A stretch of 64,000 nt of DNA from a phage. The DNA lies in sequence record PX068456.1; one strand, given 5' to 3'. Made by a program: the position numbers and the translations under genes. This document shows, one piece after another, positions 1 to 64,000 of the stretch. Below the pieces are notes generated by a model. That model did no database searches. It was not told the origin of the DNA and saw only the letters and a list, made by a program, of their open reading frames with translations. Numbering within the stretch: the first letter of the stretch is position 1; the number at the start of each line of letters is the position of its first letter.

Positions 1-1403
1 AACGCGATTTTTAGCGCCCCCCGATTTCTGCCGACCGTCCCCCTCAAATATCAATGAGAATTATTATCATTTGCATTATCATTCAATGACTTATAAGACT
101 TTTGATTATTTTCTAAGCAAGAAAGGCATTACTCACAACAAAACAGATAAATTCTAAGCAAATCAATGGCTTGGCAAGTCTAAACATCTATATACACCTT
201 GCCAAATGAAATGATCCTGCGTGAAATAGTGCCACCCGTGGAAGATAGCTGATAATGATTATCATTTGCATACTTTCTATACTATAAAACGCCCTAAAAA
301 TCAAAATAATTCTGATTTATTGCGCTTTTAAGAAAGTAGGCTCAACAAATAAGGAGGTACATTGCAACAAATAGGGATATTATTGGGGCAATAGTATGAA
401 AAACCATCTATTCATATATAAATAATTTTGCGCAATAGTGTTAATATTTTTCTTGTCAAGAAAGATTTCTTTGTGTTCACATAGCGCCCCCTGGAAGGTG
501 GCGCATTATGATCATCAGGGTCATTATTCACTATGTTTATTATTGGATAGCTTATATTATAGCCAATGTTCCAAACATTAGCTAATAATAACGCACCGCA
601 ACAATGTAAGGGAATACAATATACCATGTATATTGTTGCGCTTGCAGTTGTTGCAAGCTACATAAGCACAAATAATAACTATCGGTGATGGTTATTATGT
701 GGGGTGTGTAGTTGCGTTATTATTAGCCGCCTATGTGTCCGGCATAGGCTGCTAATGATACGCTTGCGAATTATATTTCTTGTTATAGTTATTGTATGAA
801 ATGATTACGGTATGAAATGATTACTTAGGTAATAGATAGGAAGGTAAAGGTTAGATCATAAATAGATAGGATATGAATTATTTAGTAATGTTACTAACGA
901 TTTAATAGTTACTTTGTGCAATAATTCAATAGATTATAGTTATAGTTTTAAAGGTTAGATAGATTATATTTAGCTTAGTAATGATTTATATTAGTTATTG
1001 TTGTTTAATATAAGGTTATCAATGAGATAGTAACAGTAAGTTATAAATAAAAGTAAGATAATTAGTTTTAATTTAGTTAGATAACTTATTATTTTATAGG
1101 TTAGATGGTCATAAGTTAAGAATGATTATCATTATTGCATTATGCAGTTTATTGCATAAATAATCAGCTATAAATAAGAATGATTATCATTTAAGAGGAA
1201 AGACAAGAAAAAGGCTGTTTTTGCCAGATAGTTGCATGGAGAAATTAAAAATAAGCGGTCTAAAACACGTTGTAAGCGCCTTATGATCTTCATGGTATGG
1301 TTGTTCATCTGCTCCTTGATTAGCTCGATACCGCGATCTATTCACTTTTTTCGGTGAACGTTTTTGATAGGTAAAAGCTATCATCTTTATTGAGGTAAAA
1401 AGA

Positions 1404-1424
1404 AAGGGCGCTTATTGCGCCCTT
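1404..1424 (-). terminator. intrinsic terminator hairpin AAGGGCGC-TTATT-GCGCCCTT
   Basis: inverted repeat followed by T-run on minus strand just downstream of 1439 stop; same hairpin family at 2245 and 5655. Confidence 0.5.
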
Positions 1425-1438
1425 GTATGGAATGTTAT

Positions 1439-1822
1439 TTACTGATAAGCTGGATCGTTTGTTATATCAATCCAATGAGTTAAATTAATTTTATTTTTTG
1501 CTTTCATTTTCTCGATCAACCGTTCGGCTAATGTTTCGGAACGAATATAAACATAATCGCTAAAATCTTGCCCCGTTTCTTCGTCGATCATTTCGCGATA
1601 TTCAATTTTCCCGATAAACGCGTGATTCAGCGCATAAGTTTTACCCGTGTACCAGTTATGTAAATGGATCTCGCATTTATAATCGTCGCTATAACCTTCG
1701 GTTGTTCTAACTTCAACCAAGTCACCTTTGAACACTGATAAGCACCACATAGGATCACGGTCTACAGCGCCGTTAAAATCTTTACCGTTTACAGTAGCCG
1801 CCAGGTTGATGATATTGCTCAT
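1439..1822 (-). CDS. hypothetical small early protein (127 aa)
   Basis: ORF track frame; start moved to internal ATG at 1822 with GAGGA RBS; promoter TTGACA-17-TATTAT upstream at 1863-1897. Confidence 0.5.
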   Translation of the reverse strand: MSNIINLAATVNGKDFNGAVDRDPMWCLSVFKGDLVEVRTTEGYSDDYKCEIHLHNWYTGKTYALNHAFIGKIEYREMIDEETGQDFSDYVYIRSETLAERLIEKMKAKNKINLTHWIDITNDPAYQ

Positions 1823-2244
1823 GGTGATTCCTCGTTTACCGTTTAAAATGATTTGCCCTACGTGATAAATAATAGTGTAAGCGTGATCCGGTGTCAATAG
1901 GTAGAATTGTAAAGATTTGATAGTTTATACCTTTGATGTTTTGTTGTTTAATAGGTATTAGCTATTAATATATAGCGGGATCTTCCGGTGATTATCTTCC
2001 CCTGTCCCCAGGTGCCGCCCGTTCCATAATAATAATCAAAAGCAGAATAAAAGGCAAGATAAAAAGCAAATTATTTCCTATGTGCTTTAAACGCTCTAGA
2101 TAGCTTTATAACGGCTTTTTCATCCTGGTAAGGTGATTAATCATCCCTACCTTGTTTAAGCGGTTATAATCGGTTTTAGGCTGTTTTACGCCACCTTTAC
2201 GCCTATTCTTTACGTGTTGTTTCCATCGTGAAAAAAGAATACAA

Positions 2245-2270
2245 AAAAGGGCGCTTAGTGCGCCCCTTTC
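2245..2270. terminator. bidirectional intrinsic terminator hairpin (GGGCGC stem)
   Basis: AAAAGGGCGCttagtGCGCCCCTTTC flanked by A/T runs, downstream of minus gene ending 2283. Confidence 0.5.
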
Positions 2271-2282
2271 TTTTACCGTGTA

Positions 2283-2672
2283 TTAATATTCATTATAATA
2301 CATCGCTAACTTTTCATCAAAAGCCGATTGACGATCAGCATACTCCCAGAAAATTTCCTGATCCTGTTGTTCGTCATCGTCCATCATATTAAATTGCGCA
2401 ACCTCCTGGTAAGTGATCGCCATATTATAACGATAGGTGATCTCTTCTGCGATGTTTTCCGGTAAAGATGATTCTACACTGTCTAACAGCATATTTAACA
2501 TCATTTCAGCCGCTTTTTCATCATTATCAAAACAGTAAGCAGACCATGCCGCATGATGTTTATTTTTCATCTTTGCAATCAAGCCATTGACTAAAAAAGG
2601 CGCTACGTTGTTAACGATACCCTGTAAAGATTGGAATTTTTCAACGTTAGAAACAGAAACCAGGTTGCGCAT
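2283..2672 (-). CDS. hypothetical small early protein (129 aa)
   Basis: ORF track frame; start at internal ATG 2672 downstream of promoter/hairpin cassette 2696-2756. Confidence 0.5.
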   Translation of the reverse strand: MRNLVSVSNVEKFQSLQGIVNNVAPFLVNGLIAKMKNKHHAAWSAYCFDNDEKAAEMMLNMLLDSVESSLPENIAEEITYRYNMAITYQEVAQFNMMDDDEQQDQEIFWEYADRQSAFDEKLAMYYNEY

Positions 2673-2695
2673 AGTATTTACCTTTTTGATTACCT

Positions 2696-2756
2696 GGCGG
2701 GAAACCATTTCCCGCCCTACGTGGTACACTTTACCAGATAACCGCATATTGTCAAA
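2696..2756 (-). promoter_or_regulatory. promoter + 5'UTR stem-loop cassette (TTGACA-16-TAAAGT, hairpin GGCGGGAAACCATTTCCCGCC)
   Basis: read on minus strand: -35 TTGACA, -10 TAAAGT, then perfect 9-bp-stem hairpin 2696-2716 before RBS. Confidence 0.55.
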
Positions 2757-2951
2757 CTATTTTTTACAAGGGATCAGTAAACTTCTCGCTACTGCTTCAC
2801 GAAAACCTTTACTTTTTATTAGATCTATTGTTGCAGGGTGACAAGTAAAAGCCTTTGACCATTTTTGATCACCTGGTTTACGGGCGAAAATGTATACTTC
2901 CCCGTCAATTTCATCCCAACGAGTATTGCTTGTTAGTTTTTTAAGCGCCAT
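2757..2951 (-). CDS. hypothetical small protein (64 aa)
   Basis: ORF track frame; internal ATG 2951 with AAGAGAAA RBS; cassette 2974-3030 upstream. Confidence 0.4.
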   Translation of the reverse strand: MALKKLTSNTRWDEIDGEVYIFARKPGDQKWSKAFTCHPATIDLIKSKGFREAVARSLLIPCKK

Positions 2952-2973
2952 GATGATTTCTCTTTTAGTTGTG

Positions 2974-3030
2974 AGCGGCACTATTGCCGCCCTACGCAAT
3001 ACATTCTACCCTATTTATAATTATTGTCAA
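2974..3030 (-). promoter_or_regulatory. promoter + stem-loop cassette (hairpin AGCGGCActattGCCGC variant)
   Basis: TTGACA at 3025-3030 (minus), hairpin 2974-2990. Confidence 0.5.
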
Positions 3031-3031
3031 A

Positions 3032-3301
3032 CTATTTTTTCAAGCTCGACCAGTCAAAACACGGCGGGATCTCGTTAAAACTTGTGCCCTGTAAAGCACA
3101 TAATTTTTTAGCAATAGCCGCCGTGACCTGGCGCTGTACGCGCGGATCTGCTACTGATTGGAGAAAGTAGGCGGCTTTATATGTGATCATGCTTTCGCCT
3201 GTTTCCTTGCTAACATGATGCACTATTTTAGCCTTATCATCTTTTACCAGGGTGTAACCGGATTCGATGGCCTTGATTGCAACGTCCAATGATATTTTCA
3301 T
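3032..3301 (-). CDS. hypothetical small protein (89 aa)
   Basis: ORF track; AAGAGATAAATC RBS; hairpin GGCGGGGAATACTCCCCCGCC at 3321-3341 in leader. Confidence 0.5.
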   Translation of the reverse strand: MKISLDVAIKAIESGYTLVKDDKAKIVHHVSKETGESMITYKAAYFLQSVADPRVQRQVTAAIAKKLCALQGTSFNEIPPCFDWSSLKK

Positions 3302-3320
3302 GATTTATCTCTTTATTGAT

Positions 3321-3341
3321 GGCGGGGAATACTCCCCCGCC
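3321..3341 (-). promoter_or_regulatory. 5'UTR stem-loop (GGCGGGGAATACTCCCCCGCC)
   Basis: perfect inverted repeat directly upstream of RBS of 3032..3301. Confidence 0.45.
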
Positions 3342-3348
3342 TTATTAA

Positions 3349-3519
3349 TTACTCTTCATCGTCGCCGTTATAGTATTCAATGCCGTTTTCATCGGTTACG
3401 GTAATATTAACGCCACCGATAGCAACACGATCACGGGCAAACGTCATGGCTTCATTTAAATCTTCAGACCAAAAAATATTGTGACCTTTGCGCGATACGT
3501 AAAACATAGTTGGGATCAT
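3349..3519 (-). CDS. hypothetical small protein (56 aa)
   Basis: ORF track frame; internal ATG 3519 after GAGAAGAGAAAC RBS; cassette upstream. Confidence 0.4.
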   Translation of the reverse strand: MIPTMFYVSRKGHNIFWSEDLNEAMTFARDRVAIGGVNITVTDENGIEYYNGDDEE

Positions 3520-3541
3520 GATTTGTTTCTCTTCTGCTGTG

Positions 3542-3599
3542 AGCGGCACTATTGCCGCCCTATGTGATAAACTTTACTACGTTGTTTGCCTACTGTCAA
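3542..3599 (-). promoter_or_regulatory. promoter + stem-loop cassette (TTGACA-17-TAAAGT, hairpin AGCGGCActattGCCGC)
   Basis: minus-strand reading of 3542-3599. Confidence 0.5.
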
Positions 3600-3600
3600 A

Positions 3601-3885
3601 TTATTTTTTAATGTTTTGCCCTACAAAATTGATCACTTCCTTAAGCTGTTTCTCAGTCATGATCGTGCCTGGTAATTCTTCTTTGATTTCTTGCGGTAAA
3701 TAGATATTACCGCGCCAGGTTAACAAGCAACCATTTTGATCTTTGCAGATAGAATAAGAGAAGATCCACTCATTATCATTCTCAAGCTCCCAAAAGCACA
3801 AAAAATCTTCTTTCCCTAAGTTTTCAACGGTTAAGCATAAGCCGCGACGTGCTGCATAGTTGGAAAGTGCTTTTGTGATCTTCAT
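3601..3885 (-). CDS. hypothetical small protein (94 aa)
   Basis: ORF track; RBS AGAAGAGATAAGAT; cassette 3906-3967 upstream. Confidence 0.5.
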   Translation of the reverse strand: MKITKALSNYAARRGLCLTVENLGKEDFLCFWELENDNEWIFSYSICKDQNGCLLTWRGNIYLPQEIKEELPGTIMTEKQLKEVINFVGQNIKK

Positions 3886-3905
3886 ATCTTATCTCTTCTG
3901 TTAAG

Positions 3906-3967
3906 GCGGGGAAACCATTTCCCCGCTCTATGAGATACAATATATTACTTATCAGGTGTGCTGTCAA
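3906..3967 (-). promoter_or_regulatory. promoter + stem-loop cassette (TTGACA-17-TATATT, hairpin GCGGGGAAACCATTTCCCCGC)
   Basis: minus-strand reading. Confidence 0.55.
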
Positions 3968-4291
3968 TCAATAATCTTTAATATTTTCTACATTTACAAA
4001 AGGGCGTTTATTTTCTAAGTTTTCGCCGTACCATTGCCCCATGTTGATTTCTGCGGTGCGCAACCAGGACATGCCGCGTTCTATCTTTTTGCTCGCAATG
4101 TCGATCCGGCTTTTGCATAGTGCTTTAGCTTGCAATGTAAAAACACTATCGCCCTGTAATGCTTCCAGGTCATCATGTGCAAGGCGATACTCTTTAAAGC
4201 CTGATTCTATCATTTCAATCGCATCAAGTAAACGCGCACGATGATAGAAAAAATCAGAGTTATCCAAATAAACACCGATCACAGATTTCAT
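3968..4291 (-). CDS. hypothetical protein (107 aa)
   Basis: ORF track frame; internal ATG 4291 with AAAGGG RBS; promoter TTGACA at 4357-4362. Confidence 0.45.
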   Translation of the reverse strand: MKSVIGVYLDNSDFFYHRARLLDAIEMIESGFKEYRLAHDDLEALQGDSVFTLQAKALCKSRIDIASKKIERGMSWLRTAEINMGQWYGENLENKRPFVNVENIKDY

Positions 4292-4391
4292 AATTTTACC
4301 CTTTTGTTTGCGGCCTTTGCCGTTTTCAAGATATATTTTAAAGCATAACAAAAAATTGTCAAGCCTTTAAAGCGTACAACTATAAAACCTA

Positions 4392-4511
4392 TTAAAACAC
4401 AATATATAATAACATGGCTATAGTAGCAATACAACATAAAGCCATGCTTGTTTTCCTTCCTTCCTCATATGCTGGATTTATTACGCTATACTGTACGGGA
4501 ATAATTTTCAT
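4392..4511 (-). CDS. tiny hydrophobic peptide (39 aa), putative membrane
   Basis: ATG at 4511 preceded by AAGGAAACAGC; promoter TTGACA-17-TATGCT at 4560-4584; below ORF-track size cutoff. Confidence 0.25.
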   Translation of the reverse strand: MKIIPVQYSVINPAYEEGRKTSMALCCIATIAMLLYIVF

Positions 4512-4620
4512 GCTGTTTCCTTAATGTTTTAAAACGTGGTTTACAATAGAAACAAGCATACAGAAGAAAAAAGATCCTGTCAATAAGATCCCGAAAAATA
4601 AATGTAAATAGGGCATGGTT

Positions 4621-4923
4621 TTACTCCTTAAAAAAATCATTGACAATTAAACTGATAACGCCCAGCACCAGATCACCAGGTAGCGCCGCGCTTTCGTTGT
4701 TGCTTGTTTGCACTTCCTCACTAGTATCAGCATTATAGATCGCATGGTAAGCAATAGTATAATAACCTTTTGTTATTTCTTTAAGATTAATGATTAGCAC
4801 GTTATTTGTTTCATCTTGAAATAATTTAGCGGTGATAGTATTGTTTTCTTTTACACTATCGACTTTTATTGATGGATCATTTACACCAGAAAAAAGAAAA
4901 AACGTTTTAGCTATGCCGTTCAT
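4621..4923 (-). CDS. hypothetical protein (100 aa)
   Basis: ORF track; AAGGAG RBS; promoter TTGACA-18-TAAGAT at 4940-4974. Confidence 0.5.
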   Translation of the reverse strand: MNGIAKTFFLFSGVNDPSIKVDSVKENNTITAKLFQDETNNVLIINLKEITKGYYTIAYHAIYNADTSEEVQTSNNESAALPGDLVLGVISLIVNDFFKE

Positions 4924-4970
4924 GTAGTTCTCCTTTGTTGTGTGTATCTTATAACGTGCTTTCTATATTG

Positions 4971-5372
4971 TCAATCTTTTATCTCGGTACATTTTGCTAG
5001 GGTATACGTTGCAAGTGCTGACACTAGTTTTTCATTGCTACGATCTGCGGCTGTACTGTGTACTTTTTGAATACTTTTTAACCACGGCGTAAAATTTTGA
5101 GTAGTGAGCACACTGGTAATAATTTCACATGGCACATCTTCATTTAAGCCATTAACAATAGATTTATCTATTTTTGCCGTTAATTGTGTAACAGCACCAT
5201 AAGCGATCATGTGTGAATCCTCCATGATTTCATCGGGGATCGCGTTATTAATGATCATGACGTTTTCCATTGCATCAACGGCGCTTAATTCTGCTACTGT
5301 GGAGGATATCGCCGCGCTAGATGTTCCAACCATGCCAAAAGAGATTAAACCAGCGATCAATAATTTTTTCAT
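4971..5372 (-). CDS. putative secreted/periplasmic protein (N-terminal signal peptide MKKLLIAGLISFGMVGTSSAA)
   Basis: ORF track frame; hydrophobic leader with AxA-like cleavage region; start chosen at 5372. Confidence 0.45.
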   Translation of the reverse strand: MKKLLIAGLISFGMVGTSSAAISSTVAELSAVDAMENVMIINNAIPDEIMEDSHMIAYGAVTQLTAKIDKSIVNGLNEDVPCEIITSVLTTQNFTPWLKSIQKVHSTAADRSNEKLVSALATYTLAKCTEIKD

Positions 5373-5380
5373 TTCTTGCC

Positions 5381-5563
5381 TCATATATGTTTTATTGAGA
5401 TTATATTGTCACTATATACAACGTTTTTCAACGTGTCAATAAAAATTTTATTCCCTTCAATCCCCAGGATCACGCCGCTAGTTATAAAGCCATATTGATC
5501 ACGATATCGGGCGCATAACCTTTGCCCCTGGGCTAGTGCCTTGCTTATTTCGTCTAATTTCAT
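5381..5563 (-). CDS. hypothetical small protein (60 aa)
   Basis: ORF track frame; internal ATG 5563 with AGGAG RBS. Confidence 0.35.
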   Translation of the reverse strand: MKLDEISKALAQGQRLCARYRDQYGFITSGVILGIEGNKIFIDTLKNVVYSDNIISIKHI

Positions 5564-5654
5564 TTTTAAAGCTCCTGTAAAGCTGTCTAACGTTGATTTA
5601 TAGGCTTGCCCTGGCGTTACCATTGCCTATGGGTAACAAGCCTCTATATAAGCT

Positions 5655-5680
5655 AAAAGGGCGCTTATTGCGCCCTTTTT
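5655..5680 (-). terminator. intrinsic terminator hairpin AAAAGGGCGCttattGCGCCCTTTTT
   Basis: third copy of GGGCGC hairpin; immediately downstream of small ORF stop at 5682. Confidence 0.5.
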
Positions 5681-5681
5681 G

Positions 5682-5819
5682 TTATCCGTTCCAGTGTCTT
5701 TTAGTGCTGCGATCTCTTTTTGTTTTGTTCCGCTTGTCGCCTTTCTTGGTGATCTCTTCGTTCCAATCTTTACGCGCTTTGTTGCGGTTGAATTTTTCGA
5801 TCTGCTGTGATGCGTTCAT
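5682..5819 (-). CDS. tiny basic protein (45 aa, Lys/Arg-rich)
   Basis: ATG 5819 with GAGAGGAAAAAC RBS, translationally coupled to upstream gene, followed by terminator. Confidence 0.35.
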   Translation of the reverse strand: MNASQQIEKFNRNKARKDWNEEITKKGDKRNKTKRDRSTKRHWNG

Positions 5820-5833
5820 GTTTTTCCTCTCGA

Positions 5834-6193
5834 TTACGCTACGTTATGATATTTTGCCAAAGTTACGATCATGCTTGCAATATATAACCAATAATTTTCC
5901 CGCTCACGGGTAACGGTTGTTTCTTTGCTTGTTTCTTTTATGTACTTCCATTCAATTAACAAGTGATCGATCTCGTTATAATCAAAAGCAATATTGACTT
6001 CTGACGGTAAACCTTGTAACCATGAGGCTATTGCCTTGATCACGTTATAATTGTAACGTTTTTGATTATCGGGATACCAGTATTCAGAATTAAAACGGCG
6101 CATCAGTTCGGTGATTTTTTCTTTTTCGGTTGTAGTACCATCAAAAGAAATAGCCGATAAAATGTAAGTTTTAATTGCTTTTGCTGATTTCAT
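5834..6193 (-). CDS. hypothetical protein (119 aa)
   Basis: ORF track; RBS AAGAGATAAGATT; cassette 6214-6272. Confidence 0.5.
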   Translation of the reverse strand: MKSAKAIKTYILSAISFDGTTTEKEKITELMRRFNSEYWYPDNQKRYNYNVIKAIASWLQGLPSEVNIAFDYNEIDHLLIEWKYIKETSKETTVTRERENYWLYIASMIVTLAKYHNVA

Positions 6194-6213
6194 AATCTTA
6201 TCTCTTTATTGAT

Positions 6214-6272
6214 GGCGGGAAACCATTTCCCGCCGTTGTTGTTACTTTACTTATAAATGATGCTACTGTCAA
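6214..6272 (-). promoter_or_regulatory. promoter + stem-loop cassette (TTGACA-17-TAAAGT, hairpin GGCGGGAAACCATTTCCCGCC)
   Basis: minus-strand reading. Confidence 0.55.
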
Positions 6273-6279
6273 GCGGATA

Positions 6280-6450
6280 TTATTTATTTTTTAACGTTAA
6301 TGTTCCCAGCTTATCAGCGTGACGCAGACCAGGAAAGATCCATTTTCCTGATTCATCTTTCACCGGGGCTTTAAGCGTAGCGCCCAGGTTGGCGGCATTA
6401 ACTTTACGTGCAACGTTGCGAGCGGCTTCACGGGTGGCGAAAGTGATCAT
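6280..6450 (-). CDS. hypothetical small protein (56 aa)
   Basis: hand-translated; ATG 6450 after GAGAAGAGGAAACATC RBS; cassette 6474-6534 upstream; below ORF-track cutoff. Confidence 0.4.
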   Translation of the reverse strand: MITFATREAARNVARKVNAANLGATLKAPVKDESGKWIFPGLRHADKLGTLTLKNK

Positions 6451-6473
6451 GATGTTTCCTCTTCTCTTTGTTA

Positions 6474-6534
6474 GGCGGTGGGCTATTCCACCGCCTTAAT
6501 GAATATAGTTTACTTTATTTTACCAGGTTTGCAA
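6474..6534 (-). promoter_or_regulatory. promoter + stem-loop cassette (TTGCAA-17-TATATT, hairpin GGCGGTGGGCTATTCCACCGCC)
   Basis: minus-strand reading. Confidence 0.45.
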
Positions 6535-6540
6535 GTAGTT

Positions 6541-6756
6541 TTATGAAATAATTGTCAAAGTAAAATCATAATCTTTTGACAGTTTATATTGCACCTTGTT
6601 ACCGTATATGTCACCTTTACGTAAAGATCCACGGATACCGATAACATCCTTCACGTCTTTTAAATTTTTCACGCCTGTAATGTCTTTGTTGAAATACTCG
6701 TCATCTGAAAATAAAACTTGACTTGCATTTTTTAACAGTGTGCGGATATTAACCAT
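6541..6756 (-). CDS. hypothetical small protein (71 aa)
   Basis: ORF track; cassette 6781-6837 upstream. Confidence 0.45.
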   Translation of the reverse strand: MVNIRTLLKNASQVLFSDDEYFNKDITGVKNLKDVKDVIGIRGSLRKGDIYGNKVQYKLSKDYDFTLTIIS

Positions 6757-6780
6757 CGTGATAATCTCTCTTCTGTTATG

Positions 6781-6837
6781 AGCGGCACTATTGCCGCCCT
6801 ACGTAATACAGTTTACTCTTTTTCTTTCCCGTGTCAA
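6781..6837 (-). promoter_or_regulatory. promoter + stem-loop cassette (hairpin AGCGGCActattGCCGC)
   Basis: TTGACA at 6832-6837 (minus), hairpin 6781-6797. Confidence 0.45.
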
Positions 6838-6846
6838 CAATCTTTT

Positions 6847-7074
6847 TCAGATTAATTCATCCAGGCATAACAGACGATCAACATTGAGATCGGTCAGGCT
6901 AATCGTTGGCACCTGGTAGGATTCGATGTACTCAACGCTCGACCATTGCCCAAAGTTAGCGACCGCCCAGCTATTCAAGGAGGAGTGAAGATCATCCCCT
7001 TTCTTCTCGGTGATAACTGCTACTACCTGGGAGATTCCAACCGTGCCGGATACGCGAACAATAACGATAGCCAT
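6847..7074 (-). CDS. hypothetical small protein (75 aa)
   Basis: ORF track; RBS AAAGAAAGG; cassette 7097-7156. Confidence 0.45.
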   Translation of the reverse strand: MAIVIVRVSGTVGISQVVAVITEKKGDDLHSSLNSWAVANFGQWSSVEYIESYQVPTISLTDLNVDRLLCLDELI

Positions 7075-7096
7075 AATGATAACCTTTCTTTCATTT

Positions 7097-7156
7097 GGCG
7101 GGAAACCATTTCCCGCCCTATGTGATAAACTATACCAGATTAAAAAACGTTGTCAA
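7097..7156 (-). promoter_or_regulatory. promoter + stem-loop cassette (TTGACA-16-TATAGT, hairpin GGCGGGAAACCATTTCCCGCC)
   Basis: minus-strand reading; best-matching cassette. Confidence 0.6.
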
Positions 7157-7165
7157 CTGCTTTTA

Positions 7166-7405
7166 TTACATTCCTACCATAGCGGCGCGGATACTGGTTT
7201 TACTGAATTTATAGCCATCTGGCGTAGTATTTTGGCCCATTTCGTTAAGTAGTGACATCATTTCACGCGCGGCGTTATCTTTATTGTTGTTCACGGCTAT
7301 AAATTCTTTTGCCATATTATAAAAACCTGGATCGTTATTAATCCAAAGGCTTACATTCCAATGAGTTTTATTTTTGTGACCGTTGTACATTTTAGATTTA
7401 GCCAT
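7166..7405 (-). CDS. hypothetical small protein (79 aa)
   Basis: ORF track; RBS AAAGAGATTAACATC; cassette 7430-7488. Confidence 0.45.
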   Translation of the reverse strand: MAKSKMYNGHKNKTHWNVSLWINNDPGFYNMAKEFIAVNNNKDNAAREMMSLLNEMGQNTTPDGYKFSKTSIRAAMVGM

Positions 7406-7429
7406 GATGTTAATCTCTTTTTCAGTGAG

Positions 7430-7488
7430 GCGGGAACTATTCCCGCTCTCGATATAAGTATTATATGCTTTTTATTCGTGCTGTCAAT
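7430..7488 (-). promoter_or_regulatory. promoter + stem-loop cassette (hairpin GCGGGAACTATTCCCGC)
   Basis: TTGACA at 7483-7488 (minus). Confidence 0.45.
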
Positions 7489-7493
7489 GCTTT

Positions 7494-7859
7494 TTATAAA
7501 TCTTTTTTACGTTTTACATCGCTTGCATGACTGTATACAGCGATCCCATTGTCACGGCAAAAACGGGAAAGGTAAGCATAATTTGAAAAGTCTTTACCTT
7601 CCAGGTTGATAACCTTGCTAAACTCTTCTAGGGCAACGGTATCAAAATGATCCCCATAGCCATATTGAAACGGAACGTTAACGACTTCAATCAGTTTACC
7701 GCCGATCTCAACGTCAACCATCAAAGAGAAATAAGTATTACCATAAGACTTTTGAAACCAGCGACGGGCGCTAATATGTACCGCTTCAATGCTGGATAGT
7801 TCAATTTTAGCAGTGTTAGCCAGGGTAGCATAAGCAGAAACATTGATATTTTTAGCCAT
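7494..7859 (-). CDS. hypothetical protein (121 aa)
   Basis: ORF track; RBS AAAGAGATTAAAGACT; promoter TTGACA-17-TAATAA at 7885-7935. Confidence 0.5.
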   Translation of the reverse strand: MAKNINVSAYATLANTAKIELSSIEAVHISARRWFQKSYGNTYFSLMVDVEIGGKLIEVVNVPFQYGYGDHFDTVALEEFSKVINLEGKDFSNYAYLSRFCRDNGIAVYSHASDVKRKKDL

Positions 7860-7954
7860 AGTCTTTAATCTCTTTTGATTAGTTAGGAGTATTCCCGATA
7901 AAAGTTATTATGCTTGTACTATCGTTCGTTGTCAATAGCACAAGACTAAAACTT

Positions 7955-8134
7955 TTAACGATAATCATCATATGCTTTATTGACCTGGCGAATATAACAT
8001 TCAAAAGCTAGATCAATAGATTTATATTCACGGATATATTCACCATAGGAAACCACATACATTTCTATAGCTTCCTCATATGCCAGGATGATAGAATCTA
8101 AACCTACGATCTCAGTCTTTGCAATAATAGCCAT
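7955..8134 (-). CDS. hypothetical small protein (59 aa)
   Basis: hand-translated; AAGGAATAAAAGC RBS; consensus promoter TTGACA-17-TATAAT at 8168-8198. Confidence 0.4.
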   Translation of the reverse strand: MAIIAKTEIVGLDSIILAYEEAIEMYVVSYGEYIREYKSIDLAFECYIRQVNKAYDDYR

Positions 8135-8167
8135 GCTTTTATTCCTTAGTAATGTTTCAATCTATAT

Positions 8168-8198
8168 AAGCATTATAGCTTACTGATTTCAGGTGTCA
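8168..8198 (-). promoter_or_regulatory. sigma70-consensus promoter (TTGACA-17-TATAAT)
   Basis: perfect -35 and -10 hexamers on minus strand. Confidence 0.6.
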
Positions 8199-8279
8199 AG
8201 TGATTTTTTATTTCACCTTTGAGGCGTTGCCCCGCTCTATGTGGTATATATTACGGGGCTTGTTTGCATATGTCAAGCC

Positions 8280-8834
8280 TTACACAATGCAATTTTCATA
8301 ATTTTTTAAGGCTTGTCTTTTTTCCTCTTCCGTCGGCATGTATGGCTGGATCTCTTCCTCTTCCAGGGTGGGCATGATTTCTTCCTCTTCCTCCTGGTCG
8401 CCCTGGTCTTCCTCTTGCGCTACTGCAACAAGTTTATTGATCTTCTCCTGGGCTTTAATCAATTTTGCATCTAGCACCATTTTAGCGGTGTTGTATACAG
8501 TCCAGGCCATGCGCTTTTCTTCGTATGCCTTATCTAGTGCGGCTAATTTAGCGGGATACTCTTCCAACACCTTAAAAGCCGGATCAATGCTGTACAAGGG
8601 ATTATTTTTAGCGTCATCGCTTGGATCTGCGGCGCTTGCAATGTCAGCGTTACCATTCGCCAGCCATCCAGGACGAACGGATCGCGTCCTGGTGTTGCCG
8701 TTGCTCTTTGCCGCTCGATTTCCTATCTGCTCCCCGCTATACCCTACCATGTGATCGATCATGTCATCTGGTATTATGCGCGGATCATTTGCGTCATGCT
8801 TTACCCAGGACTGGATCACATATTCACGCCCCAT
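8280..8834 (-). CDS. hypothetical protein with highly acidic Glu-rich C-terminal segment (184 aa)
   Basis: ORF track; RBS AGAAGAGG. Confidence 0.5.
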   Translation of the reverse strand: MGREYVIQSWVKHDANDPRIIPDDMIDHMVGYSGEQIGNRAAKSNGNTRTRSVRPGWLANGNADIASAADPSDDAKNNPLYSIDPAFKVLEEYPAKLAALDKAYEEKRMAWTVYNTAKMVLDAKLIKAQEKINKLVAVAQEEDQGDQEEEEEIMPTLEEEEIQPYMPTEEEKRQALKNYENCIV

Positions 8835-8835
8835 G

Positions 8836-9096
8836 TTAGTTCGCCTCTTCTGTTAGTAGTTTACATACCTTAAACATGCTTGCAGCGTCTTTTGACGGTA
8901 GCCAGCCTATCCGATACACTCCAGGATCTGGATTAGTTACATCAGTCAGTTGCGCGTTGCGATGATTAAAAATAGTGTAACCGCCGCCAGCACGGGGATA
9001 AACATTATCTTTAAACCTGATAGCGTATCTCGCCAGGTCGAACGTTGTAGCATGTTCAAAAGCGATCACATTATCAAAAACTTTTAGAAAAAACAA
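8836..9096 (-). CDS. hypothetical protein (86 aa), TTG start
   Basis: ORF track; GGAGGA RBS 5 nt before TTG. Confidence 0.4.
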   Translation of the reverse strand: MFFLKVFDNVIAFEHATTFDLARYAIRFKDNVYPRAGGGYTIFNHRNAQLTDVTNPDPGVYRIGWLPSKDAASMFKVCKLLTEEAN

Positions 9097-9098
9097 GA

Positions 9099-9245
9099 TT
9101 ATCCTCCCCAGCGTTTAAAGCCCGTTGCACGGTTATTTTTTAGCTCTCGTTTTAGTCTCTTGCAACGGTTTACAAGTGCAAACCGTGCCGGAGTCGTAAC
9201 AGTAGCGCCGTTTTTGGTGTGAATACTCATTACATATTGTTTCAT
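9099..9245 (-). CDS. tiny basic protein (48 aa)
   Basis: hand-translated; ATG 9245 after hairpin cassette 9265-9317; stop overlaps RBS of next gene. Confidence 0.3.
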   Translation of the reverse strand: MKQYVMSIHTKNGATVTTPARFALVNRCKRLKRELKNNRATGFKRWGG

Positions 9246-9264
9246 AAAGTTTTATCCTATGTAA

Positions 9265-9317
9265 GCGGGAATAGTTCCCGCTTTAAGATAGCTTATCAGG
9301 TTTTAGTGCAATGTCAA
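9265..9317 (-). promoter_or_regulatory. promoter + stem-loop cassette (TTGACA-17-TATCTT, hairpin GCGGGAATAGTTCCCGC)
   Basis: minus-strand reading. Confidence 0.45.
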
Positions 9318-9323
9318 CCGTTT

Positions 9324-9686
9324 TTATTCGTAAATTTTACCGCTTTCTACCCATACCATAACACGGCGCATGTTATCCCATGCATCTTGTCGCAGATTTA
9401 AGGCATGCAATTCTTCCGTGGTGCTCATACCTGGAACGGGCTTGCTATATGTTACAAAGAGATCGCCAGCATATTCATAAGCCAGGGTAAGATCACATTG
9501 AATCATCTTTTTAATCATAGCATCAAGCATCATATTAGCGGCATGTTGATCACGTTTCAGCGGTAACGTTGCGATCTGTGTGCGATAGCTTTCGATCCGT
9601 GCATCCACTGCATCACGCGAAAGGTTTTTCACGTCATCGCGGAAAGATACCAGGTTTAACATGATAGTATTGATTTGCTTGCTCAT
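9324..9686 (-). CDS. hypothetical protein (120 aa)
   Basis: ORF track; RBS AAAGAAAGGG; cassette 9709-9769. Confidence 0.5.
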   Translation of the reverse strand: MSKQINTIMLNLVSFRDDVKNLSRDAVDARIESYRTQIATLPLKRDQHAANMMLDAMIKKMIQCDLTLAYEYAGDLFVTYSKPVPGMSTTEELHALNLRQDAWDNMRRVMVWVESGKIYE

Positions 9687-9708
9687 TGTGTTACCCTTTC
9701 TTTGTTTT

Positions 9709-9769
9709 GGCGGGAAACCATTTCCCCGCCTTATGGAGTATATATTACCAAATTATTTTTCAGTGTCAA
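9709..9769 (-). promoter_or_regulatory. promoter + stem-loop cassette (hairpin GGCGGGAAACCATTTCCCCGCC)
   Basis: TTGACA at 9764-9769 (minus). Confidence 0.5.
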
Positions 9770-9772
9770 GAC

Positions 9773-10045
9773 TTAAAGCAAAAACGCTACATCTTGCGCT
9801 TTTAGTGTAGTGTCGATCATTTTCGGGCTTTTATAATCCACAAATCGCGCGGTTTTTTCAATAGCGAAACCGAGATAATCTTGTTTATTGAAATTACATT
9901 CTTTTTTAAACGTTTCCCGTGCCACTGTGATCGCTGCGTCCAGGGATAAACGTCCATCAATATTGATGTTAGCGAAAGATCCGCCACCGCGCATAGGTTT
10001 ACCAGTGATGCCAGCTACGATCATTGATGCGCTATATGATGCCAT
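9773..10045 (-). CDS. hypothetical protein (90 aa)
   Basis: ORF track; RBS AAGAGAGAAATAATC; cassette 10068-10128. Confidence 0.5.
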   Translation of the reverse strand: MASYSASMIVAGITGKPMRGGGSFANINIDGRLSLDAAITVARETFKKECNFNKQDYLGFAIEKTARFVDYKSPKMIDTTLKAQDVAFLL

Positions 10046-10067
10046 GATTATTTCTCTCTTCTGTTAT

Positions 10068-10128
10068 GAGCGGCACTATTGCCGCCCCTCGACAAGATGA
10101 ATACTACGCTACCAGGTGAGGAACGTCA
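10068..10128 (-). promoter_or_regulatory. promoter + stem-loop cassette (TTGACG, hairpin AGCGGCActattGCCGC)
   Basis: minus-strand reading; first cassette of the leftward array. Confidence 0.45.
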
Positions 10129-10240
10129 ACCATTTTTTTAATCTTTTTTTCATTTCTTTTTTGCTTGCTATCTATAAAGGAAACGGCTATTATCTTTCTA
10201 CCGCGCCAACCAGGGCGCACATCAAAGAAAGGGCGATACC

Positions 10241-10507
10241 ATGACAAATACTCCTTTACATCTCATGCACTCATTGGGCTGGCAAGGCGGCACGGTGCAC
10301 CAGGTAGCAAGCGCAACGGGCTTAAAGGTTGAAACCGTTCTCAACCTGGGCGATCATAAGGTGGAAGAAATAGAAAACTTTGATCCGTTCGCTGATGGTT
10401 ATCTATGGGCTTGCAGTGGCGGCGGGGAAAGCAAGATCCCGCCAGGGGCGCGGGGCGACATGTATTTTTGGTTAGGTGTCCTATCCTGGCAAGAAAACAA
10501 AAAATAA
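10241..10507 (+). CDS. hypothetical protein (88 aa) in GC-rich island
   Basis: ORF track; RBS AAAGAAAGGGCG; local GC visibly higher than flanks. Confidence 0.4.
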   Translation: MTNTPLHLMHSLGWQGGTVHQVASATGLKVETVLNLGDHKVEEIENFDPFADGYLWACSGGGESKIPPGARGDMYFWLGVLSWQENKK

Positions 10508-10508
10508 T

Positions 10509-10538
10509 CTTGACAAGCCCAGGGATCGGGCTTATACT
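10509..10538 (+). promoter_or_regulatory. sigma70-like promoter (TTGACA-18-TATACT) with no ORF downstream
   Basis: hexamers read directly; downstream ~150 nt GC-rich and lacks an ATG-initiated ORF. Confidence 0.4.
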
Positions 10539-10759
10539 GTTTTACATACAGAAGAGGAAACGCCACCCCCACGGCGTAAAGGCGGGGCTAACATACCAGG
10601 GGGCACTGGTTGGAAGGTTGATCGCCGGTAGCTCGTCCAAAATAAATTTGTAAAGAAATGTAAAGATAAAAATAATCGCTTGCTTTTGTTGTTGGTTATG
10701 CTATTCTTATTGTATGGCGAGGGGACACGGGAGCGCGAGACAAACACCGCCCCTGCGCG

Positions 10760-10885
10760 TTATTCTGTAAATGAGAAAAATTCTCATTTGCTAATGATTC
10801 TCATTCTCTTAGTGAGAATGCTTATCATTTACATAATTAAATGATAATGATTCTCATTTACAAATGAGAATGATTATCATACGCA
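10760..10885. repeat. cluster of Fur-box-like palindromes (AATGAT-T-ATCATT / ATGAGAAT..ATTCTCAT)
   Basis: at least four overlapping copies; related copies at 56-92, 250-275, 1118-1192. Confidence 0.45.
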
Positions 10886-10904
10886 TACCCATAAAAACAC
10901 GAAA

Positions 10905-11104
10905 TTGAACTTTTCATTTTTGATTTTTCTACGGAAAAAGGCAAAAAAACTTTAAATAAACTGGGGAATTTTTAAAAAATTGAAGTTTTCATTTTCAAAA
11001 TCTGGATAGAAATACATACAAAAACTTTAAATAATTTTGACCAAACTTGAACTTTTCATTTTCAAAATTTGTATCCAAAAATCTGTAAAAACTTTAAATA
11101 ATTT
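10905..11104. repeat. three ~60-65 bp direct repeats (TTGAACTTTTCATTTTCAAAAT ... AAAAACTTTAAATAA)
   Basis: units at about 10905-10960, 10980-11036, 11047-11104 in an AT-rich non-coding stretch. Confidence 0.55.
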
Positions 11105-11320
11105 TGTCCTTTTTATAAAAATGATTTTACTGTTCTGTTATAAATAGTAGTTAAGAGATAGTATGCCTTTTAAAAACCAGATATCATAATCCAACAAACA
11201 AATTAAATAATTTATTAACAGAGTACAAAATAATATTTACTCTGAATATATTATTCAGAGGGTGAATTTCCGTACATGAAACCCACACCCCTTTTTATAA
11301 AAATAAAAATTTTCAAAATA

Positions 11321-11872
11321 TCAGGAAATATCAGATTGTGTTTTTAGAAAAACAGCAAGGTCTGTATGCCATTTTCCTAAAAGATTTTGTCCTTTCCAAC
11401 AATCCTTATTTTCCACGTCCCGATCCCACATCCCCATTTTGATACCATAAATAGAATCATAGGGGCTTGCCTCTACGAACTCCTTATCTGCGTAAGCGAT
11501 AAGTTTATTTTTGAGATCTTCATTTTGTGTGTATTTAAGATACAAACCACGCTTGACAATCTTCTCCCGTAAAGAAGCCCAGGTATCTTCATCATAATCT
11601 TTAACTAATCTGCCTAGTCGCTTATAATATGCTTGTTCTTTTTCTCCTGTATATCTTAGATCTCCGGTTAAAATAGAAGATGCAATGTTGTAATCATAAA
11701 ACAAACATGCTTTTCTCCACATCATATATTGTTCCACACAAGTAAATTCAACAGAACTTGTAATAGAATTATTATACTTGGGAGCTAAAGGTTCAATAAA
11801 AGATGATAGATACCAGTTGCTAAATTCATCTTTTGCCGAGAAGAAGAACACATACTTATCAGTAATCCGCAT
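11321..11872 (-). CDS. NADAR (YbiA-like, DUF1768) domain protein
   Basis: motifs FFFS..EFSNW, EQYMMW, EASPYDSIYGIKMG and KGQNLLGK match YbiA/NADAR pattern by eye. Confidence 0.6.
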   Translation of the reverse strand: MRITDKYVFFFSAKDEFSNWYLSSFIEPLAPKYNNSITSSVEFTCVEQYMMWRKACLFYDYNIASSILTGDLRYTGEKEQAYYKRLGRLVKDYDEDTWASLREKIVKRGLYLKYTQNEDLKNKLIAYADKEFVEASPYDSIYGIKMGMWDRDVENKDCWKGQNLLGKWHTDLAVFLKTQSDIS

Positions 11873-12862
11873 TTACACCTCCTTATTGTATACTAACTTG
11901 CCACCATATTGTGTAATAATTTTTTGAAGATTTTCCAAATCAGAAACACTTACTGTTTCTGTATGACCGTCTTTCAACTCTCTTGCTGTTAAAATACCAG
12001 TTTTTAATTTTTTCTTTATAGCTCTTTCAGCAGCCTTACACTGTTTCACTGTGCTAAAATCATATAAACAAATACGTTCCATAAAAAACAGATTACGGCT
12101 ATTTTGAATGTTTAATCGCCTATCACTATCTTTAGCTATACCAAACTTAAGAGCAACTATAATATTATCATCCTTAACAATATTAATATATAACTGCTGC
12201 TGACTATGACCAGCACACATAGGACAACCTCGACCGAGGCTTAATAAATTATTAGCACTCCCTATCTGCTCACCATGCACAAGACAAAGATATTTAAACT
12301 TACCTATAGAAGAGGGTTTGGTAATCCAATCTACCCAGACATACCCTTTCCCTTCTACTTCCTTTTTTACCCTATAGGTGATCTGGTCTTCTGTATACCG
12401 ATAGTTCCCACAACGACACGGAATATACCCTCGTTTAAGGTTATCTCCTTCAGAGTAAAATTTACCATCACAAACACCTGCTTGAACATATTCATCATGA
12501 GAGCAAACAGGACATTCAACCATCCAGATAATATTCCTACATCCTTTACCCCGTGTTCCTGTGTTAGTGAAGATAGTGCCTTCCTTAAATTCCCCTGTAG
12601 AAAAGAAATCTGCAATATGTTGATCGTCGGACATTGTTTGTGACTTCCTTATATTCTTCCTCCTACATTGTGGACAACCGCTACCACATTTAAAACTGTT
12701 AATACTTGTAGTATCCCATTTATAACCACAATGGCACAACAAATCAAGTTTTGTGTGGACCCCTTTCCATTGTCCCGTCCATCCTAAGATTTGGATTTGC
12801 TTACTCTCTGCTATTGGTATACACTCTTCTTTATATTGTTCCCATGATTTTGGTGCTGCCAT
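11873..12862 (-). CDS. Cys-rich protein with three zinc-ribbon-like repeats and C-terminal T5orf172 (GIY-YIG-like) domain; putative nuclease/DNA-binding
   Basis: repeated C-x-C...CPxC modules; C-terminal KFGIAKDSDRRL resembles T5orf172 KIGxT..RR motif. Confidence 0.45.
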   Translation of the reverse strand: MAAPKSWEQYKEECIPIAESKQIQILGWTGQWKGVHTKLDLLCHCGYKWDTTSINSFKCGSGCPQCRRKNIRKSQTMSDDQHIADFFSTGEFKEGTIFTNTGTRGKGCRNIIWMVECPVCSHDEYVQAGVCDGKFYSEGDNLKRGYIPCRCGNYRYTEDQITYRVKKEVEGKGYVWVDWITKPSSIGKFKYLCLVHGEQIGSANNLLSLGRGCPMCAGHSQQQLYINIVKDDNIIVALKFGIAKDSDRRLNIQNSRNLFFMERICLYDFSTVKQCKAAERAIKKKLKTGILTARELKDGHTETVSVSDLENLQKIITQYGGKLVYNKEV

Positions 12863-12900
12863 CTACTACTCCTCTTATTAAATCTGGCATTAATGCAAGA

Positions 12901-12922
12901 AAACCCGCCGAAGCGGGTTTTT
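12901..12922. terminator. intrinsic terminator hairpin AAACCCGCcgaaGCGGGTTTTT
   Basis: GC stem with T-run; between minus genes. Confidence 0.5.
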
Positions 12923-12936
12923 ATTTGCTGGCTTAC

Positions 12937-14064
12937 TTAAAACACACTTGCCAAAGTTGCACCATTGGTGATAGTTGGTTCCAGAACAATACGGAAAGAA
13001 TCTTCTGGATCATCACTAAACACAACGATTTTACCGCCTGTGATAAGGTCTGCTTTCATTTTTGTCGCATTCAACGGAATTCGAGCATCGCCTTCATCAT
13101 CAAAAACCACGTAAGAGCTATTAGCAAGGGCTTCTTTAGAATCTGCATCACTTGGAGATGACAAGTACACGTCTAGTGTGCACGAGCCACCTAAAAAGAT
13201 TGCAGGTGTAAAGTTATGCCAACTAGATACCCAGCTAACTTTCTGAAGTTTCCCATTAATAACAACACTGCTGATATCCCATTTATTACCACCACCTAAA
13301 GAAACGCCCATCATAGAGATGCATTCTTTAAAGGATAAATCAGGGTAGAAATTAAGTTCTTCTACTATACCTTGGATCACATCAAAGGATAACTCTAAAC
13401 TTACATCCCAAAGCCTTTGAAAATTATCAAAGTGTGCTTTGTTATCCAGGTTTTTATCTAAATAGTCAATCATAGTTTCTAGTGAGATTTTATCATAATT
13501 AAAATTATAAAACACACGACTAGGACGATTTAGAAAGAATTCAGAGATAAAGCCACTGTTTTTAGTTAGAATAAACAGTTTATTACCACTGCCAGTACCA
13601 TCTAACAAAGTGAGAAGTGCTTCTTGATCTTGTTTCTTCTCATATACTTTATCAAACTCGTCAAAAATAATCACTGCTTTGTCGGTGATCTTGCTAATAA
13701 GTTCAATGAAATTAGCATCGCTGTAGGCTTGAGTAACCATAATAGTTGGAATACCTTCTTCTACAAGGTCACGACTAATGAGTTTGGCTAACATAGTTTT
13801 ACCACTACCCTTAGTTCCTGTCAGAAGCAAGCCTGTATTTTTACCTTGTGCACTCCGGCGATGGAATGTACGGATAACGTGATTTGCTCGTTTTTCTGTT
13901 TCACCATACAGAACATCCGGTACACCTGTCAGATTACCACGGCTTAAAAAATAATTGCCAAGGGGATCACGACTAACAGTATAGAATCCAGGTGGAAGAT
14001 AGTTAGATTCCACGCCCATGTCTTTATTTACACTTACAATATCACCATAAATCGTGTATTTCAT
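12937..14064 (-). CDS. AAA-family ATPase (paralogue of 28044..29204)
   Basis: Walker A GTKGSGKT, Walker B IIFDEFDK; N-terminal 200 aa align with 28044 ORF. Confidence 0.65.
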   Translation of the reverse strand: MKYTIYGDIVSVNKDMGVESNYLPPGFYTVSRDPLGNYFLSRGNLTGVPDVLYGETEKRANHVIRTFHRRSAQGKNTGLLLTGTKGSGKTMLAKLISRDLVEEGIPTIMVTQAYSDANFIELISKITDKAVIIFDEFDKVYEKKQDQEALLTLLDGTGSGNKLFILTKNSGFISEFFLNRPSRVFYNFNYDKISLETMIDYLDKNLDNKAHFDNFQRLWDVSLELSFDVIQGIVEELNFYPDLSFKECISMMGVSLGGGNKWDISSVVINGKLQKVSWVSSWHNFTPAIFLGGSCTLDVYLSSPSDADSKEALANSSYVVFDDEGDARIPLNATKMKADLITGGKIVVFSDDPEDSFRIVLEPTITNGATLASVF

Positions 14065-14075
14065 TTTAACCCCTT

Positions 14076-14513
14076 TTATTTTTGTTGAGATGAACGAATT
14101 AAATCAGCAGCAAATTCAATCAGATACACTTTTGGTGCAATAATGATTTTTAGCCAATCAAAATTCGAAAAGAAAATAACAAATCCTAAAAAGAAAAAGA
14201 AAGCACAGACAACAAGACCAACAATAGGTAAAGCAGATACTTCACCATAACGATCTCGTGACCACAGGCATTCTTTATCTTTAATTGCTTTTACGATGTT
14301 CCGCACAGCAATAAAAGTAATAAACATAAAGCAAATACTAAAAAGTTGCCATAAACCTGCGGATACTGCTTTCCACACTAATAATTGATGGATTACTTCT
14401 GGAATTTGTTGTTTTCCAAACTCCACAACATCACTCATTGTTTGAATAGTGACGTTAACCATGTTCAGAAGTACATCCGTTGCTTTATCTGCGATTGCGT
14501 TTGTTTTACTCAT
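14076..14513 (-). CDS. putative membrane protein (145 aa)
   Basis: ORF track; long hydrophobic segments; GAGGAA RBS. Confidence 0.5.
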   Translation of the reverse strand: MSKTNAIADKATDVLLNMVNVTIQTMSDVVEFGKQQIPEVIHQLLVWKAVSAGLWQLFSICFMFITFIAVRNIVKAIKDKECLWSRDRYGEVSALPIVGLVVCAFFFFLGFVIFFSNFDWLKIIIAPKVYLIEFAADLIRSSQQK

Positions 14514-14527
14514 TCTTTATTCCTCAC

Positions 14528-14701
14528 TTACCTTTTAAGGAAACCAATCATAATGAAGAACCACATCCAGGCAGGAGAGATAATAAAGCCAAAGAAACCG
14601 CAAATAACCGCTTTCTTAATCTCTTCCAGACAACCCACCAGGAAAAGAACGAGTGAGACTACAATCCAGATAGCCATAAATACTGTAACAAAGAAACTCA
14701 T
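14528..14701 (-). CDS. small hydrophobic membrane protein (57 aa)
   Basis: hand-translated; GGGAGAAAGG RBS; below ORF-track cutoff. Confidence 0.35.
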   Translation of the reverse strand: MSFFVTVFMAIWIVVSLVLFLVGCLEEIKKAVICGFFGFIISPAWMWFFIMIGFLKR

Positions 14702-14721
14702 ACCTTTCTCCCGTCTGTATT

Positions 14722-14973
14722 TTAAAATTCAACCACCACTTTATCGAGGTGCTCTGCTTCAACTTGATCTAATGTTAACACCTCAACTAAACCCTTGTCA
14801 ATACCTAATTTAATAACATCAACATATTGTCCAAACAGATCCTGGATAGATATCTTGTGTTCGACAACAACAACCACTTCATTCCCTTTTGTGAATTCTC
14901 TCCATACACGTCCACATTTGAAAATAAAGTCTGCTTCATCTGCTGTTATCATTTTAGGTTTGATACTTAACAT
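14722..14973 (-). CDS. hypothetical protein (83 aa)
   Basis: ORF track; overlaps stop of upstream gene. Confidence 0.45.
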   Translation of the reverse strand: MLSIKPKMITADEADFIFKCGRVWREFTKGNEVVVVVEHKISIQDLFGQYVDVIKLGIDKGLVEVLTLDQVEAEHLDKVVVEF

Positions 14974-15524
14974 TATAAAACTCCGTATTCCGGCTCAAAA
15001 TCATATTTTTCACAAATCATGTCCCAGCGTTCGTTGCCGAAGCTGCGACCACAAATTGCATCGTAAGCATAATGCTCTGCTAACCATTTTACAACAGTGT
15101 CTACATCATTATCAAGTGGTAATCTGAATTCTTTGCCATATCGCATACGAAGAACAAATTCATCCCCTTCTTCAAACAAGTGCATATGGCTTTTTGCATA
15201 AGAAGCCAGGTTGAAAAAAGATACCTCTTCCCAGCATTCTTTTTCCACTGCAATTCCGTGATCAACAACTAAAGCACCGATGACGCGATACATAATAGGG
15301 CTAAACAGTGCGCTTGAGCTAGGTTGATCTTCAACTATAGACCAACCTGTTCCCTGCCAAATTTCATTTTTGAACCATTGTTCCATGTTATTTCCTTTTT
15401 CGTCTACAAGGGATCGGTTACGCATTTCAAACCATTCCCCTTCGCAAAAGTATTTATGTTTAACACGTTTGCCTTTTAACATTGCTTCTTTGGCTTCTAC
15501 CCAAGTCAGATCGGTGTTTTGCAT
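14973..15524 (-). CDS. hypothetical protein (183 aa)
   Basis: ORF track frame; start at internal ATG 15524 with GAGGAG RBS. Confidence 0.5.
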   Translation of the reverse strand: MQNTDLTWVEAKEAMLKGKRVKHKYFCEGEWFEMRNRSLVDEKGNNMEQWFKNEIWQGTGWSIVEDQPSSSALFSPIMYRVIGALVVDHGIAVEKECWEEVSFFNLASYAKSHMHLFEEGDEFVLRMRYGKEFRLPLDNDVDTVVKWLAEHYAYDAICGRSFGNERWDMICEKYDFEPEYGVL

Positions 15525-15554
15525 TCGTTTATCTCCTCTCATTTGTGTATGCAT

Positions 15555-15584
15555 TAAGATTAGCACAATAAAACAGTATGTCAA
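15555..15584 (-). promoter_or_regulatory. leftward promoter (TTGACA-16-TAATCT) in divergent switch region
   Basis: hexamers on minus strand; plus-strand cluster begins at 15641. Confidence 0.4.
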
Positions 15585-15640
15585 TACTTGATCTGAAATT
15601 AGTTTCTGGTACTCTGTGTGTATCGTAACAAAAGAGGTAG

Positions 15641-15934
15641 ATGATGAACATTACTTTAGCAACTAAGAATATTTCTGAAACAATTAACGGTTTTGGTGTG
15701 ATTGTAGCCTTGCACGGTAACAATGAGAAATGGTTGGCTTCTTTTGAAGAGGATCGTCAGCACAACATCATTTTAGACGCTCCTATAAAAGTTATGCATA
15801 TTGTTGGTGAAAGCAAAGTGCTCACTTCCTCCCGTTCAAGGGAACAAATTACAAATGAATTAGTAAAACTGCTTGACAATGTTCTTAACATGTTTGATGA
15901 TGCTCCCATCAACACAAAACGTGTCTTAATGTGA
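15641..15934 (+). CDS. hypothetical protein (97 aa)
   Basis: ORF track; RBS AAAGAGGTAG. Confidence 0.5.
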   Translation: MMNITLATKNISETINGFGVIVALHGNNEKWLASFEEDRQHNIILDAPIKVMHIVGESKVLTSSRSREQITNELVKLLDNVLNMFDDAPINTKRVLM

Positions 15935-15946
15935 GAGGAGAACCAA

Positions 15947-16234
15947 ATGTATTATTCACAAGATGAAGTAGCAAACATTAAACTGGCAGTGGGCGATCTT
16001 ATTGTGTCACCTAACTACTATTGGGATAACACAGATTTGGTTGAAGTAGTAACCTATGTTGGAGTTGAAGGTATTGTGCTCTACACACTAGGTGGAGGTG
16101 TTGTTGGGGAAATGGAACGTTATACGACAACGAAGAAACTGGTAAGCTCTTATCACATGTTTTTACACCAAGGTTCGGAAGAGTATACAGCTTTCTTGTT
16201 GAAATTAGATGCAGATCGGGAGAAGGCACGATGA
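15947..16234 (+). CDS. hypothetical protein (95 aa)
   Basis: ORF track; RBS GAGAGGAGAACC. Confidence 0.5.
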   Translation: MYYSQDEVANIKLAVGDLIVSPNYYWDNTDLVEVVTYVGVEGIVLYTLGGGVVGEMERYTTTKKLVSSYHMFLHQGSEEYTAFLLKLDADREKAR

Positions 16235-16584
16235 AAATTGTACACGATGAAATTCAATTTGAAGAGAGTGATCTTCTTGATCTGGATGTGACACTAAGTA
16301 AACTGATCTACAATGCACTTTCTGCGTATCGTGCAAAAGTGATAGCCACAAACAATGTTAAAATTCCTAGTGGGTTACTTCGTCGGATGTACCCACACGC
16401 TAAAGGTGACTATCTACCTTATATGGAAGAACGAGCAGCAGAACACTGGTTAGAAATTCTTGAAAAAATGGAGTCTTCTTTTAAGGACTCAACTCCACCA
16501 GAAGAAGTTAATGAAAAGCAGCGGCAAGATCGTTTAGAAGGTCGCATTTTGTTTGCTAAGTATTTCCATAATCTGTGGATGTAA
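16231..16584 (+). CDS. hypothetical protein (117 aa)
   Basis: ORF track; ATGA overlap coupling. Confidence 0.5.
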   Translation: MKIVHDEIQFEESDLLDLDVTLSKLIYNALSAYRAKVIATNNVKIPSGLLRRMYPHAKGDYLPYMEERAAEHWLEILEKMESSFKDSTPPEEVNEKQRQDRLEGRILFAKYFHNLWM

Positions 16585-16596
16585 TAAGGAGTAAAG

Positions 16597-16752
16597 ATGG
16601 TTATCTACAAAAATAAGTTCACTGGTTGTCTGCGTAAATTTATTGACAAAAAAGGGTATGTTTCTGTTGACAATGGTGTTACGTGGGTGCAAAATGGCAC
16701 TTCAGAACAACTGATCAAGGCTCTACCTTACTACGAGGAGTTTACAAAATGA
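16597..16752 (+). CDS. hypothetical small protein (51 aa)
   Basis: hand-translated; TAAGGAGTAAAG RBS. Confidence 0.35.
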   Translation: MVIYKNKFTGCLRKFIDKKGYVSVDNGVTWVQNGTSEQLIKALPYYEEFTK

Positions 16753-16949
16753 CAGAATGGGTAAAAGTAGAAGATCCATACGATATCCCACTAGGTGAGT
16801 ATGTGGTGGTAATGGAAGATGGTGGAAAAGGGTATTGTGAAGTGCATAAAAGTATGTCTGGTAAGATTATTGTGGTGAACCATCATTTTCACTTTGATTA
16901 CCCTCCTATTGTGGCATATATGCCTTTACCTAAATACGAAGGGGATTAA
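16749..16949 (+). CDS. hypothetical small protein (66 aa)
   Basis: ORF track frame; start at ATG 16749 after GAGGAG. Confidence 0.45.
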   Translation: MTEWVKVEDPYDIPLGEYVVVMEDGGKGYCEVHKSMSGKIIVVNHHFHFDYPPIVAYMPLPKYEGD

Positions 16950-17096
16950 ATGTTATTCTTTAGACTTAATATTGCTTTCTGTTTGTTTGCAAACATTGCA
17001 TTCTGGGTATTAGGTAGTGTAAAATTAGGCTACTTCTTTACTGTACTGCAAGCTATTTGTTTAGCTGGTCAAATAATCACTAAGGGGCGAGTATGA
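16950..17096 (+). CDS. small hydrophobic peptide (48 aa)
   Basis: hand-translated; fills gap; overlaps next start by ATGA. Confidence 0.3.
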   Translation: MLFFRLNIAFCLFANIAFWVLGSVKLGYFFTVLQAICLAGQIITKGRV

Positions 17097-17521
17097 CGCA
17101 ACAAATCCAAGACAAATTTAATGAACTCTATCCAGCAAGCGAAAGCGGCACTCATAACGTGCGTAAATCGCTCTATAACGTCTTTAAAGCAGGATGGGAG
17201 GCTTGCCTTCAGGCTCAAGAAGAACCAGCGTCAGGGACGCGTAACGGCTTTTATATCCCGATTGTTGAAAGTGAGGAAGGATGGGGTAGCAAACATGATG
17301 GTTATATGGTAGGATTCACCATAGAAGATCTTGAAGAACGCCGTAAAGTCTTTGAGGCAGCTAATACAGAAAAGTATGGCTACTATTATGAACGACCTGT
17401 TCGTTACATTCCTGTTGTCCTTAGTCCTAAAGCTGTTGAAACAATGTCTGCAACAGAAAAAGAAAGGACTCGCCATTGTGTATGGTTTGATGATATTGAC
17501 GATTTTCGATTTGGAGAATAA
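17093..17521 (+). CDS. hypothetical protein (142 aa)
   Basis: ORF track; RBS AAGGGGCGAG. Confidence 0.5.
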   Translation: MTQQIQDKFNELYPASESGTHNVRKSLYNVFKAGWEACLQAQEEPASGTRNGFYIPIVESEEGWGSKHDGYMVGFTIEDLEERRKVFEAANTEKYGYYYERPVRYIPVVLSPKAVETMSATEKERTRHCVWFDDIDDFRFGE

Positions 17522-17524
17522 ATT

Positions 17525-17797
17525 ATGAAAAATAAACACCCTTACTATAAATTATTGCATGTACTGCGCCGATTGCGCAATAAACAGATTGAAGATTTCC
17601 GTCACTTCAAGCGTGATCGTGTGAATCGTCAATGGATGGATCATCGTTTCTTCTCTCTAACTGTACGTAAGTTCCGTGAAGAGATTAAGAAGACAGACCA
17701 GGTAATTGCAGGTGCTAAACGTGCAATCTCTATGTCAAAAATCACAGGTGTAAATCATATGTACGACTTCAAAACAGACTCTGTTGTACCTATGTAA
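17525..17797 (+). CDS. hypothetical basic protein (90 aa)
   Basis: ORF track; RBS GGAGAATAAATT. Confidence 0.5.
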   Translation: MKNKHPYYKLLHVLRRLRNKQIEDFRHFKRDRVNRQWMDHRFFSLTVRKFREEIKKTDQVIAGAKRAISMSKITGVNHMYDFKTDSVVPM

Positions 17798-17961
17798 AAG
17801 TATTTTGTAAAGTTTTGTGGAGAGTATTGACTTTTTCAGAAAAACATGCTACCCTAAACCTGAAAGGTGACGAGCGAAGCGAGTTAGTATTCTCTATAGA
17901 TATTGTTCCTGTCACTCATGGAGGGGCAGGAACAGAGTATATTACTGTATAGGAGAATACT

Positions 17962-18228
17962 ATGGATGTTACTACACTAAGGTTTATACTTCTCTTCTTA
18001 CTTATAGTTATAGGATTAATTGTTATACCCTATCTATATGTCTACATGTTATCTCGTAAGTATGGTTATGATCGTATACCATTTTACTATTTAATACCTG
18101 TCTTAATTATCTACCTATTTCTCTTTTGTAGATATTGCCCTGAATTAGTTCCTGAACACTGGAAGTTAGAACCTGTTGAAGTTTACCATTGCGAATGGAA
18201 GACAGAATACAGATCTAACAGTAATTAG
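17962..18228 (+). CDS. small membrane protein (88 aa)
   Basis: ORF track; two hydrophobic helices; RBS AGGAGAATACT. Confidence 0.5.
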   Translation: MDVTTLRFILLFLLIVIGLIVIPYLYVYMLSRKYGYDRIPFYYLIPVLIIYLFLFCRYCPELVPEHWKLEPVEVYHCEWKTEYRSNSN

Positions 18229-18288
18229 TTATTGACTCTATCTACTAAATAATCTAGACTCTATGTAAAATTTACTAAGGAGACTACT

Positions 18289-18453
18289 ATGCAAAACATT
18301 TCTATCACTAAAACAAAAAGATCTGTACCTAAACTTACTCACTCTACATATCCTGTTATCATCCGTAAAGGAAAAGAATGGATTAAAGATGATCATGGTG
18401 GTTATGTAGAAGTGTCAAAGCTGAAAGAAGCAGAAGTTAACTTTGTACGCTAA
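18289..18453 (+). CDS. hypothetical small protein (54 aa)
   Basis: hand-translated; AAGGAGACTACT RBS. Confidence 0.4.
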   Translation: MQNISITKTKRSVPKLTHSTYPVIIRKGKEWIKDDHGGYVEVSKLKEAEVNFVR

Positions 18454-18463
18454 GGAGTAGACT

Positions 18464-18745
18464 ATGACTGAAGAATTTAAGCAATGGTTTGATAAAAACT
18501 TTCTACCCCATCTGTGGCCTAATGAAGAAGAACGTCAAGAGATGATGATCTACACTTGGCTTGCCTGGCGGGATGGTATCCGTAGCAAAGAAGCCCAGGA
18601 AGAGGAACCTATTGCTTACATCTTTAAACATCCAGCAGGTAAGTTGTTTTGGGCTTTAACAGATGAAAGTAATAAAGATCACCACGATGTTATTCCTGTG
18701 TATACCAAGAGCAATGTAAAGGATCAATCAGATGACAAGGTATAG
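18464..18745 (+). CDS. hypothetical protein (93 aa)
   Basis: ORF track; RBS TAAGGAGTAGACT. Confidence 0.5.
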   Translation: MTEEFKQWFDKNFLPHLWPNEEERQEMMIYTWLAWRDGIRSKEAQEEEPIAYIFKHPAGKLFWALTDESNKDHHDVIPVYTKSNVKDQSDDKV

Positions 18746-19214
18746 CATATGGGGTAGAATGGGCGAAGACCATGATTACTATTGCTTGAAAAGTAATGTT
18801 GAACAGGCAGATGTTGATAAAATTATAAAGCACTACCTGAAAACATGGCGTGAAGTGGAGTTTAGAGAGTTCGCTATCCTCCATAGTCAAGAAGGAGAAA
18901 AGGAGATAGACATGAGTACACTAACTAAAGCAGTACAAACGCATAAGGAGTATGAGGAAGCAGTTAAAGATGAAGTAAACCCTACTTCACTGACCTTCGA
19001 AAACCTTACCCCTTTGTTTTGGTCATATGATGGTAATGAAATTTTTACACATGATACACCAGAGGCTGTTAAAAATTGGGAAGGCTGTTGTAATTCCTAT
19101 GAGGTGTTATATGTTGTAGAAGAAGATGATACGTACATTATGTTCCGCATAGATAACGGTTGTGGTGATCAGTGGGATATTGTTCTTTCTAAACATTTGC
19201 AATTGGGTGGTTAA
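18732..19214 (+). CDS. hypothetical protein (160 aa)
   Basis: ORF track. Confidence 0.45.
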   Translation: MTRYSIWGRMGEDHDYYCLKSNVEQADVDKIIKHYLKTWREVEFREFAILHSQEGEKEIDMSTLTKAVQTHKEYEEAVKDEVNPTSLTFENLTPLFWSYDGNEIFTHDTPEAVKNWEGCCNSYEVLYVVEEDDTYIMFRIDNGCGDQWDIVLSKHLQLGG

Positions 19215-19215
19215 A

Positions 19216-19578
19216 ATGCTAAAGTACCTGATGATCACTTGGTTATGTTTACTTTCATTTGCTGTGCATGCAACAGAAGGTTTTAAACTTGGTGCTGACG
19301 GTACTAAATTCTTTACATATTGGGGTGGGAAAGCCTTATACCAAGAAGAAAAGAATAGCATAGAATGTACGGTTAGTAAGAAGATTAAATCAGTAGATCA
19401 ATATGGGGATGCCTATACTGGTGTAGGTTTTAACTGTGGAAAAGATTTATTTCTATTTGTTAAGAAGTATTTAGATGTTAACCTTGTATTGCTTATTGTT
19501 GTAGATCCTGCTAAGTTTGAAGAGCGTAAAGCATATCGTGCAGATATGTTCCTAGAATATGATGATAAGGAGAAATAA
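19216..19578 (+). CDS. putative secreted protein with signal peptide (120 aa)
   Basis: ORF track frame; start at ATG 19216; MLKYLMITWLCLLSFAVHA leader. Confidence 0.45.
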   Translation: MLKYLMITWLCLLSFAVHATEGFKLGADGTKFFTYWGGKALYQEEKNSIECTVSKKIKSVDQYGDAYTGVGFNCGKDLFLFVKKYLDVNLVLLIVVDPAKFEERKAYRADMFLEYDDKEK

Positions 19579-19929
19579 ATGCTTGATGTAACTATTAATG
19601 GTGTTAAATATATTCCTTATGTAGAGAAAAGCAATCCTGATGCCCTGGATGTTATGTTTGAGGATTCAGATCTTGGTACTGTCACTGTACGGGAATATTT
19701 CCGACAACTACTCTCTACGTTATGGAGAGAAGAAGAGTGTTTTAATGGTAAACGTCCATTTGGTAACTCATGCTGGCAATTTGATATGATCCGTGCCTTA
19801 ATTGAGGCAGGGTATATTGAAGGTACAGTTGTGTACGATGAAGATGGATATCCAGAAGAAACTGATTACGACAGTAAAGAAGCTAATAAATTTATACAGG
19901 GCTTGATTGCACAGATGTGTTTGGGTTAA
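19579..19929 (+). CDS. hypothetical protein (116 aa)
   Basis: ORF track. Confidence 0.5.
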   Translation: MLDVTINGVKYIPYVEKSNPDALDVMFEDSDLGTVTVREYFRQLLSTLWREEECFNGKRPFGNSCWQFDMIRALIEAGYIEGTVVYDEDGYPEETDYDSKEANKFIQGLIAQMCLG

Positions 19930-19930
19930 T

Positions 19931-20317
19931 ATGAAAGTATTAAATTTCTACCATTTAGGTAAAGTAATACCTGAAGGTGCAGTGTACATTGGCAGAGCTA
20001 TGCCTCATATGGGGCTAAAAGCCTCAAAGTTTGCAAATCCTTTTAAGCTAAAGGATGATGAACCACGAGGATCAACTATACAAAGATATAAAGAGTGGTT
20101 GTGGGAACAAATTCGTTGTGGTAAAATCACTCTTGAGGATTTGTTAGAATTAGAAGGGAAAGACTTAGTTTGCTTCTGCTCACCTCAACCTTGTCATGGT
20201 GATGTGTTGGTAGCAGCGGTTGCTTGGGCTAGAACAGAGTGGGATAAAAGGCATCCTACTTACACAGATGATTATTGGATTTGGGAGGATATTTATGAAG
20301 ACTACACAAGAAATTAA
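19931..20317 (+). CDS. DUF4326-like protein (128 aa)
   Basis: motifs YIGR...ANPF and CFCSP.PCHGDVL recalled as DUF4326 signature; not verified. Confidence 0.4.
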   Translation: MKVLNFYHLGKVIPEGAVYIGRAMPHMGLKASKFANPFKLKDDEPRGSTIQRYKEWLWEQIRCGKITLEDLLELEGKDLVCFCSPQPCHGDVLVAAVAWARTEWDKRHPTYTDDYWIWEDIYEDYTRN

Positions 20318-20660
20318 CGTATTTGATCTGTCAGGTTTAGATATGGAAAAAGCAACCCTGTATCATCACGATAAAGATAACATTACGTACATCTACATCG
20401 GAGCAGACAAATATAACATTCCTGAAAACTCCCTGGCAGTAATGAAGGAAGGGGATATGCCTTTGCAAGAGAAGATGATTGGTTTTTCCTTTCGTCAAGA
20501 TGTTAAGATGGACGGTGTTATTGCTGTCTTCCAGGTGGACGAGTTTTATATGGTTACTTTTGTCACACCAAATTTCACCAATATCAATGGGGAAGAGGCA
20601 GCAAACGATGTTATTGTTCTAACGTTGGGTAATGCCTTAAAAGATTTAGAAAACGTTTAA
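20295..20660 (+). CDS. hypothetical protein (121 aa)
   Basis: ORF track frame; start at ATG 20295 with GGGAGGA RBS. Confidence 0.45.
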   Translation: MKTTQEINVFDLSGLDMEKATLYHHDKDNITYIYIGADKYNIPENSLAVMKEGDMPLQEKMIGFSFRQDVKMDGVIAVFQVDEFYMVTFVTPNFTNINGEEAANDVIVLTLGNALKDLENV

Positions 20661-20681
20661 CAAACCAATAAGGAAAATATA

Positions 20682-21197
20682 ATGTTTTTTGATGCTCAAT
20701 CTCCACTTGTTGACTCTGTAAGCAGGGCGGTAATATATCCAGACTTTGATGAAAGAGAAATATGGCTTAAGGAACACCACTATGATCCAGAAAATGTCAA
20801 CTGGTGCAATCTGGATGTTGGTAAGTATCCGCGAGATAAGGGCATCTTGAAATATTATGCTTGCTATACGGTGGATAACATCTATGAATATTATGTGTTT
20901 CGTAGTTTGATTATCCATCTAAATAAATTGGGTGCTCTAACAGGGGATTGTCAATTCACTCTAGGCCACTATAAACCATTTAAGAAAGGTGGAGAGCACT
21001 TTCCAAGTAATTGGATTATACAAACATTAAAAGATAATTCTCGTGCTAGTGATGTTATCCCGGACAAAAAAGAAAAGTGGACATGGCATGAGCAAATGGA
21101 GTATATTATACAACATATGCCACAACGTGTATTGTACGATGAAAAGTTGGTCAACCGTTGTGCCGAGTTAATACAAATTGTTAAGGGGTTTTACTAG
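20682..21197 (+). CDS. hypothetical protein (171 aa)
   Basis: ORF track; RBS AAGGAAAATAT. Confidence 0.5.
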   Translation: MFFDAQSPLVDSVSRAVIYPDFDEREIWLKEHHYDPENVNWCNLDVGKYPRDKGILKYYACYTVDNIYEYYVFRSLIIHLNKLGALTGDCQFTLGHYKPFKKGGEHFPSNWIIQTLKDNSRASDVIPDKKEKWTWHEQMEYIIQHMPQRVLYDEKLVNRCAELIQIVKGFY

Positions 21198-21205
21198 GGG
21201 GAAAT

Positions 21206-21682
21206 ATGTCTAAACGTTTTGGTCGTAATCAAAAAAGAAAGTTAAGTGCTCAACTAGCAGCTTTGCAAAAAGAGGTTAACACTTTACAAAAAAGTGTTTG
21301 TGAACTCAAGGAACAAAACCAGCTTGAAAAAGAATGTATTCAGCTTACACAGGAAGTTATTGGGGAGTATTTCCCTTCATTAGTGCCTAAGAAGGTGGCT
21401 CTTAGGGAAAATCTACCTTTTGCCTTATCCTTGATGCAAACAAGGGATAGATTCCAAACTGAAACTGAGGATTTGATGTTTGCAATGCATCAATTACGTG
21501 GTTTAGAATATACAGCACAAGTGGATAAACTTCGTAACATGCTATATGTGCGGGTAGAAACACCTAAAGGTGAGACAGTAGCGTTTAATTATAATTTCCA
21601 ACAACTACCTGATCATATTATTGAACAAATTTTAAAACGAGATTTTGTTCCTATGCTTGTTAAACAAATTAAGAGAGGTTGA
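21206..21682 (+). CDS. hypothetical coiled-coil protein (158 aa)
   Basis: ORF track. Confidence 0.5.
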   Translation: MSKRFGRNQKRKLSAQLAALQKEVNTLQKSVCELKEQNQLEKECIQLTQEVIGEYFPSLVPKKVALRENLPFALSLMQTRDRFQTETEDLMFAMHQLRGLEYTAQVDKLRNMLYVRVETPKGETVAFNYNFQQLPDHIIEQILKRDFVPMLVKQIKRG

Positions 21683-21683
21683 A

Positions 21684-23420
21684 ATGGCTAAGAAAGAGTT
21701 GAGTTTTACTCCAACAGAAGAGCAAACAGCTATTAAGGAGGCTTTTCCAGATCATCGGTTTTTAACTATCCAAGCTAAATCTGGATCAGGAAAAACGTCA
21801 ACACTTTATTTGCTGGCTAACAGTACAGAAGATCGCATTCTTTACTTAGCTTTCAATAAAAGCATGGCAGAAGAAGCACGGCGTAAGATGCCACCAAATG
21901 TAGAATGCCGTACATTGCATTCCATTTGCTATCAATTCCTGGATCATCGTTTACGTGCAAAACTGTCACGACCAGAAGGGCAGTATGTTAACGTTGCAGG
22001 TACAGGTAGTGAGATAGCAAAGAAATTTAAGATTAATAATCTTATTGATAAACGAGGGAAAACACTTTTAACTCGTGCTATGATTGGTTTAATGATCAAG
22101 CAAACCGTAGGTAAGTTTGAATTTTCGGATGATCCTTTTATCAGCCGTAAACATTTTCCTGGTGTACATCTTGCAGATATTAAAAGAAAAGGTATTAACG
22201 AACACAAACTAATTACAGAAGTAGTTAAGTATGCAAAACAATTGTGGCGAGAGCGCATTGATCCTAACACAGATACTTTGATGACGCATGACACCTATGT
22301 AAAATTGTTTGAATTGTCTGGTGCTGATCTTGGTTATGACATTATTTTTGGGGATGAATTCCAGGATGTTAACCCTGCATTCTTGTCTATTCTGCGGAAT
22401 GCTAAATCTGCAAAACAAGTAGTGGTGGTGGGAGATGAATATCAGAGCATCTACCAGTTCCGTGGAAGCCAAAATATGATGAAGGAAACCTCTACATATG
22501 GGGCAGAGCTTCCATTAACTGCTTGCTTCCGTTTTGGCCCCAAAGTGGCAAACATTGCGAATATGATTTTAAGTGATAAAGAACCTTTGCGTCATCCTTT
22601 GGTTGGTAAAGGCTTTGATACTGTAGTAGGTAGCTACAAATCAGATGTTGTAGACTATACAAAACCTTACACTATCATCTTTCGCAAGAATTTAACCTTG
22701 CTTATGGAGGCAATGGATCGTATTGCAGATGGGGAAGAAATTATTATTAACGTAGATACCAGGGATTTTATCTCTATGGTAGATAGTGTTAATGCTCTTC
22801 GGAGAGGAGATATTGAGAAAGTAAAACATGAAACTGTATTACCTTACGCAGACTGGAATGAATTTGTTGAGTGTGCAGAGGCTGATCCAGATGCTAAACG
22901 CTTGTTAAACATCGTAGTTTCTGGCAAGGCAAACACTATAGCACATACACTTAGAACGCATAGAAACTCTCCTACAGCAAAAGTCACACTGACTACAGCA
23001 CATAAGTCTAAAGGTTTGGAGTGGGATCAGGTTATTGTTGCTAATGATTTTCCTTCCAACTATGATAAAAAGACTGGTGAGTGGGTAGGACTAGAAGAGG
23101 CAGAGCGAAACCTATTGTATGTAGCGCATACCCGTTGTGTTAAATGCTTACAATGGAACACAACCGTACAGGAGATTATAGATATCAACCGTGTTGCAAC
23201 AGAGAAAGTACCCACAAGCACTACTTTACCGATCAATGGTATTAAACTTGGTGTATTTGGTGCTGGCACATCTCGAAAAACTGTAGAAAAATTTGTTGCA
23301 GATTCTTTTGATGGTAACTATAATCATGCACAAGCATATGAGAGTTGGCTAGAGGAAGGTGAAGGTGATTTCTTAGGTGAAATAAATCTTTTACCAGACA
23401 TAAATAAACTGGTAAACTAA
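21684..23420 (+). CDS. UvrD/Rep-like superfamily 1 DNA helicase
   Basis: Walker A AKSGSGKTST, motif II IFGDEFQD, motif III VVVGDEYQSIYQFRG, motif VI TAHKSKGLEWDQV. Confidence 0.7.
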   Translation: MAKKELSFTPTEEQTAIKEAFPDHRFLTIQAKSGSGKTSTLYLLANSTEDRILYLAFNKSMAEEARRKMPPNVECRTLHSICYQFLDHRLRAKLSRPEGQYVNVAGTGSEIAKKFKINNLIDKRGKTLLTRAMIGLMIKQTVGKFEFSDDPFISRKHFPGVHLADIKRKGINEHKLITEVVKYAKQLWRERIDPNTDTLMTHDTYVKLFELSGADLGYDIIFGDEFQDVNPAFLSILRNAKSAKQVVVVGDEYQSIYQFRGSQNMMKETSTYGAELPLTACFRFGPKVANIANMILSDKEPLRHPLVGKGFDTVVGSYKSDVVDYTKPYTIIFRKNLTLLMEAMDRIADGEEIIINVDTRDFISMVDSVNALRRGDIEKVKHETVLPYADWNEFVECAEADPDAKRLLNIVVSGKANTIAHTLRTHRNSPTAKVTLTTAHKSKGLEWDQVIVANDFPSNYDKKTGEWVGLEEAERNLLYVAHTRCVKCLQWNTTVQEIIDINRVATEKVPTSTTLPINGIKLGVFGAGTSRKTVEKFVADSFDGNYNHAQAYESWLEEGEGDFLGEINLLPDINKLVN

Positions 23421-23431
23421 GGGGGGTTAAA

Positions 23432-23683
23432 GTGGCAGGGTATCATTTGAAGGAGATTAGCAAAGAGGAATATGGTTCTGTTGCTAAGATTCAAGAAGAG
23501 CTTTATGAACTTCAGGATGCTATTGCTCAAGATTGCAAGCTGATGCAACTTATTGAGTTATCAGATATTGTAGGCGCTGTTGAAGGTGTTCTTGAACAGC
23601 ATTTTCCTGATATGACGCTTCAAGATTTGATCACTATGTCAAACATTACTAAACGTGCATTCCGCAGCGGAGGTCGATCATGA
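23432..23683 (+). CDS. putative MazG/HisE-like all-alpha NTP pyrophosphohydrolase (83 aa), GTG start
   Basis: EE..EL...A.....L.ELSD pattern resembles MazG-type NTP-PPase. Confidence 0.35.
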   Translation: MAGYHLKEISKEEYGSVAKIQEELYELQDAIAQDCKLMQLIELSDIVGAVEGVLEQHFPDMTLQDLITMSNITKRAFRSGGRS

Positions 23684-24252
23684 ATGTTGCAGTAATAGCT
23701 CAAGCTATTGATTACTATGGTCGGTTTGCACAAATGTTGGAAGTTCCCTATCTCGTGGATGCTGATATACTGGCGTACACACTACCAGAAAATAAAGAGG
23801 ATCGCCCATTAGGGCATCCTAACGGTAAATACTATGTAGCTAGTGCAGAACAATCTTTCCTGCAAATGGAGAAGGATGGTTTTGAATTTGCAGCAGGTAA
23901 TCCGTATATGGCACTAACACCATGTTACCGTACAGAAGAAAATTTAGATGATACCCATTTTAATATTTTCTTGAAATTGGAGTTGATTGAGTTCTACCCT
24001 GATGCTACAATTGAAGAGTATGCTAACGCTATGCGCTGTTTCTTCTCTACTTATTATGGAGTTAAAACATATTTAGTACCCACTAATATTGGGGTTGACG
24101 TAGAGGATGAATATGGTTTAGAATTAGGTTCATTCGGTATGAGGGAGTCTCCAAAAGGTCATCCTTATATCTATGCAACAGGTATTGCAGAGCCTAGGGC
24201 TTCACTGGCAATAAACCGTGTTGTAAATAACATTCAAAGCATTAGCAAATAA
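23680..24252 (+). CDS. class-II aminoacyl-tRNA-synthetase-like catalytic core fragment (190 aa)
   Basis: motif-2-like TPCYRTEE....HF..LELIEF and motif-3-like GIAEPRASLAI; pattern recognition only. Confidence 0.35.
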   Translation: MNVAVIAQAIDYYGRFAQMLEVPYLVDADILAYTLPENKEDRPLGHPNGKYYVASAEQSFLQMEKDGFEFAAGNPYMALTPCYRTEENLDDTHFNIFLKLELIEFYPDATIEEYANAMRCFFSTYYGVKTYLVPTNIGVDVEDEYGLELGSFGMRESPKGHPYIYATGIAEPRASLAINRVVNNIQSISK

Positions 24253-24264
24253 GAGGAGAATAGA

Positions 24265-24699
24265 ATGTCTATTGTGACACAAATGAAAGCAGATCGTATC
24301 TTAGCACGTACAACCGATAAGGGTGCTTTTGCTTTGTTAACTAATATTATTGGTGAGTTTGACCTTGCTCGTACTCAAAAGGCAAATCTAAACAAATCAG
24401 AAGACGATATTATGATTAACATTGTTAAGATTGGTATTGCACACGCTAAAGAGGAACTAGACTCGCTTAAGAAAGTTAATGCTTCCATTAGTAAGTGTGA
24501 GCGAGCTATGCGTGATATCACCACTCTGGAAAAATATTTACCAGAAATGCTATCTGAAGATGATCTTCGCGCTATTGCTGAAGAATTTGCCTTGACAGGC
24601 AAGAAAATGCCAGATATGATGAAACACCTTAAAGCAGAGTATCCGAATCAATATGATGGAAAACTTGCTTCTACCATTGCAAAAGAAATTTTAAACTAA
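24265..24699 (+). CDS. GatB/YqeY-domain protein (144 aa)
   Basis: C-terminal YLPEMLSEDDLRAIAEEF...DGKLASTIAKEIL matches YqeY-domain pattern. Confidence 0.45.
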   Translation: MSIVTQMKADRILARTTDKGAFALLTNIIGEFDLARTQKANLNKSEDDIMINIVKIGIAHAKEELDSLKKVNASISKCERAMRDITTLEKYLPEMLSEDDLRAIAEEFALTGKKMPDMMKHLKAEYPNQYDGKLASTIAKEILN

Positions 24700-24716
24700 T
24701 TTAGAAGGAGAACATA

Positions 24717-25667
24717 ATGATTGCATTTTACGCTAATAAACTGGAAGTTAAAAAAGCAGCAGAAGAGATGGGTATCCTGCATATTCTTAACGAAGCAATT
24801 CACAAGAGTTTTGGTTACACAACTGAAGCAGAAATCAATGATCTGATTCACAGTGTTAATGATTTGTTCTTCTACCCTAACTTTCTACAGCAGTTAGATG
24901 GTTGTGGATTTGAATATATGGAACTTCATCCTGAATATACATTTATGGAAGTAACACCTGAAGGTTTTCTGGAAATTATTCGTACTGAATATCTTGCTAA
25001 TGAGGATAAAGAAAAAGATATGGCTGAAAAAGTACAACTGACTGTGCATAATACGTGTTTCCTGGATACTGATGCCACGGAAGAAGATATTAGTTATCTG
25101 CTTTCAGTTTGTAATCCTCGTTGTCCACAACCACATTGGAAAAATGCAGATCATTATCTAATGTATTCAACTGAAGAAAACATTACTTTCTTCGATGAAA
25201 ACAGTGGTATTAATGGTGCACATAAGAATTCTCCATATCGGAAAGATCGGTTTGTAGTTGATGTAAAAACATTTACTAAACTGTTTGAGGAGTATTATTC
25301 AAAAGATGAAAGTAAAACTGAATCTTCACCAAAACCACGTTTTCGCCGACCGCGTAAACCTGTGCCTACTCGTTCTGTAAGTTATGTTCGTATCATTTAC
25401 ACTACACAGCAGGTATATACTCTTAAGAACGTAAGTGTTCTTACTGTACAAGAAGATGCAATTAATATTGTGCGCAATAATGTTATTACAGAGGGTATTG
25501 AGGAAAAGATTATGTCTGTTATCGATCCTAAACTTGTTATGGCAATCATTATTAATGAACCAAAAGGTGTAACAACATTGTTCCGAAATATTCATGGTAC
25601 TTGGGAAACTCAAGTTGACGGTTTGACTTCTGACGGTTGTACACGTATTACCAAAAACCTTGACTAA
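24717..25667 (+). CDS. hypothetical protein (316 aa)
   Basis: ORF track; RBS GAAGGAG. Confidence 0.5.
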   Translation: MIAFYANKLEVKKAAEEMGILHILNEAIHKSFGYTTEAEINDLIHSVNDLFFYPNFLQQLDGCGFEYMELHPEYTFMEVTPEGFLEIIRTEYLANEDKEKDMAEKVQLTVHNTCFLDTDATEEDISYLLSVCNPRCPQPHWKNADHYLMYSTEENITFFDENSGINGAHKNSPYRKDRFVVDVKTFTKLFEEYYSKDESKTESSPKPRFRRPRKPVPTRSVSYVRIIYTTQQVYTLKNVSVLTVQEDAINIVRNNVITEGIEEKIMSVIDPKLVMAIIINEPKGVTTLFRNIHGTWETQVDGLTSDGCTRITKNLD

Positions 25668-25714
25668 GATCAAGGACAATCTTACGAAAAAGATTTAAAA
25701 TAAAGATCCACCCT

Positions 25715-25740
25715 AAAGCCAGCTTAATGCTGGCTTTTAT
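25715..25740 (+). terminator. intrinsic terminator AAAGCCAGCttaatGCTGGCTTTTAT
   Basis: GC stem plus T-run. Confidence 0.5.
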
Positions 25741-25756
25741 TTTCCACGGAGGATTA

Positions 25757-27556
25757 ATGACCCAAAAACTATATGAGGATGTAATCGGATTCCTCGAACA
25801 AACATCCGAAGAATTTACTCGTGAAAATGCAAACAAACCTGCAATGATTGTTAATACTCACCGAGACTTACTAGCAGGTATTCTGAGCAAGCACATGGCA
25901 ATGACCCATATTTTACCGGAAGATTTAGCAGAATGGCATAAAAGCGGGTATGGTCACATTCACGATTTAGATTATTTACTCTCACCTTTAACTAATTGTT
26001 GCCTGGTAAATTACCAAGATATGCTTGAGAACGGTTTCCGTATTGGTAATGCACATATTGAAAAACCAAAATCTATCGGTGTAGCAACTACTGTTCTAAC
26101 TCAAATTATTCAAGCAGTAGCTTCTAGCCAATATGGTGGACAAACTTGTGCACATATTGATACTGGGCTTAGTCAATACGTTAAAGCAAGTTTTAATAAA
26201 ATATATGCCGATGTTGGCGATTATGATATTGCTATGCGTATGGTAGATAAACAGGTCTATGATGCAATGCAAACTTTAATCTACCAGGTGAACACCCTAA
26301 TGAGTGTAAATGGTCAGTCACCTTTTATAACAATTAGTTTAGGTTTGGATACCTCTGCTTTTGGTAGAATGATCACTAAAAACTACCTAATGGTGCACAA
26401 ACAAGGTTTAGGAAAAGATAGGGTAACTCCTGTGTTCCCTAAAGTTATCTTCTTCTTGGAAGATGGTGTTAACATGAAAGCTGGTGATCCAAACTACGAT
26501 TTGAAGCAACTGGCAATGGAGTGTTGTGCTGAACGCATTTATCCTGATTTTATCTCTGTACCTTTAAACAAAGAAGTTACAGGATCTTCAGATGGTCGCG
26601 TCACAAGCATGGGTTGTAGAAGTTTCTTGTCATACTATGCAACAGAGCAAGGTGAAAAATATGATGGTCGTTTCAATTTAGGCGTAGTTTCTTTAAACTT
26701 ACCTATCATTGCAGCAGAGTCCCGTGAAAAGGGCATCTTATTTACTGAACTGTTGGAACAACATATGGAGATGGCGTATAAGGCACATATGCTACGTGTT
26801 AACCGTATTAGACATACCAAAGCATCTCAAAACCCTACATTGTTTATGGAAGGGGCTTTAGCTCGATTAGAAGCTAATGAAGAGATTGGTAAACTATTTG
26901 AAGGTGGTTATGCCTCTATTAGTATCGGTTATGTAGGTTTAGCAGAAGCTATGGAGATTTTATACCCAAATAACACCAATCCAAAAGCAATGGGTAAAAA
27001 CATCCTTCAATATATGAAGGATATCTGTTGCACATTTAAAGAACGTTCTGGTTTAGCTTTTAGTTTGTATGGAACACCAGCAGAATCCTTGTGCTATAAA
27101 TTTGCCAAAGCGTTAAATGATCGCTACCCTGGTTCTATTGATCGTGACTACTTGACAAACTCTTTCCATCAACCTGTATGGATGCACACTACCCCGTTCC
27201 AAAAATGGGATTATGAGGAAGGTTTTGCACAAATTAGTAATGGTGGGAACATAGGTTATGTAGAAACACCGAACCTTAAAAATAACTTGCAAGCACTGGA
27301 AACTCTTGTAGATTATGCCTACAACAAAATTCCTTATTTTGGCGTGAACCAACCTGTAGATCAGTGTTTCAAATGTGGTTTTCATGGTGAATTTAAGGCA
27401 ACAGCTAAAGGCTTCGAGTGTCCAAGTTGTGGAAATCATGAAGAAGAATCCATATCTGTGATCAGAAGAGTGTCAGGATACCTTTCTGCCCCTAACTCTC
27501 GCCCTTATAATAAAGGTAAAATGCAAGAGGTACTAGAAAGGGAGAAACACTTTTGA
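25757..27556 (+). CDS. nrdD: anaerobic ribonucleoside-triphosphate reductase
   Basis: size and N-terminal region; C-terminal Zn site CFKCG...CPSCG and glycyl-radical-type motif RRVSGYL. Confidence 0.8.
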   Translation: MTQKLYEDVIGFLEQTSEEFTRENANKPAMIVNTHRDLLAGILSKHMAMTHILPEDLAEWHKSGYGHIHDLDYLLSPLTNCCLVNYQDMLENGFRIGNAHIEKPKSIGVATTVLTQIIQAVASSQYGGQTCAHIDTGLSQYVKASFNKIYADVGDYDIAMRMVDKQVYDAMQTLIYQVNTLMSVNGQSPFITISLGLDTSAFGRMITKNYLMVHKQGLGKDRVTPVFPKVIFFLEDGVNMKAGDPNYDLKQLAMECCAERIYPDFISVPLNKEVTGSSDGRVTSMGCRSFLSYYATEQGEKYDGRFNLGVVSLNLPIIAAESREKGILFTELLEQHMEMAYKAHMLRVNRIRHTKASQNPTLFMEGALARLEANEEIGKLFEGGYASISIGYVGLAEAMEILYPNNTNPKAMGKNILQYMKDICCTFKERSGLAFSLYGTPAESLCYKFAKALNDRYPGSIDRDYLTNSFHQPVWMHTTPFQKWDYEEGFAQISNGGNIGYVETPNLKNNLQALETLVDYAYNKIPYFGVNQPVDQCFKCGFHGEFKATAKGFECPSCGNHEEESISVIRRVSGYLSAPNSRPYNKGKMQEVLEREKHF

Positions 27557-28023
27557 ATTACGCCGGATATGAACCTGTTGACATGCTCAACGGTGACGGT
27601 GTAAGATGCTCTTTGTGGGTGAGCGGTTGTAGCCACGGTTGCCGTGGCTGCTTTAACCAGAAAGCCTGGTCGTATAACTACGGACAAGAGTTCACTACTG
27701 AAACATTAGATTTTATCTTGGAAGATTTATCTCGACCTTTCATTAAAGGATTAACAGTTTTAGGTGGTGAACCTCTTGACAAAGAGAACATTGACACTGT
27801 AGAGTATGTTCTTGAGAAGGTAAGAGATTGTTTTGGAAACAAAAAAGATATTGTCTTATATACAGGATATCTTTTTGAAGAAATTCCAGAGAAAATTAAA
27901 AAACTGGTTGACATAGTGATAGATGGTAAGTATGATATGAATCAACCAACAACGAAACGTTATAGAGGTTCAGATAATCAACGAATGTGGGTTAAGAAAG
28001 ACAACATTTGGGAATCTGACTAA
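27553..28023 (+). CDS. nrdG: anaerobic ribonucleotide reductase activating protein (radical SAM), TTG start
   Basis: CSHGCRGCFN radical-SAM cysteine motif; overlaps nrdD stop. Confidence 0.75.
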   Translation: MNYAGYEPVDMLNGDGVRCSLWVSGCSHGCRGCFNQKAWSYNYGQEFTTETLDFILEDLSRPFIKGLTVLGGEPLDKENIDTVEYVLEKVRDCFGNKKDIVLYTGYLFEEIPEKIKKLVDIVIDGKYDMNQPTTKRYRGSDNQRMWVKKDNIWESD

Positions 28024-28043
28024 ATTAAATAGAGGAGAAAACT

Positions 28044-29204
28044 ATGTTTACAGTATTCGGCAATCAAATCTTCCTGCGTCAGAAGTCTGGTACAGATATT
28101 GAAGAAATTCCAGCAGGAACTTTTGGTGTAGGTGTTACTCAAAGTGGCGAGTTCTTCCTGTATCCTAAAAATGATATGGAAGTCCCTTCAGTAACATACG
28201 GTGATACTGATGATAAATCAGAACGTATTATCAAGACGTTCCTTAGCCGCAAAGGTAAAAACACAGGTGTTCTCCTTGAGGGTACGAAAGGTAGCGGTAA
28301 AACTTTGCAAGCTAAAATGTTGTCTTCTGCTCTTCGTGAAATGGGTATTCCTACTATTTCTATCGGTAGTGCTTTTAATGGTGAAGGCTTTATCAATTTT
28401 ATGTCTAAAATCACACAACCTGTGATGATTATGATTGATGAATTTGATAAACTGTATGCTGAAAAAGATGCACAAGATGGTTTGCTTACCCTGCTGGATG
28501 GTGTTGGTGGTTATGACAAGCTGTTTGTATTGACTAAAAATGATGGTTATGTATCAGAATTTTTGCGTAATCGTCCTAGCCGTATTTTCTACAGTTTTAG
28601 CTATAAGAAACTACCTAAAGCTACTATGGATGATTATCTGGCTAAAAATCTGGAGAACAAAGCCTTCTTACCAGATTTTGAAACGCTTTATAATCTCTCC
28701 GTGGATTTGAACTTTGATATTGTTCAGTCATTAGTAGAAGAACTTAACCGTTATCCTAATGACAAATTCTCTGATGCACTTGCATTAATGGGTATCAGTA
28801 TTACTGAACACCGCTATGCTGCAAAAGAAGTTAAACTTCTGAAAGTTAACGGTGTAGATCGTACAGCAGATGTTTCGTCAGACACCGATATTGACGGTAT
28901 GACAGCACAAGGTTTGTTTAGCGGTAATCGTTATGTTGTAGCTGTAGATCATAAGTCAGGAGAAGAGCATCTTCCTGAAATGGAAGGGATTGTTACCGTA
29001 GAAGATAAAGATGAAGAAGGTGACTACTACTGGGGTGTAGACCGTATCTTGCTAACGTATGATGAAAAACACATTCGTACAATGGGTGGTGACGGTTATC
29101 ACTTTATGTTCACCGATGATAAAGGTAACAACATTGAAGTTGTTATTAAAAACAAAGAACGTAAAAACTACACAGAGTATGTGTTTGGTGGTCGTTCTTA
29201 CTAA
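28044..29204 (+). CDS. AAA-family ATPase (paralogue of 12937..14064)
   Basis: Walker A GTKGSGKT, Walker B IMIDEFDK; shared N-terminal region with minus-strand paralogue. Confidence 0.65.
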   Translation: MFTVFGNQIFLRQKSGTDIEEIPAGTFGVGVTQSGEFFLYPKNDMEVPSVTYGDTDDKSERIIKTFLSRKGKNTGVLLEGTKGSGKTLQAKMLSSALREMGIPTISIGSAFNGEGFINFMSKITQPVMIMIDEFDKLYAEKDAQDGLLTLLDGVGGYDKLFVLTKNDGYVSEFLRNRPSRIFYSFSYKKLPKATMDDYLAKNLENKAFLPDFETLYNLSVDLNFDIVQSLVEELNRYPNDKFSDALALMGISITEHRYAAKEVKLLKVNGVDRTADVSSDTDIDGMTAQGLFSGNRYVVAVDHKSGEEHLPEMEGIVTVEDKDEEGDYYWGVDRILLTYDEKHIRTMGGDGYHFMFTDDKGNNIEVVIKNKERKNYTEYVFGGRSY

Positions 29205-29209
29205 GTGAT

Positions 29210-29238
29210 AAAAGGAGGCGAAAGCCTCCTTTATTTAT
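29210..29238 (+). terminator. intrinsic terminator AAAAGGAGGCgaaaGCCTCCTTTATTTAT
   Basis: GC stem plus T-run. Confidence 0.55.
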
Positions 29239-29250
29239 ATGGAGGGTATT

Positions 29251-29442
29251 ATGGATCATTATTTTGTTTTTAAAGATAAAGTTGATACCGCAGGTGGTCA
29301 CGTTGCTAAAAATGATCGTGACATTAAAGAAGTATTAGGAGATTTGATTAACATTTTAGAACAAAAAGAGTTGCTTTTAGATAAGGATATTGCTAGACTT
29401 CTGGGTGTGGGGCTAAGTGACATACAAAGATTACCATTCTAA
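29251..29442 (+). CDS. hypothetical small protein (63 aa)
   Basis: ORF track frame; start at ATG 29251 after GGAGGG. Confidence 0.4.
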   Translation: MDHYFVFKDKVDTAGGHVAKNDRDIKEVLGDLINILEQKELLLDKDIARLLGVGLSDIQRLPF

Positions 29443-29453
29443 AGGGGAAGAAA

Positions 29454-29609
29454 ATGCTTACAGATGATGAATATAAAGCTATCCAGGAAAAACTAACGGA
29501 GCTTGAAATTCTTGCTGTCAATATTAAAGATCAATCACATGCTGGAAAGTTACTACATCAAGAGATCAATAAAATTAAGCAGATGATATTCTTTTGGACG
29601 GAGGATTAA
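29454..29609 (+). CDS. hypothetical small protein (51 aa)
   Basis: hand-translated; AAAGGGGAAGAAA RBS. Confidence 0.35.
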   Translation: MLTDDEYKAIQEKLTELEILAVNIKDQSHAGKLLHQEINKIKQMIFFWTED

Positions 29610-29611
29610 AA

Positions 29612-30268
29612 ATGACTGTTAAGCATATTTCTTTTGATGTATGGAATACTCTTATTACTGCTAATCCTTTGTATGCAGAAGAACGCAACAAGGTTATTGC
29701 CGAGTATGCCTCTTGTTCTGAGGCAGAAGCAGCTACCGTATATAAAGAGGTAAAAACTCTCCTGGATTTAAAAGCAGAAAAAGGCATTTGTGGAACGTCT
29801 AGGAATGCTTGGGAAACACTTTCTGCTCGTTTGAACATTGATCTTGATAAAGTAGATGGGTTAAAAAGAGACTGTTTAGCAATGTTTATAAAACATCCTC
29901 CAATATTGAACCCTGAGCTTTGCAAGAAGTTGGAAGAGCTAAGTTCAACCTATTCTTTGAGTATTAAGAGCAATACTAATTTTGTACCAGGTAGTTTCTT
30001 AGCTGTATATTCTGGCTTAACAAAATTACCATTTGATTTTATGCATTTTTCTGATGAGTTTTGCTTGTGTAAACCAGATCCTAGGTTTTTTAAACTCTCT
30101 TTTGATGAAATGGTAACGTTTGATCTCGCACCAGAGGAGATTTTACACGTTGGAGATAGTTTGATTTATGATGGAAAAGCTGTTGACATAGGGATGAAGT
30201 TCTGTCATATTACTAATCCAGAAGACTTGTTGGCTAAACTTAAAAAAGAGGAACTTATTAATGCGTAA
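29612..30268 (+). CDS. HAD-superfamily-like hydrolase (218 aa)
   Basis: N-terminal ISFDVWNTLI (motif I-like, second Asp replaced) and C-terminal HVGDSLIYDG (motif IV-like). Confidence 0.45.
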   Translation: MTVKHISFDVWNTLITANPLYAEERNKVIAEYASCSEAEAATVYKEVKTLLDLKAEKGICGTSRNAWETLSARLNIDLDKVDGLKRDCLAMFIKHPPILNPELCKKLEELSSTYSLSIKSNTNFVPGSFLAVYSGLTKLPFDFMHFSDEFCLCKPDPRFFKLSFDEMVTFDLAPEEILHVGDSLIYDGKAVDIGMKFCHITNPEDLLAKLKKEELINA

Positions 30269-31118
30269 TCAAATTCAACATTTTGCTAATACTTTTACTA
30301 ACCTGAAGGAAGCAAAATTTAACATTGCAGATTATTCCAAACTAAAGTTTGGTAGTAACCAGGCAGCAAAAAGAATGGGACGCATTCTGGCTGAAAGTTT
30401 CTTTTCTAAATATGAAGAACGACTAGTAAATGAAAGTTTTGTTGTTATTCCATCTCCATACAACTATGTGAAAAATGCAGCTACAGTGTTATCTGAACAT
30501 TTTGTAGATCACCTCAACTACCTAATCTCTATCAAAGGAGGTAAAGCAGTAGAGTGGGATATCGTTCATCGTAAAGTGAGTTATATCAATGATTATGGAT
30601 TTCTTAGCAAAGAAGATCGTAAGGCTTTGATCGATGGTGACACTTTCTCTATCAATCGTGATTTCTGGGGTAATAAAACTCTGATTTTCATTGATGATGT
30701 TAATATTACAGGAACACACGAAGAAAAACTTATTGAAATTTTAGACAAAGAAGGTGTTGAAAACGATACGTTTTTTCTGTACTTTGCAAAGTATGAAGGT
30801 ACAGAAGCCAACACCGAAGCTGCACTTAACTTCAACTATATCAATAACCTGGCAGCTTTTATTAAAATGATTAAGCAAGAAACTGATGCTAAATGTTTGG
30901 TTCGTCCTATTAAGTATCTAATGAGTCAAAGCGAAGTTGATTTTAAAATTGCACTTTCACAACTTCCTTTGTATTATGTAGAACAACTGTTCTTTGGTTG
31001 CCTTGCAGAAGGTTACAATAATATTGAAAAATACAAAGAGAACTTTGATTTCCTGCGTCAATTTTTTGAAAGCAACATTATCAACAAATCTAATGTTAAA
31101 GGGGATTATTATGTCTAA
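30261..31118 (+). CDS. type I phosphoribosyltransferase (PRTase) family protein (285 aa)
   Basis: PRPP-binding signature LIFIDDVNITGTHEE. Confidence 0.55.
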   Translation: MRNQIQHFANTFTNLKEAKFNIADYSKLKFGSNQAAKRMGRILAESFFSKYEERLVNESFVVIPSPYNYVKNAATVLSEHFVDHLNYLISIKGGKAVEWDIVHRKVSYINDYGFLSKEDRKALIDGDTFSINRDFWGNKTLIFIDDVNITGTHEEKLIEILDKEGVENDTFFLYFAKYEGTEANTEAALNFNYINNLAAFIKMIKQETDAKCLVRPIKYLMSQSEVDFKIALSQLPLYYVEQLFFGCLAEGYNNIEKYKENFDFLRQFFESNIINKSNVKGDYYV

Positions 31119-31827
31119 TAAAGTGACGACTTTCGGAGATCCTATCACCAATATTACAGAAAAAGATTTTGGGCGTGTAGCAACAGATAAAGATGGTGTC
31201 TTAAGAATTCGTGTACAAGGCATTACAGCACAGGATGAATATGCTGTGTATGTTTCAGGTCTTAATTATATTGATGATCGCATCACACAAAACTTTGCAC
31301 TGATCGGTGGTGTAGAGAAAATGTACTGGGAAGATGAAATTGTAACAAGTTATCCAGCAGGTATCATTGAGGTATACGGTGATCTTTTAGCAGCAGCCGA
31401 GAGAGGCGATATCGACGCTATAGCACACTGCTGTAACTGTTTTTGCACTATGGGTAGTGGTATTGCACCAAAAATTAAAAGCAAGTGGCCTGGTGCGTTT
31501 AAAGCAGATTGTGCCACTAAACGTGGTGATTATAAAAAATTAGGTACGTTTACTAAGTATACAGAAAACAATTTGACAATTTATAATTTATATGGACAAT
31601 ATGGTTATAGTCGTCGTGAGGAAGGTAAGCGTGACCTGAATTATGAAGCTATCTACAATGCGTTAGATAGTATGGGAGACGATGTTGTATCTTCAGGCGG
31701 TAAAATTGTAGGTTTACCAATGCTTGGTTGTGGTTTGGCTGGAGGTTCTTGGAATATTGTAAAACTTATGATCGAAGAAACTCTAGTAAACAAAGGTTTA
31801 AATGTAATTGTTTACAAACTGAAATAA
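31111..31827 (+). CDS. macro-domain protein (ADP-ribose binding/processing) with ~100 aa N-terminal extension
   Basis: GDIDAIAHCCN and GLPMLGCGLAGGSW resemble macro-domain GDIT..DAIVNAAN and P.I.tGvyG motifs. Confidence 0.45.
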   Translation: MSNKVTTFGDPITNITEKDFGRVATDKDGVLRIRVQGITAQDEYAVYVSGLNYIDDRITQNFALIGGVEKMYWEDEIVTSYPAGIIEVYGDLLAAAERGDIDAIAHCCNCFCTMGSGIAPKIKSKWPGAFKADCATKRGDYKKLGTFTKYTENNLTIYNLYGQYGYSRREEGKRDLNYEAIYNALDSMGDDVVSSGGKIVGLPMLGCGLAGGSWNIVKLMIEETLVNKGLNVIVYKLK

Positions 31828-31836
31828 GGAGAAAGT

Positions 31837-32043
31837 ATGGCAGGTGTTTTAGCAGTATTAGGTTGTTTTATTGTTGTATTCTTGATTGTGTTAATCCCTA
31901 GTTGGCTACTGCTTTTAGCATACAACTATATGATTGACATTATCGGTTTAGACTGGCATCATGTTCCTGTAACGTTTTGGAGTGTAGTCTGTGTGACGTT
32001 CATTCTTGCGGTACTTCGTGGTATCTTTCAATCTAACAAATAA
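31837..32043 (+). CDS. small membrane protein (68 aa)
   Basis: ORF track; two hydrophobic helices; RBS AAGGAGAAAGT. Confidence 0.45.
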   Translation: MAGVLAVLGCFIVVFLIVLIPSWLLLLAYNYMIDIIGLDWHHVPVTFWSVVCVTFILAVLRGIFQSNK

Positions 32044-32057
32044 GAGAGGATTTTTAT

Positions 32058-32306
32058 ATGCGTAAAGTAAATGTTGAAGTGCTTGAAAAATTTATAAACA
32101 CTCGTGATTGTACTGTTGGTAAGGTTTATGAGGCTATTCTCCTTGAAGATGGAGATATTGTTCCTGCCCCGTATCACGCCTTTAATGGCCAGGTTAGCAA
32201 AGTGGAAGGTGGTCTTGCTGTTTGCTTTATTGATGATGTAGGTGATGCTGTAGCTTTCCCTATCATTAACAAAGAAGATAAACTTAAAATTACAGAACTG
32301 AACTAG
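32058..32306 (+). CDS. hypothetical protein (82 aa)
   Basis: ORF track. Confidence 0.45.
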   Translation: MRKVNVEVLEKFINTRDCTVGKVYEAILLEDGDIVPAPYHAFNGQVSKVEGGLAVCFIDDVGDAVAFPIINKEDKLKITELN

Positions 32307-32346
32307 TTGACTTTCTTTAAAAACAGTTTATAGTATACGACATAGA

Positions 32347-32365
32347 GCGGAGGATTGTCCTCCGC
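32347..32365 (+). promoter_or_regulatory. stem-loop GCGGAGGAttgTCCTCCGC upstream of TerC-like gene
   Basis: perfect 8-bp inverted repeat, no clear U-tract. Confidence 0.35.
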
Positions 32366-32383
32366 ATTAAAGAGGAGAAAAGA

Positions 32384-33361
32384 ATGCAACTGGGTTTCCC
32401 AATTATTGATGTGGTTGTTTTAGTGGGTATTTTAGTCTTGTCGATTTGTATTGATTTCTTTGGACACAGGGAAAACAAAGAAATTTCATTTAAATCTGCA
32501 ATTGGCTGGTCAATTTTCTGGATTGGGGTATCATTAGCCTACTATGGTTTTGTATACTTCCAACACGGTGCTGATTTTGCGAGCTTGTTCTTGAGTGGGT
32601 ATGTGTTGGAGAAATCTCTTTCTGTAGATAACTTAGTAGTATTTGTGGCAGTATTCGCAAGTTTTGGTATTAAAAGTACACACTTGCAACACAAGATTCT
32701 ACTTTGGGGTATTGCAGGTGCGATTGTCTTCCGAGGTGTGTTTGTAGCAGTAGGTACTTACTTGTTGAGTTTGGGCTGGTATGTTAATATCTTCTTCGGT
32801 GCGGTCATCCTTTTCTGTGCAGCTAAAATGGTATTCGCTGGAGATAATGACGCAGAAGTTGATTACTCTAAACACTGGGCTACTCGCATTGTTCGTAAGC
32901 TGTTCCCTGTATCTGATCAGATGGATGGTGAGAAGTTCTTCACAATCAAAAATGGTGTTCGTGTAGCAACTCCTGCATTGGTTTGTGTGTTTGTAATGGA
33001 AATGGTTGACGTAATCTTTGCAGTAGACTCTGTTCCAGCAGTAATTGCAGTGACACAAGAACCTCTGCTTGTATTTTCTTCAATGCTGTGTGCAATTTTA
33101 GGTCTACGTGCTCTGTTCTTTGTCCTTAGTGTTGCACTGAAATATTTGGTTCATCTGGAGAAAGCAGTTATCGTAGTCCTGGTATTTGTGGGTGTAAAAC
33201 TGATGTATCACCCGTTTGCAGAAACTCTGCACGCAAAAATGAGTTTCCTGCCAGCACACATTGATCCGACGATCAGTATGTATATTGTGTTAGGTACTCT
33301 TGGGCTGGGTGTTATTGCAAGTTTAATCTTCCCTGAAAAAGAAGACCAGACTGTTGCTTAA
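32384..33361 (+). CDS. TerC-family integral membrane protein
   Basis: hallmark EKSLSVDN motif, multiple TM helices, size 325 aa. Confidence 0.7.
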   Translation: MQLGFPIIDVVVLVGILVLSICIDFFGHRENKEISFKSAIGWSIFWIGVSLAYYGFVYFQHGADFASLFLSGYVLEKSLSVDNLVVFVAVFASFGIKSTHLQHKILLWGIAGAIVFRGVFVAVGTYLLSLGWYVNIFFGAVILFCAAKMVFAGDNDAEVDYSKHWATRIVRKLFPVSDQMDGEKFFTIKNGVRVATPALVCVFVMEMVDVIFAVDSVPAVIAVTQEPLLVFSSMLCAILGLRALFFVLSVALKYLVHLEKAVIVVLVFVGVKLMYHPFAETLHAKMSFLPAHIDPTISMYIVLGTLGLGVIASLIFPEKEDQTVA

Positions 33362-33366
33362 TTCAT

Positions 33367-33385
33367 TAAGCCCCTTCGGGGGCTT
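33367..33385 (+). terminator. hairpin AAGCCCCttcgGGGGCTTT
   Basis: GC stem with short T-run after TerC gene. Confidence 0.4.
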
Positions 33386-33400
33386 TGTTGAGGTGATCTG

Positions 33401-33607
33401 ATGGTGGTTTTACGTGTTCTTTGGATTCTGTTTGAAAATATTTGTTTTGCTTTAGGGCTATTTTGTTTGATTTTTATATTGACAACATATATTGATAACC
33501 ATACAATTACTATCAACAGGAACGGAGAACAGATGTATTGTTTCTCTAGAGATTTTAAAAATTGTGTTGAGACTTTAAATGAGAGGGTTACAAATGAAAA
33601 ACATTAA
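33401..33607 (+). CDS. small hydrophobic protein (68 aa)
   Basis: ORF track; RBS GAGGTGA; overlaps next gene start. Confidence 0.35.
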   Translation: MVVLRVLWILFENICFALGLFCLIFILTTYIDNHTITINRNGEQMYCFSRDFKNCVETLNERVTNEKH

Positions 33608-34184
33608 ATCTTTTATTGTTGCAGTTGTTTTAGGCAGTGCATTGCTGGTAGGTTGTGATGATTCTGAAAATGTACAAAACCAACGTTACCAACAAACACC
33701 AAATCAGATGGTAGATGAACAATATGTAAATCAACCTGCACCTCAAGTTGTTCAAGCAGCACCTGCACAACCTTCAACAGTTGTTGTGCAAGGAGGCGGC
33801 AGTGGTTCTTCTGGTGTAGGTGAGTTTGCTACAGGTATGCTTCTTGGTCATATGTTGAGTGGTAATAGTGGCGGTGGTGGTTATAGAGATGGTGGTAGCA
33901 ATACAACAGTTATTAATAACAACGCTGCTCCTACAACTAACAGTAAAGCATATACAACACAAAAGCATAGTTTTTATGATAAACAAGGGAATACATATAC
34001 AACCACTAAACAAAACACAATTAAGCAGCAAAGTGTACAAACGTATTCACGCCCATCAACAACAAAAGTGAATAGTAATTACTCTGCTCGTAAGTCTTAC
34101 TCAAGCCCTATTAGCTCTTATAGTAAGTCTTCGAAAAGTTATTCTTCGTCGAAACGTAGTTTTAGTAGCTCACGTCGTCGTTAA
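33594..34184 (+). CDS. putative lipoprotein with Gly/Ser-rich low-complexity tail
   Basis: signal peptide with lipobox LLVGC; Ser-Tyr-Lys repeats at C-terminus. Confidence 0.5.
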   Translation: MKNIKSFIVAVVLGSALLVGCDDSENVQNQRYQQTPNQMVDEQYVNQPAPQVVQAAPAQPSTVVVQGGGSGSSGVGEFATGMLLGHMLSGNSGGGGYRDGGSNTTVINNNAAPTTNSKAYTTQKHSFYDKQGNTYTTTKQNTIKQQSVQTYSRPSTTKVNSNYSARKSYSSPISSYSKSSKSYSSSKRSFSSSRRR

Positions 34185-34219
34185 TAATTTAATACAGATT
34201 AAATAAGAAGGAGAAACAG

Positions 34220-35071
34220 ATGAAACTAGAAGTTGGTAAAGTGTATCGCCTGGAAGGTTGGATCTTTAATCAAGAAATTCTTGAGAAGAATAAGGATGGT
34301 TTTGAGTTTGTTGGTACTACCAAAGAAAGTATGCACGATGACGAATACTGTAAATTCGTTGGTAAAAATACAGGTCAAGAACAATTTTGCTTTAAAAGCG
34401 CAATCGGTGATTATGCTTCTGTAATGCCAACGCCAGAAAAAACTTCGAAACAATATACTGTCTTTGGTGTAAAACTTGAAGAGCTTGTAGAACACCCACG
34501 TTTTGAAGAGTTTAAGGTTGCTGCAATGTGCAAGCATTCTGAAATTAAGATACATAATTTGTTTGATTTAGAAGATCGGTTTGATATCTTTATGTATGAT
34601 CGCAGGGGAAAGCATTTTGATGCAACGACTTCAAAATTTGCTGCAACAGAGGATATTAAAATCCTTGATGTTGATACCTTTCTTGAGAGTGTATCGTTTG
34701 TATTCATTCCTAAATGCAAAAAACGTAGTGATCATAAACGTGTGAAAGGAACTCCTCGTAAAAAACGTACTGTAAACAAAGCAACTTTGCACTTCACTTC
34801 TGGTGATAAATATACTCTCAAAGGGTTTGAAAGTGTTTTGTATGATGCTGGAACGGGTAATATCAAGTTTATCATTAAGGCAACCTACAAAGGTACGGTA
34901 TTGCACGAAGAGGCTGTTACACTACCTGTATTCGATATCTCTCGTGTTGAGGTACGGGGTGTTAAAGAGTCCTTCGATCTGGATTTCTTAACCACTAATG
35001 CTACTGGTTATGTTAATCTGGAAGCAGATGGAGCATTTATTACTACAAATTATTTAGATATGTTTGTTTAA
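34220..35071 (+). CDS. hypothetical protein (283 aa)
   Basis: ORF track; RBS AAGAAGGAGAAACAG. Confidence 0.5.
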   Translation: MKLEVGKVYRLEGWIFNQEILEKNKDGFEFVGTTKESMHDDEYCKFVGKNTGQEQFCFKSAIGDYASVMPTPEKTSKQYTVFGVKLEELVEHPRFEEFKVAAMCKHSEIKIHNLFDLEDRFDIFMYDRRGKHFDATTSKFAATEDIKILDVDTFLESVSFVFIPKCKKRSDHKRVKGTPRKKRTVNKATLHFTSGDKYTLKGFESVLYDAGTGNIKFIIKATYKGTVLHEEAVTLPVFDISRVEVRGVKESFDLDFLTTNATGYVNLEADGAFITTNYLDMFV

Positions 35072-35139
35072 TACTTAATTTGTGTTATGATGGTGGTACA
35101 GAGGTATCACCATCTACTAAAGAATATGGAGGAAATTGA

Positions 35140-36243
35140 ATGTCCAGTCCTTTTATCAGTGCCGTAAAAAGCAAACCGTCTGAAATGAGTGTATTCACGG
35201 CAACAACAGAAAAAAGTAAGTCTTTGTTTGCTCCAAGTGCTATGGATGCAAGCCCTGTATATGCCCCTGCTGTTGCACGACCTGTACAAATGCTGCCTCC
35301 AATGTCTCGTGAAGAGATTGAACAAGTTGGTGCTGATGCAGGACTTACTCTTCGTAACCTTAATGCTGAAGTGCTTAAACACCAGCGTTCATCTCAGGGG
35401 GATGAAATGAGTGAACGTTTAACTGCACTTATTAAGCAAGCAAAGCAACTTGATCCTAATTCTATTAAACAATCTAAAGGCTTAGGTAAACTAGTTAAGA
35501 AAGTATTAGGTATGAAAGAAGATTTGTTTGGTGAATTTGACACCATCAATAATCGTATTGAAGGTTTGGTAAAGACACTCCAAACAGACTTGAAAAAAGA
35601 AGAAGATTCTTTACGATATCTGCAACGTTTAGAAGAGGCTATTGCAAAATATGCTCTTAGCTTAAACAGGGATATAGAGCTTCTAACAGCTACTTATGAA
35701 AAAGAAGAAGTTCGCCTTAATACACTACCTGAAAATGAAGTAGAAGAGCGTCAACGTACTCGTGATACTATGGATCTGCTTGAAATTCGTATTGCAGACC
35801 TGAAAGCCTTGCGTTTACTGTGTGTTCAGATGGGGCCACGTGTACAAAGTATGCAGAAAGTATCTGCAAGTTTGATGCGATCAGCCCGTAATATTGTGAA
35901 TAATGTTATTCCTGCTTACTCTGCAAACTTTTCTATGTATATTGAAAGTCTACGCCAGAAGAAAGCAGCCGATACACAGAACAATGTACTGAATGAATTT
36001 AATGCGGCTATTGCAATGGGTAGTGATCTGGCTGCACAAAACCAAATTGAAGCTACGCAACTTGCTAATCGTCAAGTATTGGATATTGAAACATTACGTC
36101 GCGATCAAGAAAACTTAGTTAAAATGTTGGAAGAAACTAACCGAATCAACACTGAAGCCCGTGCTGCTCGTATTGATTACATTCAAGAAGTGCAATCTCT
36201 TGAAGATGGTATGATTCAAACTGTTAAACGTGGTCTACTTTAA
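35140..36243 (+). CDS. TelA/KlaA-like toxic-anion-resistance family protein (coiled-coil)
   Basis: size 367 aa, coiled-coil composition and context next to TerC/TerD/vWA; family call by resemblance only. Confidence 0.4.
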   Translation: MSSPFISAVKSKPSEMSVFTATTEKSKSLFAPSAMDASPVYAPAVARPVQMLPPMSREEIEQVGADAGLTLRNLNAEVLKHQRSSQGDEMSERLTALIKQAKQLDPNSIKQSKGLGKLVKKVLGMKEDLFGEFDTINNRIEGLVKTLQTDLKKEEDSLRYLQRLEEAIAKYALSLNRDIELLTATYEKEEVRLNTLPENEVEERQRTRDTMDLLEIRIADLKALRLLCVQMGPRVQSMQKVSASLMRSARNIVNNVIPAYSANFSMYIESLRQKKAADTQNNVLNEFNAAIAMGSDLAAQNQIEATQLANRQVLDIETLRRDQENLVKMLEETNRINTEARAARIDYIQEVQSLEDGMIQTVKRGLL

Positions 36244-36256
36244 GGAGAAATATATT

Positions 36257-36463
36257 ATGAATATTAAAATTTACAAACTGTCTGGTTCTATGATCGCTGT
36301 CCAGTATGACAATGAAGATCGTTATGTTCTCCTCCAGGATGCCTGGTTAGATGATCCTAATGTATTTACTGTCCTGCGAGAACTACGTTCTGTCTATACC
36401 TATTCTTCTAAAGATGGTTTTGATAGTTCAACGATGGAATTGGTAAAAGAGGAGAATGTGTAA
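36257..36463 (+). CDS. hypothetical small protein (68 aa)
   Basis: ORF track frame; ATG 36257 after AAGGAGAAAT. Confidence 0.45.
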   Translation: MNIKIYKLSGSMIAVQYDNEDRYVLLQDAWLDDPNVFTVLRELRSVYTYSSKDGFDSSTMELVKEENV

Positions 36464-36663
36464 TGAATAAAGATATTCACTTAACTCGTGAAGAATTACA
36501 AACCATTATGGAAGATGCTTTCATTGATGGTTGGAAACAAGGTCAAGAGTCAGATTGGTATGATGCCGAAGACTTTTTGTATTATCATATGACTGCACCT
36601 GTAGACGAGCAAACACATTCTGAAACAACTTTGGCTTTAATTGATCTTAAGGCTGGTGTATAA
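36463..36663 (+). CDS. hypothetical small acidic protein (66 aa)
   Basis: ORF track; coupled starts. Confidence 0.45.
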   Translation: MNKDIHLTREELQTIMEDAFIDGWKQGQESDWYDAEDFLYYHMTAPVDEQTHSETTLALIDLKAGV

Positions 36664-37226
36664 TGGGATGTTTTAGTTTCTTGTGCAAAGAGTCTGGTAA
36701 TGCTGCTCTTTCTACCTCTTTCGATGGTTCTCCTTGCTACCTATTTCTTTTGAAAGGTGGTAAAGTTGTTGAAGAGATGTATGGCAATTATGATAGCTAT
36801 GGTAGTGTTTTCTCTAATGAAGAAGATAAACATGGCAATCGTAAAAGATTTAAGTGGTCTATGCCTTGGGAAGAAGTTTGTAATTTGATGTTCTCTTCCG
36901 ATCTTGGAGATGGTATCGCTATGGTATTAGAAGAGCACTTTACAGGTGAGATCCCAACAGAAAGATCTGAAGAAGACCCTAACCAGGGTTGGGGTGATGG
37001 AGAAGAAGATCCAGATTGCTTCTTCAGCACTGAAAATAATAAATTTAAACGTGTTGACAATCCTTACCACAAAGTGCATAATACTTGCATTGAGACAGAA
37101 GAAGACTCAAAGCTAGAAATTGAAGATGATTTAGTTGTAACTATCTCTTTAAACGAGTTGCAAAAGATCACCAGAGAGGCTTTCTATTTAGGCTGGAGGG
37201 CAGGTAAAGGAGAAGACAGTGCTTAA
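36663..37226 (+). CDS. hypothetical protein (187 aa)
   Basis: ORF track. Confidence 0.5.
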   Translation: MGCFSFLCKESGNAALSTSFDGSPCYLFLLKGGKVVEEMYGNYDSYGSVFSNEEDKHGNRKRFKWSMPWEEVCNLMFSSDLGDGIAMVLEEHFTGEIPTERSEEDPNQGWGDGEEDPDCFFSTENNKFKRVDNPYHKVHNTCIETEEDSKLEIEDDLVVTISLNELQKITREAFYLGWRAGKGEDSA

Positions 37227-37488
37227 ATTTAATATCAAAGACGATAAATCAGATGAACCTAAATGTTTTGGAGAACTTGACGCAGGTGATACATTCGTAT
37301 ATTATGTTGCGTATCAAGATTCTGGTTTAGATACGTTCAGAAACTTAGTGTTTATTAAAGTTAATACAAACCAAGCAATGTGTCTGAACGGTTCACAAAG
37401 AGGTCAACTTAGCTGTATTTCATATGATACAGAAATGGTAGAAGTGGATTTAGAAGTTACTAACATTACACTCAGAAAGGAGAAATAA
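37219..37488 (+). CDS. hypothetical protein (89 aa), GTG start
   Basis: ORF track; AAAGGAGAAGACA RBS. Confidence 0.45.
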   Translation: MLKFNIKDDKSDEPKCFGELDAGDTFVYYVAYQDSGLDTFRNLVFIKVNTNQAMCLNGSQRGQLSCISYDTEMVEVDLEVTNITLRKEK

Positions 37489-37489
37489 T

Positions 37490-38284
37490 ATGTCCAATAA
37501 AATCAGTCTTAAAAAACGTCAAGAAACTCTTACTGTATCTCTGCGTAAGAAAAAGATTAACGATGTTGTTCTTCGTGTCGGTAGCGCCTTAGATATTTCG
37601 GGTAGTATGTGTGAGCTGTATCGTGATGGCACTGTTAGTGATTTTGTAGGTAAACTGCTGCCGTTTGGTATGAAGTTTGATGACAATGCACAGATTGACA
37701 TGTGGGCTTTCAATAGTTCTTCTTTTGAACTGCCTCCTGCAACGGCTGATGTGTATGATGATTATGTCGGCTCTTGCATGTCTAATGTTTGCATCAATGG
37801 TGGTACTGCTTATGCTCCAGTAATGCAGGAGATCTATGATACATACTTCGGTAGTGTACCTATGAAAAATATTACACGCGAAGTCGTTGAGTATGAAGAA
37901 GTCCCAGCTAAGGGTTTCCTTGCTAAACTAACTGGTAAAAAAGAACTTGTAGAAGTAACACGTACTGTTGTAGAACAGGTTGTAGATACTGATGCACAAG
38001 TTGATCGTACTCCTGCAATGATTTTCTTCCAAACTGACGGGGAAAACATGGATACTTCAGCAGTACGTAGCTTACTGAACAAACACCGCAATACGCCTGT
38101 TTACTGGTTTATGGTTGGTGTAGGTAATGCAAACTTTAAATTCCTGAAAGACTTGGCAAAAGAGTACGATAATGTTGATTTTATCGGTATTGCAGATTTG
38201 TCCTTGTCTGATGAAGAACTTTACGATAAATTGTTATCTGAAGAGTTTGGTGAGTGGGTTAAAAAATTCGGAGCAAAAGCGTAA
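37490..38284 (+). CDS. von Willebrand factor A (vWA) domain protein, TerY-like
   Basis: MIDAS motif LDISGSM plus GGTAYAP; adjacent to TerD. Confidence 0.6.
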   Translation: MSNKISLKKRQETLTVSLRKKKINDVVLRVGSALDISGSMCELYRDGTVSDFVGKLLPFGMKFDDNAQIDMWAFNSSSFELPPATADVYDDYVGSCMSNVCINGGTAYAPVMQEIYDTYFGSVPMKNITREVVEYEEVPAKGFLAKLTGKKELVEVTRTVVEQVVDTDAQVDRTPAMIFFQTDGENMDTSAVRSLLNKHRNTPVYWFMVGVGNANFKFLKDLAKEYDNVDFIGIADLSLSDEELYDKLLSEEFGEWVKKFGAKA

Positions 38285-38293
38285 AAAAAACGC

Positions 38294-38322
38294 TTGACTT
38301 TGTAGAAAAGATTAGTAAAATA
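38294..38322 (+). promoter_or_regulatory. sigma70-like promoter TTGACT-17-TAAAAT upstream of TerD gene
   Basis: hexamers read directly. Confidence 0.45.
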
Positions 38323-38358
38323 GACAACGTAAATTAACAACAAAGGAGATAATAAATT

Positions 38359-38955
38359 ATGACTCAGAAAATTTCCCTGAAAAAAGGTTCTAGCGAAAAA
38401 GTTTCTCTGAAAAAGATCGCACCAGCACTGAAACGCATTCGTCTGGAATTCTCTTGGAAATCTAACGAAAAACTGGATCTGGATGTTAGTGCTCTGATTT
38501 GCCGACACAATGCATCTGGTCTGCCGGAACTGTTGTCTCCTCGTCACCTGGTGTGCTACGCACAGAAATTTGATCCTGAACGTTCTACTTTTGCAGGTGA
38601 AGATGTTCGTGATGGTGTAGGACAGATGGAGCAGATTGATGTTACACTGGATAATATCTCTGCTGAAGCACAGGAAATTGCATTCGTAATTACTATTGAT
38701 GACGAAACGGGTAAGAAACGCCTTGGTCACGCTACCGAAGGTTTCCTTAAAATCTTCGATGATGAACGTAATGTTGAACTGCTGGACTTTGACTTCTTGG
38801 CTCCAGAACTTGCAGGTAACACCATTTGCCACGTTGCCTCCCTGGTGCGAGAAGATAGCGAATGGAAACTGAAAGCATATGGTGTAGGTAAAGCTGGGCT
38901 TGACATTTACGATGTAGTTAAAGCGTTTGGCGCTGGCGAAGATTGGTTCGAGTAA
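38359..38955 (+). CDS. TerD-family stress protein
   Basis: N-terminal ISLKKG..VSLKK, DLDVSA, FAGEDVRDG, FVITI and C-terminal GEW-type signature match TerD architecture. Confidence 0.65.
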   Translation: MTQKISLKKGSSEKVSLKKIAPALKRIRLEFSWKSNEKLDLDVSALICRHNASGLPELLSPRHLVCYAQKFDPERSTFAGEDVRDGVGQMEQIDVTLDNISAEAQEIAFVITIDDETGKKRLGHATEGFLKIFDDERNVELLDFDFLAPELAGNTICHVASLVREDSEWKLKAYGVGKAGLDIYDVVKAFGAGEDWFE

Positions 38956-38975
38956 TACATCAAGTAATAAATCAT

Positions 38976-38991
38976 AGCGCCCTTCGGGGCG
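38976..38991 (+). terminator. hairpin GCGCCCttcgGGGCGC
   Basis: GC stem after TerD gene. Confidence 0.4.
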
Positions 38992-39019
38992 CATATTTGA
39001 AATAAAAGAGGAGAAAACA

Positions 39020-39622
39020 ATGAGTATTACTTTAGAAGGTCAAAAACTTATTCGTAGCGGCAATTTTCTTGTAGATATTGACAACAATGAAGATTATGCT
39101 TTAGAAGTTAGTGATGTGCTGTTTGATGCTTTGCAGTCTGGTTTCAATTTTGAAGTTTATGAAGTAATCCGTGGAACTAAACTCAGAGAAACCCTTGGAT
39201 CATCTAGTGATGTTTATTCGGCAATCTGGCAATATTTCGGGTTAATGGAGGGTAAGACATATCTTACTGATAGTTATTCTGAAGATGTTGTTTATCTTGA
39301 TATGGAAGAGTTTCGTCGTCTGTTCAAAAGTGAAGAAAATGAAGAAGAGGGTGAACTTTTTGAAGGAATTACTCTCGAAGGTAATGTTGAAATTGTGTAT
39401 AAAGCAGGAAAAACATTCCACTTACGCGAGAACGGTAAAGCAAAAGTTGATTTTGTAAACAAGACAGTGACAACTGAACATAATTATCTTAAAGATGGTC
39501 AACCAGCTTTTGAACGTGTAAAAATTAAATTTAAAGTGTTGTCTGCACTAGTTACGGATCAAGAACGTATTGATTTTGTAGAAGATGGTGTAGTAACTCA
39601 TACAAAGGTTTACAATATCTAA
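39020..39622 (+). CDS. hypothetical protein (200 aa)
   Basis: ORF track; RBS AAAGAGGAGAAAAC. Confidence 0.5.
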   Translation: MSITLEGQKLIRSGNFLVDIDNNEDYALEVSDVLFDALQSGFNFEVYEVIRGTKLRETLGSSSDVYSAIWQYFGLMEGKTYLTDSYSEDVVYLDMEEFRRLFKSEENEEEGELFEGITLEGNVEIVYKAGKTFHLRENGKAKVDFVNKTVTTEHNYLKDGQPAFERVKIKFKVLSALVTDQERIDFVEDGVVTHTKVYNI

Positions 39623-39714
39623 CAGGGTGTAAGAGGGGGATTATCCCCCTCCACTTGCAAAATAGCCTCTTCTGTGTTACAATAAAAGTTCGTTTAACAA
39701 AATAGGAGGCAAGT

Positions 39715-40224
39715 TTGTCAATAAAAACCTTTGTCGCAATTGCGTTACTATCCTTAACTGCTTTTACATTTACACCTGTTGTGGCGCAAGCCGAAGCTGC
39801 AAACGTAAAAACTGCTAAAGTAGTTCACAAGTGTACAAAGCGTGATAGTAAAGAAAATCTATTAGCTTGTGCAATCTATGCAGAAAGTCGTAATCAAGGA
39901 AAGCGCGGTATGTCTGCTGTTGGTAATGTAGTATTGAATAGGGCGAGAGATTCATATTTCCCTGATACTATAAAAGAAGTTTTGTTTCAAAAAGGACAAT
40001 TCTCTTACACGAAGACATTCAACGTTATGGAACACGATAAGTGGAAAGACGCTAAAGCTATAGCAGAACGTCTACTTTATCTCGATAACCATTTTCCAGA
40101 ATTACGAATTGCATTAGATATTACAAAAGGAGCACTATACTTTAAAAAATCTACAATAAGAGCACACTGGGAAAAAGATATGGTTCTAGTGTACCGCTAC
40201 AAAGAACATCAATTCTATCGCTAA
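39715..40224 (+). CDS. SleB-like cell-wall hydrolase with signal peptide (TTG start)
   Basis: CAIYAESRNQG...VGNVVLNRARDSYFPDTIKEVLFQKGQF resembles Hydrolase_2/SleB signature. Confidence 0.45.
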   Translation: MSIKTFVAIALLSLTAFTFTPVVAQAEAANVKTAKVVHKCTKRDSKENLLACAIYAESRNQGKRGMSAVGNVVLNRARDSYFPDTIKEVLFQKGQFSYTKTFNVMEHDKWKDAKAIAERLLYLDNHFPELRIALDITKGALYFKKSTIRAHWEKDMVLVYRYKEHQFYR

Positions 40225-40234
40225 GGAGATATAG

Positions 40235-40513
40235 ATGAAAGATGGCGTTATCGTTGCAAGTTATCTTGTTATTGGTCTTACAGAAGAGGATGTACATTAC
40301 ATTAGGAAACATTTAGAACAGTTTGCAATGATGTTCATCGAAGACGAAGACAATGTGGATGTTTATTCAATTGAAATGATCAATGATAACGTCTATCCTT
40401 GTATAGCTTTACGAGTCGATGAAGATGTTTGGGAACGTTTTTCACGTAGTCACGATAATGTTGAATGTTCTATGGTTATGTCACAAAACAACATACTGGG
40501 AGTGTTACACTGA
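40235..40513 (+). CDS. hypothetical protein (92 aa)
   Basis: ORF track; RBS TAAGGAGATATAG. Confidence 0.45.
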   Translation: MKDGVIVASYLVIGLTEEDVHYIRKHLEQFAMMFIEDEDNVDVYSIEMINDNVYPCIALRVDEDVWERFSRSHDNVECSMVMSQNNILGVLH

Positions 40514-40743
40514 TGGCTGATGTTATTGAAGTTAACTTTAAAACAAAAAAGAAAGTTGATAAGTATACAATCTTAAAAAATATTTGCGTTGTGTGCTTCA
40601 ATTCTGTAATATATGACTCACGTAAGGGCGAAAATGAAAATGAACCTTACATCCAGATTTCTAAAGGTAAAGGGCAGTGTATCTGCAAAAACTGCGCTGT
40701 AGCAATTAAGGAGGTTGTAGATGAAAACCATTGGGATCAATGA
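40513..40743 (+). CDS. small zinc-ribbon protein (76 aa)
   Basis: CVVCF...CICKNC cysteine pairs; ORF track frame. Confidence 0.4.
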   Translation: MADVIEVNFKTKKKVDKYTILKNICVVCFNSVIYDSRKGENENEPYIQISKGKGQCICKNCAVAIKEVVDENHWDQ

Positions 40744-40915
40744 TACTGGTGAAGTTGTAAAATCTTGGGATGATCTTAGTGGTATCCCTACAGATAAACT
40801 GATTAAACTGCGTGATGTTTGTCGTGATCATCTTAACGAAACATATAAAGAGTATATGGAAGCACGAGATCACAGTTTAGCTATCCAAATGGAACTCGCA
40901 AAACGTAATCAATAG
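40721..40915 (+). CDS. hypothetical small protein (64 aa)
   Basis: ORF track; AAGGAGG RBS. Confidence 0.4.
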   Translation: MKTIGINDTGEVVKSWDDLSGIPTDKLIKLRDVCRDHLNETYKEYMEARDHSLAIQMELAKRNQ

Positions 40916-40972
40916 GTAAAACCATTTGGACTTTTTAGTCTAAAAATGCTAAAGTAATAATACGGAGGGAGT

Positions 40973-41536
40973 ATGATATTTCACATAACTCCCTATCTTT
41001 CTGGAGATATTGGAAAAGGTATCAATGACACAATAAGTGTCTTACCAGAAGATAGTTGGATTTGCCTAAGAGACATTGATACAATGTTTCTTCTTCCAGA
41101 ACAACCTGCTTGGTTGGAATCAATAGTCCGTTCAAATCCTGATTTTGATGTTCTTGGTGCATCTTGTAATAGATTGGGATCAACATATCAATTATTTAAT
41201 AATGAAAGAAGTGAAGATCCAAATATATTACACCACATTGAGATTGCAAAAAGAGCACATCTAGAATGGGGAAACTCAGTAGAGGAAGTACCTACAGATG
41301 CTATCTTAGCAGGATTCTTTCTTCTCTTTCGTAAGAGTCTGTGGAATGAAATCCCTTTTGAGGAAAGATCAATACAGTTTGATATAATTTTCTCTAAAGC
41401 ATTACACGCTAACAATAAAAGGCTAGGTTTACTACGTGGGTTATATTTATTTCACACATACCGTTTAGGTAATGATGATCCTAGAAAAGCTGTTTCACAC
41501 CTTTTACATTGTCAAGACATGAATAAAATTATTTAA
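40973..41536 (+). CDS. putative glycosyltransferase-like protein (DxD-type, GT-A-like)
   Basis: LRDIDTMF DxD-like motif; context next to three other glycosyltransferases. Confidence 0.35.
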   Translation: MIFHITPYLSGDIGKGINDTISVLPEDSWICLRDIDTMFLLPEQPAWLESIVRSNPDFDVLGASCNRLGSTYQLFNNERSEDPNILHHIEIAKRAHLEWGNSVEEVPTDAILAGFFLLFRKSLWNEIPFEERSIQFDIIFSKALHANNKRLGLLRGLYLFHTYRLGNDDPRKAVSHLLHCQDMNKII

Positions 41537-41545
41537 GGAGTTATT

Positions 41546-42232
41546 TTGGAAAATACAAAAATTGGTGTTGGTGTTATTACTGTAGGTAAGCGTCCTCTTA
41601 AAGATTATCTTGTGACTGATCCTAATGCTACTTTTGTTGTACAGTATGATCGGGAACGAAAAGGTGTTGCATATGCCCGTAATGAACTGATGAAAAAGTT
41701 TTATGATGAAGGGTATGATTACTGGTTTATTTTTGATGATGATTGCTATCCGGTTGTGCCAGGTTGGGAAACATATTTTGTAAAACAGGCTAAGGAAAAT
41801 GGCTGGGATTTCTTTGGTATGCCTGAATATTTTAAAGATAAAGTAAAAGGTATTGAAGGTGAAGTGGTTATTTGGGAACTAGGTATGTGCCAGTTTGGTA
41901 TGTATTCCCGTGCAGTTATTGAGAAAGCTGGCTATTTCCGTTCATACACCCACGGTTATGGATATGAAGATGCAGAGTGGATTCAGCGCGTTCCACTGGC
42001 AGGTTTGAACCGAGGTATTCACGGCGTACCATGTCCTATTCGAATTATGGCGTTTATCCATCCTGACGATGTGTTTGGAGATAATCCTTTACCTTTTGCA
42101 AATCTGTCAAAAGAAGAGAAAGAACAGGGGATTGGTGTAAACTGGGAACAATATAAACAATCACTGGAGGATCTTCGCAATGGTAAAACTTTTATCTCTT
42201 ATGAGGAGGCTCAAAAATATGGTAAATCCTAA
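41546..42232 (+). CDS. glycosyltransferase family 2-like protein (TTG start)
   Basis: YDYWFIFDDDCYP DxD motif and YGYEDAEW. Confidence 0.5.
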   Translation: MENTKIGVGVITVGKRPLKDYLVTDPNATFVVQYDRERKGVAYARNELMKKFYDEGYDYWFIFDDDCYPVVPGWETYFVKQAKENGWDFFGMPEYFKDKVKGIEGEVVIWELGMCQFGMYSRAVIEKAGYFRSYTHGYGYEDAEWIQRVPLAGLNRGIHGVPCPIRIMAFIHPDDVFGDNPLPFANLSKEEKEQGIGVNWEQYKQSLEDLRNGKTFISYEEAQKYGKS

Positions 42233-43193
42233 TACTCCTGTACTTAAGTGTGATAATAAGTTAGGCAGTGGTTGTGATTACCATCGTATTGTAATGCCAT
42301 TTGCGGGAAATACGTTTAAGCCTAAGAAAGACGTTTTAGTTTTTAATAGAGTGTATTCTCGTGGATCAGACGAAGTTAAACGCCTGAAGGCACAAGGTGT
42401 TAAGATTATTGTTGATTTAGATGACTTTTATTCGCTTAATCCTGAACATTATATGGCTGGCGTATTTACTAATCACTCAAAGACTATTGTAGAGATGGTT
42501 AAGTTAGCAGATGTTGTTACTGTAACAACAGAATACCTAGCTTACAAAATTCGTCATTTAAATCGTAATGTTGTCGTTATTAGAAACGCACTACCTTACG
42601 ATGAAGGTCAATTTACTTTGACAAAAGACCGTTATTCTGACACGCCTATCGTTTGGGCTGGAGGAGCAAGCCATGAACCTGATTTATCTCTTGTAGCTAA
42701 CACATTTGATGATACGCTATTGACAATTGCAGGGTATGAAGTGTATCCTTCTGCACCTGTTGGAAATAATAGTCAGTATCTAACTACTGCGGAGTGGGTT
42801 AAAGTAAAACGTAAAATTCCAAATGCACAGTATAAACCAGCTATTAAAAATTTAGGTGAGTATATGTCTGTGTATGACGGTCACAGTATTGCAATTGCTC
42901 CTCTGGTAGATAATGACTTCAACAACTGTAAAAGCAATCTGAAGATTTTGGAAGCAGGTGCAAAGGGTCTTCCTATTATCTGTTCTCCTGTGCTGCCGTA
43001 CTTCAATCCTGTGGATGCAAAGGCTGTTATTTATGCAGACTCCAAAGCATCTTGGCATTATGAAGTTGTCAAGCTAATGAGGAACCCTAGATACACAGAA
43101 GATCGTGGTATGATGCTTGCAGAACACGTTCGTCTTAATTATAATCTTGCAGATGCCAATGAACTGCGTCGTCAAGTTATTGAAAGTCTTTAA
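42219..43193 (+). CDS. GT-B-fold glycosyltransferase (paralogue 1)
   Basis: KSNLKILEAGAKGLPIICSP resembles GT1/GT4 E..G..EA.A.G.P motif; paralogous to 43205 ORF. Confidence 0.5.
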   Translation: MVNPNTPVLKCDNKLGSGCDYHRIVMPFAGNTFKPKKDVLVFNRVYSRGSDEVKRLKAQGVKIIVDLDDFYSLNPEHYMAGVFTNHSKTIVEMVKLADVVTVTTEYLAYKIRHLNRNVVVIRNALPYDEGQFTLTKDRYSDTPIVWAGGASHEPDLSLVANTFDDTLLTIAGYEVYPSAPVGNNSQYLTTAEWVKVKRKIPNAQYKPAIKNLGEYMSVYDGHSIAIAPLVDNDFNNCKSNLKILEAGAKGLPIICSPVLPYFNPVDAKAVIYADSKASWHYEVVKLMRNPRYTEDRGMMLAEHVRLNYNLADANELRRQVIESL

Positions 43194-43204
43194 CAAGGAG
43201 CCAT

Positions 43205-44149
43205 ATGCCTAATATTATTCTTGACACACGTGGACATGAAAGGTATAGTGTATGTGATTTTCATAGAATCATTTTGCCATATAAACGCAAACTGACCATT
43301 AATCCTAAGCATAATATTTTTGTGTTCAATGGAGTACCAACTCGTGGAAAGCCAGGTTTCCTGGCTCTTAAACAACTTGGGTTTAAATTGGTAATGGATC
43401 TGGATGATTCTTTAATTATTCCTGAAGGGCATATGTTGGAAGGATTATTTGAAAATCAAATCCGAGACGACCTAAAATGGTTCCTTGAAAGAAGCGATCT
43501 TGTAACTACAACAACTCCAGCATTAAAGGTTGAATTAAGCCAATACAATGATAATGTACATATTGTGCCTAACGGACTACCTTTTGATGAAGGGCAGTTT
43601 GTTCTTACTAAAGATCGTTATTCTAAAAGCCCACTGGTTTGGGCGGGAAGTGAAACACATAAACATGATTTAGCAATTCTTCCTACTTTTGGTAAAGATT
43701 TAACGTTATGTGGATTTCGTAGAGATCACGAAGAGTTAAGTAGTGCTCAATGGTTGCAAATTAAAGAAGAGATTCAACCAGATTGTGTTTATGAAGGTAT
43801 TCGTCCTTATGAGTGTTATATGGAGGCATACGATGGTCATCAAATCTCCATAGCTCCATTAGTAAATAATCATTTTAATAATGCCAAAAGTAATTTAAAA
43901 ATTCTTGAGGCTGGTGCTAAAGGTTTGCCACTCGTTTGTTCTCCACGAGAGAACTACTATACGGAAGAATTTAAAGATCTAATCTTCTTTGCTGATTCAG
44001 TTAAAGAGTGGAAAGATGTTGTAGAATACTTAATCGAATCTCCTGATGTTTGTATTGAGAAAGGATTAGCTCTTGCTAAGTATGTAAGAGATAACTACAA
44101 TATTGATGATTTAAATGAAACCCGCAGACTGCTTATCGAGGATTTATAA
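43205..44149 (+). CDS. GT-B-fold glycosyltransferase (paralogue 2)
   Basis: shares LPFDEGQF.LTKDRYS, YDGH.I.IAPLV.N.FNN.KSNLKILEAGAKGLP with 42219 ORF. Confidence 0.5.
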   Translation: MPNIILDTRGHERYSVCDFHRIILPYKRKLTINPKHNIFVFNGVPTRGKPGFLALKQLGFKLVMDLDDSLIIPEGHMLEGLFENQIRDDLKWFLERSDLVTTTTPALKVELSQYNDNVHIVPNGLPFDEGQFVLTKDRYSKSPLVWAGSETHKHDLAILPTFGKDLTLCGFRRDHEELSSAQWLQIKEEIQPDCVYEGIRPYECYMEAYDGHQISIAPLVNNHFNNAKSNLKILEAGAKGLPLVCSPRENYYTEEFKDLIFFADSVKEWKDVVEYLIESPDVCIEKGLALAKYVRDNYNIDDLNETRRLLIEDL

Positions 44150-44418
44150 TGAACACTTTTGATTTTGAGTATAAACAAGATAATAAAGAACCTATTATTG
44201 TTGAAGTAGATTACTATTATGAAGAACCTAATCCTTTTTCACGAGAAAGTGATTGGGATTATTATGGTGGCCTTATTGTTGATGGTATTAGGTTCTATTC
44301 TGGTACAAAAGAACTTTTTGATATAGATATTTCACCATCGGAAATTGTTTACCAATTTAAGAAACATATGGAAGATTTGGAAATGCAATATATTATGGAG
44401 ACAAACGAATCATTTTAG
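44149..44418 (+). CDS. hypothetical protein (89 aa)
   Basis: ORF track. Confidence 0.45.
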   Translation: MNTFDFEYKQDNKEPIIVEVDYYYEEPNPFSRESDWDYYGGLIVDGIRFYSGTKELFDIDISPSEIVYQFKKHMEDLEMQYIMETNESF

Positions 44419-44430
44419 TAGGAGAATCAT

Positions 44431-46203
44431 GTGTCTTATGTTGTAAATAAATATGGGTATAACATTGACCTAAGTCAAGAAGGACATACTGGGTGTCCTC
44501 GTTGTATGAAAGGAGGGCGTGATCGCTCACAAAACAATTTGATGGTATATGGCTTAGATGCCGATGAAGACCATCGAGGCGCACATTGTTTTTCTTGTGG
44601 CTTTACTATCCCTGATCAAAAATGGTTAAATGCACACGGCGAAGAAATTGAAGAGGAGGATATCTTGGGTAGTGAGTTTAATCCAGAAGTACATGATAAG
44701 CTAAAAGCCAGCACTGGAACTAATCCAAAAGGTTATCGCGGTATTCGTGAAGATATCTCTAAACCTTTCGGTGTACGCTATATGTACGATGAAGCTACTG
44801 GCGAAGTAATTTCAACATTATACCCTACAACTAAAGATTACAATATTGCTGGGTATAAACAACGTATCGATCCAAAAGATTTTTCACATCCTATTGGTGA
44901 AACAGGAAAGGATTGTGATCTTTTTGGGGAGTTTAAATATCGTAACCACAGCGGTACTATTCTAATCGTTGGTGGTGAACACGATATGCTGGCTGCAACA
45001 CAGATGCTAAAAGATTATAACAAGGGCGGTAAATATCCTGTTCCTGCTGTAGTATCTGGTACTTGTGGCGAAACATCTCTGCATAAGCAGCTTCAACATC
45101 GTTATAAATTTTTAGATCAATTTAAAAAGATTGTTCTGTGTATGGATAATGATGAAGCTGGACGTGCAGCAGTTGAGAAATGTGTTAAAATCTTACCACG
45201 TAATAAAGTTTATGTGATGGAACTAACGGATGTTAAAGATCCTAACCAGGCACTAGTAGAAGGAAAAATTGATCACTTTCTTGATCGTTTTTTCAAAGCT
45301 AAACTGTACACACCTGCTGGTGTTTATGCTTCTAACGTACTGTATGAAGCAGCCTTGGAATGCCTGGAAGCTAAAATGATCACCCTTCCTCCATTCATGC
45401 GTGTTGCTTCTAATATGTTAGGTGGAGGCTTGGTAGAAGAAGAAATTACTGTTATACTTGCAAAAACAAGTATCGGTAAAACACTGTTGGTTAACGAGAT
45501 TACAAAGCACATTATTCTTGCACACCCAGAACATACTCTTGGTATTTTATCTTTGGAGGCAACGTATAAGAAGTATTCTCGTAACTTACTGTCTTCATTC
45601 TTGCACATCCCTCTTCACCGTAAAACAAAAGAAGAGAAGGAAAAGATTTTAAAAGATAATGAAGAAAAGATTCGTGATTTTTACGAACGAGAAGATGGAA
45701 CACCACGTTTCTATGTTTGTGATGATCGTGGAGCTAACGTAGATGTGATTAAAGAGAAGGTTCTGGAAATGATTATTTATTTCGGAGTAACCATTCTTGT
45801 TATCGACCCTTATTCTGACTTGCTTTCTGGTATGGACGTGTCACAACAAGAGGAACTTGCGACGTGGCTCAAACGCATTATGAAAGAGTACGCAATTACC
45901 ATTGTTGTAATTTCACACGTTAAAAAGTCTTCTAACAATAGTAATGAACATATTGTAGAAGATGATGCAATGGGTAGTAGCTTCCTTGCTAAAGGTGCTG
46001 GTATCACAATTGCGCTGGAGCGTGATAAACAAGCTGAAGATCCTATGGAACGTAACCGCACATATTGCTACATCCTAAAGAACCGTGAGTTCTCAGAGAC
46101 TGGTGCAGCAGGTAGTTTCTTCTATGAGATTAAAACAGCGACACTTCACGATTACGATCAATACACAAGTAACCCAGAGAATATTCCTGATGGTTCTTAT
46201 TAA
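44431..46203 (+). CDS. bifunctional DNA primase/helicase (T7 gp4-like), GTG start
   Basis: N-terminal Zn finger CPRC...CFSC, TOPRIM-like IVGGEHDM / CMDNDEAGR, C-terminal P-loop and Walker B VLVIDPYSD. Confidence 0.7.
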   Translation: MSYVVNKYGYNIDLSQEGHTGCPRCMKGGRDRSQNNLMVYGLDADEDHRGAHCFSCGFTIPDQKWLNAHGEEIEEEDILGSEFNPEVHDKLKASTGTNPKGYRGIREDISKPFGVRYMYDEATGEVISTLYPTTKDYNIAGYKQRIDPKDFSHPIGETGKDCDLFGEFKYRNHSGTILIVGGEHDMLAATQMLKDYNKGGKYPVPAVVSGTCGETSLHKQLQHRYKFLDQFKKIVLCMDNDEAGRAAVEKCVKILPRNKVYVMELTDVKDPNQALVEGKIDHFLDRFFKAKLYTPAGVYASNVLYEAALECLEAKMITLPPFMRVASNMLGGGLVEEEITVILAKTSIGKTLLVNEITKHIILAHPEHTLGILSLEATYKKYSRNLLSSFLHIPLHRKTKEEKEKILKDNEEKIRDFYEREDGTPRFYVCDDRGANVDVIKEKVLEMIIYFGVTILVIDPYSDLLSGMDVSQQEELATWLKRIMKEYAITIVVISHVKKSSNNSNEHIVEDDAMGSSFLAKGAGITIALERDKQAEDPMERNRTYCYILKNREFSETGAAGSFFYEIKTATLHDYDQYTSNPENIPDGSY

Positions 46204-46213
46204 GGAGAGAAAT

Positions 46214-46609
46214 ATGAAAGACAACGAAAATATCCTCTATGGGGTATCCCCTTCTGCGTTAGGGTATGATTATACGAAAACTATTGCCAAGTTTAAATTT
46301 CAAGATGGATCGGAGTTAGAACCATACGGTTATGCTTATGGCGAACATTTGTGGTTTGAGGATGGTTGCCTATACCTTCTCATTCAAACTACCAGTGGTT
46401 TTGTGGGAGAGCTTGTAGATCGCATGCTGAAAAATGTTAGTGATAAAGTTGTTCTTGATATCGCTAGTAAGGATGAAAACATTAATAACATTGTTTCCAC
46501 TTTTAGTGGCTTAACAGGAACAGTTAAAATTGACCGTGTAGGCTTGAGAAATACCAATGGTGTCCCTAATTGCCTTATTAAAGTACAATTAAGTGCTGAC
46601 AATAAATAA
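46214..46609 (+). CDS. hypothetical protein (131 aa)
   Basis: ORF track frame; ATG 46214 after AAGGAGAGAAAT. Confidence 0.5.
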   Translation: MKDNENILYGVSPSALGYDYTKTIAKFKFQDGSELEPYGYAYGEHLWFEDGCLYLLIQTTSGFVGELVDRMLKNVSDKVVLDIASKDENINNIVSTFSGLTGTVKIDRVGLRNTNGVPNCLIKVQLSADNK

Positions 46610-46613
46610 CAAG

Positions 46614-46631
46614 AAGGGGCGAAAGCCCCTT
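46614..46631 (+). terminator. hairpin AAGGGGCgaaaGCCCCTT
   Basis: GC stem, weak T-run. Confidence 0.4.
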
Positions 46632-46699
46632 TACAAAACAATTAATTTATGGTACAGTATTAACAAATTAAGACTTTAGAAATATTTTAAGGAGGGAGA

Positions 46700-49279
46700 A
46701 TGGGAGCTTTTACTTTCGACATTGAAAGTAACAACTTGCTTAATGACGAAAGTGTAGATTACTTGGCAAGTCCATATCGTTTAAAAGATAGTTTTGCAAT
46801 GCACTGTATTGTGTGTGAAAGTCATGATACTGGAGAGATTATTGCTTTCCATGATGGTGATAAATATCTTTTCGATGGTCGTCCGTATATTGAGACTGAC
46901 GGAAAGTATGAATACCGACTGGAGGAATATGAGCATTTAGAATATACCCATTTCCCTCTTAAAGATTTTCCTGATTTTGTAAATGGAACAGGTAAATTTA
47001 AAGGTAATTCAAACTATAAAATTACCAAAGTAGTTGGACACAACATCATTAACTTCGACTTACTGGCAATTAAATTATTTTTTAAACTCAACTACAGTAT
47101 TAAGTACAATACTTGGGGTAATAGTAACATTGAAATTTGTGATACTATGATCTTAAGTAAGACACTAAACCCTGATCGCTTCGGTGGTCATAGTCTGGCA
47201 GAGTTATCTAAGAAAGCTGGAGGGGATGTTAAAATTGATTTTAGAAAAAACATCCCTGAAACTGAAAGATTTAGAACATTTGCAGCAGATATGCTGTATT
47301 ACTGTATTTACGATAACAAAGCTAACACCGCAGTGTTCCGTTATTTGATGGAAGAGTGGGGTGATTATAATAAGTGGTCTGAACCATTTAACTTAGAACA
47401 ACGTGTAGCTGATATTATTACACGTCAAGAGCACCGTGGCTTTGCTTTCAATATGAAACAAGCAGAAGATAATATTCGTGATCTGGATGCTCGAATGGAA
47501 GCATGTCGTTTAGAGGCAGAACCTGTACTACCTCCTAAACCTGCTACTAAAGGTTATTTGAAATCATTCATTCCACCTAAACTACAGTTTAAAAAGAATG
47601 GTGAACCTTCAAGTAACATGATAAAGTTTGCAGAGAAACATTCTGGTGAACTTGTACAAAAAGAAGATGGTTGGTGGTTATTTGCATTAGGTAAAGAGTT
47701 TAAACTACCTATTCCAGCAGAAGAACCTATTTGTGATCCTACAGTACCTGCTACTTTAGACGACACTACACATATTAAAAATTGGTTAGTTGGTTTAGGT
47801 TGGAGTCCATCTGAATATAAAGATAAAGATATCACTCTTAAATCTGGCACTAAGATTAAGAAAGATGAAGCACAAATGGAGAAAGCTATTCGTGACTATG
47901 TTGATCAAACATTAGCATCTAACTTCTGCCAGGATAGATGTGATCATCTGGAGTGCACACCAGAAACTTTGGAATGGAAACTAAGAGATCGTATTGCTAA
48001 AGCTAAAGGTCGTGGTGTTAAAGTGCTTACTAACCCTTCCTTTACAAAAGGGCAAGAGAAGGATATTTGTCCTAACTTGGAAGCACTAGGTGAAAAGTTT
48101 CCTTACGCTACGCAGATTGTGCAGTATCTTACGTATAAACATCGTAGAAACTCTATTCTAGGTGGTGGTGCTGATTGGGAAGAGGATGAAGAGGATTACG
48201 ATAAAGGTTATCTGGCGGCAGTAAGGGCTGATGGTCGTATACCAACTCCTGCTGCAACGTGTGATGCAGCTACGTCTCGTATGAAACATAGGTTAGTAGC
48301 AAATATTCCACGTGTAACATCTCTGTACGGATATGAAATGCGTAACTTATTTGGTGTAGAAGTTCCAAAATACTTCCAAATTGGTTATGACTTTGATTCT
48401 CTTGAGGCAAAGATAGAATCACACTACTGTTGGCGGTACGAGCAGGAACCACACGAATATTGTAATGCTCTATTGTTGGAAAAACCTAATGATGTTCATA
48501 CAATGATGGCTCGACGTATTTCTGACACTATTGGTCGTAAGTTTGAACGAAGCCCTGCTAAATCTGTTAAGTATGGTATTACTTATGGTGCTCAAGCTGC
48601 AAAAGTAGCAAAAACTATTGGTAGTGATATGTATACAGGACAGCTTGTATACGATGCTTTCTGGGAAGCTGCAAAACCTCTTGCACTTCTTAAAGAACGT
48701 CTGCATGATTTTTGGGTTAAAACAGGTAAGAAATACATTCTTGGTATTGATGGTAGGAAAGTACCTACACGATCTGCACACGCAATACTTAACTCTCTGT
48801 TCCAGAGTGGTGGTGTTATTTGTGCAAAAAGAGCAATGGTTATCTACGATGATCTTATCGAAGAAGAAGGATTAGCTGTTGACTTTTTTGTTGATGACTG
48901 GAAAAATAAGTCATTCGTTCAACAAATGATTGCATATCACGATGAAGCACAGCTTGAAGTAACTCGTGATCTCGTGCATTTTAAATGGTTCTCTAAAGAA
49001 TCTTTAGGTTGGACTCAAGTTGATGATCCAGAAGAACAAAAGAAAATTGATAAAGAATGTTTGGATAAAGTTAACGCCTGGAAAGAAGAGGAAGAGAAAC
49101 GTACTGGCAAGATTTGGGCTAACGTACATGAATCTCCGAAAGGTGGTTGGTTTACAGCCTATAGTCGTGCTGGAGAGTTAGCATCTATCGCTGTTAATAA
49201 AGCTGGTGAGTATTACAATCTTAATGTACCTCTCACTGCTGGTTACGATGTTGGTAACTCATGGGCCAGTTGTCACTGA
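46700..49279 (+). CDS. family A DNA polymerase with 3'-5' exonuclease domain
   Basis: Exo I FDIES, Exo II HNIINFD; motif B-like R..AKSVKYGITYGA; motif C HDE. Confidence 0.8.
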   Translation: MGAFTFDIESNNLLNDESVDYLASPYRLKDSFAMHCIVCESHDTGEIIAFHDGDKYLFDGRPYIETDGKYEYRLEEYEHLEYTHFPLKDFPDFVNGTGKFKGNSNYKITKVVGHNIINFDLLAIKLFFKLNYSIKYNTWGNSNIEICDTMILSKTLNPDRFGGHSLAELSKKAGGDVKIDFRKNIPETERFRTFAADMLYYCIYDNKANTAVFRYLMEEWGDYNKWSEPFNLEQRVADIITRQEHRGFAFNMKQAEDNIRDLDARMEACRLEAEPVLPPKPATKGYLKSFIPPKLQFKKNGEPSSNMIKFAEKHSGELVQKEDGWWLFALGKEFKLPIPAEEPICDPTVPATLDDTTHIKNWLVGLGWSPSEYKDKDITLKSGTKIKKDEAQMEKAIRDYVDQTLASNFCQDRCDHLECTPETLEWKLRDRIAKAKGRGVKVLTNPSFTKGQEKDICPNLEALGEKFPYATQIVQYLTYKHRRNSILGGGADWEEDEEDYDKGYLAAVRADGRIPTPAATCDAATSRMKHRLVANIPRVTSLYGYEMRNLFGVEVPKYFQIGYDFDSLEAKIESHYCWRYEQEPHEYCNALLLEKPNDVHTMMARRISDTIGRKFERSPAKSVKYGITYGAQAAKVAKTIGSDMYTGQLVYDAFWEAAKPLALLKERLHDFWVKTGKKYILGIDGRKVPTRSAHAILNSLFQSGGVICAKRAMVIYDDLIEEEGLAVDFFVDDWKNKSFVQQMIAYHDEAQLEVTRDLVHFKWFSKESLGWTQVDDPEEQKKIDKECLDKVNAWKEEEEKRTGKIWANVHESPKGGWFTAYSRAGELASIAVNKAGEYYNLNVPLTAGYDVGNSWASCH

Positions 49280-49416
49280 CATCCCTTTGATTTTAAAGGA
49301 GTTTTTATGTGGGACAATCTATTATTGCCAAGGTTGTTCCACACTTTTAAACCATTTCATAATTAGATGTTTGAACATCTAGAATAACGCAAAGACCATA
49401 AGAGATAGGAGAAAAT

Positions 49417-50010
49417 ATGAATATTGAAGATCAAAAAGTACGCGCTTTAGAAGTATTACGTATGTGCCAACTGGTAGATCCGTTTGCAATTGTAGCTGGC
49501 GGCGCTGTACGTGATTGGCGATTAGAAACACCTGCGCAAGATATTGACATTTACTTGCGTATGCCTAACCACAATACAACCGTACTGGTAGAGAAATTTT
49601 TGATGTTGGGTGTTGGTGCACGTAATGTTAAACAACTTACTAAGCAAACAGAACACACTTATGCCGAACTACCACATTTGAAATGGGTATTTGAAGCATA
49701 CTATAAAGATCTTAAGTTTAACTTTATGATCATGGAAGAGGGTGTACGCAGTGAAATCGTATGGAACTTTGACGTAGCTATTTGCCTGTGTTACTGGGAT
49801 GGTCAAAATTATGTATATCATCCAGACTTTGACTTTGCATTGAAGACTAATATTTGCACTATTAATCACCGATACACAGGTAAAGAAGCACACGTCCGTA
49901 AAATGGCAGAACGTTTCCCTATGTTCCGCTTTGTAAAAGACGTTTTCATCCCCAAAGAACCAGAAGTACGTACACTGGATTCGTTTAACAACGAAGAATT
50001 TAAGATTTAA
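49417..50010 (+). CDS. hypothetical protein (197 aa)
   Basis: ORF track; RBS GATAGGAGAAAAT. Confidence 0.5.
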   Translation: MNIEDQKVRALEVLRMCQLVDPFAIVAGGAVRDWRLETPAQDIDIYLRMPNHNTTVLVEKFLMLGVGARNVKQLTKQTEHTYAELPHLKWVFEAYYKDLKFNFMIMEEGVRSEIVWNFDVAICLCYWDGQNYVYHPDFDFALKTNICTINHRYTGKEAHVRKMAERFPMFRFVKDVFIPKEPEVRTLDSFNNEEFKI

Positions 50011-50033
50011 GTGTTGACAAACCTTACAATTAT
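50004..50033 (+). promoter_or_regulatory. sigma70-like promoter TTGACA-18-TATTAT
   Basis: hexamers read directly upstream of 50054 gene. Confidence 0.45.
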
Positions 50034-50053
50034 GTGTTATTATGAGGACTTGA

Positions 50054-50452
50054 ATGACAGACAATCGTTCTAAAATCTTAGTCGAGACGTTCTATAGTAG
50101 AGAAACTAATCGTCTTGAACTAACTAAAAAAGATGTTGAACCTCAAGATAATACCTTTTTTATTCAAATACTATGTCTCTTTGGTGGATACAACCGTTTA
50201 ACAGTGCGGGTAGAAGACAAAGAGATATCTGAAACCACTATCACAAAACGTGATCTAATGCTACTACAGGACACAATACGAGATGTTTTGGACAATCCTG
50301 GAAAAGCAAAAGTAATTAACCTTGGTGGAGAAAAGATACAAATTCTCCATTTTGAAAGTGGTGAAATAGGATTTGGTATTGGTCTTGGTAAATACCTGTT
50401 GGAAGAAACTGACGCTACTCTTTTACGAGAGTTTTGTGTTAAAGTAATGTAA
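50054..50452 (+). CDS. hypothetical protein (132 aa)
   Basis: ORF track. Confidence 0.5.
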   Translation: MTDNRSKILVETFYSRETNRLELTKKDVEPQDNTFFIQILCLFGGYNRLTVRVEDKEISETTITKRDLMLLQDTIRDVLDNPGKAKVINLGGEKIQILHFESGEIGFGIGLGKYLLEETDATLLREFCVKVM

Positions 50453-50468
50453 TTATAGAGGAGAATTT

Positions 50469-51416
50469 ATGCCAGTAATTAATTCTGAAATCGACCGCCG
50501 TACTAAAAAAGAAGCATTCTGGGCTGAAGGTATTGTCGAATATGTCAAACTAGATAAGTTTGATGAAATGAAAGTCTCTTATATTAAGGTTGCAGGTCAG
50601 CCAGATAAGAAAATTGAATCAACTCACAAAGCATCTCTGCTTATTAAAGAGAAAGGTGCTGGTGCTGATGATAAAGGTGTTTGGGTTAGCCTAGGTGAAG
50701 TTAAACTGCACCCAGAACATGAAAATCTGCAAGTTAAAGATGGTGATAAGTGGGTTACTATCGAAAAAGGTGTAGAACTAACTATGGATGTTAAACCTTC
50801 TGAATGGAATGGCAAAACATACTACAACTCCTCTAAAGGTAAAATCACTATTCTTTCAACAGAAGGTGTTCAGCAAGCGCAATCCTCCTCAAAAGGTGGA
50901 AATAAGCCATCTAATAACGACGGTAGCAAGCCTAACTACAAAAAACGTGATACCGTAGGGATTGAAACAGGACACGCTGTAAACGGCGCTCTGGAGCTTC
51001 TACGTGCTGGTGTGAAAGGTGATGCTTTCGACTTGGCTGGTGTGGTACAATCTGCAACTGTTACTCTGAAAGCTGAAATTGCTAAAGATCGTGGCGTTGA
51101 TGTAACTGACTATGATCTTGGTGCTTCAGTTGGACACGCAATTCTTAACGCTTGTCGTGATCATACAGGTAAAACTGTAACGGCAGAAGAGATTATTGAA
51201 GCTGCTCGTGAAGTTCTTGCTTTGTCTGATAAAGTAGCTGCTGCTATCCGTGGAATGTCTACCCCAGTACAAGAAGTTAAGAAAGAAACTAAAAAAGTAG
51301 AGAAGAAAGAGCCAGCACCGAAAGAACCAGAACCTGTTGTTCAAGATTTCGATGATGATATCCCATTTGCTCCTATTGGTTTGCAATATGGTCGAAACTT
51401 CCTGCACTGTTTCTAA
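50469..51416 (+). CDS. putative single-stranded DNA-binding protein (SSB-like acidic tip DFDDDIPF near C-terminus)
   Basis: DFDDDIPF is identical to the E. coli SSB C-terminal tip; location within replication module. Confidence 0.45.
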   Translation: MPVINSEIDRRTKKEAFWAEGIVEYVKLDKFDEMKVSYIKVAGQPDKKIESTHKASLLIKEKGAGADDKGVWVSLGEVKLHPEHENLQVKDGDKWVTIEKGVELTMDVKPSEWNGKTYYNSSKGKITILSTEGVQQAQSSSKGGNKPSNNDGSKPNYKKRDTVGIETGHAVNGALELLRAGVKGDAFDLAGVVQSATVTLKAEIAKDRGVDVTDYDLGASVGHAILNACRDHTGKTVTAEEIIEAAREVLALSDKVAAAIRGMSTPVQEVKKETKKVEKKEPAPKEPEPVVQDFDDDIPFAPIGLQYGRNFLHCF

Positions 51417-51438
51417 TAATTAAATATTGTGTGAATAT

Positions 51439-51464
51439 AAGGAGCCTAACGGCTCCTTTTCTTT
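51439..51464 (+). terminator. intrinsic terminator AAGGAGCCtaacGGCTCCTTTTCTTT
   Basis: GC stem plus T-run. Confidence 0.55.
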
Positions 51465-51476
51465 GAAGGAGATATA

Positions 51477-52208
51477 ATGAGCGAATTTGTAAACAACACC
51501 GCATTAAACTACCTGCAAACCCTCGAAAGCAATAGTGTAGATTTGATTCTTACTGACCCACCATATGCTATTTCTCGTGACACAAATTTTCAATCTGGAG
51601 AGCCTACTGGAAAAGATACGGATAGATTCCGTGTATCTTACAACTTTGGTGACTGGGATGTTGTAGATATTCCTTACTTTAGAGAAGTATTCAAAGAAGC
51701 CTATAGGGTGCTTAGAAAAGGTGGCACTTGCATAGTTTGGTATGATATCTGGAAGATCCAGGAGCTACGTGAAATCCTTGAACCGCTTGGTTTTCGTATG
51801 TTCCGTACTATTGAATGGATTAAAACAAACCCTGTACCCATCAACAGTGGTGTTAACTACCTTAGTAACGCTAAAGAGATGGCTATTGTTTGTGTTAAAG
51901 GTTCGAAGCCAACCTTCAATGCTTCCTACCATAAGGGTGTGTTTGAGTATCCTATCTATCAAGGAGCAGATCGTTTTCATCCAACACAAAAACACTTGAC
52001 TTTGTTTTGTGACCTTATTAATATACATACCAACGAAGGAGATGTAGTCTTAGACTTCTTCTCTGGAAGTGCAACAACACAAATTGCGGCACTTTTAACA
52101 GGTAGAGAATACTTAGGCTGTGAAGCCGATGTAAATATTTTTAAGCAAGCGGAGGAACGACTAAATGAGTACACTGAACAGCAAAATCACCCTGAAAGCA
52201 CTGATTAA
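51477..52208 (+). CDS. DNA N6-adenine (or N4-cytosine) methyltransferase, beta-class
   Basis: motif IV DPPY near N-terminus, motif I DFFSGSATT near C-terminus. Confidence 0.7.
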   Translation: MSEFVNNTALNYLQTLESNSVDLILTDPPYAISRDTNFQSGEPTGKDTDRFRVSYNFGDWDVVDIPYFREVFKEAYRVLRKGGTCIVWYDIWKIQELREILEPLGFRMFRTIEWIKTNPVPINSGVNYLSNAKEMAIVCVKGSKPTFNASYHKGVFEYPIYQGADRFHPTQKHLTLFCDLINIHTNEGDVVLDFFSGSATTQIAALLTGREYLGCEADVNIFKQAEERLNEYTEQQNHPESTD

Positions 52209-52596
52209 CAACGGTATGAATTTGGACTCTGGTCTGTCTCCAAAGATTTCTATGGCACGACTGGAACAAGTTACTGGTCTTCGTCAAGTAAGTAATGGCG
52301 GTAAGATTATTCGTGATGACGCTGTACCTTTTAATAAATTTCAGATTGAACGTCACTACGATCCTGTAACTGCAAGTCTTACTGGTGTAACTTTCTCAGG
52401 TTATCGTACTGCTGGATACCAACGTAAGGTTGTAGCTGAACGTATTAAGAGTCGCAAACAGAAAATTGCAACATTGAAGAAACTGGTAGAGAAAGATGTT
52501 TCAGAACTTCTTAACCTGTATGAAACTCTTGAGACAAAAGGTGAAAATCATAAACTCTTTTCTAAAGAAGATGTAAGCGTAATTTTCACTGATTAA
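52165..52596 (+). CDS. hypothetical protein (143 aa)
   Basis: ORF track; RBS GGAGGAACGACTAA. Confidence 0.5.
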   Translation: MSTLNSKITLKALINNGMNLDSGLSPKISMARLEQVTGLRQVSNGGKIIRDDAVPFNKFQIERHYDPVTASLTGVTFSGYRTAGYQRKVVAERIKSRKQKIATLKKLVEKDVSELLNLYETLETKGENHKLFSKEDVSVIFTD

Positions 52597-52605
52597 GATA
52601 AAAGA

Positions 52606-52630
52606 AAAGGAGCCTAATGGCTCCTTTTTT
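52606..52630. terminator. bidirectional terminator AAAAGGAGCCtaatGGCTCCTTTTTT at convergent junction
   Basis: GC stem flanked by A-run and T-run between plus and minus gene ends. Confidence 0.6.
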
Positions 52631-52631
52631 A

Positions 52632-55451
52632 TTAGTCGTAATATTTCAAACCTGTAATAAAGACTGATCCCCAATCGTACAAGCTGGAGTAGTTTATTGT
52701 CCAAGTAGATGCCGTACCAGAGAATACGTCACGAACAACGTCTCCGTTGGAATAGTAAACATCCACACCAGTATGTCCGTTCCTTGGTATAGTGAAGGAT
52801 ACTCCTCCTAAATTTCCAGGATACGTGCAGACATAAGGCGATCCAGCTTTTGATGTTTCTCCTGTAGAAGCACCTTCAAGCTGTGGCAACCAAACTGCAA
52901 GGTTACTAGTACCATCCCCAGCGAAAATCTCCGCACCAGTTGCATCCAAGGCAATTATTTCAAAACTTATGGAGGACTGTTTGGCTATCCCTGTTTTATG
53001 CAGAATAGCACGATACCAACCGTTGCCCATAGATATAATATTAGCTTCACTTCCTGTGAATGTACCTGCTGCTAAATCAAAAGTACCCTCATTAACTTCA
53101 GTTCCTGCTTTTAATCTTAGTTTGGCCTTAGTAATCCCGTTCGCTTTCAAGAAAACAGAGGCAGACCAGTTACGTCCGGCAGATATGTTGTACGCGTTAG
53201 TATATGTTGCAGTTAAGATATGACTACCAGAGGTTGTAGTCGGAGTTAATTTGAATACATTAGCAGTAGTTCCAGCCGGAGAGTTATCAGATGAAGCTGC
53301 AACAGTTAAGTTGGTCTTTACCCACGGGCTTGCACTTGTTAAGGCGTTGTTGACAAAAATTTGTGTAGCTGTGTTAGCTGTTACACGTCTACCTACAGGG
53401 GTAGTGCCAACATACTCCAACGGAGCAACCAAGGTGTTAGTGGCTACAAGTGTATCTCCAGAAGCACGAGCAAAAGAGTTCCCACCATTAACCTTAACAT
53501 CTGATGGAAGAGTTTCTTGCGTCAAATCATAGTCCATCACGACAGGTTTATCTTCTACTTTTCCTGCTGTAACGCTAACATTAAAACGTACTAAAGGAGA
53601 TAACACATCATTTGCTTCGTCATAATATGCAACATCAAATATCGTAGTACCTGCTGCAAAACCATATTGTTCTACTTGATCTGCATAGGTAAACGTATAA
53701 CTGTTCGTATTAAGCGTTTGTTCAGTTAATACAGATGCTGTTAAGACGTTAATATTACGGAAGTAGTGTTTACTATAACCTTGAGCATCCCATGCTAAGA
53801 TTGTATCTTGATTAGGTTGGGAAGTAGCTGTTGCTCCAGTTGGAACAGCCATATCAACCCAAACAGGTGACGTTGATGTTAGGTCTGTACCGTCTGCTGC
53901 TGATTTAGCAAGTTTTGTAGCTGCTGTCTGGTATACAGAAGAAATATAATGGATACGACCATCAATACCTTCTTCATAAACATAACCACTGTAACGTTCA
54001 GCACCATCTACCCAAGAACCAATGATAACATCATCACGTGCCGTAGAGATGGCTCTTTGTACATTTCTGTATTTCTGCCAATCCACACCATTAACTTCTA
54101 CACCATATAGATAAGAACGTCCTAGGATCTGCCAAACAATTTTTGCTTGAGAAGCAGGAACTATTGTACGCATCTTATCAAAGATAGCTATCGTAGCATC
54201 ATGGTAACGTGTAGTGTTACTGTATCTACCTGCAACAGTCGAAGATGCTGATACAGCATCATTTTCACCTTGTCCCCAAATAATCGCTTTAACCTTACTT
54301 GCATAAGGTGTGACTTTAGTGATAAAGTTAGTTAAGCATGGCCCGTCTGCTGTGTTATCCAGATCATACCAGTAGTTGTCTGGTGTACCTGTTCCGGCTT
54401 TATCATCTGCATATTTATCTGCTGCTGACGATCCAGAAGCTGTATTTAACGGGAGAACTTCAGCATTTGCTAAACCACGTTGCGTAGCATATGCATTACG
54501 GGCTGTTGTGCTACTCATTGCTGCTTTATTTGCACCAGATAGTTCTGTAAAGTGTGCATTTACGTTATCTTGTCCAGCAAAGACAATAACTTCTTTAATG
54601 AATGAATCATCTGTAGCTATTGAGTTATTAAAGATAACGGGTGCTGCTTTGGTGCTCTTAACGCTAATTTTAAGGTATGTTGGAGCAAACCCATAAAGAG
54701 GAATAGAGTCAGAGATATCAAAGTAAGCGTAAGTATTCGTGGTTGTTGTAGTCCACTGGACACTGTTATTACTTAAATCTAATACTTCTACAGTATAAGT
54801 ATCACCATCTAGCGGATCAGCTACATCCCAAGCAACACGAACGTCTCCGTAGCTGTTTGCCACGGCTGTTACATTAGAAATAACAGGAACAGCATTAACA
54901 CCTAAATAAGAACTATCAGAGGCCACCACTGTTCCTTGATAAGTTGCAGTGCAACCTATACGGCAACTGCCATCTTTAAGAGCAGTTATTAATCCTGTAG
55001 GACTTACAGTAGCTACTTCTGGATCTGTTGTGGTGTACGTAATTACCATATCTGGAAGGTCTTTAGCACCTTCTGGACTGATTGTAGCAACCAATTGTTG
55101 AGTAGTTCCTGCATCCATAGCAGACAGACTTTCAGTGTACACACTTAATTCTGAAGCATAGCCACCAGATTGATCAGTTAAGACAGCACCTAAATTATTT
55201 TTAGCTGTCATTATTGCATCAAAACCGCCTTCAGCAACAAACTCCATCATACCGTTATTATCTATAACCATTTTGGTATTATCTGAAGATGAAAAAGCTA
55301 TATCAAATAACGCACCATCTTCCGGTGAAACTGTGTATGTCAGTTGCTTTTTACTACCAACTATTGCAATACCAATAGAGGAAGTGGTTATAGATGTAGC
55401 TGTTACTACTGAAGCTGATGTTGTTGACATAAATAAAGGAATAGGATACAT
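52632..55451 (-). CDS. tail fibre / structural protein with Ig-like (BIG2-type) domain and SGNH-esterase-like region
   Basis: 939 aa; BIG2-like TDPEVATVSPTGLITALKDGSC; FAGQDNVNAHF and WGQGENDA resemble sialate O-acetylesterase motifs. Confidence 0.5.
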   Translation of the reverse strand: MYPIPLFMSTTSASVVTATSITTSSIGIAIVGSKKQLTYTVSPEDGALFDIAFSSSDNTKMVIDNNGMMEFVAEGGFDAIMTAKNNLGAVLTDQSGGYASELSVYTESLSAMDAGTTQQLVATISPEGAKDLPDMVITYTTTDPEVATVSPTGLITALKDGSCRIGCTATYQGTVVASDSSYLGVNAVPVISNVTAVANSYGDVRVAWDVADPLDGDTYTVEVLDLSNNSVQWTTTTTNTYAYFDISDSIPLYGFAPTYLKISVKSTKAAPVIFNNSIATDDSFIKEVIVFAGQDNVNAHFTELSGANKAAMSSTTARNAYATQRGLANAEVLPLNTASGSSAADKYADDKAGTGTPDNYWYDLDNTADGPCLTNFITKVTPYASKVKAIIWGQGENDAVSASSTVAGRYSNTTRYHDATIAIFDKMRTIVPASQAKIVWQILGRSYLYGVEVNGVDWQKYRNVQRAISTARDDVIIGSWVDGAERYSGYVYEEGIDGRIHYISSVYQTAATKLAKSAADGTDLTSTSPVWVDMAVPTGATATSQPNQDTILAWDAQGYSKHYFRNINVLTASVLTEQTLNTNSYTFTYADQVEQYGFAAGTTIFDVAYYDEANDVLSPLVRFNVSVTAGKVEDKPVVMDYDLTQETLPSDVKVNGGNSFARASGDTLVATNTLVAPLEYVGTTPVGRRVTANTATQIFVNNALTSASPWVKTNLTVAASSDNSPAGTTANVFKLTPTTTSGSHILTATYTNAYNISAGRNWSASVFLKANGITKAKLRLKAGTEVNEGTFDLAAGTFTGSEANIISMGNGWYRAILHKTGIAKQSSISFEIIALDATGAEIFAGDGTSNLAVWLPQLEGASTGETSKAGSPYVCTYPGNLGGVSFTIPRNGHTGVDVYYSNGDVVRDVFSGTASTWTINYSSLYDWGSVFITGLKYYD

Positions 55452-55469
55452 TTAATCTCCTTAAATAAT

Positions 55470-55488
55470 AAGCCCCCGAAGGGGCTTT
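55470..55488 (-). terminator. hairpin AAGCCCCcgaaGGGGCTTT between late genes
   Basis: GC stem. Confidence 0.4.
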
Positions 55489-55490
55489 GA

Positions 55491-57461
55491 TTATGTGCGT
55501 TTAGCAACAATAGCATCCACGTAATCGCCAACACCACAATATGTTAGTTGTAGTATTGTTACTCCGTTAGGATCTGTATTAATATCACTAGAACCAATTA
55601 CTTTGTAAGATGGATCTAAAGTAACAGTACGACCTCCAGTGGCATCTTGGATAAGATAAACTATTGCAGAGAATGGTTTAGGTTTTGTACTATCTTCGAC
55701 ACCAGGCCATGCTTTTATAGTAGCGTTACCAGTAAGATTCAACACATTCATGTTATGTGTTCCTGGAGGTGTCCAGTCACCTGTAACAGAATTGTTGGTA
55801 TATGCTGTAACCTCTATAAAATTAGTTGTTACTTTTGTTGGAACTATATCTTGACCATCTACAGAATTAGTGAGTTCTTCCCATGCCCCATCTTTACGAG
55901 CATAAGTCTTACCATCACTAGGTGCATCTGTGATACTAGGTAGTGTACCTTGAGAAGTCCAGACCGTTGCAGATGTTTTTAAGAACACCTCGCCAGTGGA
56001 GATATTAAAGGCATAATCACCTTGTTTACCATCACTAGAGATTGGATCTGTTGTTTTAACAATCCAAGTTGCACCGTCTGTACCGTTAGTACCAGCGTCA
56101 CCTTTCTCACCTTTTTCACCCTTATCACCTTTCAAACTACCCATATCTACATATTCAGCAGTTTGAGTTTGTTCATTATAGGTGTAAATGTAAAGATGAC
56201 CTGTATCTTCCGTCAGATAAGCATCACCGTAATTGGCTGTAGGAGGAAGCGCACTTGCAGACGCAACGTGTCCTTTTGCAGTGATTGGAGTACCAGCTAA
56301 ACGACCAACATTTGTCCACTCTGTGGCTCCTTGCAACCAGACCCAAAGTTCACTATTGATCAGATAACCATCACCCTCTTCTCCAGTTTGTGGTAGTTCA
56401 GAAGTGTTAGTCAGAATGTCAATAATGGTCAACCCTGCACCAGTTGGCCCCGTCAAGCCTTGTATACCCTGTTCACCTTGATCACCCTTGTCTCCCTTAT
56501 CACCTTTTTCTCCTTTCAGAGAGGCAATATATTCGTCAATAGTACCAACGTTACCAGCATTTAACCAGACTTGATAAGCTGAATCACCAGTGTTACCCTT
56601 ATCTCCTTTGTCGCCTTTATCTCCTTTTGGCCCCACTATAGCACCCATATTAATCCATTCTACACCGTTTGACACGTATAGATATGTACCAACACTCCAT
56701 GCTTGAGATGTGTTTCCATGAGATGCAGAAGGAAGATCTGAAACGGAATTAGCTGCGCCTTGGTAATCAAAACCATTAGCATTGTTACCTGGCACACCTT
56801 GTGGCCCCTCTGGGCCAGGCTCCCCTTTATCACCTTTAATTGAAGCAAGATAGTCTAGTTCTGTACCTTCATTTCCTGCTGCAAGCCATACTTCATAAGC
56901 AGATTTACCTTCTGGCCCCTGTGAGTTTACTTTTCTCCAAGCAGTACCATCCCAAGCATACATATTCTCGCCTACAATCCATGCATCCCCTGCATTGTTT
57001 CCACTTGTAGGTAATTGGTTGGTATTAGATAGTGTCCCTAATAGCTTTAATGGAGCACCTGGATCACCTTTTAAAGAAGCCAACCACTGTGTCTCAGTAC
57101 CTTGGAAACCATTGTCTACGGCAATCTGGTAAGCTGATTTACCAGCTTCTGGGATGGATTCTCTAAGATCTTCAATTTCAGCTTCAATAGCATCTAATTC
57201 TGATTCTATTTGAGCAATGTCATCTGCATTACCCACATTTTTCCAAGCTGTATCTGAAATCCCTCCAGTAGATGTAGGAGTAGAGTTAGCAGGTACAACT
57301 TTAGGTAGAGAACCTTTCCACTGATAGTAGTTACCGTCAGCTTCAAAGAGCAATGCTTCACGAGCATCTCTTAAGGTAAAACCACTTGCAAAACTTCTAC
57401 GCTTTCTATAGCGAGACTCTACCATGTCTGCAATGGCACTATTTGGACGTGTTAAAATCAC
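55491..57461 (-). CDS. tail fibre protein with collagen-like Gly-X-Y repeats and repeated fibre modules
   Basis: GDKGDKGDKG / KGEKGDKGDKGDQGEQG runs; three copies of SAYQ.W...G..GT...Y.ASLKG module. Confidence 0.65.
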   Translation of the reverse strand: MILTRPNSAIADMVESRYRKRRSFASGFTLRDAREALLFEADGNYYQWKGSLPKVVPANSTPTSTGGISDTAWKNVGNADDIAQIESELDAIEAEIEDLRESIPEAGKSAYQIAVDNGFQGTETQWLASLKGDPGAPLKLLGTLSNTNQLPTSGNNAGDAWIVGENMYAWDGTAWRKVNSQGPEGKSAYEVWLAAGNEGTELDYLASIKGDKGEPGPEGPQGVPGNNANGFDYQGAANSVSDLPSASHGNTSQAWSVGTYLYVSNGVEWINMGAIVGPKGDKGDKGDKGNTGDSAYQVWLNAGNVGTIDEYIASLKGEKGDKGDKGDQGEQGIQGLTGPTGAGLTIIDILTNTSELPQTGEEGDGYLINSELWVWLQGATEWTNVGRLAGTPITAKGHVASASALPPTANYGDAYLTEDTGHLYIYTYNEQTQTAEYVDMGSLKGDKGEKGEKGDAGTNGTDGATWIVKTTDPISSDGKQGDYAFNISTGEVFLKTSATVWTSQGTLPSITDAPSDGKTYARKDGAWEELTNSVDGQDIVPTKVTTNFIEVTAYTNNSVTGDWTPPGTHNMNVLNLTGNATIKAWPGVEDSTKPKPFSAIVYLIQDATGGRTVTLDPSYKVIGSSDINTDPNGVTILQLTYCGVGDYVDAIVAKRT

Positions 57462-57477
57462 TTTACTACTCCTTTTA

Positions 57478-57500
57478 TAAAGGGGCTTTCGCCCCTTTTA
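57478..57500 (-). terminator. hairpin AAAGGGGCtttcGCCCCTTTT between late genes
   Basis: GC stem plus T-run. Confidence 0.45.
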
Positions 57501-57501
57501 A

Positions 57502-59916
57502 TTAAGCATTATTGACAGTAACAAAAGTAACAGGGTTCAGAGCTTTAATTTGTGTATTCTCTGCTGTAGGTGTTACAATTGGATCTGCAATATCTATTGT
57601 GTACAAACTATTTGTCACATATGTAGCACGTGCTATAGTTGTCACAAGATCGCCGCCATTTGCACCTGCACCTGGAATAACAATCTTAGTACCTGCTGCT
57701 TTAGCGTAGCCATTACTAGCCCAGTTTAAAGCATTAGACTGTAGATAGGTTTGACCTGTAACAGTTGCTTTTATTTTCTCGTTGTCACTAAAGAAAGCAC
57801 CACCTACTGTAACAACATGTTTTTTACCGCTGGCACAATGAATAACTGTTCCAGTAGGGAAGTCACGCCCACCTGGGAATTCATCATAATCTGTAAAATA
57901 TTGTTCAGAAATAGTGGTTAAAACTGGCCCACGATGACCTGTACCATCAACAGCAGTTGGAACACCAAAGTTATTTCCAACCTGATCGCAACGATCCGTG
58001 TAGATTTTAGCAAAGGAAACTGTTGTTTCATCTCCGCTAAGTGCTGTACATCCTACCCACTTCATATATGTGAATTGGCTGCGAGCATAGAAACCGCCAC
58101 CACTTCCTTCTCCGCTTCCGTGTTGACCAATAAAGTCAATACTACGGCAACGAATATTATTAAAAGTAGAGCTAGATGGTAGCCCACGCCATTTAAAATC
58201 ATTACAATTGATGTTACTAACAATTGTAGAGTTTTCCCAGGCGTCTGATCCAGCCGTTGCAATCTCAATCGAAGATTCTGGAATATCCAAATTCTTAATT
58301 GTAAAGTTAATTGGTGGCCCCGCATATCTTCCACCGTTAACACCCCAGTCAATAAAGACCATGCGTGTTGAAACAGACGGATCATTAAGCAGATAACCAG
58401 TTAAACCATCAACTTCAAAGTCTTGGCATCCGTATAATGCAACACCACAAGTAGTTAAACCTGTACCTGTTGAAACTGCTGTGTTAGGATAAACTTCGTT
58501 ATCACGTATTGTGAAGTTTTTACCCATTTCAACGTGTAGACATTGACGGCAATTGTAAACTCTATTTCCAACGATACTGAAGTTACGTACATATTGTGAA
58601 TCAGGAGCATCAACACCATATGGGCCACTACCTGCTACACCAATACCAATACCCCAGTTTGCACCTTGTCCAGAAGCATCTACGTTAGCAATGTGGTTAT
58701 TCTCGATGATCAAACCTTCAGTGTAGTGTCTTTGAACTACGTTAAGTTCAATAGCATCACCTTTAATATCGTGAATATAGTTGTTAGAGTAACGCCCATA
58801 GGTCATTACTTCTCCAGTACCTTGTTGCAGGATCGCATATTTACAACCATACATTTCGTTGTAACTGAAGTCCAACGTACCTTCACTTGTCATTGCTTGC
58901 ATTAAGAATGCTGCTGTAGATGTTGCGTTGGAGAAGATATTACGATAGAATCGGCAATCACCACCTAACATCTTAACATAACATTTTTCAAAGCGAACGT
59001 TTTCAATCCAACAGGACACAGTAGAAATCATTGTTCCACCGTTACCAGTGAATGTACCACCATACCAACGAATACCAGACATAGCAATTGAGCTTGTGAA
59101 TCTATAATTCTTATCTGCTCGTACTTGAATGTTATTCGTGTTAGCGAAAGTAATGGTTTTTAGAATTGCTTGAGTATCATCGGTAACTCCATCACCAATT
59201 GCACCAAACTGCTCAGGCGTTACAAAGTATTGAGCTTGTAACAGGTTGCCTCCAGATGGAAGACCAACCATTGCTGCACCAGTGGTAGATGACAAAAGGT
59301 TTTTCTCTACGTAAGAAGTAGAGGCTGTTGTTTTACCAATAAAAGCAAACAATTTGTTAGGTAGACCAGTAGACGGATCTAAACCTAATGGTTCTGCCAG
59401 AATAATTTTACTATCTTTGATAGTAAATGCTTCACCCTGAATCTGAATTACACCGTTAATGGTGACAATAGCATTATCAAAGATATAAGGAGGACTGATT
59501 TCTGTTTCATATCCTGTAGCACCTTTAAAATACCAAGGATACACATCTGAAGCTAACTGTTCAGTTTTAAGAGCATACAGAGTCCAGTTACTGTCTCCTA
59601 CAGGTGTACCCTGCATAGGTACAGGGTTCGCAGTAGTGGCAGATGGAGCATAGTAGTACCCACTCAAGATACCGTTTTCAAAATAACGTAACTGGTTAAA
59701 TACAGTTTCAGTTGATCCTGCTGACCAAGCAACAGGACTCTTAAAGAAGAAGTTATCAACAAGTGCTTTACGCAGTGTAGGTATTAAACCTGTTTCGGTT
59801 TCTACAGTTGCTGTAGCATCCCCGTTAATAACATCATGCATCTGGTTAGACGAGAATATAACCAGATCAACACCTTGTTCTAGTGTCGTAGCAGGATATG
59901 TTGGAAAATTCGCCAT
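57502..59916 (-). CDS. tail spike / tail fibre protein (804 aa, beta-rich)
   Basis: size, composition and position among fibre genes; no enzymatic motif confirmed. Confidence 0.5.
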   Translation of the reverse strand: MANFPTYPATTLEQGVDLVIFSSNQMHDVINGDATATVETETGLIPTLRKALVDNFFFKSPVAWSAGSTETVFNQLRYFENGILSGYYYAPSATTANPVPMQGTPVGDSNWTLYALKTEQLASDVYPWYFKGATGYETEISPPYIFDNAIVTINGVIQIQGEAFTIKDSKIILAEPLGLDPSTGLPNKLFAFIGKTTASTSYVEKNLLSSTTGAAMVGLPSGGNLLQAQYFVTPEQFGAIGDGVTDDTQAILKTITFANTNNIQVRADKNYRFTSSIAMSGIRWYGGTFTGNGGTMISTVSCWIENVRFEKCYVKMLGGDCRFYRNIFSNATSTAAFLMQAMTSEGTLDFSYNEMYGCKYAILQQGTGEVMTYGRYSNNYIHDIKGDAIELNVVQRHYTEGLIIENNHIANVDASGQGANWGIGIGVAGSGPYGVDAPDSQYVRNFSIVGNRVYNCRQCLHVEMGKNFTIRDNEVYPNTAVSTGTGLTTCGVALYGCQDFEVDGLTGYLLNDPSVSTRMVFIDWGVNGGRYAGPPINFTIKNLDIPESSIEIATAGSDAWENSTIVSNINCNDFKWRGLPSSSTFNNIRCRSIDFIGQHGSGEGSGGGFYARSQFTYMKWVGCTALSGDETTVSFAKIYTDRCDQVGNNFGVPTAVDGTGHRGPVLTTISEQYFTDYDEFPGGRDFPTGTVIHCASGKKHVVTVGGAFFSDNEKIKATVTGQTYLQSNALNWASNGYAKAAGTKIVIPGAGANGGDLVTTIARATYVTNSLYTIDIADPIVTPTAENTQIKALNPVTFVTVNNA

Positions 59917-60257
59917 TAATTTTTGTCCTTACTTTGTGTGCGCTTCGTAATCTCCTCTAGCATTAATTGAACAGGAGCATTTTTTAAATCCATTATTTTT
60001 TCAATCTTCTGTTCTAAGGCAGTATTATTTGCCATTAATGTAGAGTTGATCTGGTTAAGCATTTGAGCAAGTTCTGCTTTGGTAGCATAAGTGGATTCAA
60101 CAAACACCAACTTCTTTTCTAGTTCACGGTATTTGTCTTCCATTTTATCCAAATCACTTGCTATATCATCTATCTTCTGTTTGAAGACCACCCAGATTAC
60201 ACCAATAAGAGGGATAATCGCCTCTTTAGCGATATCCCATACTTCTGTTAGCTCCAT
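59916..60257 (-). CDS. hypothetical coiled-coil protein (113 aa)
   Basis: ORF track; coupled to downstream gene. Confidence 0.45.
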   Translation of the reverse strand: MELTEVWDIAKEAIIPLIGVIWVVFKQKIDDIASDLDKMEDKYRELEKKLVFVESTYATKAELAQMLNQINSTLMANNTALEQKIEKIMDLKNAPVQLMLEEITKRTQSKDKN

Positions 60258-60266
60258 ACATTACCC

Positions 60267-60818
60267 CTATTTCTTAGGTCTTGTAGGCCAAGTTATATTA
60301 GGTGCATCTTCAACGTTAATTTGAATCAGTGTTGCACGATATAGTTTAACTTTTCCTAACCAATCTTTTTGTTCTTCAGATAAACCTTGTAATTCCTCTA
60401 AATCTTGAATTGCAGATATTTGATTTGTGGCCCAAGTTAATTCTTTTTCCATTTTAAGGTTGGCATCTTCTATTGCAAACCCATTATGAGAAATAAACTT
60501 ACCATTGTCATATTTCCACGATCCTAGATTGCTTTCTTCTTCTATCTTATCTGGAACATTGTATGTTACAAGAACAGTAAGACCAGCGGGAAAATATGTA
60601 GAAACATCTTTCGTAGCTGCAACAACTACATTGTTGTGATCTAGAGTTAAGAAATAGGCATCAGGGTAATTTTTGGATAAATATTTCTGAATTTCGTACC
60701 AATCATTACCATCTTTATCTTTAAGAAAACCAGCACCTATTGAAAGATAGATGACATTTTCTTCTGTCAATTCTGGTTGATATAGTTCAAAGCCAGTGTA
60801 AATAACATCTTTTTTCAT
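60267..60818 (-). CDS. putative tail fibre assembly/structural protein (183 aa)
   Basis: ORF track; position. Confidence 0.35.
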   Translation of the reverse strand: MKKDVIYTGFELYQPELTEENVIYLSIGAGFLKDKDGNDWYEIQKYLSKNYPDAYFLTLDHNNVVVAATKDVSTYFPAGLTVLVTYNVPDKIEEESNLGSWKYDNGKFISHNGFAIEDANLKMEKELTWATNQISAIQDLEELQGLSEEQKDWLGKVKLYRATLIQINVEDAPNITWPTRPKK

Positions 60819-60830
60819 GTGTTCTCCTTA

Positions 60831-61811
60831 CTAAACGTTGGTTACTGTTATCCACCTACCATTAATGTAATATTGTAGTGGGGCAGACCAATACCAAGCA
60901 CCACGAAGTTCTTTCTTATCACCAAAACCCCAGCCTGTGATCACGTGACCAGCATAGAAAGGAGATTCAGATACACCAGCTTTAATACGTGTACCTAAAC
61001 GGATAGAAGACACAACAGAGGAAACTCTATTGTTAATGTTATTAATTTGGCCTTGCAAGTTACTATTAACGTTGTTAATATTATTTTGCAGTGTACTTTG
61101 CAATGAGTTTAGTCTTGAGTTAAGATAATCTAATCTTACAAGAGCATTACCATTGCCAGTATCTTGACCAGAATTAGAACGAGGATTGTCTATTAAAACA
61201 TAACCTGCATCATACAAACGGACTCCACAAGATGTTCCTCCAGTAGATGGATTTATTCTATAAATATAGAGTTGACCACCTGCACCTGGTTCAGAAGACA
61301 TATTGCCTACTGTTTGTCCATTATAGTTTCTAAAAAATAATGTTGCAGGATCTGTAGCACCTGTACCACAAGTGTAAATATCACCTGCATAGATAGCACC
61401 ACCATTATCACGCTTAACAAGGACATTCCCTACAACTTGGTTTGATGTTGCGTCTGTAATGTTAGCTGATAAGTGATTATGGCTGTTATCTACGACTTGA
61501 ATAGATAATGTTACAGCAGCATTACCATTCCATGTAACTTCACCTGTAGCATCACCTGCCATTGTAATTTTAGTACCGACTATAGGAAGATATGTAGTAG
61601 GCAATGTTGGGAAGAATTCATCTTGCATATAACGAATCCAAGACCCAATATTGTTTAAGATCCAGTTCATTTCTTCACAAGTCATAATCTGACCAAAGTC
61701 CATACCGACATTACGGATGGTTTCTTTTGGTCTAATCTTGTTTGTGTTTCCCGTTCCTGGGAGGGTTACTGTTTGTGTCGCCCAGTCAGGGTAGTATTGT
61801 GGCTTTGCCAT
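60831..61811 (-). CDS. putative baseplate/tail fibre protein (326 aa)
   Basis: ORF track; Asn/Gln-rich C-terminal repeats; position. Confidence 0.4.
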   Translation of the reverse strand: MAKPQYYPDWATQTVTLPGTGNTNKIRPKETIRNVGMDFGQIMTCEEMNWILNNIGSWIRYMQDEFFPTLPTTYLPIVGTKITMAGDATGEVTWNGNAAVTLSIQVVDNSHNHLSANITDATSNQVVGNVLVKRDNGGAIYAGDIYTCGTGATDPATLFFRNYNGQTVGNMSSEPGAGGQLYIYRINPSTGGTSCGVRLYDAGYVLIDNPRSNSGQDTGNGNALVRLDYLNSRLNSLQSTLQNNINNVNSNLQGQINNINNRVSSVVSSIRLGTRIKAGVSESPFYAGHVITGWGFGDKKELRGAWYWSAPLQYYINGRWITVTNV

Positions 61812-61824
61812 TAAGAGTAACTCC

Positions 61825-62454
61825 TTATTCTATTTGAGCTATCAGCATAGTCATTCGCCCTGTATCATCTCCTTCAGCCTCTGTGTAAAGAGAACCTAAA
61901 CCACCTATACCATGAGGTGGCTTTGTGGCATAATAGGAAGTGAAACCAAAGGCTGCACCCGCTTTCGCACCTAAGCGATAACTACTTAGGATCGGGAAAA
62001 CGTTAAGTAACTGTGCTACTGCCTGATCGGATTGTAGACACAAATTATAAAAGAATACGTCGAATGTTTTATTTAATCCAACGTATGTATTGATCGTTTC
62101 TTTTTCTGTTCCTGTAAAACGAGCGAACATATCAATGATATCATCTCGCGTACCAGAAGACGCAACACGATAAGCCCTGATTTTTAATATTGTACGATAC
62201 TCTTCATCCGTAGCACCATTTCTCTCCATCCCCATCTCTTCACCAATAAGATCTAAATACTTACCAGTTGCAGTAGAGATTAAGCGGTGTTTGGCAAGAT
62301 AGATCATTGCCTGATCTATCTTTTGTTTTTCGCTAGAAATGATATAGAGTAGTTTGACAATGTTCGGAGAAGATTTAAAATCTTCAATCAGTAGGTCTTT
62401 AACATCTTCATTGATACTATCCCACGTTGTCACATGGTCAACACTCACTGCCAT
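61825..62454 (-). CDS. putative baseplate protein (209 aa)
   Basis: ORF track; position next to baseplate J-like gene. Confidence 0.4.
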   Translation of the reverse strand: MAVSVDHVTTWDSINEDVKDLLIEDFKSSPNIVKLLYIISSEKQKIDQAMIYLAKHRLISTATGKYLDLIGEEMGMERNGATDEEYRTILKIRAYRVASSGTRDDIIDMFARFTGTEKETINTYVGLNKTFDVFFYNLCLQSDQAVAQLLNVFPILSSYRLGAKAGAAFGFTSYYATKPPHGIGGLGSLYTEAEGDDTGRMTMLIAQIE

Positions 62455-62456
62455 TT

Positions 62457-63944
62457 TTAGACTCCGTACTCGTAGGAAATATTATCAAGGTCAAAGGATG
62501 GTACAACATTGTACGCTGGAGTGATATCTCCCTCATTATATTTACTGTCATCCTCAGTATTAAGTTTAACATAAACACGGAGAGAAGTCAAGCGTCCGAA
62601 CGCAAGTGCAGAATAAATTACACCTTTTATCTGGTCGTTAGTTACTGTTGACCCTAATTCAAAATAAGCCTGTAAGTTTGCAAGAGCAGAAACAATATTT
62701 TCTCTTTCTGTTGTACTTAACACACTACCATTACCAGTTTGATATACCAGTTTAAGTGAGTATTCCGCATTATCACCAGGAGAAAAACGAATTACTTCTT
62801 GACCACCATCTTCTGTTACGATAGTAATTGCTGTCGTACCATAAGTTAATGTGTTAATAGGCTTAGTATTATAAATAACCTGTGCAACTTCTTCTGCTGT
62901 ACCACCGTACACAATAGTTTGGAATGTCATAGCTGGAGCATGTTCCTGATCGTGTAGTGTAGGGTTATCATAAATCTTAACCTTTGTCACACCATCTGTC
63001 AGTAATAGAGCTTTAACAATAGCAGCACGAGTAGCAGCATTAGCTTCATCCATATTATCATTGAAACGAGAACGGAATTCTGCATCTGTTTCAACATCTG
63101 TACCTGGAGAGAACGGATAGAAGTTACCTGTATCTAAAAAGCCTGTAAACGTTGAAGAAATACCTGTAATACTTTCTGTACCTACTGGATTATAACCAAC
63201 ATCTGAACACGTAACTGGAATTTCACTCCATTTTGTACCAATTGCAATGGATGCATAAAATTTCACTGGTGTTACTAGACCTATTGGGTTAACATTATCT
63301 TCTGGATTATAACCCATATAAACATTACTAGCATCATTCCATACTAAAGCACGATCTGTTGTTGATACGTTAGCTTTAATGAAATTCGTGAGATCTACAA
63401 TAAAGTTTGTATTGCTAGGACTTAGTGTTTTACTGTTAAGACCACCATCAATAGCACTTTGAATGTAGAAAGTAATAGAAGTTTCACCAGAAGCTGTTGC
63501 GTTTGCTTTAGAAATGGTATATGCTCCAATCTTAGCATTCAACATTGTTGGTGCACTGACATAATATGTCAAATCGTTATCGGCATTAAAATAAACATCT
63601 GTGCTTAGTTCATAAGTCCAAGCTGCCTTATTGTTAGATTTAACATAAGCATAACCACTACCAGCAGAAGCAGCTTTACGATAAAAACCTCTTTTAGAGA
63701 AGATTTCATCAAGGTAAATACCTTCTGCACCATCTAAGGTTTGGGTATTGTAAACACCTTGCATACCTTCCCAAAGGGTGTAATCTGTATATGCAATAAT
63801 ACGAAACAGTTGACCAAAGACAGTATCTTCAGATGTAGCTGTATCTGCACCGAAAGTGTTTTTCAATGCTGTCATATAATTATTTAAAATATCATCAAAC
63901 GTTGGAATGACAAAACCAGCATCTGTTAAACCATAATCTGCCAT
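62457..63944 (-). CDS. putative baseplate wedge protein (baseplate J-like)
   Basis: size 495 aa and position upstream of tail-fibre genes; RBS AAGGAGGATAACTA. Confidence 0.4.
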   Translation of the reverse strand: MADYGLTDAGFVIPTFDDILNNYMTALKNTFGADTATSEDTVFGQLFRIIAYTDYTLWEGMQGVYNTQTLDGAEGIYLDEIFSKRGFYRKAASAGSGYAYVKSNNKAAWTYELSTDVYFNADNDLTYYVSAPTMLNAKIGAYTISKANATASGETSITFYIQSAIDGGLNSKTLSPSNTNFIVDLTNFIKANVSTTDRALVWNDASNVYMGYNPEDNVNPIGLVTPVKFYASIAIGTKWSEIPVTCSDVGYNPVGTESITGISSTFTGFLDTGNFYPFSPGTDVETDAEFRSRFNDNMDEANAATRAAIVKALLLTDGVTKVKIYDNPTLHDQEHAPAMTFQTIVYGGTAEEVAQVIYNTKPINTLTYGTTAITIVTEDGGQEVIRFSPGDNAEYSLKLVYQTGNGSVLSTTERENIVSALANLQAYFELGSTVTNDQIKGVIYSALAFGRLTSLRVYVKLNTEDDSKYNEGDITPAYNVVPSFDLDNISYEYGV

Positions 63945-64000
63945 TAGTTATCCTCCTTATCAGGGGCAGGTGATCTGCCCCAACGTAAATCTATTAAATT

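Follow-up and report, generated by a model that had tools for sequence, protein, structure and literature searches.

What acceptor is glycosylated by four transferases encoded next to the replication genes of a large lytic myophage? The window analyzed here, a whole stretch of 64,000 nucleotides, belongs to a Justusliebigvirus (phi92-like) E. coli myophage. Between positions 40973 and 44149 it contains four co-oriented, tightly packed glycosyltransferase (GT) genes, where two small GT-A genes are followed by two GT-B genes (Table 1). The array itself is already known and has been annotated in relatives as phi92 gp162-165, as is the speculation about its role: rhamnosylation of DNA has been proposed (Olsen et al. 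2020; PMC7552041; PMC10844046) because the same phages encode RmlA-D. A sequence-only reading of the window also pointed to DNA sugar hypermodification and named virion-protein and host-surface glycosylation as alternatives.

Table 1. Genes of the glycosyltransferase array and of the region downstream of it, in window coordinates.
Feature	Coordinates	Strand	Description
GT1	40973-41536	+	187 aa; predicted minimal GT-A-fold glycosyltransferase, DxD = D34-I-D36
GT2	41546-42232	+	228 aa, TTG start; putative GT-A, GT2/GT7-like family, DDD and ED motifs
GT3	42219-43193	+	324 aa; GT4-family-like GT-B glycosyltransferase
GT4	43205-44149	+	314 aa; second GT4-family-like GT-B, paralogue of GT3
Small acidic ORF	44149-44418	+	89 aa, pI 4.1; conserved, phrog_4240 E=8e-35
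Primase-helicase	44431-46203	+	ORF call; annotated in the EmilieFrey genome, which is 98% identical
131-aa ORF between primase-helicase and DNA polymerase		+	ORF call
PolA, family-A DNA polymerase	46700-49279	+	ORF call and EmilieFrey annotation

All four genes matched glycosyltransferase families of PHROG with E-values of 3e-79 or lower, including phrog_14179 for GT1 (E=6e-113), phrog_2456 for GT2 (E=3e-79), and phrog_7162 for GT3 (E=4e-149). They are not chance open reading frames, since they were retained in more than 140 phage genomes. The start of GT3 was placed at 42219, where a GAGGAGG Shine-Dalgarno sequence is found 9 nt upstream, the resulting 324 residues equal the length of database orthologues, and the N-terminus aligns with that of GT4; on these grounds, the ATG at 42180 given in the ORF list was considered less likely. 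A search of NCBIfam returned no family for GT1-GT4 or the 89-aa ORF. Transmembrane segments were absent from all four GT proteins (maximum 19-aa GRAVY of 1.2 or lower), and three of the four were acidic.

The location of the array inside the replication module, as proposed from the sequence alone, was confirmed with one qualification. The genes are just upstream of the primase-helicase and PolA, with the 89-aa ORF between, but they occupy a boundary, where a Ter-type stress/envelope module lies upstream and the replication genes lie downstream. The upstream module contains TerC, TelA, vWA-TerF, TerD, PRTase (PRTase_3), HAD, and Macro genes. Genes syntenic with the primase-helicase and the polymerase in the distant 135-kb contig L012 matched Toprim_2/DnaB_C and DNA_pol_A in Pfam. 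The 89-aa ORF was always found 3' of a GT-B gene in the lineage of this phage, including a syntenic copy in a Klebsiella phage (47% identity); it also followed a GT-B gene in L012 and was missing after the cassette in another locus, L010. As part of a mobile cassette it was rejected, given its conservation within the lineage only and its absence in L010, and its cassette membership is uncertain. Between 37 and 50 kb, a scan for promoters and terminators identified no more sites than were found in shuffled sequence, and the transcription unit of the array was therefore left undefined.

The order of two GT-A genes followed by two paralogous GT-B genes was borne out by profile, structure, conservation, and paralogy searches. 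A fold search was needed, because neither sequence nor profile comparison with PDB sequences gave a meaningful match for GT1, GT2, or GT4. GT1, which had no match in Pfam, was predicted to be soluble (pI 5.6), and its AF2 model (pLDDT 93) formed a compact GT-A fold. Only GT-A enzymes were matched in Foldseek: the dTDP-rhamnose-dependent transferase RmlT of Listeria was the best (E=1.5e-4), and LARGE1, LH3/COLGALT1, and SpsA ranked next. Residues D34, D36, N66, R67, H88, E131, D137, and H161 were invariant across 25 homologues. As modelled, GT1 is an enzyme of GT-A fold and DxD type.

GT2 carries the invariant motifs D64-D65-D66 and E141-D142. Its Pfam match to TAGT, which spans 60 residues, scored 23.3 bits against a gathering cut-off of 27.5, and a weak match was found to phrog_842, the family of beta-glucosyl-HMC alpha-glucosyltransferase. 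The wider family included 1486 representatives, of which 148 members were scanned with Pfam: Glyco_transf_7C was matched by 67, Glycos_transf_2 by 47, and TAGT, weakly, by 19. Given this family-wide scan, and with no TET/JBP found in EmilieFrey, the idea that the TAGT match points to DNA glycosylation of the TET-associated kind was rejected. From its motifs and the family matches to Glycos_transf_2 and Glyco_transf_7C, GT2 is assigned to the GT-A, DxD type. A tblastn search with GT2 matched 341 Mycobacterium phage records, where Cheoctovirus (Che8-like) glycosyltransferases aligned at 25-27% identity over 160-200 aa with E-values down to 5e-8. In the Cheoctovirus enzyme Boomer gp102, the matching part is the N-terminal GT-A domain. 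GT2 is distantly homologous to transferases of phages with glycosylated virions.

GT3 and GT4 share 42% identity over 311 aa (E=4e-83), including long common motifs such as PFDEGQF.LTKDRYS and KSNLKILEAGAKGLP, and are paralogues as judged by this alignment. GT4 scored 25.8 bits against Glyco_trans_1_2 in Pfam (cut-off 25), and its AF2 model (pLDDT 94, pTM 0.92) had a GT-B fold. The best Foldseek matches in PDB were BshA, TreT, MshA, and PglA (E of about 3e-9), as well as GlgM, GtfC/Gtf3, SdgB, TarM, and PimA; when normalized for size, the best match was GtfC (TM 0.66/0.63). In BFVD, the best matches were group-1 glycosyltransferases from phages and giant viruses. The Pfam score, model, and structural matches of GT4 identify both proteins as GT-B enzymes resembling the CAZy family GT4. 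E235 is invariant, and a canonical EX7E motif is not obvious. The annotation of both as a putative disaccharide synthase in EmilieFrey, an LpxB/GT19 identity, was rejected: LpxB was found neither in Pfam and NCBIfam searches nor among the best 50 structural matches of GT4. T4 alpha- and beta-glucosyltransferases were likewise missing from the best 50 matches of GT4 in PDB and BFVD, and the transferases were not placed in the known DNA-glycosylating families (T4 alpha/beta-GT, TAGT/JGT-like).

The phage also encodes the dTDP-L-rhamnose pathway, RmlA-D, approximately 70 kb from the array and outside the window. RmlA and RmlC passed NCBIfam equivalog cut-offs, and RmlB and RmlD had strong Pfam matches. 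RmlD occurred in the same set of phages as the GTs (107 Escherichia and 8-10 Klebsiella records), and in distant relatives NDP-sugar enzymes directly adjoin the GT homologues. The phage supplies its own sugar donor, which was counted as support for a rhamnose glycan as the product.

The genomic contexts of homologues were compared in a sample of about 12 hand-picked loci, which is not a statistical survey. In unrelated phages, as in prophages of Pseudomonas, genes of the GT1, GT2, and GT3 types were repeatedly found next to those for terminase, portal, and capsid, often accompanied by sugar methyltransferases and NDP-sugar enzymes. For example, gp39 of Cellulophaga phage phi18:2, which has a GT1-like domain, and a Methyltransf_24 gene are found between a MuF-like gene and protease/capsid genes. 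In L017, a GT1-like gene, a Glycos_transf_2 gene, a deacetylase gene, and two Methyltransf_24 genes are located between the terminase and portal/capsid genes, and in L010 a pair consisting of a GT2-like and a GT-B gene is directly 5' of terS, terL, portal, and capsid. GTs just 5' of terS were also found in L018, Streptomyces phage KimJongPhill, and Gordonia phage JonJames. In four Pseudomonas prophages, GT2-like (42-45% identity) and GT3-like (42-43%) genes open an operon running into terS, terL, and portal, where the pair is preceded by a terminator hairpin and has a GC3 like that of its neighbours. Linkage to virion-morphogenesis or sugar O-methyltransferase genes was observed in at least eight other phage or prophage contexts and is absent in this phage.

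The identity of GT3 to its homologues was 66% in Klebsiella phage phi1_175008, 46% in L012, and 43% in B. dolosa; the GT-B type found in Klebsiella relatives, Pseudomonas prophages, and Burkholderiaceae was that of GT3. In B. dolosa and Trinickia, the homologue is 3' of an inverse-autotransporter (invasin-type) adhesin gene, and no similarity was found between the proteins of the Burkholderia adhesin cluster and those of the phage, including its intimin-domain tail fibre.

The reading preferred here, with a confidence that falls somewhat short of even, is that the cassette assembles a short rhamnose-containing glycan stepwise on a non-DNA acceptor, probably virion proteins. The four soluble cytoplasmic enzymes and the RmlA-D pathway would act as one glycan-assembly cassette, adding sugars one by one to form a short rhamnose-containing oligosaccharide. 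The acceptor would most probably be Ser/Thr of one or more virion proteins, and the outcome a glycan coat resembling those of Che8-type mycobacteriophages and chloroviruses. The GT-A pair is likely inverting, with at least one member predicted to use dTDP-beta-L-rhamnose, and the GT4-family GT-B paralogues are likely retaining and may use host UDP- or GDP-sugars. GT1, a GT3-type GT-B, and Rml make up a core that the lineage conserves, with GT2 and GT4 as putative additions that would lengthen or branch the glycan.

Glycosylation of virion proteins is supported by homologues in unrelated phages, which lie inside operons for virion morphogenesis or open them, and by the combination of a dTDP-rhamnose transferase as the best structural match of GT1 with a phage-encoded Rml pathway. 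It is also supported by the homology of GT2 to Cheoctovirus GTs, as capsid proteins of cluster F1 phages such as Che8 carry glycans (PMC11256854; PMC12619734). Moreover, the structural neighbours of GT4 with a similar size include GtfC/Gtf3 and SdgB, which glycosylate proteins, and a GT3 homologue is near an adhesin gene. The lack of transmembrane segments, the acidity of three proteins, and the evidence against a DNA acceptor given below point in the same direction. The same claim for the Stephanstirmvirinae coliphages (phi92-like, phAPEC8-like) as a group, namely that they coat their virions with a self-made rhamnose glycan by means of the four-GT cassette and RmlA-D, is possible but rather doubtful.

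Several observations weigh on the other side. The array in this phage adjoins replication rather than structural genes and has no sugar methyltransferase alongside; a terminase-adjacent position would also suit late DNA modification or a prophage moron; and similarity of GT fold does not determine the acceptor. No glycosylated virion protein was reported for phi92-like or Phapecoctavirus phages in the literature found. A Ser/Asn-rich C-terminal tail of the tail sheath, present in Justusliebigvirus and its Klebsiella relative, was rejected as acceptor evidence: it does not track the GTs, because Phapecoctavirus ESCO13 has all four without the tail. The virion-protein and host-surface alternatives of the sequence-only reading nevertheless suit the comparative evidence better than DNA does, with the acceptor itself being what we infer.

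Among the alternatives, remodelling of the host envelope is unlikely but explains part of the evidence. The GTs would modify lipid-linked intermediates (LPS core, ECA/NGR, or undecaprenyl-linked) at the inner membrane face, and rhamnose or other sugars would mask the receptors of the phage, leading to superinfection exclusion and sparing progeny from adsorption to debris. The NGR/ECA glycan and the outer-core glucose of the LPS serve these phages as receptors (PMC8594841; PMC11990801). Lipids or cell-wall components are the acceptors of the structural neighbours PimA, PglA, TarM, and MshA, wall teichoic acid is the substrate that RmlT decorates, and the array is contiguous with envelope-related genes, namely those for TerC, TelA, a lipoprotein, and a SleB-like hydrolase that is secreted. 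Prophages of Pseudomonas, among which surface conversion is common, carry the cassette as well, but in them it shares its orientation with terS and terL and is packed closely against them 3' of a terminator, implying late lytic rather than lysogen expression. In addition, the enzymes have no membrane anchor, flippase, Gtr-like partner, or transmembrane segment, surface glycan replacement would be slow for one lytic cycle, and several GT homologues are found between head genes. For seroconversion of the GtrABC type (GtrA flippase, GtrB bactoprenol GT, and GtrC), neither a Gtr match in Pfam or NCBIfam nor a hydrophobic segment was identified.

Glycosylation of a cytoplasmic target was considered improbable. 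The target would be a host or phage protein or a small metabolite, such as a host factor or defence protein to be inactivated, or the product, predicted to be nucleoside-like, of the neighbouring Ter-associated PRTase/HAD module. This would suit soluble, acidic enzymes encoded directly 3' of a Ter-type module with PRTase_3, HAD, and Macro, at a position suggesting early or middle expression, and BshA, MshA, and TreT, among the best structural matches of GT4, use small-molecule acceptors. Outside the lineage, however, the GTs occur without the Ter module, which is absent in L010, the prophages, and phi18:2. Four enzymes and a dedicated rhamnose pathway would also be elaborate for inactivation, and no specific target is indicated.

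In hypermodification of DNA, a modified base would be the site at which the GTs assemble a rhamnose-containing glycan as protection against nucleases, and the modification might be sequence-specific, for instance at sites marked by the Dcm-like methylase of the phage. Besides the hypothesis in print, the adjoining primase-helicase and polymerase, the weak GT2 matches to TAGT and phrog_842, and a C5-cytosine methyltransferase and divergent ThyX in the genome favour it. A base-modifying enzyme beyond the locus was sought in EmilieFrey by Pfam scans of 64 otherwise unassigned proteins and the annotated set; within the sensitivity of Pfam, no ThyA homologue or hydroxymethylase, 5hoC synthase, TET/JBP, or 2OG dioxygenase was recognized. 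The sole thymidylate synthase was of the ThyX type (PF02511, E=4e-9; TIGR02170, 35.5 bits) and has the motif xHRxxSxxxxSxR. To our knowledge, there is no precedent for ThyX acting as a hydroxymethylase, and this candidate is considered remote given the retained motif and the restriction-sensitive DNA. The publicly available BASEL phages Bas60-62 (Justusliebigvirus) are 'exceptionally susceptible' to RM systems in vivo (PMC8594841), and HincII cuts the DNA of ESCO8, ESCO9, and ESCO32 in vitro, while three other phages were uncut (PMC10269720). The same cassette is also found in temperate prophages and small siphoviruses without visible base-modification genes. With no base-hydroxylating enzyme found, GTs unlike those acting on DNA (the TAGT match being sub-threshold in a family of mainly Glyco_transf_7C and GT2 members), and restriction-sensitive DNA, hypermodification as put forward in the sequence-only reading is not supported and is highly improbable.

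Nucleoside MS data for these phages were not found in the literature. The untested DNA-rhamnose idea that is repeated there conflicts with the restriction data of that same literature.

Phi92-like and phAPEC8-like phages have lysis host ranges among the broadest of coliphages and are included in therapy and biocontrol collections. If their virion proteins are glycosylated, phage virion glycosylation would extend from actinobacteriophages to enterobacterial phages, and a rhamnose coat would be the first virion glycan shield among phages of Gram-negative bacteria. Recognition of the particles by antibodies, their clearance, their stability, and their adsorption would all be affected. The GT2 and GT3 cassette that opens late operons in small siphoviruses and in prophages of Pseudomonas would then mark a widespread, unrecognized virion-glycosylation module, and the four enzymes would offer a portable glycan assembly line for engineering. 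If the host envelope is the target instead, the array would give a lytic phage a new way of masking receptors.

Compared with known systems, the array shares features with several. DNA glycosylation in T4, TET-5mYOX, and ThyA-homologue systems likewise involves several GT-A and GT-B enzymes in lytic phages near DNA-metabolism genes, and a phage-encoded NDP-sugar supply is paralleled by UDP-arabinose synthesis in RB69 (PMC13326640). In contrast to T4, TAGT/JGT-like systems, RB69, and DLP3 (arabinosyl-5hoC), only ThyX and no TET/JBP was found in EmilieFrey, the GTs fall outside the TAGT and T4 families, and the DNA of these phages is sensitive to restriction both in vivo and in vitro. Small GT-B enzymes (about 330 aa) are also found among the glycosyltransferases associated with bacterial adhesins and serine-rich-repeat proteins, GtfC/Gtf3 and SdgB, and the GT3 homologue near an adhesin gene recalls them; in contrast, GtfC and SdgB show a sequence identity of only 13-16%, and the phage yielded no candidate acceptor resembling an adhesin. 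In chlorovirus PBCV-1, virus-encoded rhamnose-nucleotide synthesis and cytoplasmic GT-A enzymes build an N-linked capsid glycan without host machinery, A064R being a rhamnosyltransferase/methyltransferase. The rhamnose-nucleotide pathway and cytoplasmic GT-A enzymes are thus common to both, although PBCV-1 is a eukaryotic giant virus and A064R did not appear as a sequence or structure match among the best 50 of GT1. A virion glycosylation system in cluster F mycobacteriophages (Che8 type) was reportedly described by Freeman et al. in 2023. As in that system, soluble phage GTs are encoded outside the structural module, the work is expected to pass through several transferases in succession, and the Cheoctovirus enzyme resembles GT2 in its N-terminal GT-A domain (approximately 26% identity, E of about 5e-8). 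The present phage differs in its Gram-negative host, its large lytic myovirus background, and the lack of an adjacent O-methyltransferase, while it adds a full dTDP-rhamnose pathway, two extra GT4-type GT-B enzymes, and a virion glycoprotein that is so far predicted.

The four ORFs at 40973-44149, all in one orientation and separated by gaps of 9-12 nt or overlapping, were confirmed as glycosyltransferase genes, as the sequence-only reading had held, by their ORFs, structural models and invariant motifs and by matches of all four proteins to PHROG glycosyltransferase families (E 3e-79 to 4e-149). The mechanical ORF list started GT3 at 42180; the ATG at 42219 has GAGGAGG 9 nt upstream and gives the length of the database orthologues. 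Base composition and GC3 of the array matched those of the flanking genes. The pI was 5.2-5.6 for GT1, GT2, and GT4 and 8.2 for GT3, and no hydrophobic segment was found in any of the four proteins, which are predicted to be soluble.

Coordinates and contents of the array, its upstream module, and the homologue contexts
Feature	Coordinates	Strand	Content	Position
GT1	40973-41536	+	187 aa	
GT2	41546-42232	+	228 aa, TTG start	
GT3	42219-43193	+	324 aa	
GT4	43205-44149	+	314 aa	
Ter-type module	28044-40224	+	complete, phage-borne	directly upstream of array
Predicted lipoprotein	33579-34184	+	201 aa, lipobox LLVGC	within Ter-type module
Cellulophaga phi18:2 gp39			C-terminal GT1-like domain, with Methyltransf_24 gene	between MuF-like gene and protease/capsid genes
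Phage contig L017			GT1-like, Glycos_transf_2, polysaccharide deacetylase, two Methyltransf_24	between terminase and portal/capsid; UDP-galactopyranose mutase upstream
Phage contig L010			GT pair	directly 5' of terS, terL, portal, MuF, protease, capsid
Phage contig L018			acetyltransferase and GT2-family gene	ahead of terS, terL
Streptomyces phage KimJongPhill, Gordonia phage JonJames			GTs	right ahead of terS
Pseudomonas prophages (L026-L028, L030)	~6600-13700		GT2-like and GT3-like pair	opens operon running into terminase genes

Region 40900-44450 shared 98-99.4% identity with over 50 Justusliebigvirus phages of Escherichia (phi92-like; subfamily Stephanstirmvirinae), the near-identical relatives including SD2, EC.P2, PHB05, and the BASEL phage EmilieFrey/Bas61. 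The array corresponds to phi92 gp162-165, and RefSeq relatives already annotate glycosyltransferases. The four-gene cassette is real, conserved, and previously annotated. Several records labelled as Campylobacter phages (A145, A110a, C11, C7; MG065645, MG065689, and others; host C. jejuni) were 98-99% identical to E. coli Justusliebigvirus/Vequintavirus and are probably mislabelled or contaminant isolates.

The proposed order of two GT-A genes followed by two paralogous GT-B genes also held in the profile and structure searches. GT1 had no match in Pfam, NCBIfam, or PDB-sequence searches; its model (pLDDT 93.3) matched exclusively GT-A enzymes, with the dTDP-rhamnose-dependent transferase RmlT of Listeria on top (E=1.5e-4), and D34-x-D36 was invariant among 25 homologues. 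In GT2, the DDD and ED motifs were invariant. A full HMMER scan recovered 1486 representatives of its family; among 148 members sampled with Pfam, 67 matched Glyco_transf_7C, 47 Glycos_transf_2, and 19, weakly, TAGT. GT3 and GT4 are paralogues (42% identity, E=4e-83). GT4 scored narrowly above the Pfam Glyco_trans_1_2 threshold, and its AlphaFold model (pLDDT 94.4, pTM 0.92) showed a GT-B fold. The top 50 PDB structural matches of this model were GT4-family enzymes (BshA, TreT, MshA, PglA, GlgM, GtfC/Gtf3, SdgB, TarM, and PimA), and its top 50 BFVD matches were group-1 glycosyltransferases from uncultured phages, giant viruses, and archaeal viruses.

Placement inside the replication module, as first described, applied to the downstream side, where one conserved 89-aa acidic ORF is followed by the primase-helicase and PolA; the upstream flank is instead a Ter-type module. 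This module encodes an AAA ATPase, a HAD hydrolase, a Ter-associated PRTase_3 (ComF-like), Macro, a TerC membrane protein, TelA, a vWA-TerF-like protein, TerD, several unknowns, and a signal-peptide SleB-like secreted cell-wall hydrolase. In bacteria, modules of this type have links with tellurite resistance and the inhibition of phages, and also with a nucleoside-like metabolite that has been predicted. The lipoprotein within it has a low-complexity body extremely rich in Ser/Thr/Gln/Asn and a basic Ser-rich tail (...SYSSPISSYSKSSKSYSSSKRSFSSSRRR), and had no match in a Pfam search.

Additional features were observed around these genes. The GC skew changed sign at ~16 kb and ~53 kb of the window, matching the switches in gene orientation from a minus-strand early region to the plus-strand Ter/GT/replication block and then to minus-strand tail-fibre genes. 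Two intergenic gaps, one following TerD and the other preceding PolA, hold GC-rich perfect hairpins (38977-38992, GCGCCCCGAAGGGCGC, and 46614-46631, AAGGGGCTTTCGCCCCTT, respectively); these were scored as minus-strand terminators among plus-strand genes and may be bidirectional or regulatory. Four "putative aminoacyl-tRNA synthetases" of 144-190 aa (bas61_0077/0078, window ~24264-25260, minus strand in EmilieFrey; bas61_0187/0198) coexist with at least 14 phage tRNA genes. Of the three scanned with Pfam (all except bas61_0187), one was YqeY-like (GatB C-terminal-like) and two had no significant match.

The cassette was compared with related loci. Klebsiella phage phi1_175008 has, at the syntenic position, only GT1 (73% identity) and one GT3-type GT-B gene (66% identity to GT3, 38% to GT4) ahead of the 89-aa ORF and primase. 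In the 135-kb phage contig L012, the order is GT1, epimerase, GT2, GT3-type gene, the small ORF, and primase. The core of the lineage is therefore GT1 plus a GT3-type enzyme. GT4 is a later duplicate, and GT2 and GT3 form a separately mobile pair. The pair recurred in a 36-kb siphovirus-like contig (L010; 27% and 32-37% identity) and in prophages of four Pseudomonas genomes (42-45% and 42-43%).

A source of activated sugar was found in the same phages. The part of the genome beyond the window was represented by the fully annotated EmilieFrey, whose ~24.2-90.6 kb, reverse-complemented, is collinear with the window. RmlA (471 bits) and RmlC (260 bits) of EmilieFrey exceeded the equivalog thresholds of NCBIfam, and Pfam matches were strong for RmlB and RmlD; the genes lie outside the window, ~70 kb from the array. 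RmlD homologues and the glycosyltransferases were found in one and the same set of phages (107 Escherichia records per search and 8-10 Klebsiella records), a co-occurrence confounded by common descent. Phapecoctavirus ESCO37 is reported to be without rmlA and rmlB (PMC10269720). Sugar-nucleotide-type genes directly adjoin the homologues in distant relatives: an epimerase/dehydratase between the GT1 and GT2 homologues of L012, a UDP-glucose dehydrogenase in KimJongPhill, epimerase, radical-SAM, and DegT genes in phage contig L009, and DegT and epimerase genes in phage contig L020. It is a reasonable inference that at least one transferase of the array uses dTDP-L-rhamnose. In the 47-kb L020, the GT1 homologue stands at the head of over 10 kb of clustered genes (10001-20534) encoding a GT-D-like protein, two TOD1_MUCI70 proteins, a DegT aminotransferase, an epimerase/dehydratase, Methyltransf_24, and a Stealth-like protein, a glycan pathway unusually elaborate for a phage of that size.

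The best current explanation of the cassette is a protein-directed, probably virion, rhamnose-containing glycan. GT1-GT4 would work in sequence in the cytoplasm, like an assembly line: the GT-A enzymes, one of which would use phage-made dTDP-beta-L-rhamnose, are probably inverting, and a retaining mechanism is probable for the GT-B paralogues of the GT4 family, with host UDP- or GDP-sugars as donors. The resulting chain would hold at most about four sugar residues and be attached to protein, most likely to virion proteins ahead of or in the course of assembly. Virion protein specifically is proposed tentatively: the array of this phage adjoins replication genes and lacks a methyltransferase, which argues against it, and no experimental evidence of glycosylated virions was found for this lineage in the literature consulted. 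The C-terminal tail of the sheath was tried as support, and that test failed. The proposal is testable at low cost. Among other acceptors, the host envelope, which the cassette would remodel, appeared less likely, and a cytoplasmic protein or metabolite slightly less likely still.

DNA is very probably not the acceptor. The sugar hypermodification favoured by the sequence-only reading gained no support and is an already published hypothesis: a complete dTDP-rhamnose pathway was described in phi92-like and Phapecoctavirus genomes, with the proposal that hydroxymethylated nucleotides are glycosylated with rhamnose (Olsen et al., 2020; PMC7552041), and a "rhamnose modification" was raised again in 2024 (PMC10844046). 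However, Maffei et al. (2021; PMC8594841) found phi92-like phages "exceptionally susceptible" to restriction-modification in vivo "despite a putative dTDP glycosylation machinery", a contradiction also remarked in the 2024 paper. HincII RFLP served to type Justusliebigvirus ESCO8, ESCO9, and ESCO32 and isolates of Phapecoctavirus; resistance to the enzyme was confined to three other phages (PMC10269720). Known DNA glycosylation requires a hydroxylated base, the product of either a TET/JBP dioxygenase or an enzyme of the ThyA family (bioRxiv 10.1101/2023.12.21.572611; PMC13326640). The search for such an enzyme in EmilieFrey yielded a ThyX and a Dcm-like C5 methylase without an oxidase partner; Thymidylat_synt, Tet_JBP, and 2OG oxygenase had no matches in a Pfam scan of 54 unannotated proteins of at least 105 aa (concatenated), six vaguely annotated proteins, and four more among those scanned individually. 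The "thymidylate synthase" is a divergent ThyX type of 323 aa (EmilieFrey 19839-20810, minus strand, outside the window; PF02511 E=4e-9) that keeps the xHRxxSxxxxSxR motif, fell well short of the TIGR02170 equivalog cut-off (35.5 versus 87.9 bits), had no match in a PDB sequence search, and neighbours an NT5C-like nucleotidase and thymidine kinase. The likeness of GT2 to TAGT (23.3 bits over 60 residues, under threshold) is generic GT-A similarity, and T4 alpha- and beta-glucosyltransferases were absent from the top 50 structural matches of GT4 in both PDB and BFVD. Temperate prophages and small siphoviruses without visible base-modification genes also carry the same cassette, and no ThyA or TET neighbour was seen in a small, hand-picked sample of ~12 homologue contexts. 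The position of homologues near the terminase also fits late DNA modification, and a rare, sequence-specific modification may arise via an unrecognised oxidase; bulk glycosylation of DNA by the array is highly improbable.

All small-phage contexts in that sample placed the homologues within or at the head of packaging/morphogenesis genes (Table), a position also compatible with their being morons. Enzymes such as sugar O-methyltransferases, deacetylases, and acetyltransferases characteristically belong to glycan pathways of proteins and polysaccharides. The Pseudomonas prophages, found in Pseudomonas silvicola and three Pseudomonas sp. genomes, carry a Big_2 Ig-like gene, then a terminator hairpin, and after it the GT2-like and GT-B genes, which overlap by 4 nt; a phage metallopeptidase, terS (DUF2280), terL, and portal come next, with GC3 alike across the terminase-operon genes.

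Chromosomal GT3 homologues were found directly 3' of an adhesin and a partner gene in B. dolosa (L016 3025-8440) and Trinickia (L029 2765-8918), an arrangement typical of adhesin glycosylation. The adhesin is of the inverse-autotransporter invasin/intimin type (IAT_beta, Invasin_D3, Big_1), and its 556-571-aa partner had no Pfam match; the locus looks like an uncharacterised adhesin-glycosylation locus. The B. dolosa protein shares 43% identity with GT3 despite a GC content of 65% (native) versus 37%. Among phages, the capsid proteins of cluster F1 members such as Che8 bear glycans (PMC11256854; PMC12619734), and the N-terminal domain of Cheoctovirus glycosyltransferases is distantly homologous to GT2 (E ~5e-8; 341 Mycobacterium phage records).

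What the first reader, a model, noticed from the sequence alone, without database searches (positions are those of the whole stretch)
50469..51416. SSB-like protein with an internal copy of the host SSB tip motif
The sequence DFDDDIPF, identical to the C-terminal tip of E. coli SSB that recruits partner proteins, occurs 15 residues before the C-terminus rather than at the very end (the protein ends ...DFDDDIPFAPIGLQYGRNFLHCF). The tip normally needs a free C-terminal Phe, so the extension could modulate or mask partner binding, or it could reflect a frameshift or read-through in the source assembly.
Basis: partly seen in the sequence, partly recalled or inferred. Interest (0 to 1): 0.45.

Follow-up and report, generated by a model that had tools for sequence, protein, structure and literature searches.

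The report
Phage SSB-like protein with capped tip
A phi92-type E. coli phage encodes an SSB-like protein whose copy of the host SSB docking tip (DFDDDIPF) is followed by a conserved 15-residue cap; the same cap ends hundreds of other phage SSBs and some phage helicases, so it is a real, unstudied peptide module and not a sequencing error.

Summary
ORF 50469-51416 (+) encodes 315 aa ending ...DFDDDIPF-APIGLQYGRNFLHCF. The window is a phi92-like myovirus (Justusliebigvirus), and 55 GenBank phages carry the same gene with the same ending.

The extension is not a frameshift or read-through. The unit "tip + AP[IV]GL + 9-11 residues ending hydrophobic" closes proteins in more than 140 retrieved loci. 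These include PF00436 SSBs of epsilon34, HK75 and mEp235, gp2.5-like SSBs, and DnaB-type primase/helicases of rV5-like phages. It always stops 14-16 codons after the Phe and shows coding-type constraint.

Within this family 22 of 101 members carry the cap, scattered across the tree. One homing-endonuclease family repeatedly sits right after the cap, which suggests a route for its spread.

Most likely the cap is a portable docking peptide that changes which partner the tip binds. The partner is unknown. I found no description of the cap in the searchable literature.

The parts
50014..50043 (+). Sigma-70-like promoter match (TTGACA-18-TATTAT, 11 of 12, with TG) upstream of the 132-aa ORF and the SSB-like gene. 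This may be the operon start.
   Evidence: This is a consensus match only; the number of matches in the region is not above the shuffle expectation.
50054..50452 (+). 132-aa ORF of unknown function (phrog_16560; equivalent to phi92 gp157), immediately upstream and possibly co-transcribed.
   Evidence: It has no detectable similarity to the small ORF upstream of the rV5/Bas52 homologue.
50457..50463 (+). Ribosome-binding site AGAGGAG, 5 nt before the ATG.
   Evidence: sequence. The phi92 annotation marks AGGAG at the same place.
50469..50858 (+). Residues 1-130: all-beta N-terminal domain, predicted OB fold.
50859..50948 (+). Residues 131-160: low-complexity disordered linker (QQAQSSSKGGNKPSNNDGSKPNYKKR).
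   Evidence: pLDDT is 46-65. rV5-type relatives have an extra roughly 100-aa domain inserted here.
50949..51254 (+). Residues 161-262: four-helix domain specific to this family, probably for oligomerisation.
   Evidence: pLDDT is 91-98 with helices 163-179, 186-208, 215-230 and 239-260. It holds the most conserved columns (G164, G168, H169, T197, G218, G222, A228). The Bas52_0087 DRT10-escape substitutions D252V and Y351C align to D161 and A257 here (preprint 10.64898/2026.04.29.721553).
51255..51344 (+). Residues 263-292: K/E/P-rich intrinsically disordered linker.
   Evidence: pLDDT is 54-65. Length and sequence vary among homologues.
51345..51368 (+). Residues 293-300: DFDDDIPF, identical to the E. 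coli SSB C-terminal tip but internal here.
   Evidence: P299 and F300 are invariant, and D293, D296 and D297 are conserved in at least 90% of 45 homologues.
51369..51413 (+). Residues 301-315: the cap APIGLQYGRNFLHCF, a conserved portable extension ending in a hydrophobic C-terminus.
51414..51419 (+). Tandem stop codons TAA TAA.
51439..51468 (+). Terminator-like hairpin (AAGGAGCC-TAAC-GGCTCCTT) followed by a T-rich run, before the methyltransferase gene at 51477.

Best explanation
[quoted passage not shown] It belongs to the phi92 gp156 / PVP-SE1 gp39 / rV5 ORF214 / Bas52_0087 family (phrog_4477). Its layout is an OB fold, a four-helix (probably oligomerisation) domain, a disordered linker and a C-terminal docking module. 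That module has two parts: the host-type acidic tip DFDDDIPF, and a 15-residue cap (AP-I-G-L, a short spacer, then a hydrophobic end ...F-L-H-C-F-COOH).

Shown here: the cap is translated, is constrained at the peptide level, always ends the protein 14-16 residues after the Phe, and is exchanged horizontally among unrelated phage SSB families and primase/helicases.

Inferred: the cap buries the Phe carboxylate that canonical SSB-Ct pockets use and adds a second hydrophobic C-terminal anchor. The capped tail would therefore bind a different, or a more specific, partner than host SSB does. That partner is most likely a host protein of the Enterobacterales-Vibrionales-Alteromonadales clade. This is analogous to the way the acidic Phe-terminated tails of T7 gp2.5 and gp4 share one docking site. 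The partner itself is not identified. SbcB/ExoI and PriC are speculative candidates.
For: The gene is real and conserved. 343 phage records hold homologues and 55 are at least 95% identical with the cap. It matches phrog_4477 at E 2.6e-101.

The context is a replication module: primase/helicase, family-A polymerase, nucleotidyltransferase-like gene and methylase. No PF00436-type SSB is present elsewhere in the window.

The homologue Bas52_0087 is required for DRT10 activation and is predicted to be SSB-like.

The cap is a module. It ends annotated SSBs of epsilon34, g341c, HK75, mEp235, mEpX2, CP-1639 and many Vibrio phages. At least 120 IMG/VR loci and 22 species genomes contain DDDIPFAP[IV]GL, every one with a stop 14-16 codons after the Phe, and these give 59 distinct cap peptides. 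The carriers fall into at least 8 BLAST-unrelated families, including gp2.5-like SSBs and DnaB-type primase/helicases.

The constraint is at the peptide level. Window versus PVP-SE1 shows 7 synonymous and 2 conservative codon changes in 15 codons. Codon-position entropy over the last 7 codons is 1.63/1.10/1.81.

The cap flavour tracks the host clade across carrier families: P[YF]P[RS]H.I[YH].. in Enterobacterales and Q[YH]PALL.C[MI] in marine gammaproteobacteria. No single phage gene accompanies it within 5 kb.

The tail is predicted to be disordered, as expected for a linear motif.

Known SSB-Ct pockets in DnaG, ExoI, RecO, chi and PriA use a salt bridge to the terminal Phe carboxylate (PMC5872125). 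A phage SSB tail can recruit a specific partner, as HK620 SSB does with Sak4 (PMC5928155).
Against: No binding partner was identified and no interaction could be modelled or measured. The cap is dispensable for the basic function: close relatives at 73-80% identity end in a free DFDDDIPF, 79 of 101 family members lack the cap, and at least 15 state changes are needed on the tree. The link between cap flavour and host clade could simply reflect gene exchange among phages that share hosts. The taxonomic range was measured with a pattern that requires DDDIPF, so it is partly circular. ssDNA binding by this family has never been shown directly; the Bas52_0087 assignment is also a prediction.
Confidence: 0.55

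Rival explanations
1. Insulation or masking only. The cap has no partner of its own. Its role is to bury the Phe carboxylate so that the phage SSB does not recruit host SSB-interacting nucleases and helicases (ExoI, RecJ, RecQ, Ung and others), or so that it escapes sensors that read a free tip. The acidic stretch is kept for regulating DNA binding in cis.
For: Canonical pockets need the terminal carboxylate (PMC5872125). Capped and free forms alternate among close relatives, as expected for a trait under fluctuating selection. Phage SSBs are frequent defence triggers.
Against: Any few added residues would mask the tip. Masking alone does not explain the conserved AP[IV]GL, the fixed length of 14-16 residues, or the hydrophobic [LI]-[HYN]-x-[ILMF] C-terminus kept across 59 variants and at least 8 carrier families. 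DRT10 still restricts Stephanstirmvirinae, the subfamily of the window phage, according to the preprint, although the trigger in those phages was not mapped.
Confidence: 0.15
2. Pro-tip or degron. The hydrophobic C-terminal tail is recognised by a cytoplasmic protease of the ClpXP, Lon or FtsH type. The protease either destroys the protein, which would limit SSB or helicase levels, or trims the cap to release a mature IPF-COOH tip.
For: The C-terminus is non-polar and often preceded by a basic residue (..RHAIHAI..RNFLHCF). From my own knowledge, this loosely recalls C-terminal ClpX recognition motifs such as ssrA LAA and MuA RRKKAI. The position at the extreme C-terminus is strictly kept.
Against: There is no sequence match to a defined degron and no conserved cleavage motif of a known protease. 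The conserved AP[IV]GL next to the Phe is not explained. Nothing here tests protein stability.
Confidence: 0.1
3. Selfish footprint. The cap is brought in by a homing-endonuclease cassette that targets tip-coding DNA. It persists after the endonuclease gene is lost because it destroys the cleavage site, with no function for the protein.
For: One endonuclease family (phrog_2340/1035) sits within about 10 nt of the cap's stop codon in five unrelated carrier genes, with its ATG inside the cap codons. rV5 (cap plus endonuclease) and Bas52 (neither) are otherwise near-identical. The distribution in the family is patchy.
Against: An intact endonuclease gene is present in only 1 of about 142 sampled loci, and two more carry degenerate copies. 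None is in the window. A neutral scar would drift in length and content, but the cap keeps its length and hydrophobic pattern through many synonymous changes. Homing endonucleases typically exploit sites that are already conserved, which fits a functional cap equally well.
Confidence: 0.07
4. Assembly artefact: a frameshift or stop-codon read-through specific to this sequence.
For: None beyond the unusual position of the tip.
Against: The ending is identical in 55 independent phage genomes. The same module occurs in more than 140 other loci.
Confidence: 0.01

Closest known systems
E. coli SSB and its C-terminal tip (SSB-Ct, ...PMDFDDDIPF)
   Same: It has an OB-fold DNA-binding domain, an intrinsically disordered linker and an identical 8-residue acidic tip.
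   Different: There is no PF00436 match. It has an extra four-helix domain. The tip is internal, 15 residues from the C-terminus, so the Phe carboxylate used by known partner pockets (PMC5872125) is not available.
Bas52_0087 of phage RudolfGeigy (Vequintavirus), the DRT10 trigger (bioRxiv 10.64898/2026.04.29.721553)
   Same: It is a homologue: 41% identity over the OB domain and 32% over the helical domain plus tail. It occupies the same position downstream of the DNA polymerase gene. It was predicted to be SSB-like with an FDDDIPF motif.
   Different: Bas52_0087 is 408 aa with an inserted second domain and ends in a free ...SFDDDIPF. The window protein is the short form and is capped. Whether the window protein triggers DRT10 is unknown.
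Capped canonical phage SSBs (epsilon34 gp35, g341c gp30, HK75, mEp235, mEpX2, CP-1639 and Vibrio phage SSBs)
   Same: They have the same tip plus cap, for example mEp235 ...MDFDDDIPFAPVTLPFPRHAIHAI.
   Different: Their DNA-binding domain is the ordinary PF00436 OB fold. They sit in recombination modules of temperate phages next to Erf, exonuclease and anti-RecBCD genes, not in a lytic-phage replisome module.
T7 gp2.5 and gp4 acidic C-terminal tails (own knowledge of the T7 replisome literature)
   Same: A phage SSB and a phage primase/helicase carry the same kind of acidic Phe-containing tail. In rV5-like Klebsiella, Salmonella and Cronobacter phages both proteins carry DDDxPF with or without the cap.
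   Different: In T7 the Phe is the last residue and the partner (gp5/thioredoxin) is known. Here the Phe is capped, the partner is unknown, and the window's own primase/helicase has no such tail.
HK620 SSB (HkaK) and Sak4 (PMC5928155)
   Same: A phage SSB unrelated to bacterial SSB has C-terminal residues that recruit a specific partner on ssDNA.
   Different: The HK620 tail is NDYPPF-COOH with a free Phe and no cap. Members of the phrog_743 SSB family (whether this is the HK620 family was not tested) do carry the cap ...DDDIPFAPIGLPFPSHSIYAL in other prophages.

Membership tests
Bacterial SSB family (Pfam PF00436) | Sequence match to the SSB OB-domain profile | tested here: not met
   Pfam gives 0 families at E<=1. 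An HMM built from 95 capped phage PF00436 SSBs finds nothing in the window at E<=10.
Bacterial SSB family (Pfam PF00436) | OB-fold DNA-binding domain | tested here: met
Bacterial SSB family (Pfam PF00436) | Disordered linker ending in an acidic tip whose last residue is a free Phe | tested here: not met
   The linker and DFDDDIPF are present, but 15 residues follow the Phe.
Bacterial SSB family (Pfam PF00436) | Binds ssDNA; homotetramer | not testable with these tools
   No biochemical data exist for this family. Oligomerisation of Bas52_0087 is only inferred from a model in the preprint.
phi92 gp156 / rV5 ORF214 / Bas52_0087 family (phrog_4477) | Profile match over the whole protein | tested here: met
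   phrog_4477 matches at E 2.6e-101. 100 homologues were found. Identity to phi92 gp156 is 96.8%.
phi92 gp156 / rV5 ORF214 / Bas52_0087 family (phrog_4477) | OB domain plus conserved helical domain (G164, G168, H169, T197, G218, G222, A228) plus linker plus DDDIPF | tested here: met
   Alignment A1 and the model.
phi92 gp156 / rV5 ORF214 / Bas52_0087 family (phrog_4477) | Location downstream of the family-A DNA polymerase in the replication module | tested here: met
   Seen in the window, phi92, Bas52 and the P0006 locus.
Capped SSB-tip module (defined here) | D-D-D-[IVT]-P-F followed by A-P-[IV]-G-L | tested here: met
   The window has DDDIPF-APIGL, the pattern used.
Capped SSB-tip module (defined here) | Protein ends 14-16 residues after the Phe with [LIAF]-[IL]-[HYN]-[CVAM]-[ILMF]-COOH | tested here: met
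   The window ends F-L-H-C-F, 15 residues after the Phe. The consensus comes from 77 distinct DNAs.
T7 gp2.5-like SSB (phrog_112) | Profile match | tested here: not met
   It is not among the PHROG hits for the window protein. A gp2.5-like carrier of the cap exists elsewhere (L125).
Tip-associated homing endonuclease cassette (phrog_2340/1035) | Zinc-finger HNH/endonuclease VII gene abutting the cap's stop codon | tested here: not met
   The motif is absent from all six frames of the window. The 60 nt after the stop hold a terminator-like hairpin and the next gene's RBS.

The most novel reading that the evidence does not exclude
The capped tip (DDDIPF plus AP[IV]GL plus a hydrophobic C-terminus) is a previously unrecognised, horizontally mobile interaction motif. 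Phages of Enterobacterales, Vibrionales and Alteromonadales graft it onto any ssDNA-binding protein or replicative helicase. It engages a clade-specific host genome-maintenance factor (for example SbcB/ExoI or PriC) in a way that does not need the free Phe carboxylate, so it out-competes or subverts the host SSB interactome. A dedicated homing endonuclease spreads it between phage genomes.
Probability: 0.3. Interest if true: 0.75.

Novelty: new variant of a known kind. Interest (0 to 1): 0.55.

Why it matters
The C-terminal tip of SSB is the hub through which more than a dozen bacterial replication, repair and recombination proteins find ssDNA. The accepted rule is that the last Phe must be free. 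A conserved cap on that tip is present in hundreds of phage SSBs, including those of well-known phages (epsilon34, HK75, rV5, PVP-SE1, phi92), and in some phage helicases. This implies either a second binding mode or a deliberate way to opt out of, or hijack part of, the host SSB network. Phage SSBs are also recurrent triggers of defence systems (Retron-Eco8, Hna, AbpAB, DRT9, DRT10), and a homologue of this very protein triggers DRT10 in connection with SbcB. Capped and uncapped natural variants therefore offer a ready-made experimental handle. The endonuclease association suggests how short interaction motifs can be moved between unrelated genes.

Tried and rejected
- **Pfam scan of the protein:** no hit.
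- **Full-text searches for the cap strings** (DDDIPFAP, IPFAPI/V, APIGLQY, GLQYGR, LPFPRHA and others): no relevant paper. I could therefore not find a prior description, but the library holds only open-access papers and preprints.
- **Homing-endonuclease origin of the cap:** this looked attractive after comparing rV5 with Bas52. A survey of about 142 loci showed an intact endonuclease gene next to the cap in only one, with two degenerate copies. Codon statistics show peptide-level constraint. I kept it as a minor rival and as a way the cap may spread.
- **A universal neighbouring phage gene as candidate partner:** clustering all ORFs within about 5 kb found none. The commonest were a repressor-like gene (49/137 loci) and Erf (36/137).
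- **Beta-clamp-binding motif (QL[SD]LF / QLxLxL):** rejected by inspection. The Gln is not conserved (P, M, A, S or E occur at that position) and the spacing does not fit.
- **Clean indel origin in this lineage:** the closest uncapped relative (P0006 locus) has a completely different downstream region, so nothing could be inferred.
- **Profile searches with the tail alone**: these returned mostly short SSB fragments. They added a few more carrier families but no new functional class.
- **Foldseek against viral models**: only uncharacterised family members.
- **Relation between the upstream 132-aa ORF and the ORF upstream of the rV5/Bas52 homologue:** none.
- **Programmed frameshift at CCA-TTT-GCT** that would give both forms: no slippery heptamer in frame (inspection).

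Full report
**1. The observation**

The window has a single ATG ORF at 50469..51416 on the + strand (315 aa). It is preceded by AGAGGAG five bases upstream and followed by TAA TAA. The product ends ...PEPVVQ-DFDDDIPF-APIGLQYGRNFLHCF. The eight residues identical to the E. coli SSB tip are residues 293-300 (nt 51345-51368), and fifteen residues follow. A six-frame regex scan finds this tip and extension only once in the window.

**2. Where the window comes from**

A tblastn search against GenBank phages places the window in the phi92-like myoviruses (Stephanstirmvirinae, Justusliebigvirus). The protein is 100% identical in phage pEC-M2929-1AR.1 and 96.8% identical to phi92 gp156. In total 55 records are at least 95% identical over residues 1-315. 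That alone rules out a frameshift or read-through peculiar to this assembly.

**3. What the protein is**

Pfam finds nothing. PHROGs assigns it to phrog_4477, function unknown, at E 2.6e-101.

An AlphaFold2 model built on 45 homologues (mean pLDDT 83.5) has four parts:
- an all-beta domain (residues 1-130);
- a disordered low-complexity stretch (131-160);
- a confident four-helix domain (163-260);
- a disordered tail (261-315).

The gene lies in a replication module:
- DnaB/Toprim primase/helicase, 44431-46203;
- family-A DNA polymerase, 46700-49279;
- nucleotidyltransferase-like gene, 49417-50010;
- a 132-aa ORF of unknown function;
- this gene;
- an N6/N4 DNA methyltransferase, 51477-52208.

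A profile built from 95 phage PF00436 SSBs finds no other SSB in the window. A promoter-like site at 50014-50043 and a terminator-like hairpin at 51439-51458 bracket the 132-aa ORF and this gene.

A 2026 preprint (10.64898/2026.04.29.721553) reports that Bas52_0087 of the rV5-like phage RudolfGeigy is required to trigger the DRT10 reverse-transcriptase defence. The authors predict it to be SSB-like, with an FDDDIPF motif that they link to the host exonuclease SbcB. I located that gene (L005:4001-5227). It is a homologue of the window protein, with 41% identity over the OB domain and 32% over the helical domain and tail. It has an extra inserted domain. The two escape substitutions, D252V and Y351C, align to D161 (conserved in at least 90% of homologues) and A257, at the start of the window protein's helical domain and in its last helix.

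"SSB-like" is thus well supported by prediction and context. Direct ssDNA binding has not been shown for any member of the family.

**4. The extension is a conserved, portable module**

Among 100 homologues, most end exactly at ...DFDDDIPF, but about a fifth continue with a similar 14-17-residue extension. On a neighbour-joining tree of 101 family members, 22 are capped. They are scattered, and at least 15 gains or losses are needed to explain the pattern. Identical caps occur in distant members: APIGLQYGRNFLHCF appears in the phi92 clade and in P0032, which is 63% identical overall.

The cap is not limited to this family. Short-query tblastn searches find it at the end of:
- annotated canonical SSBs of epsilon34, g341c, HK75, mEp235, mEpX2, CP-1639, ECP1 and many Vibrio phages;
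- PVP-SE1 gp39 and rV5 ORF214;
- a DnaB-type primase/helicase of Klebsiella phage P8734, which ends ...GPDDDTPFAPIGLQYAKHAIYVI.

About 35 rV5-like Klebsiella, Salmonella and Cronobacter phages have such a helicase tail. Some of these helicases are capped and some end at a free DDDTPF.

In every case the reading frame stops 14-16 codons after the Phe, giving 59 distinct cap peptides. The consensus is AP[IV]GL, four or five variable residues (often aromatic plus Pro or Gly), then [LAF]-[IL]-[HYN]-[CVAM]-[ILM]-COOH.

With the last 55 residues removed, the carriers fall into at least eight BLAST-unrelated groups:
- PF00436 SSB (phrog_44);
- phrog_743 SSB;
- gp2.5-like (phrog_112);
- phrog_7364;
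- phrog_2544;
- a Vibrio K443 type;
- phrog_4477 (this family);
- primase/helicase (phrog_239).

A profile of the tail alone, searched against 1.84 billion representative proteins, gave 57 hits at E<=0.001. The matches I inspected lie at or within a few residues of the C-terminus; the listed exceptions are two weak hits, P0138 and P0155. The search added further carrier types of 335-480 aa.

**5. The cap is selected as a peptide**

Between the window and PVP-SE1, whose proteins are about 36% identical, the 15 cap codons differ by seven synonymous and two conservative changes. Over 77 distinct cap DNAs, the entropy of the last seven codons is 1.63, 1.10 and 1.81 for codon positions 1, 2 and 3. 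The second-position entropy falls to about 0.6 at the two most hydrophobic sites. This is the signature of a translated, constrained sequence, not of a conserved DNA site or a decaying read-through.

**6. Clues to function**

The tail is predicted to be disordered, and it sits on unrelated carriers. Binding back onto its own protein is therefore unlikely, and an external partner is indicated.

No single phage gene accompanies the cap within about 5 kb. The commonest neighbours are a repressor-like gene (49 of 137 loci) and Erf (36 of 137).

The cap flavour follows the host clade and not the carrier family. Enterobacterales prophages have ...P[YF]P[RS]H[AS]I[YH]x[ILV] on both PF00436 and phrog_743 SSBs. 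Alteromonadales, Vibrionales and Aeromonadales have ...Q[YH]PALLxC[MI]. All 22 genome hits but one MAG are from these gammaproteobacterial orders, although the search pattern itself requires DDDIPF.

Known SSB-Ct pockets in DnaG, ExoI, RecO, chi and PriA share a salt bridge to the carboxylate of the terminal Phe (PMC5872125). A capped tip cannot offer that carboxylate. The tail of the HK620 SSB shows that a phage SSB tail can be tuned to one partner, Sak4 (PMC5928155).

The presence of the same tail on the SSB-like protein and on the primase/helicase of some phages recalls T7, where gp2.5 and gp4 share an acidic Phe-terminated tail that docks on one site (my own knowledge).

My best reading is that the cap converts the generic host-type tip into a two-part docking peptide with altered partner specificity, and that the partner is probably a host protein. 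I put this at about 0.55. SbcB/ExoI and PriC are candidates only by taxonomic range, and in the case of SbcB by the DRT10 preprint. Nothing here tests them.

**7. Rivals**

- **Masking only (0.15).** This does not explain the conserved sequence, length and hydrophobic end.
- **Degron or removable pro-tip (0.10).** This is compatible with the non-polar C-terminus but has no specific support.
- **Neutral footprint of a homing endonuclease (0.07).** This is contradicted by the codon evidence and by the rarity of the endonuclease gene.
- **Artefact (0.01).** Refuted.

**8. A side finding that bears on how the cap spreads**

One endonuclease family (phrog_2340/phrog_1035, with an N-terminal CxxCG...FYKH...NKCKEC zinc finger) lies within about 10 nt of the cap's stop codon in five unrelated carrier genes:
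- rV5 ORF214;
- the mEp554 SSB;
- a gp2.5-like SSB (L125);
- the primase/helicases of Salmonella phage KE23 and Cronobacter phage GAP31.

Its ATG lies inside the cap codons or just after the cap's stop codon, within the Y-G, Y-A or H-A codons where the genes overlap. rV5 carries both the cap and the endonuclease gene. Bas52 carries neither, yet is otherwise almost identical, with raised divergence just around the tip codons. This is what co-conversion during homing would produce.

Only one of about 142 sampled loci has an intact copy, and two have degenerate ones. The window has none. The endonuclease therefore looks like a parasite of an already conserved site, and a plausible vehicle for moving the cap. 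It does not look like the reason the cap exists.

**9. Novelty and verdict**

That this family is SSB-like with a host-type tip has been noted for Bas52_0087, which has a free tip. I found no mention of the capped form or of its motif strings in the searchable literature, which covers only open-access papers and preprints.

I rate this as a new variant of a known kind, namely an SSB C-terminal interaction tail. It is of moderate to good interest because it contradicts the "free Phe" rule on a large scale and is directly testable with peptides and phage mutants.

Noticed in passing
L006:3744-4367 (rV5 ORF213); L007:~3059-3589 (mEp554_24); L125:~4327; L152:1607-2059 (KE23); L153:1616-2113 (GAP31): One HNH/'endonuclease VII' family (phrog_2340/1035, with a zinc-finger N-terminus) is inserted within about 10 nt of the cap's stop codon in five unrelated carrier genes, often overlapping the cap codons. 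rV5 (cap plus endonuclease) and Bas52 (neither) differ by this one insertion. This suggests homing into tip/cap-coding DNA with co-conversion of the cap.
   Followed up: partly
L002:1018-3081 (Klebsiella phage P8734) and about 35 other records; window 44431-46203: Primase/helicases (phrog_239) of rV5-like Klebsiella, Salmonella and Cronobacter phages end in an SSB-like DDDTPF tip. It is either free (KPP-1, KB57) or capped (P8734, Seu621, KE23, GAP31). The homologous primase/helicase in the window has no such tail and ends ...NIPDGSY.
   Followed up: partly
window 49280-49416; L150:12353-12940; L004:7497-10811: Phage pEC-M2929-1AR.1, whose SSB-like protein is identical, has an extra 195-aa gene between the polymerase and the nucleotidyltransferase-like gene. 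The window lacks this gene. The phi92 polymerase gene is annotated as 3315 nt against 2580 nt here. Both look like variable, possibly mobile, insertions around the polymerase gene.
   Followed up: no
GenBank MG065656, MG065689, MG065690, MG065645 and others: Twenty-one records named 'Campylobacter phage', with host given as C. jejuni, hold homologues of this gene. The ones listed are 98-100% identical to E. coli phi92-like phages or match rV5-like phages. The host labels look doubtful.
   Followed up: no
L132:5713-5744 and 6261-6292; L114: Rheinheimera loci carry a second, orphan copy of the tip plus cap on a 55-aa ORF about 550 nt downstream of the full SSB gene. This looks like a duplicated 3' end.
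   Followed up: no
P0115 (108 aa): A 108-aa protein with an unrelated N-terminus ends in ...DDDFPFDEDIPFAPIGLQYGRNFLHCF, which is the window's exact cap. It is another sign that the tail moves between genes.
   Followed up: no
window 52165-52208: The methyltransferase gene (51477-52208) and the next ORF (52165-52596, phrog_20244, unknown function) overlap by 44 nt in different frames.
   Followed up: no
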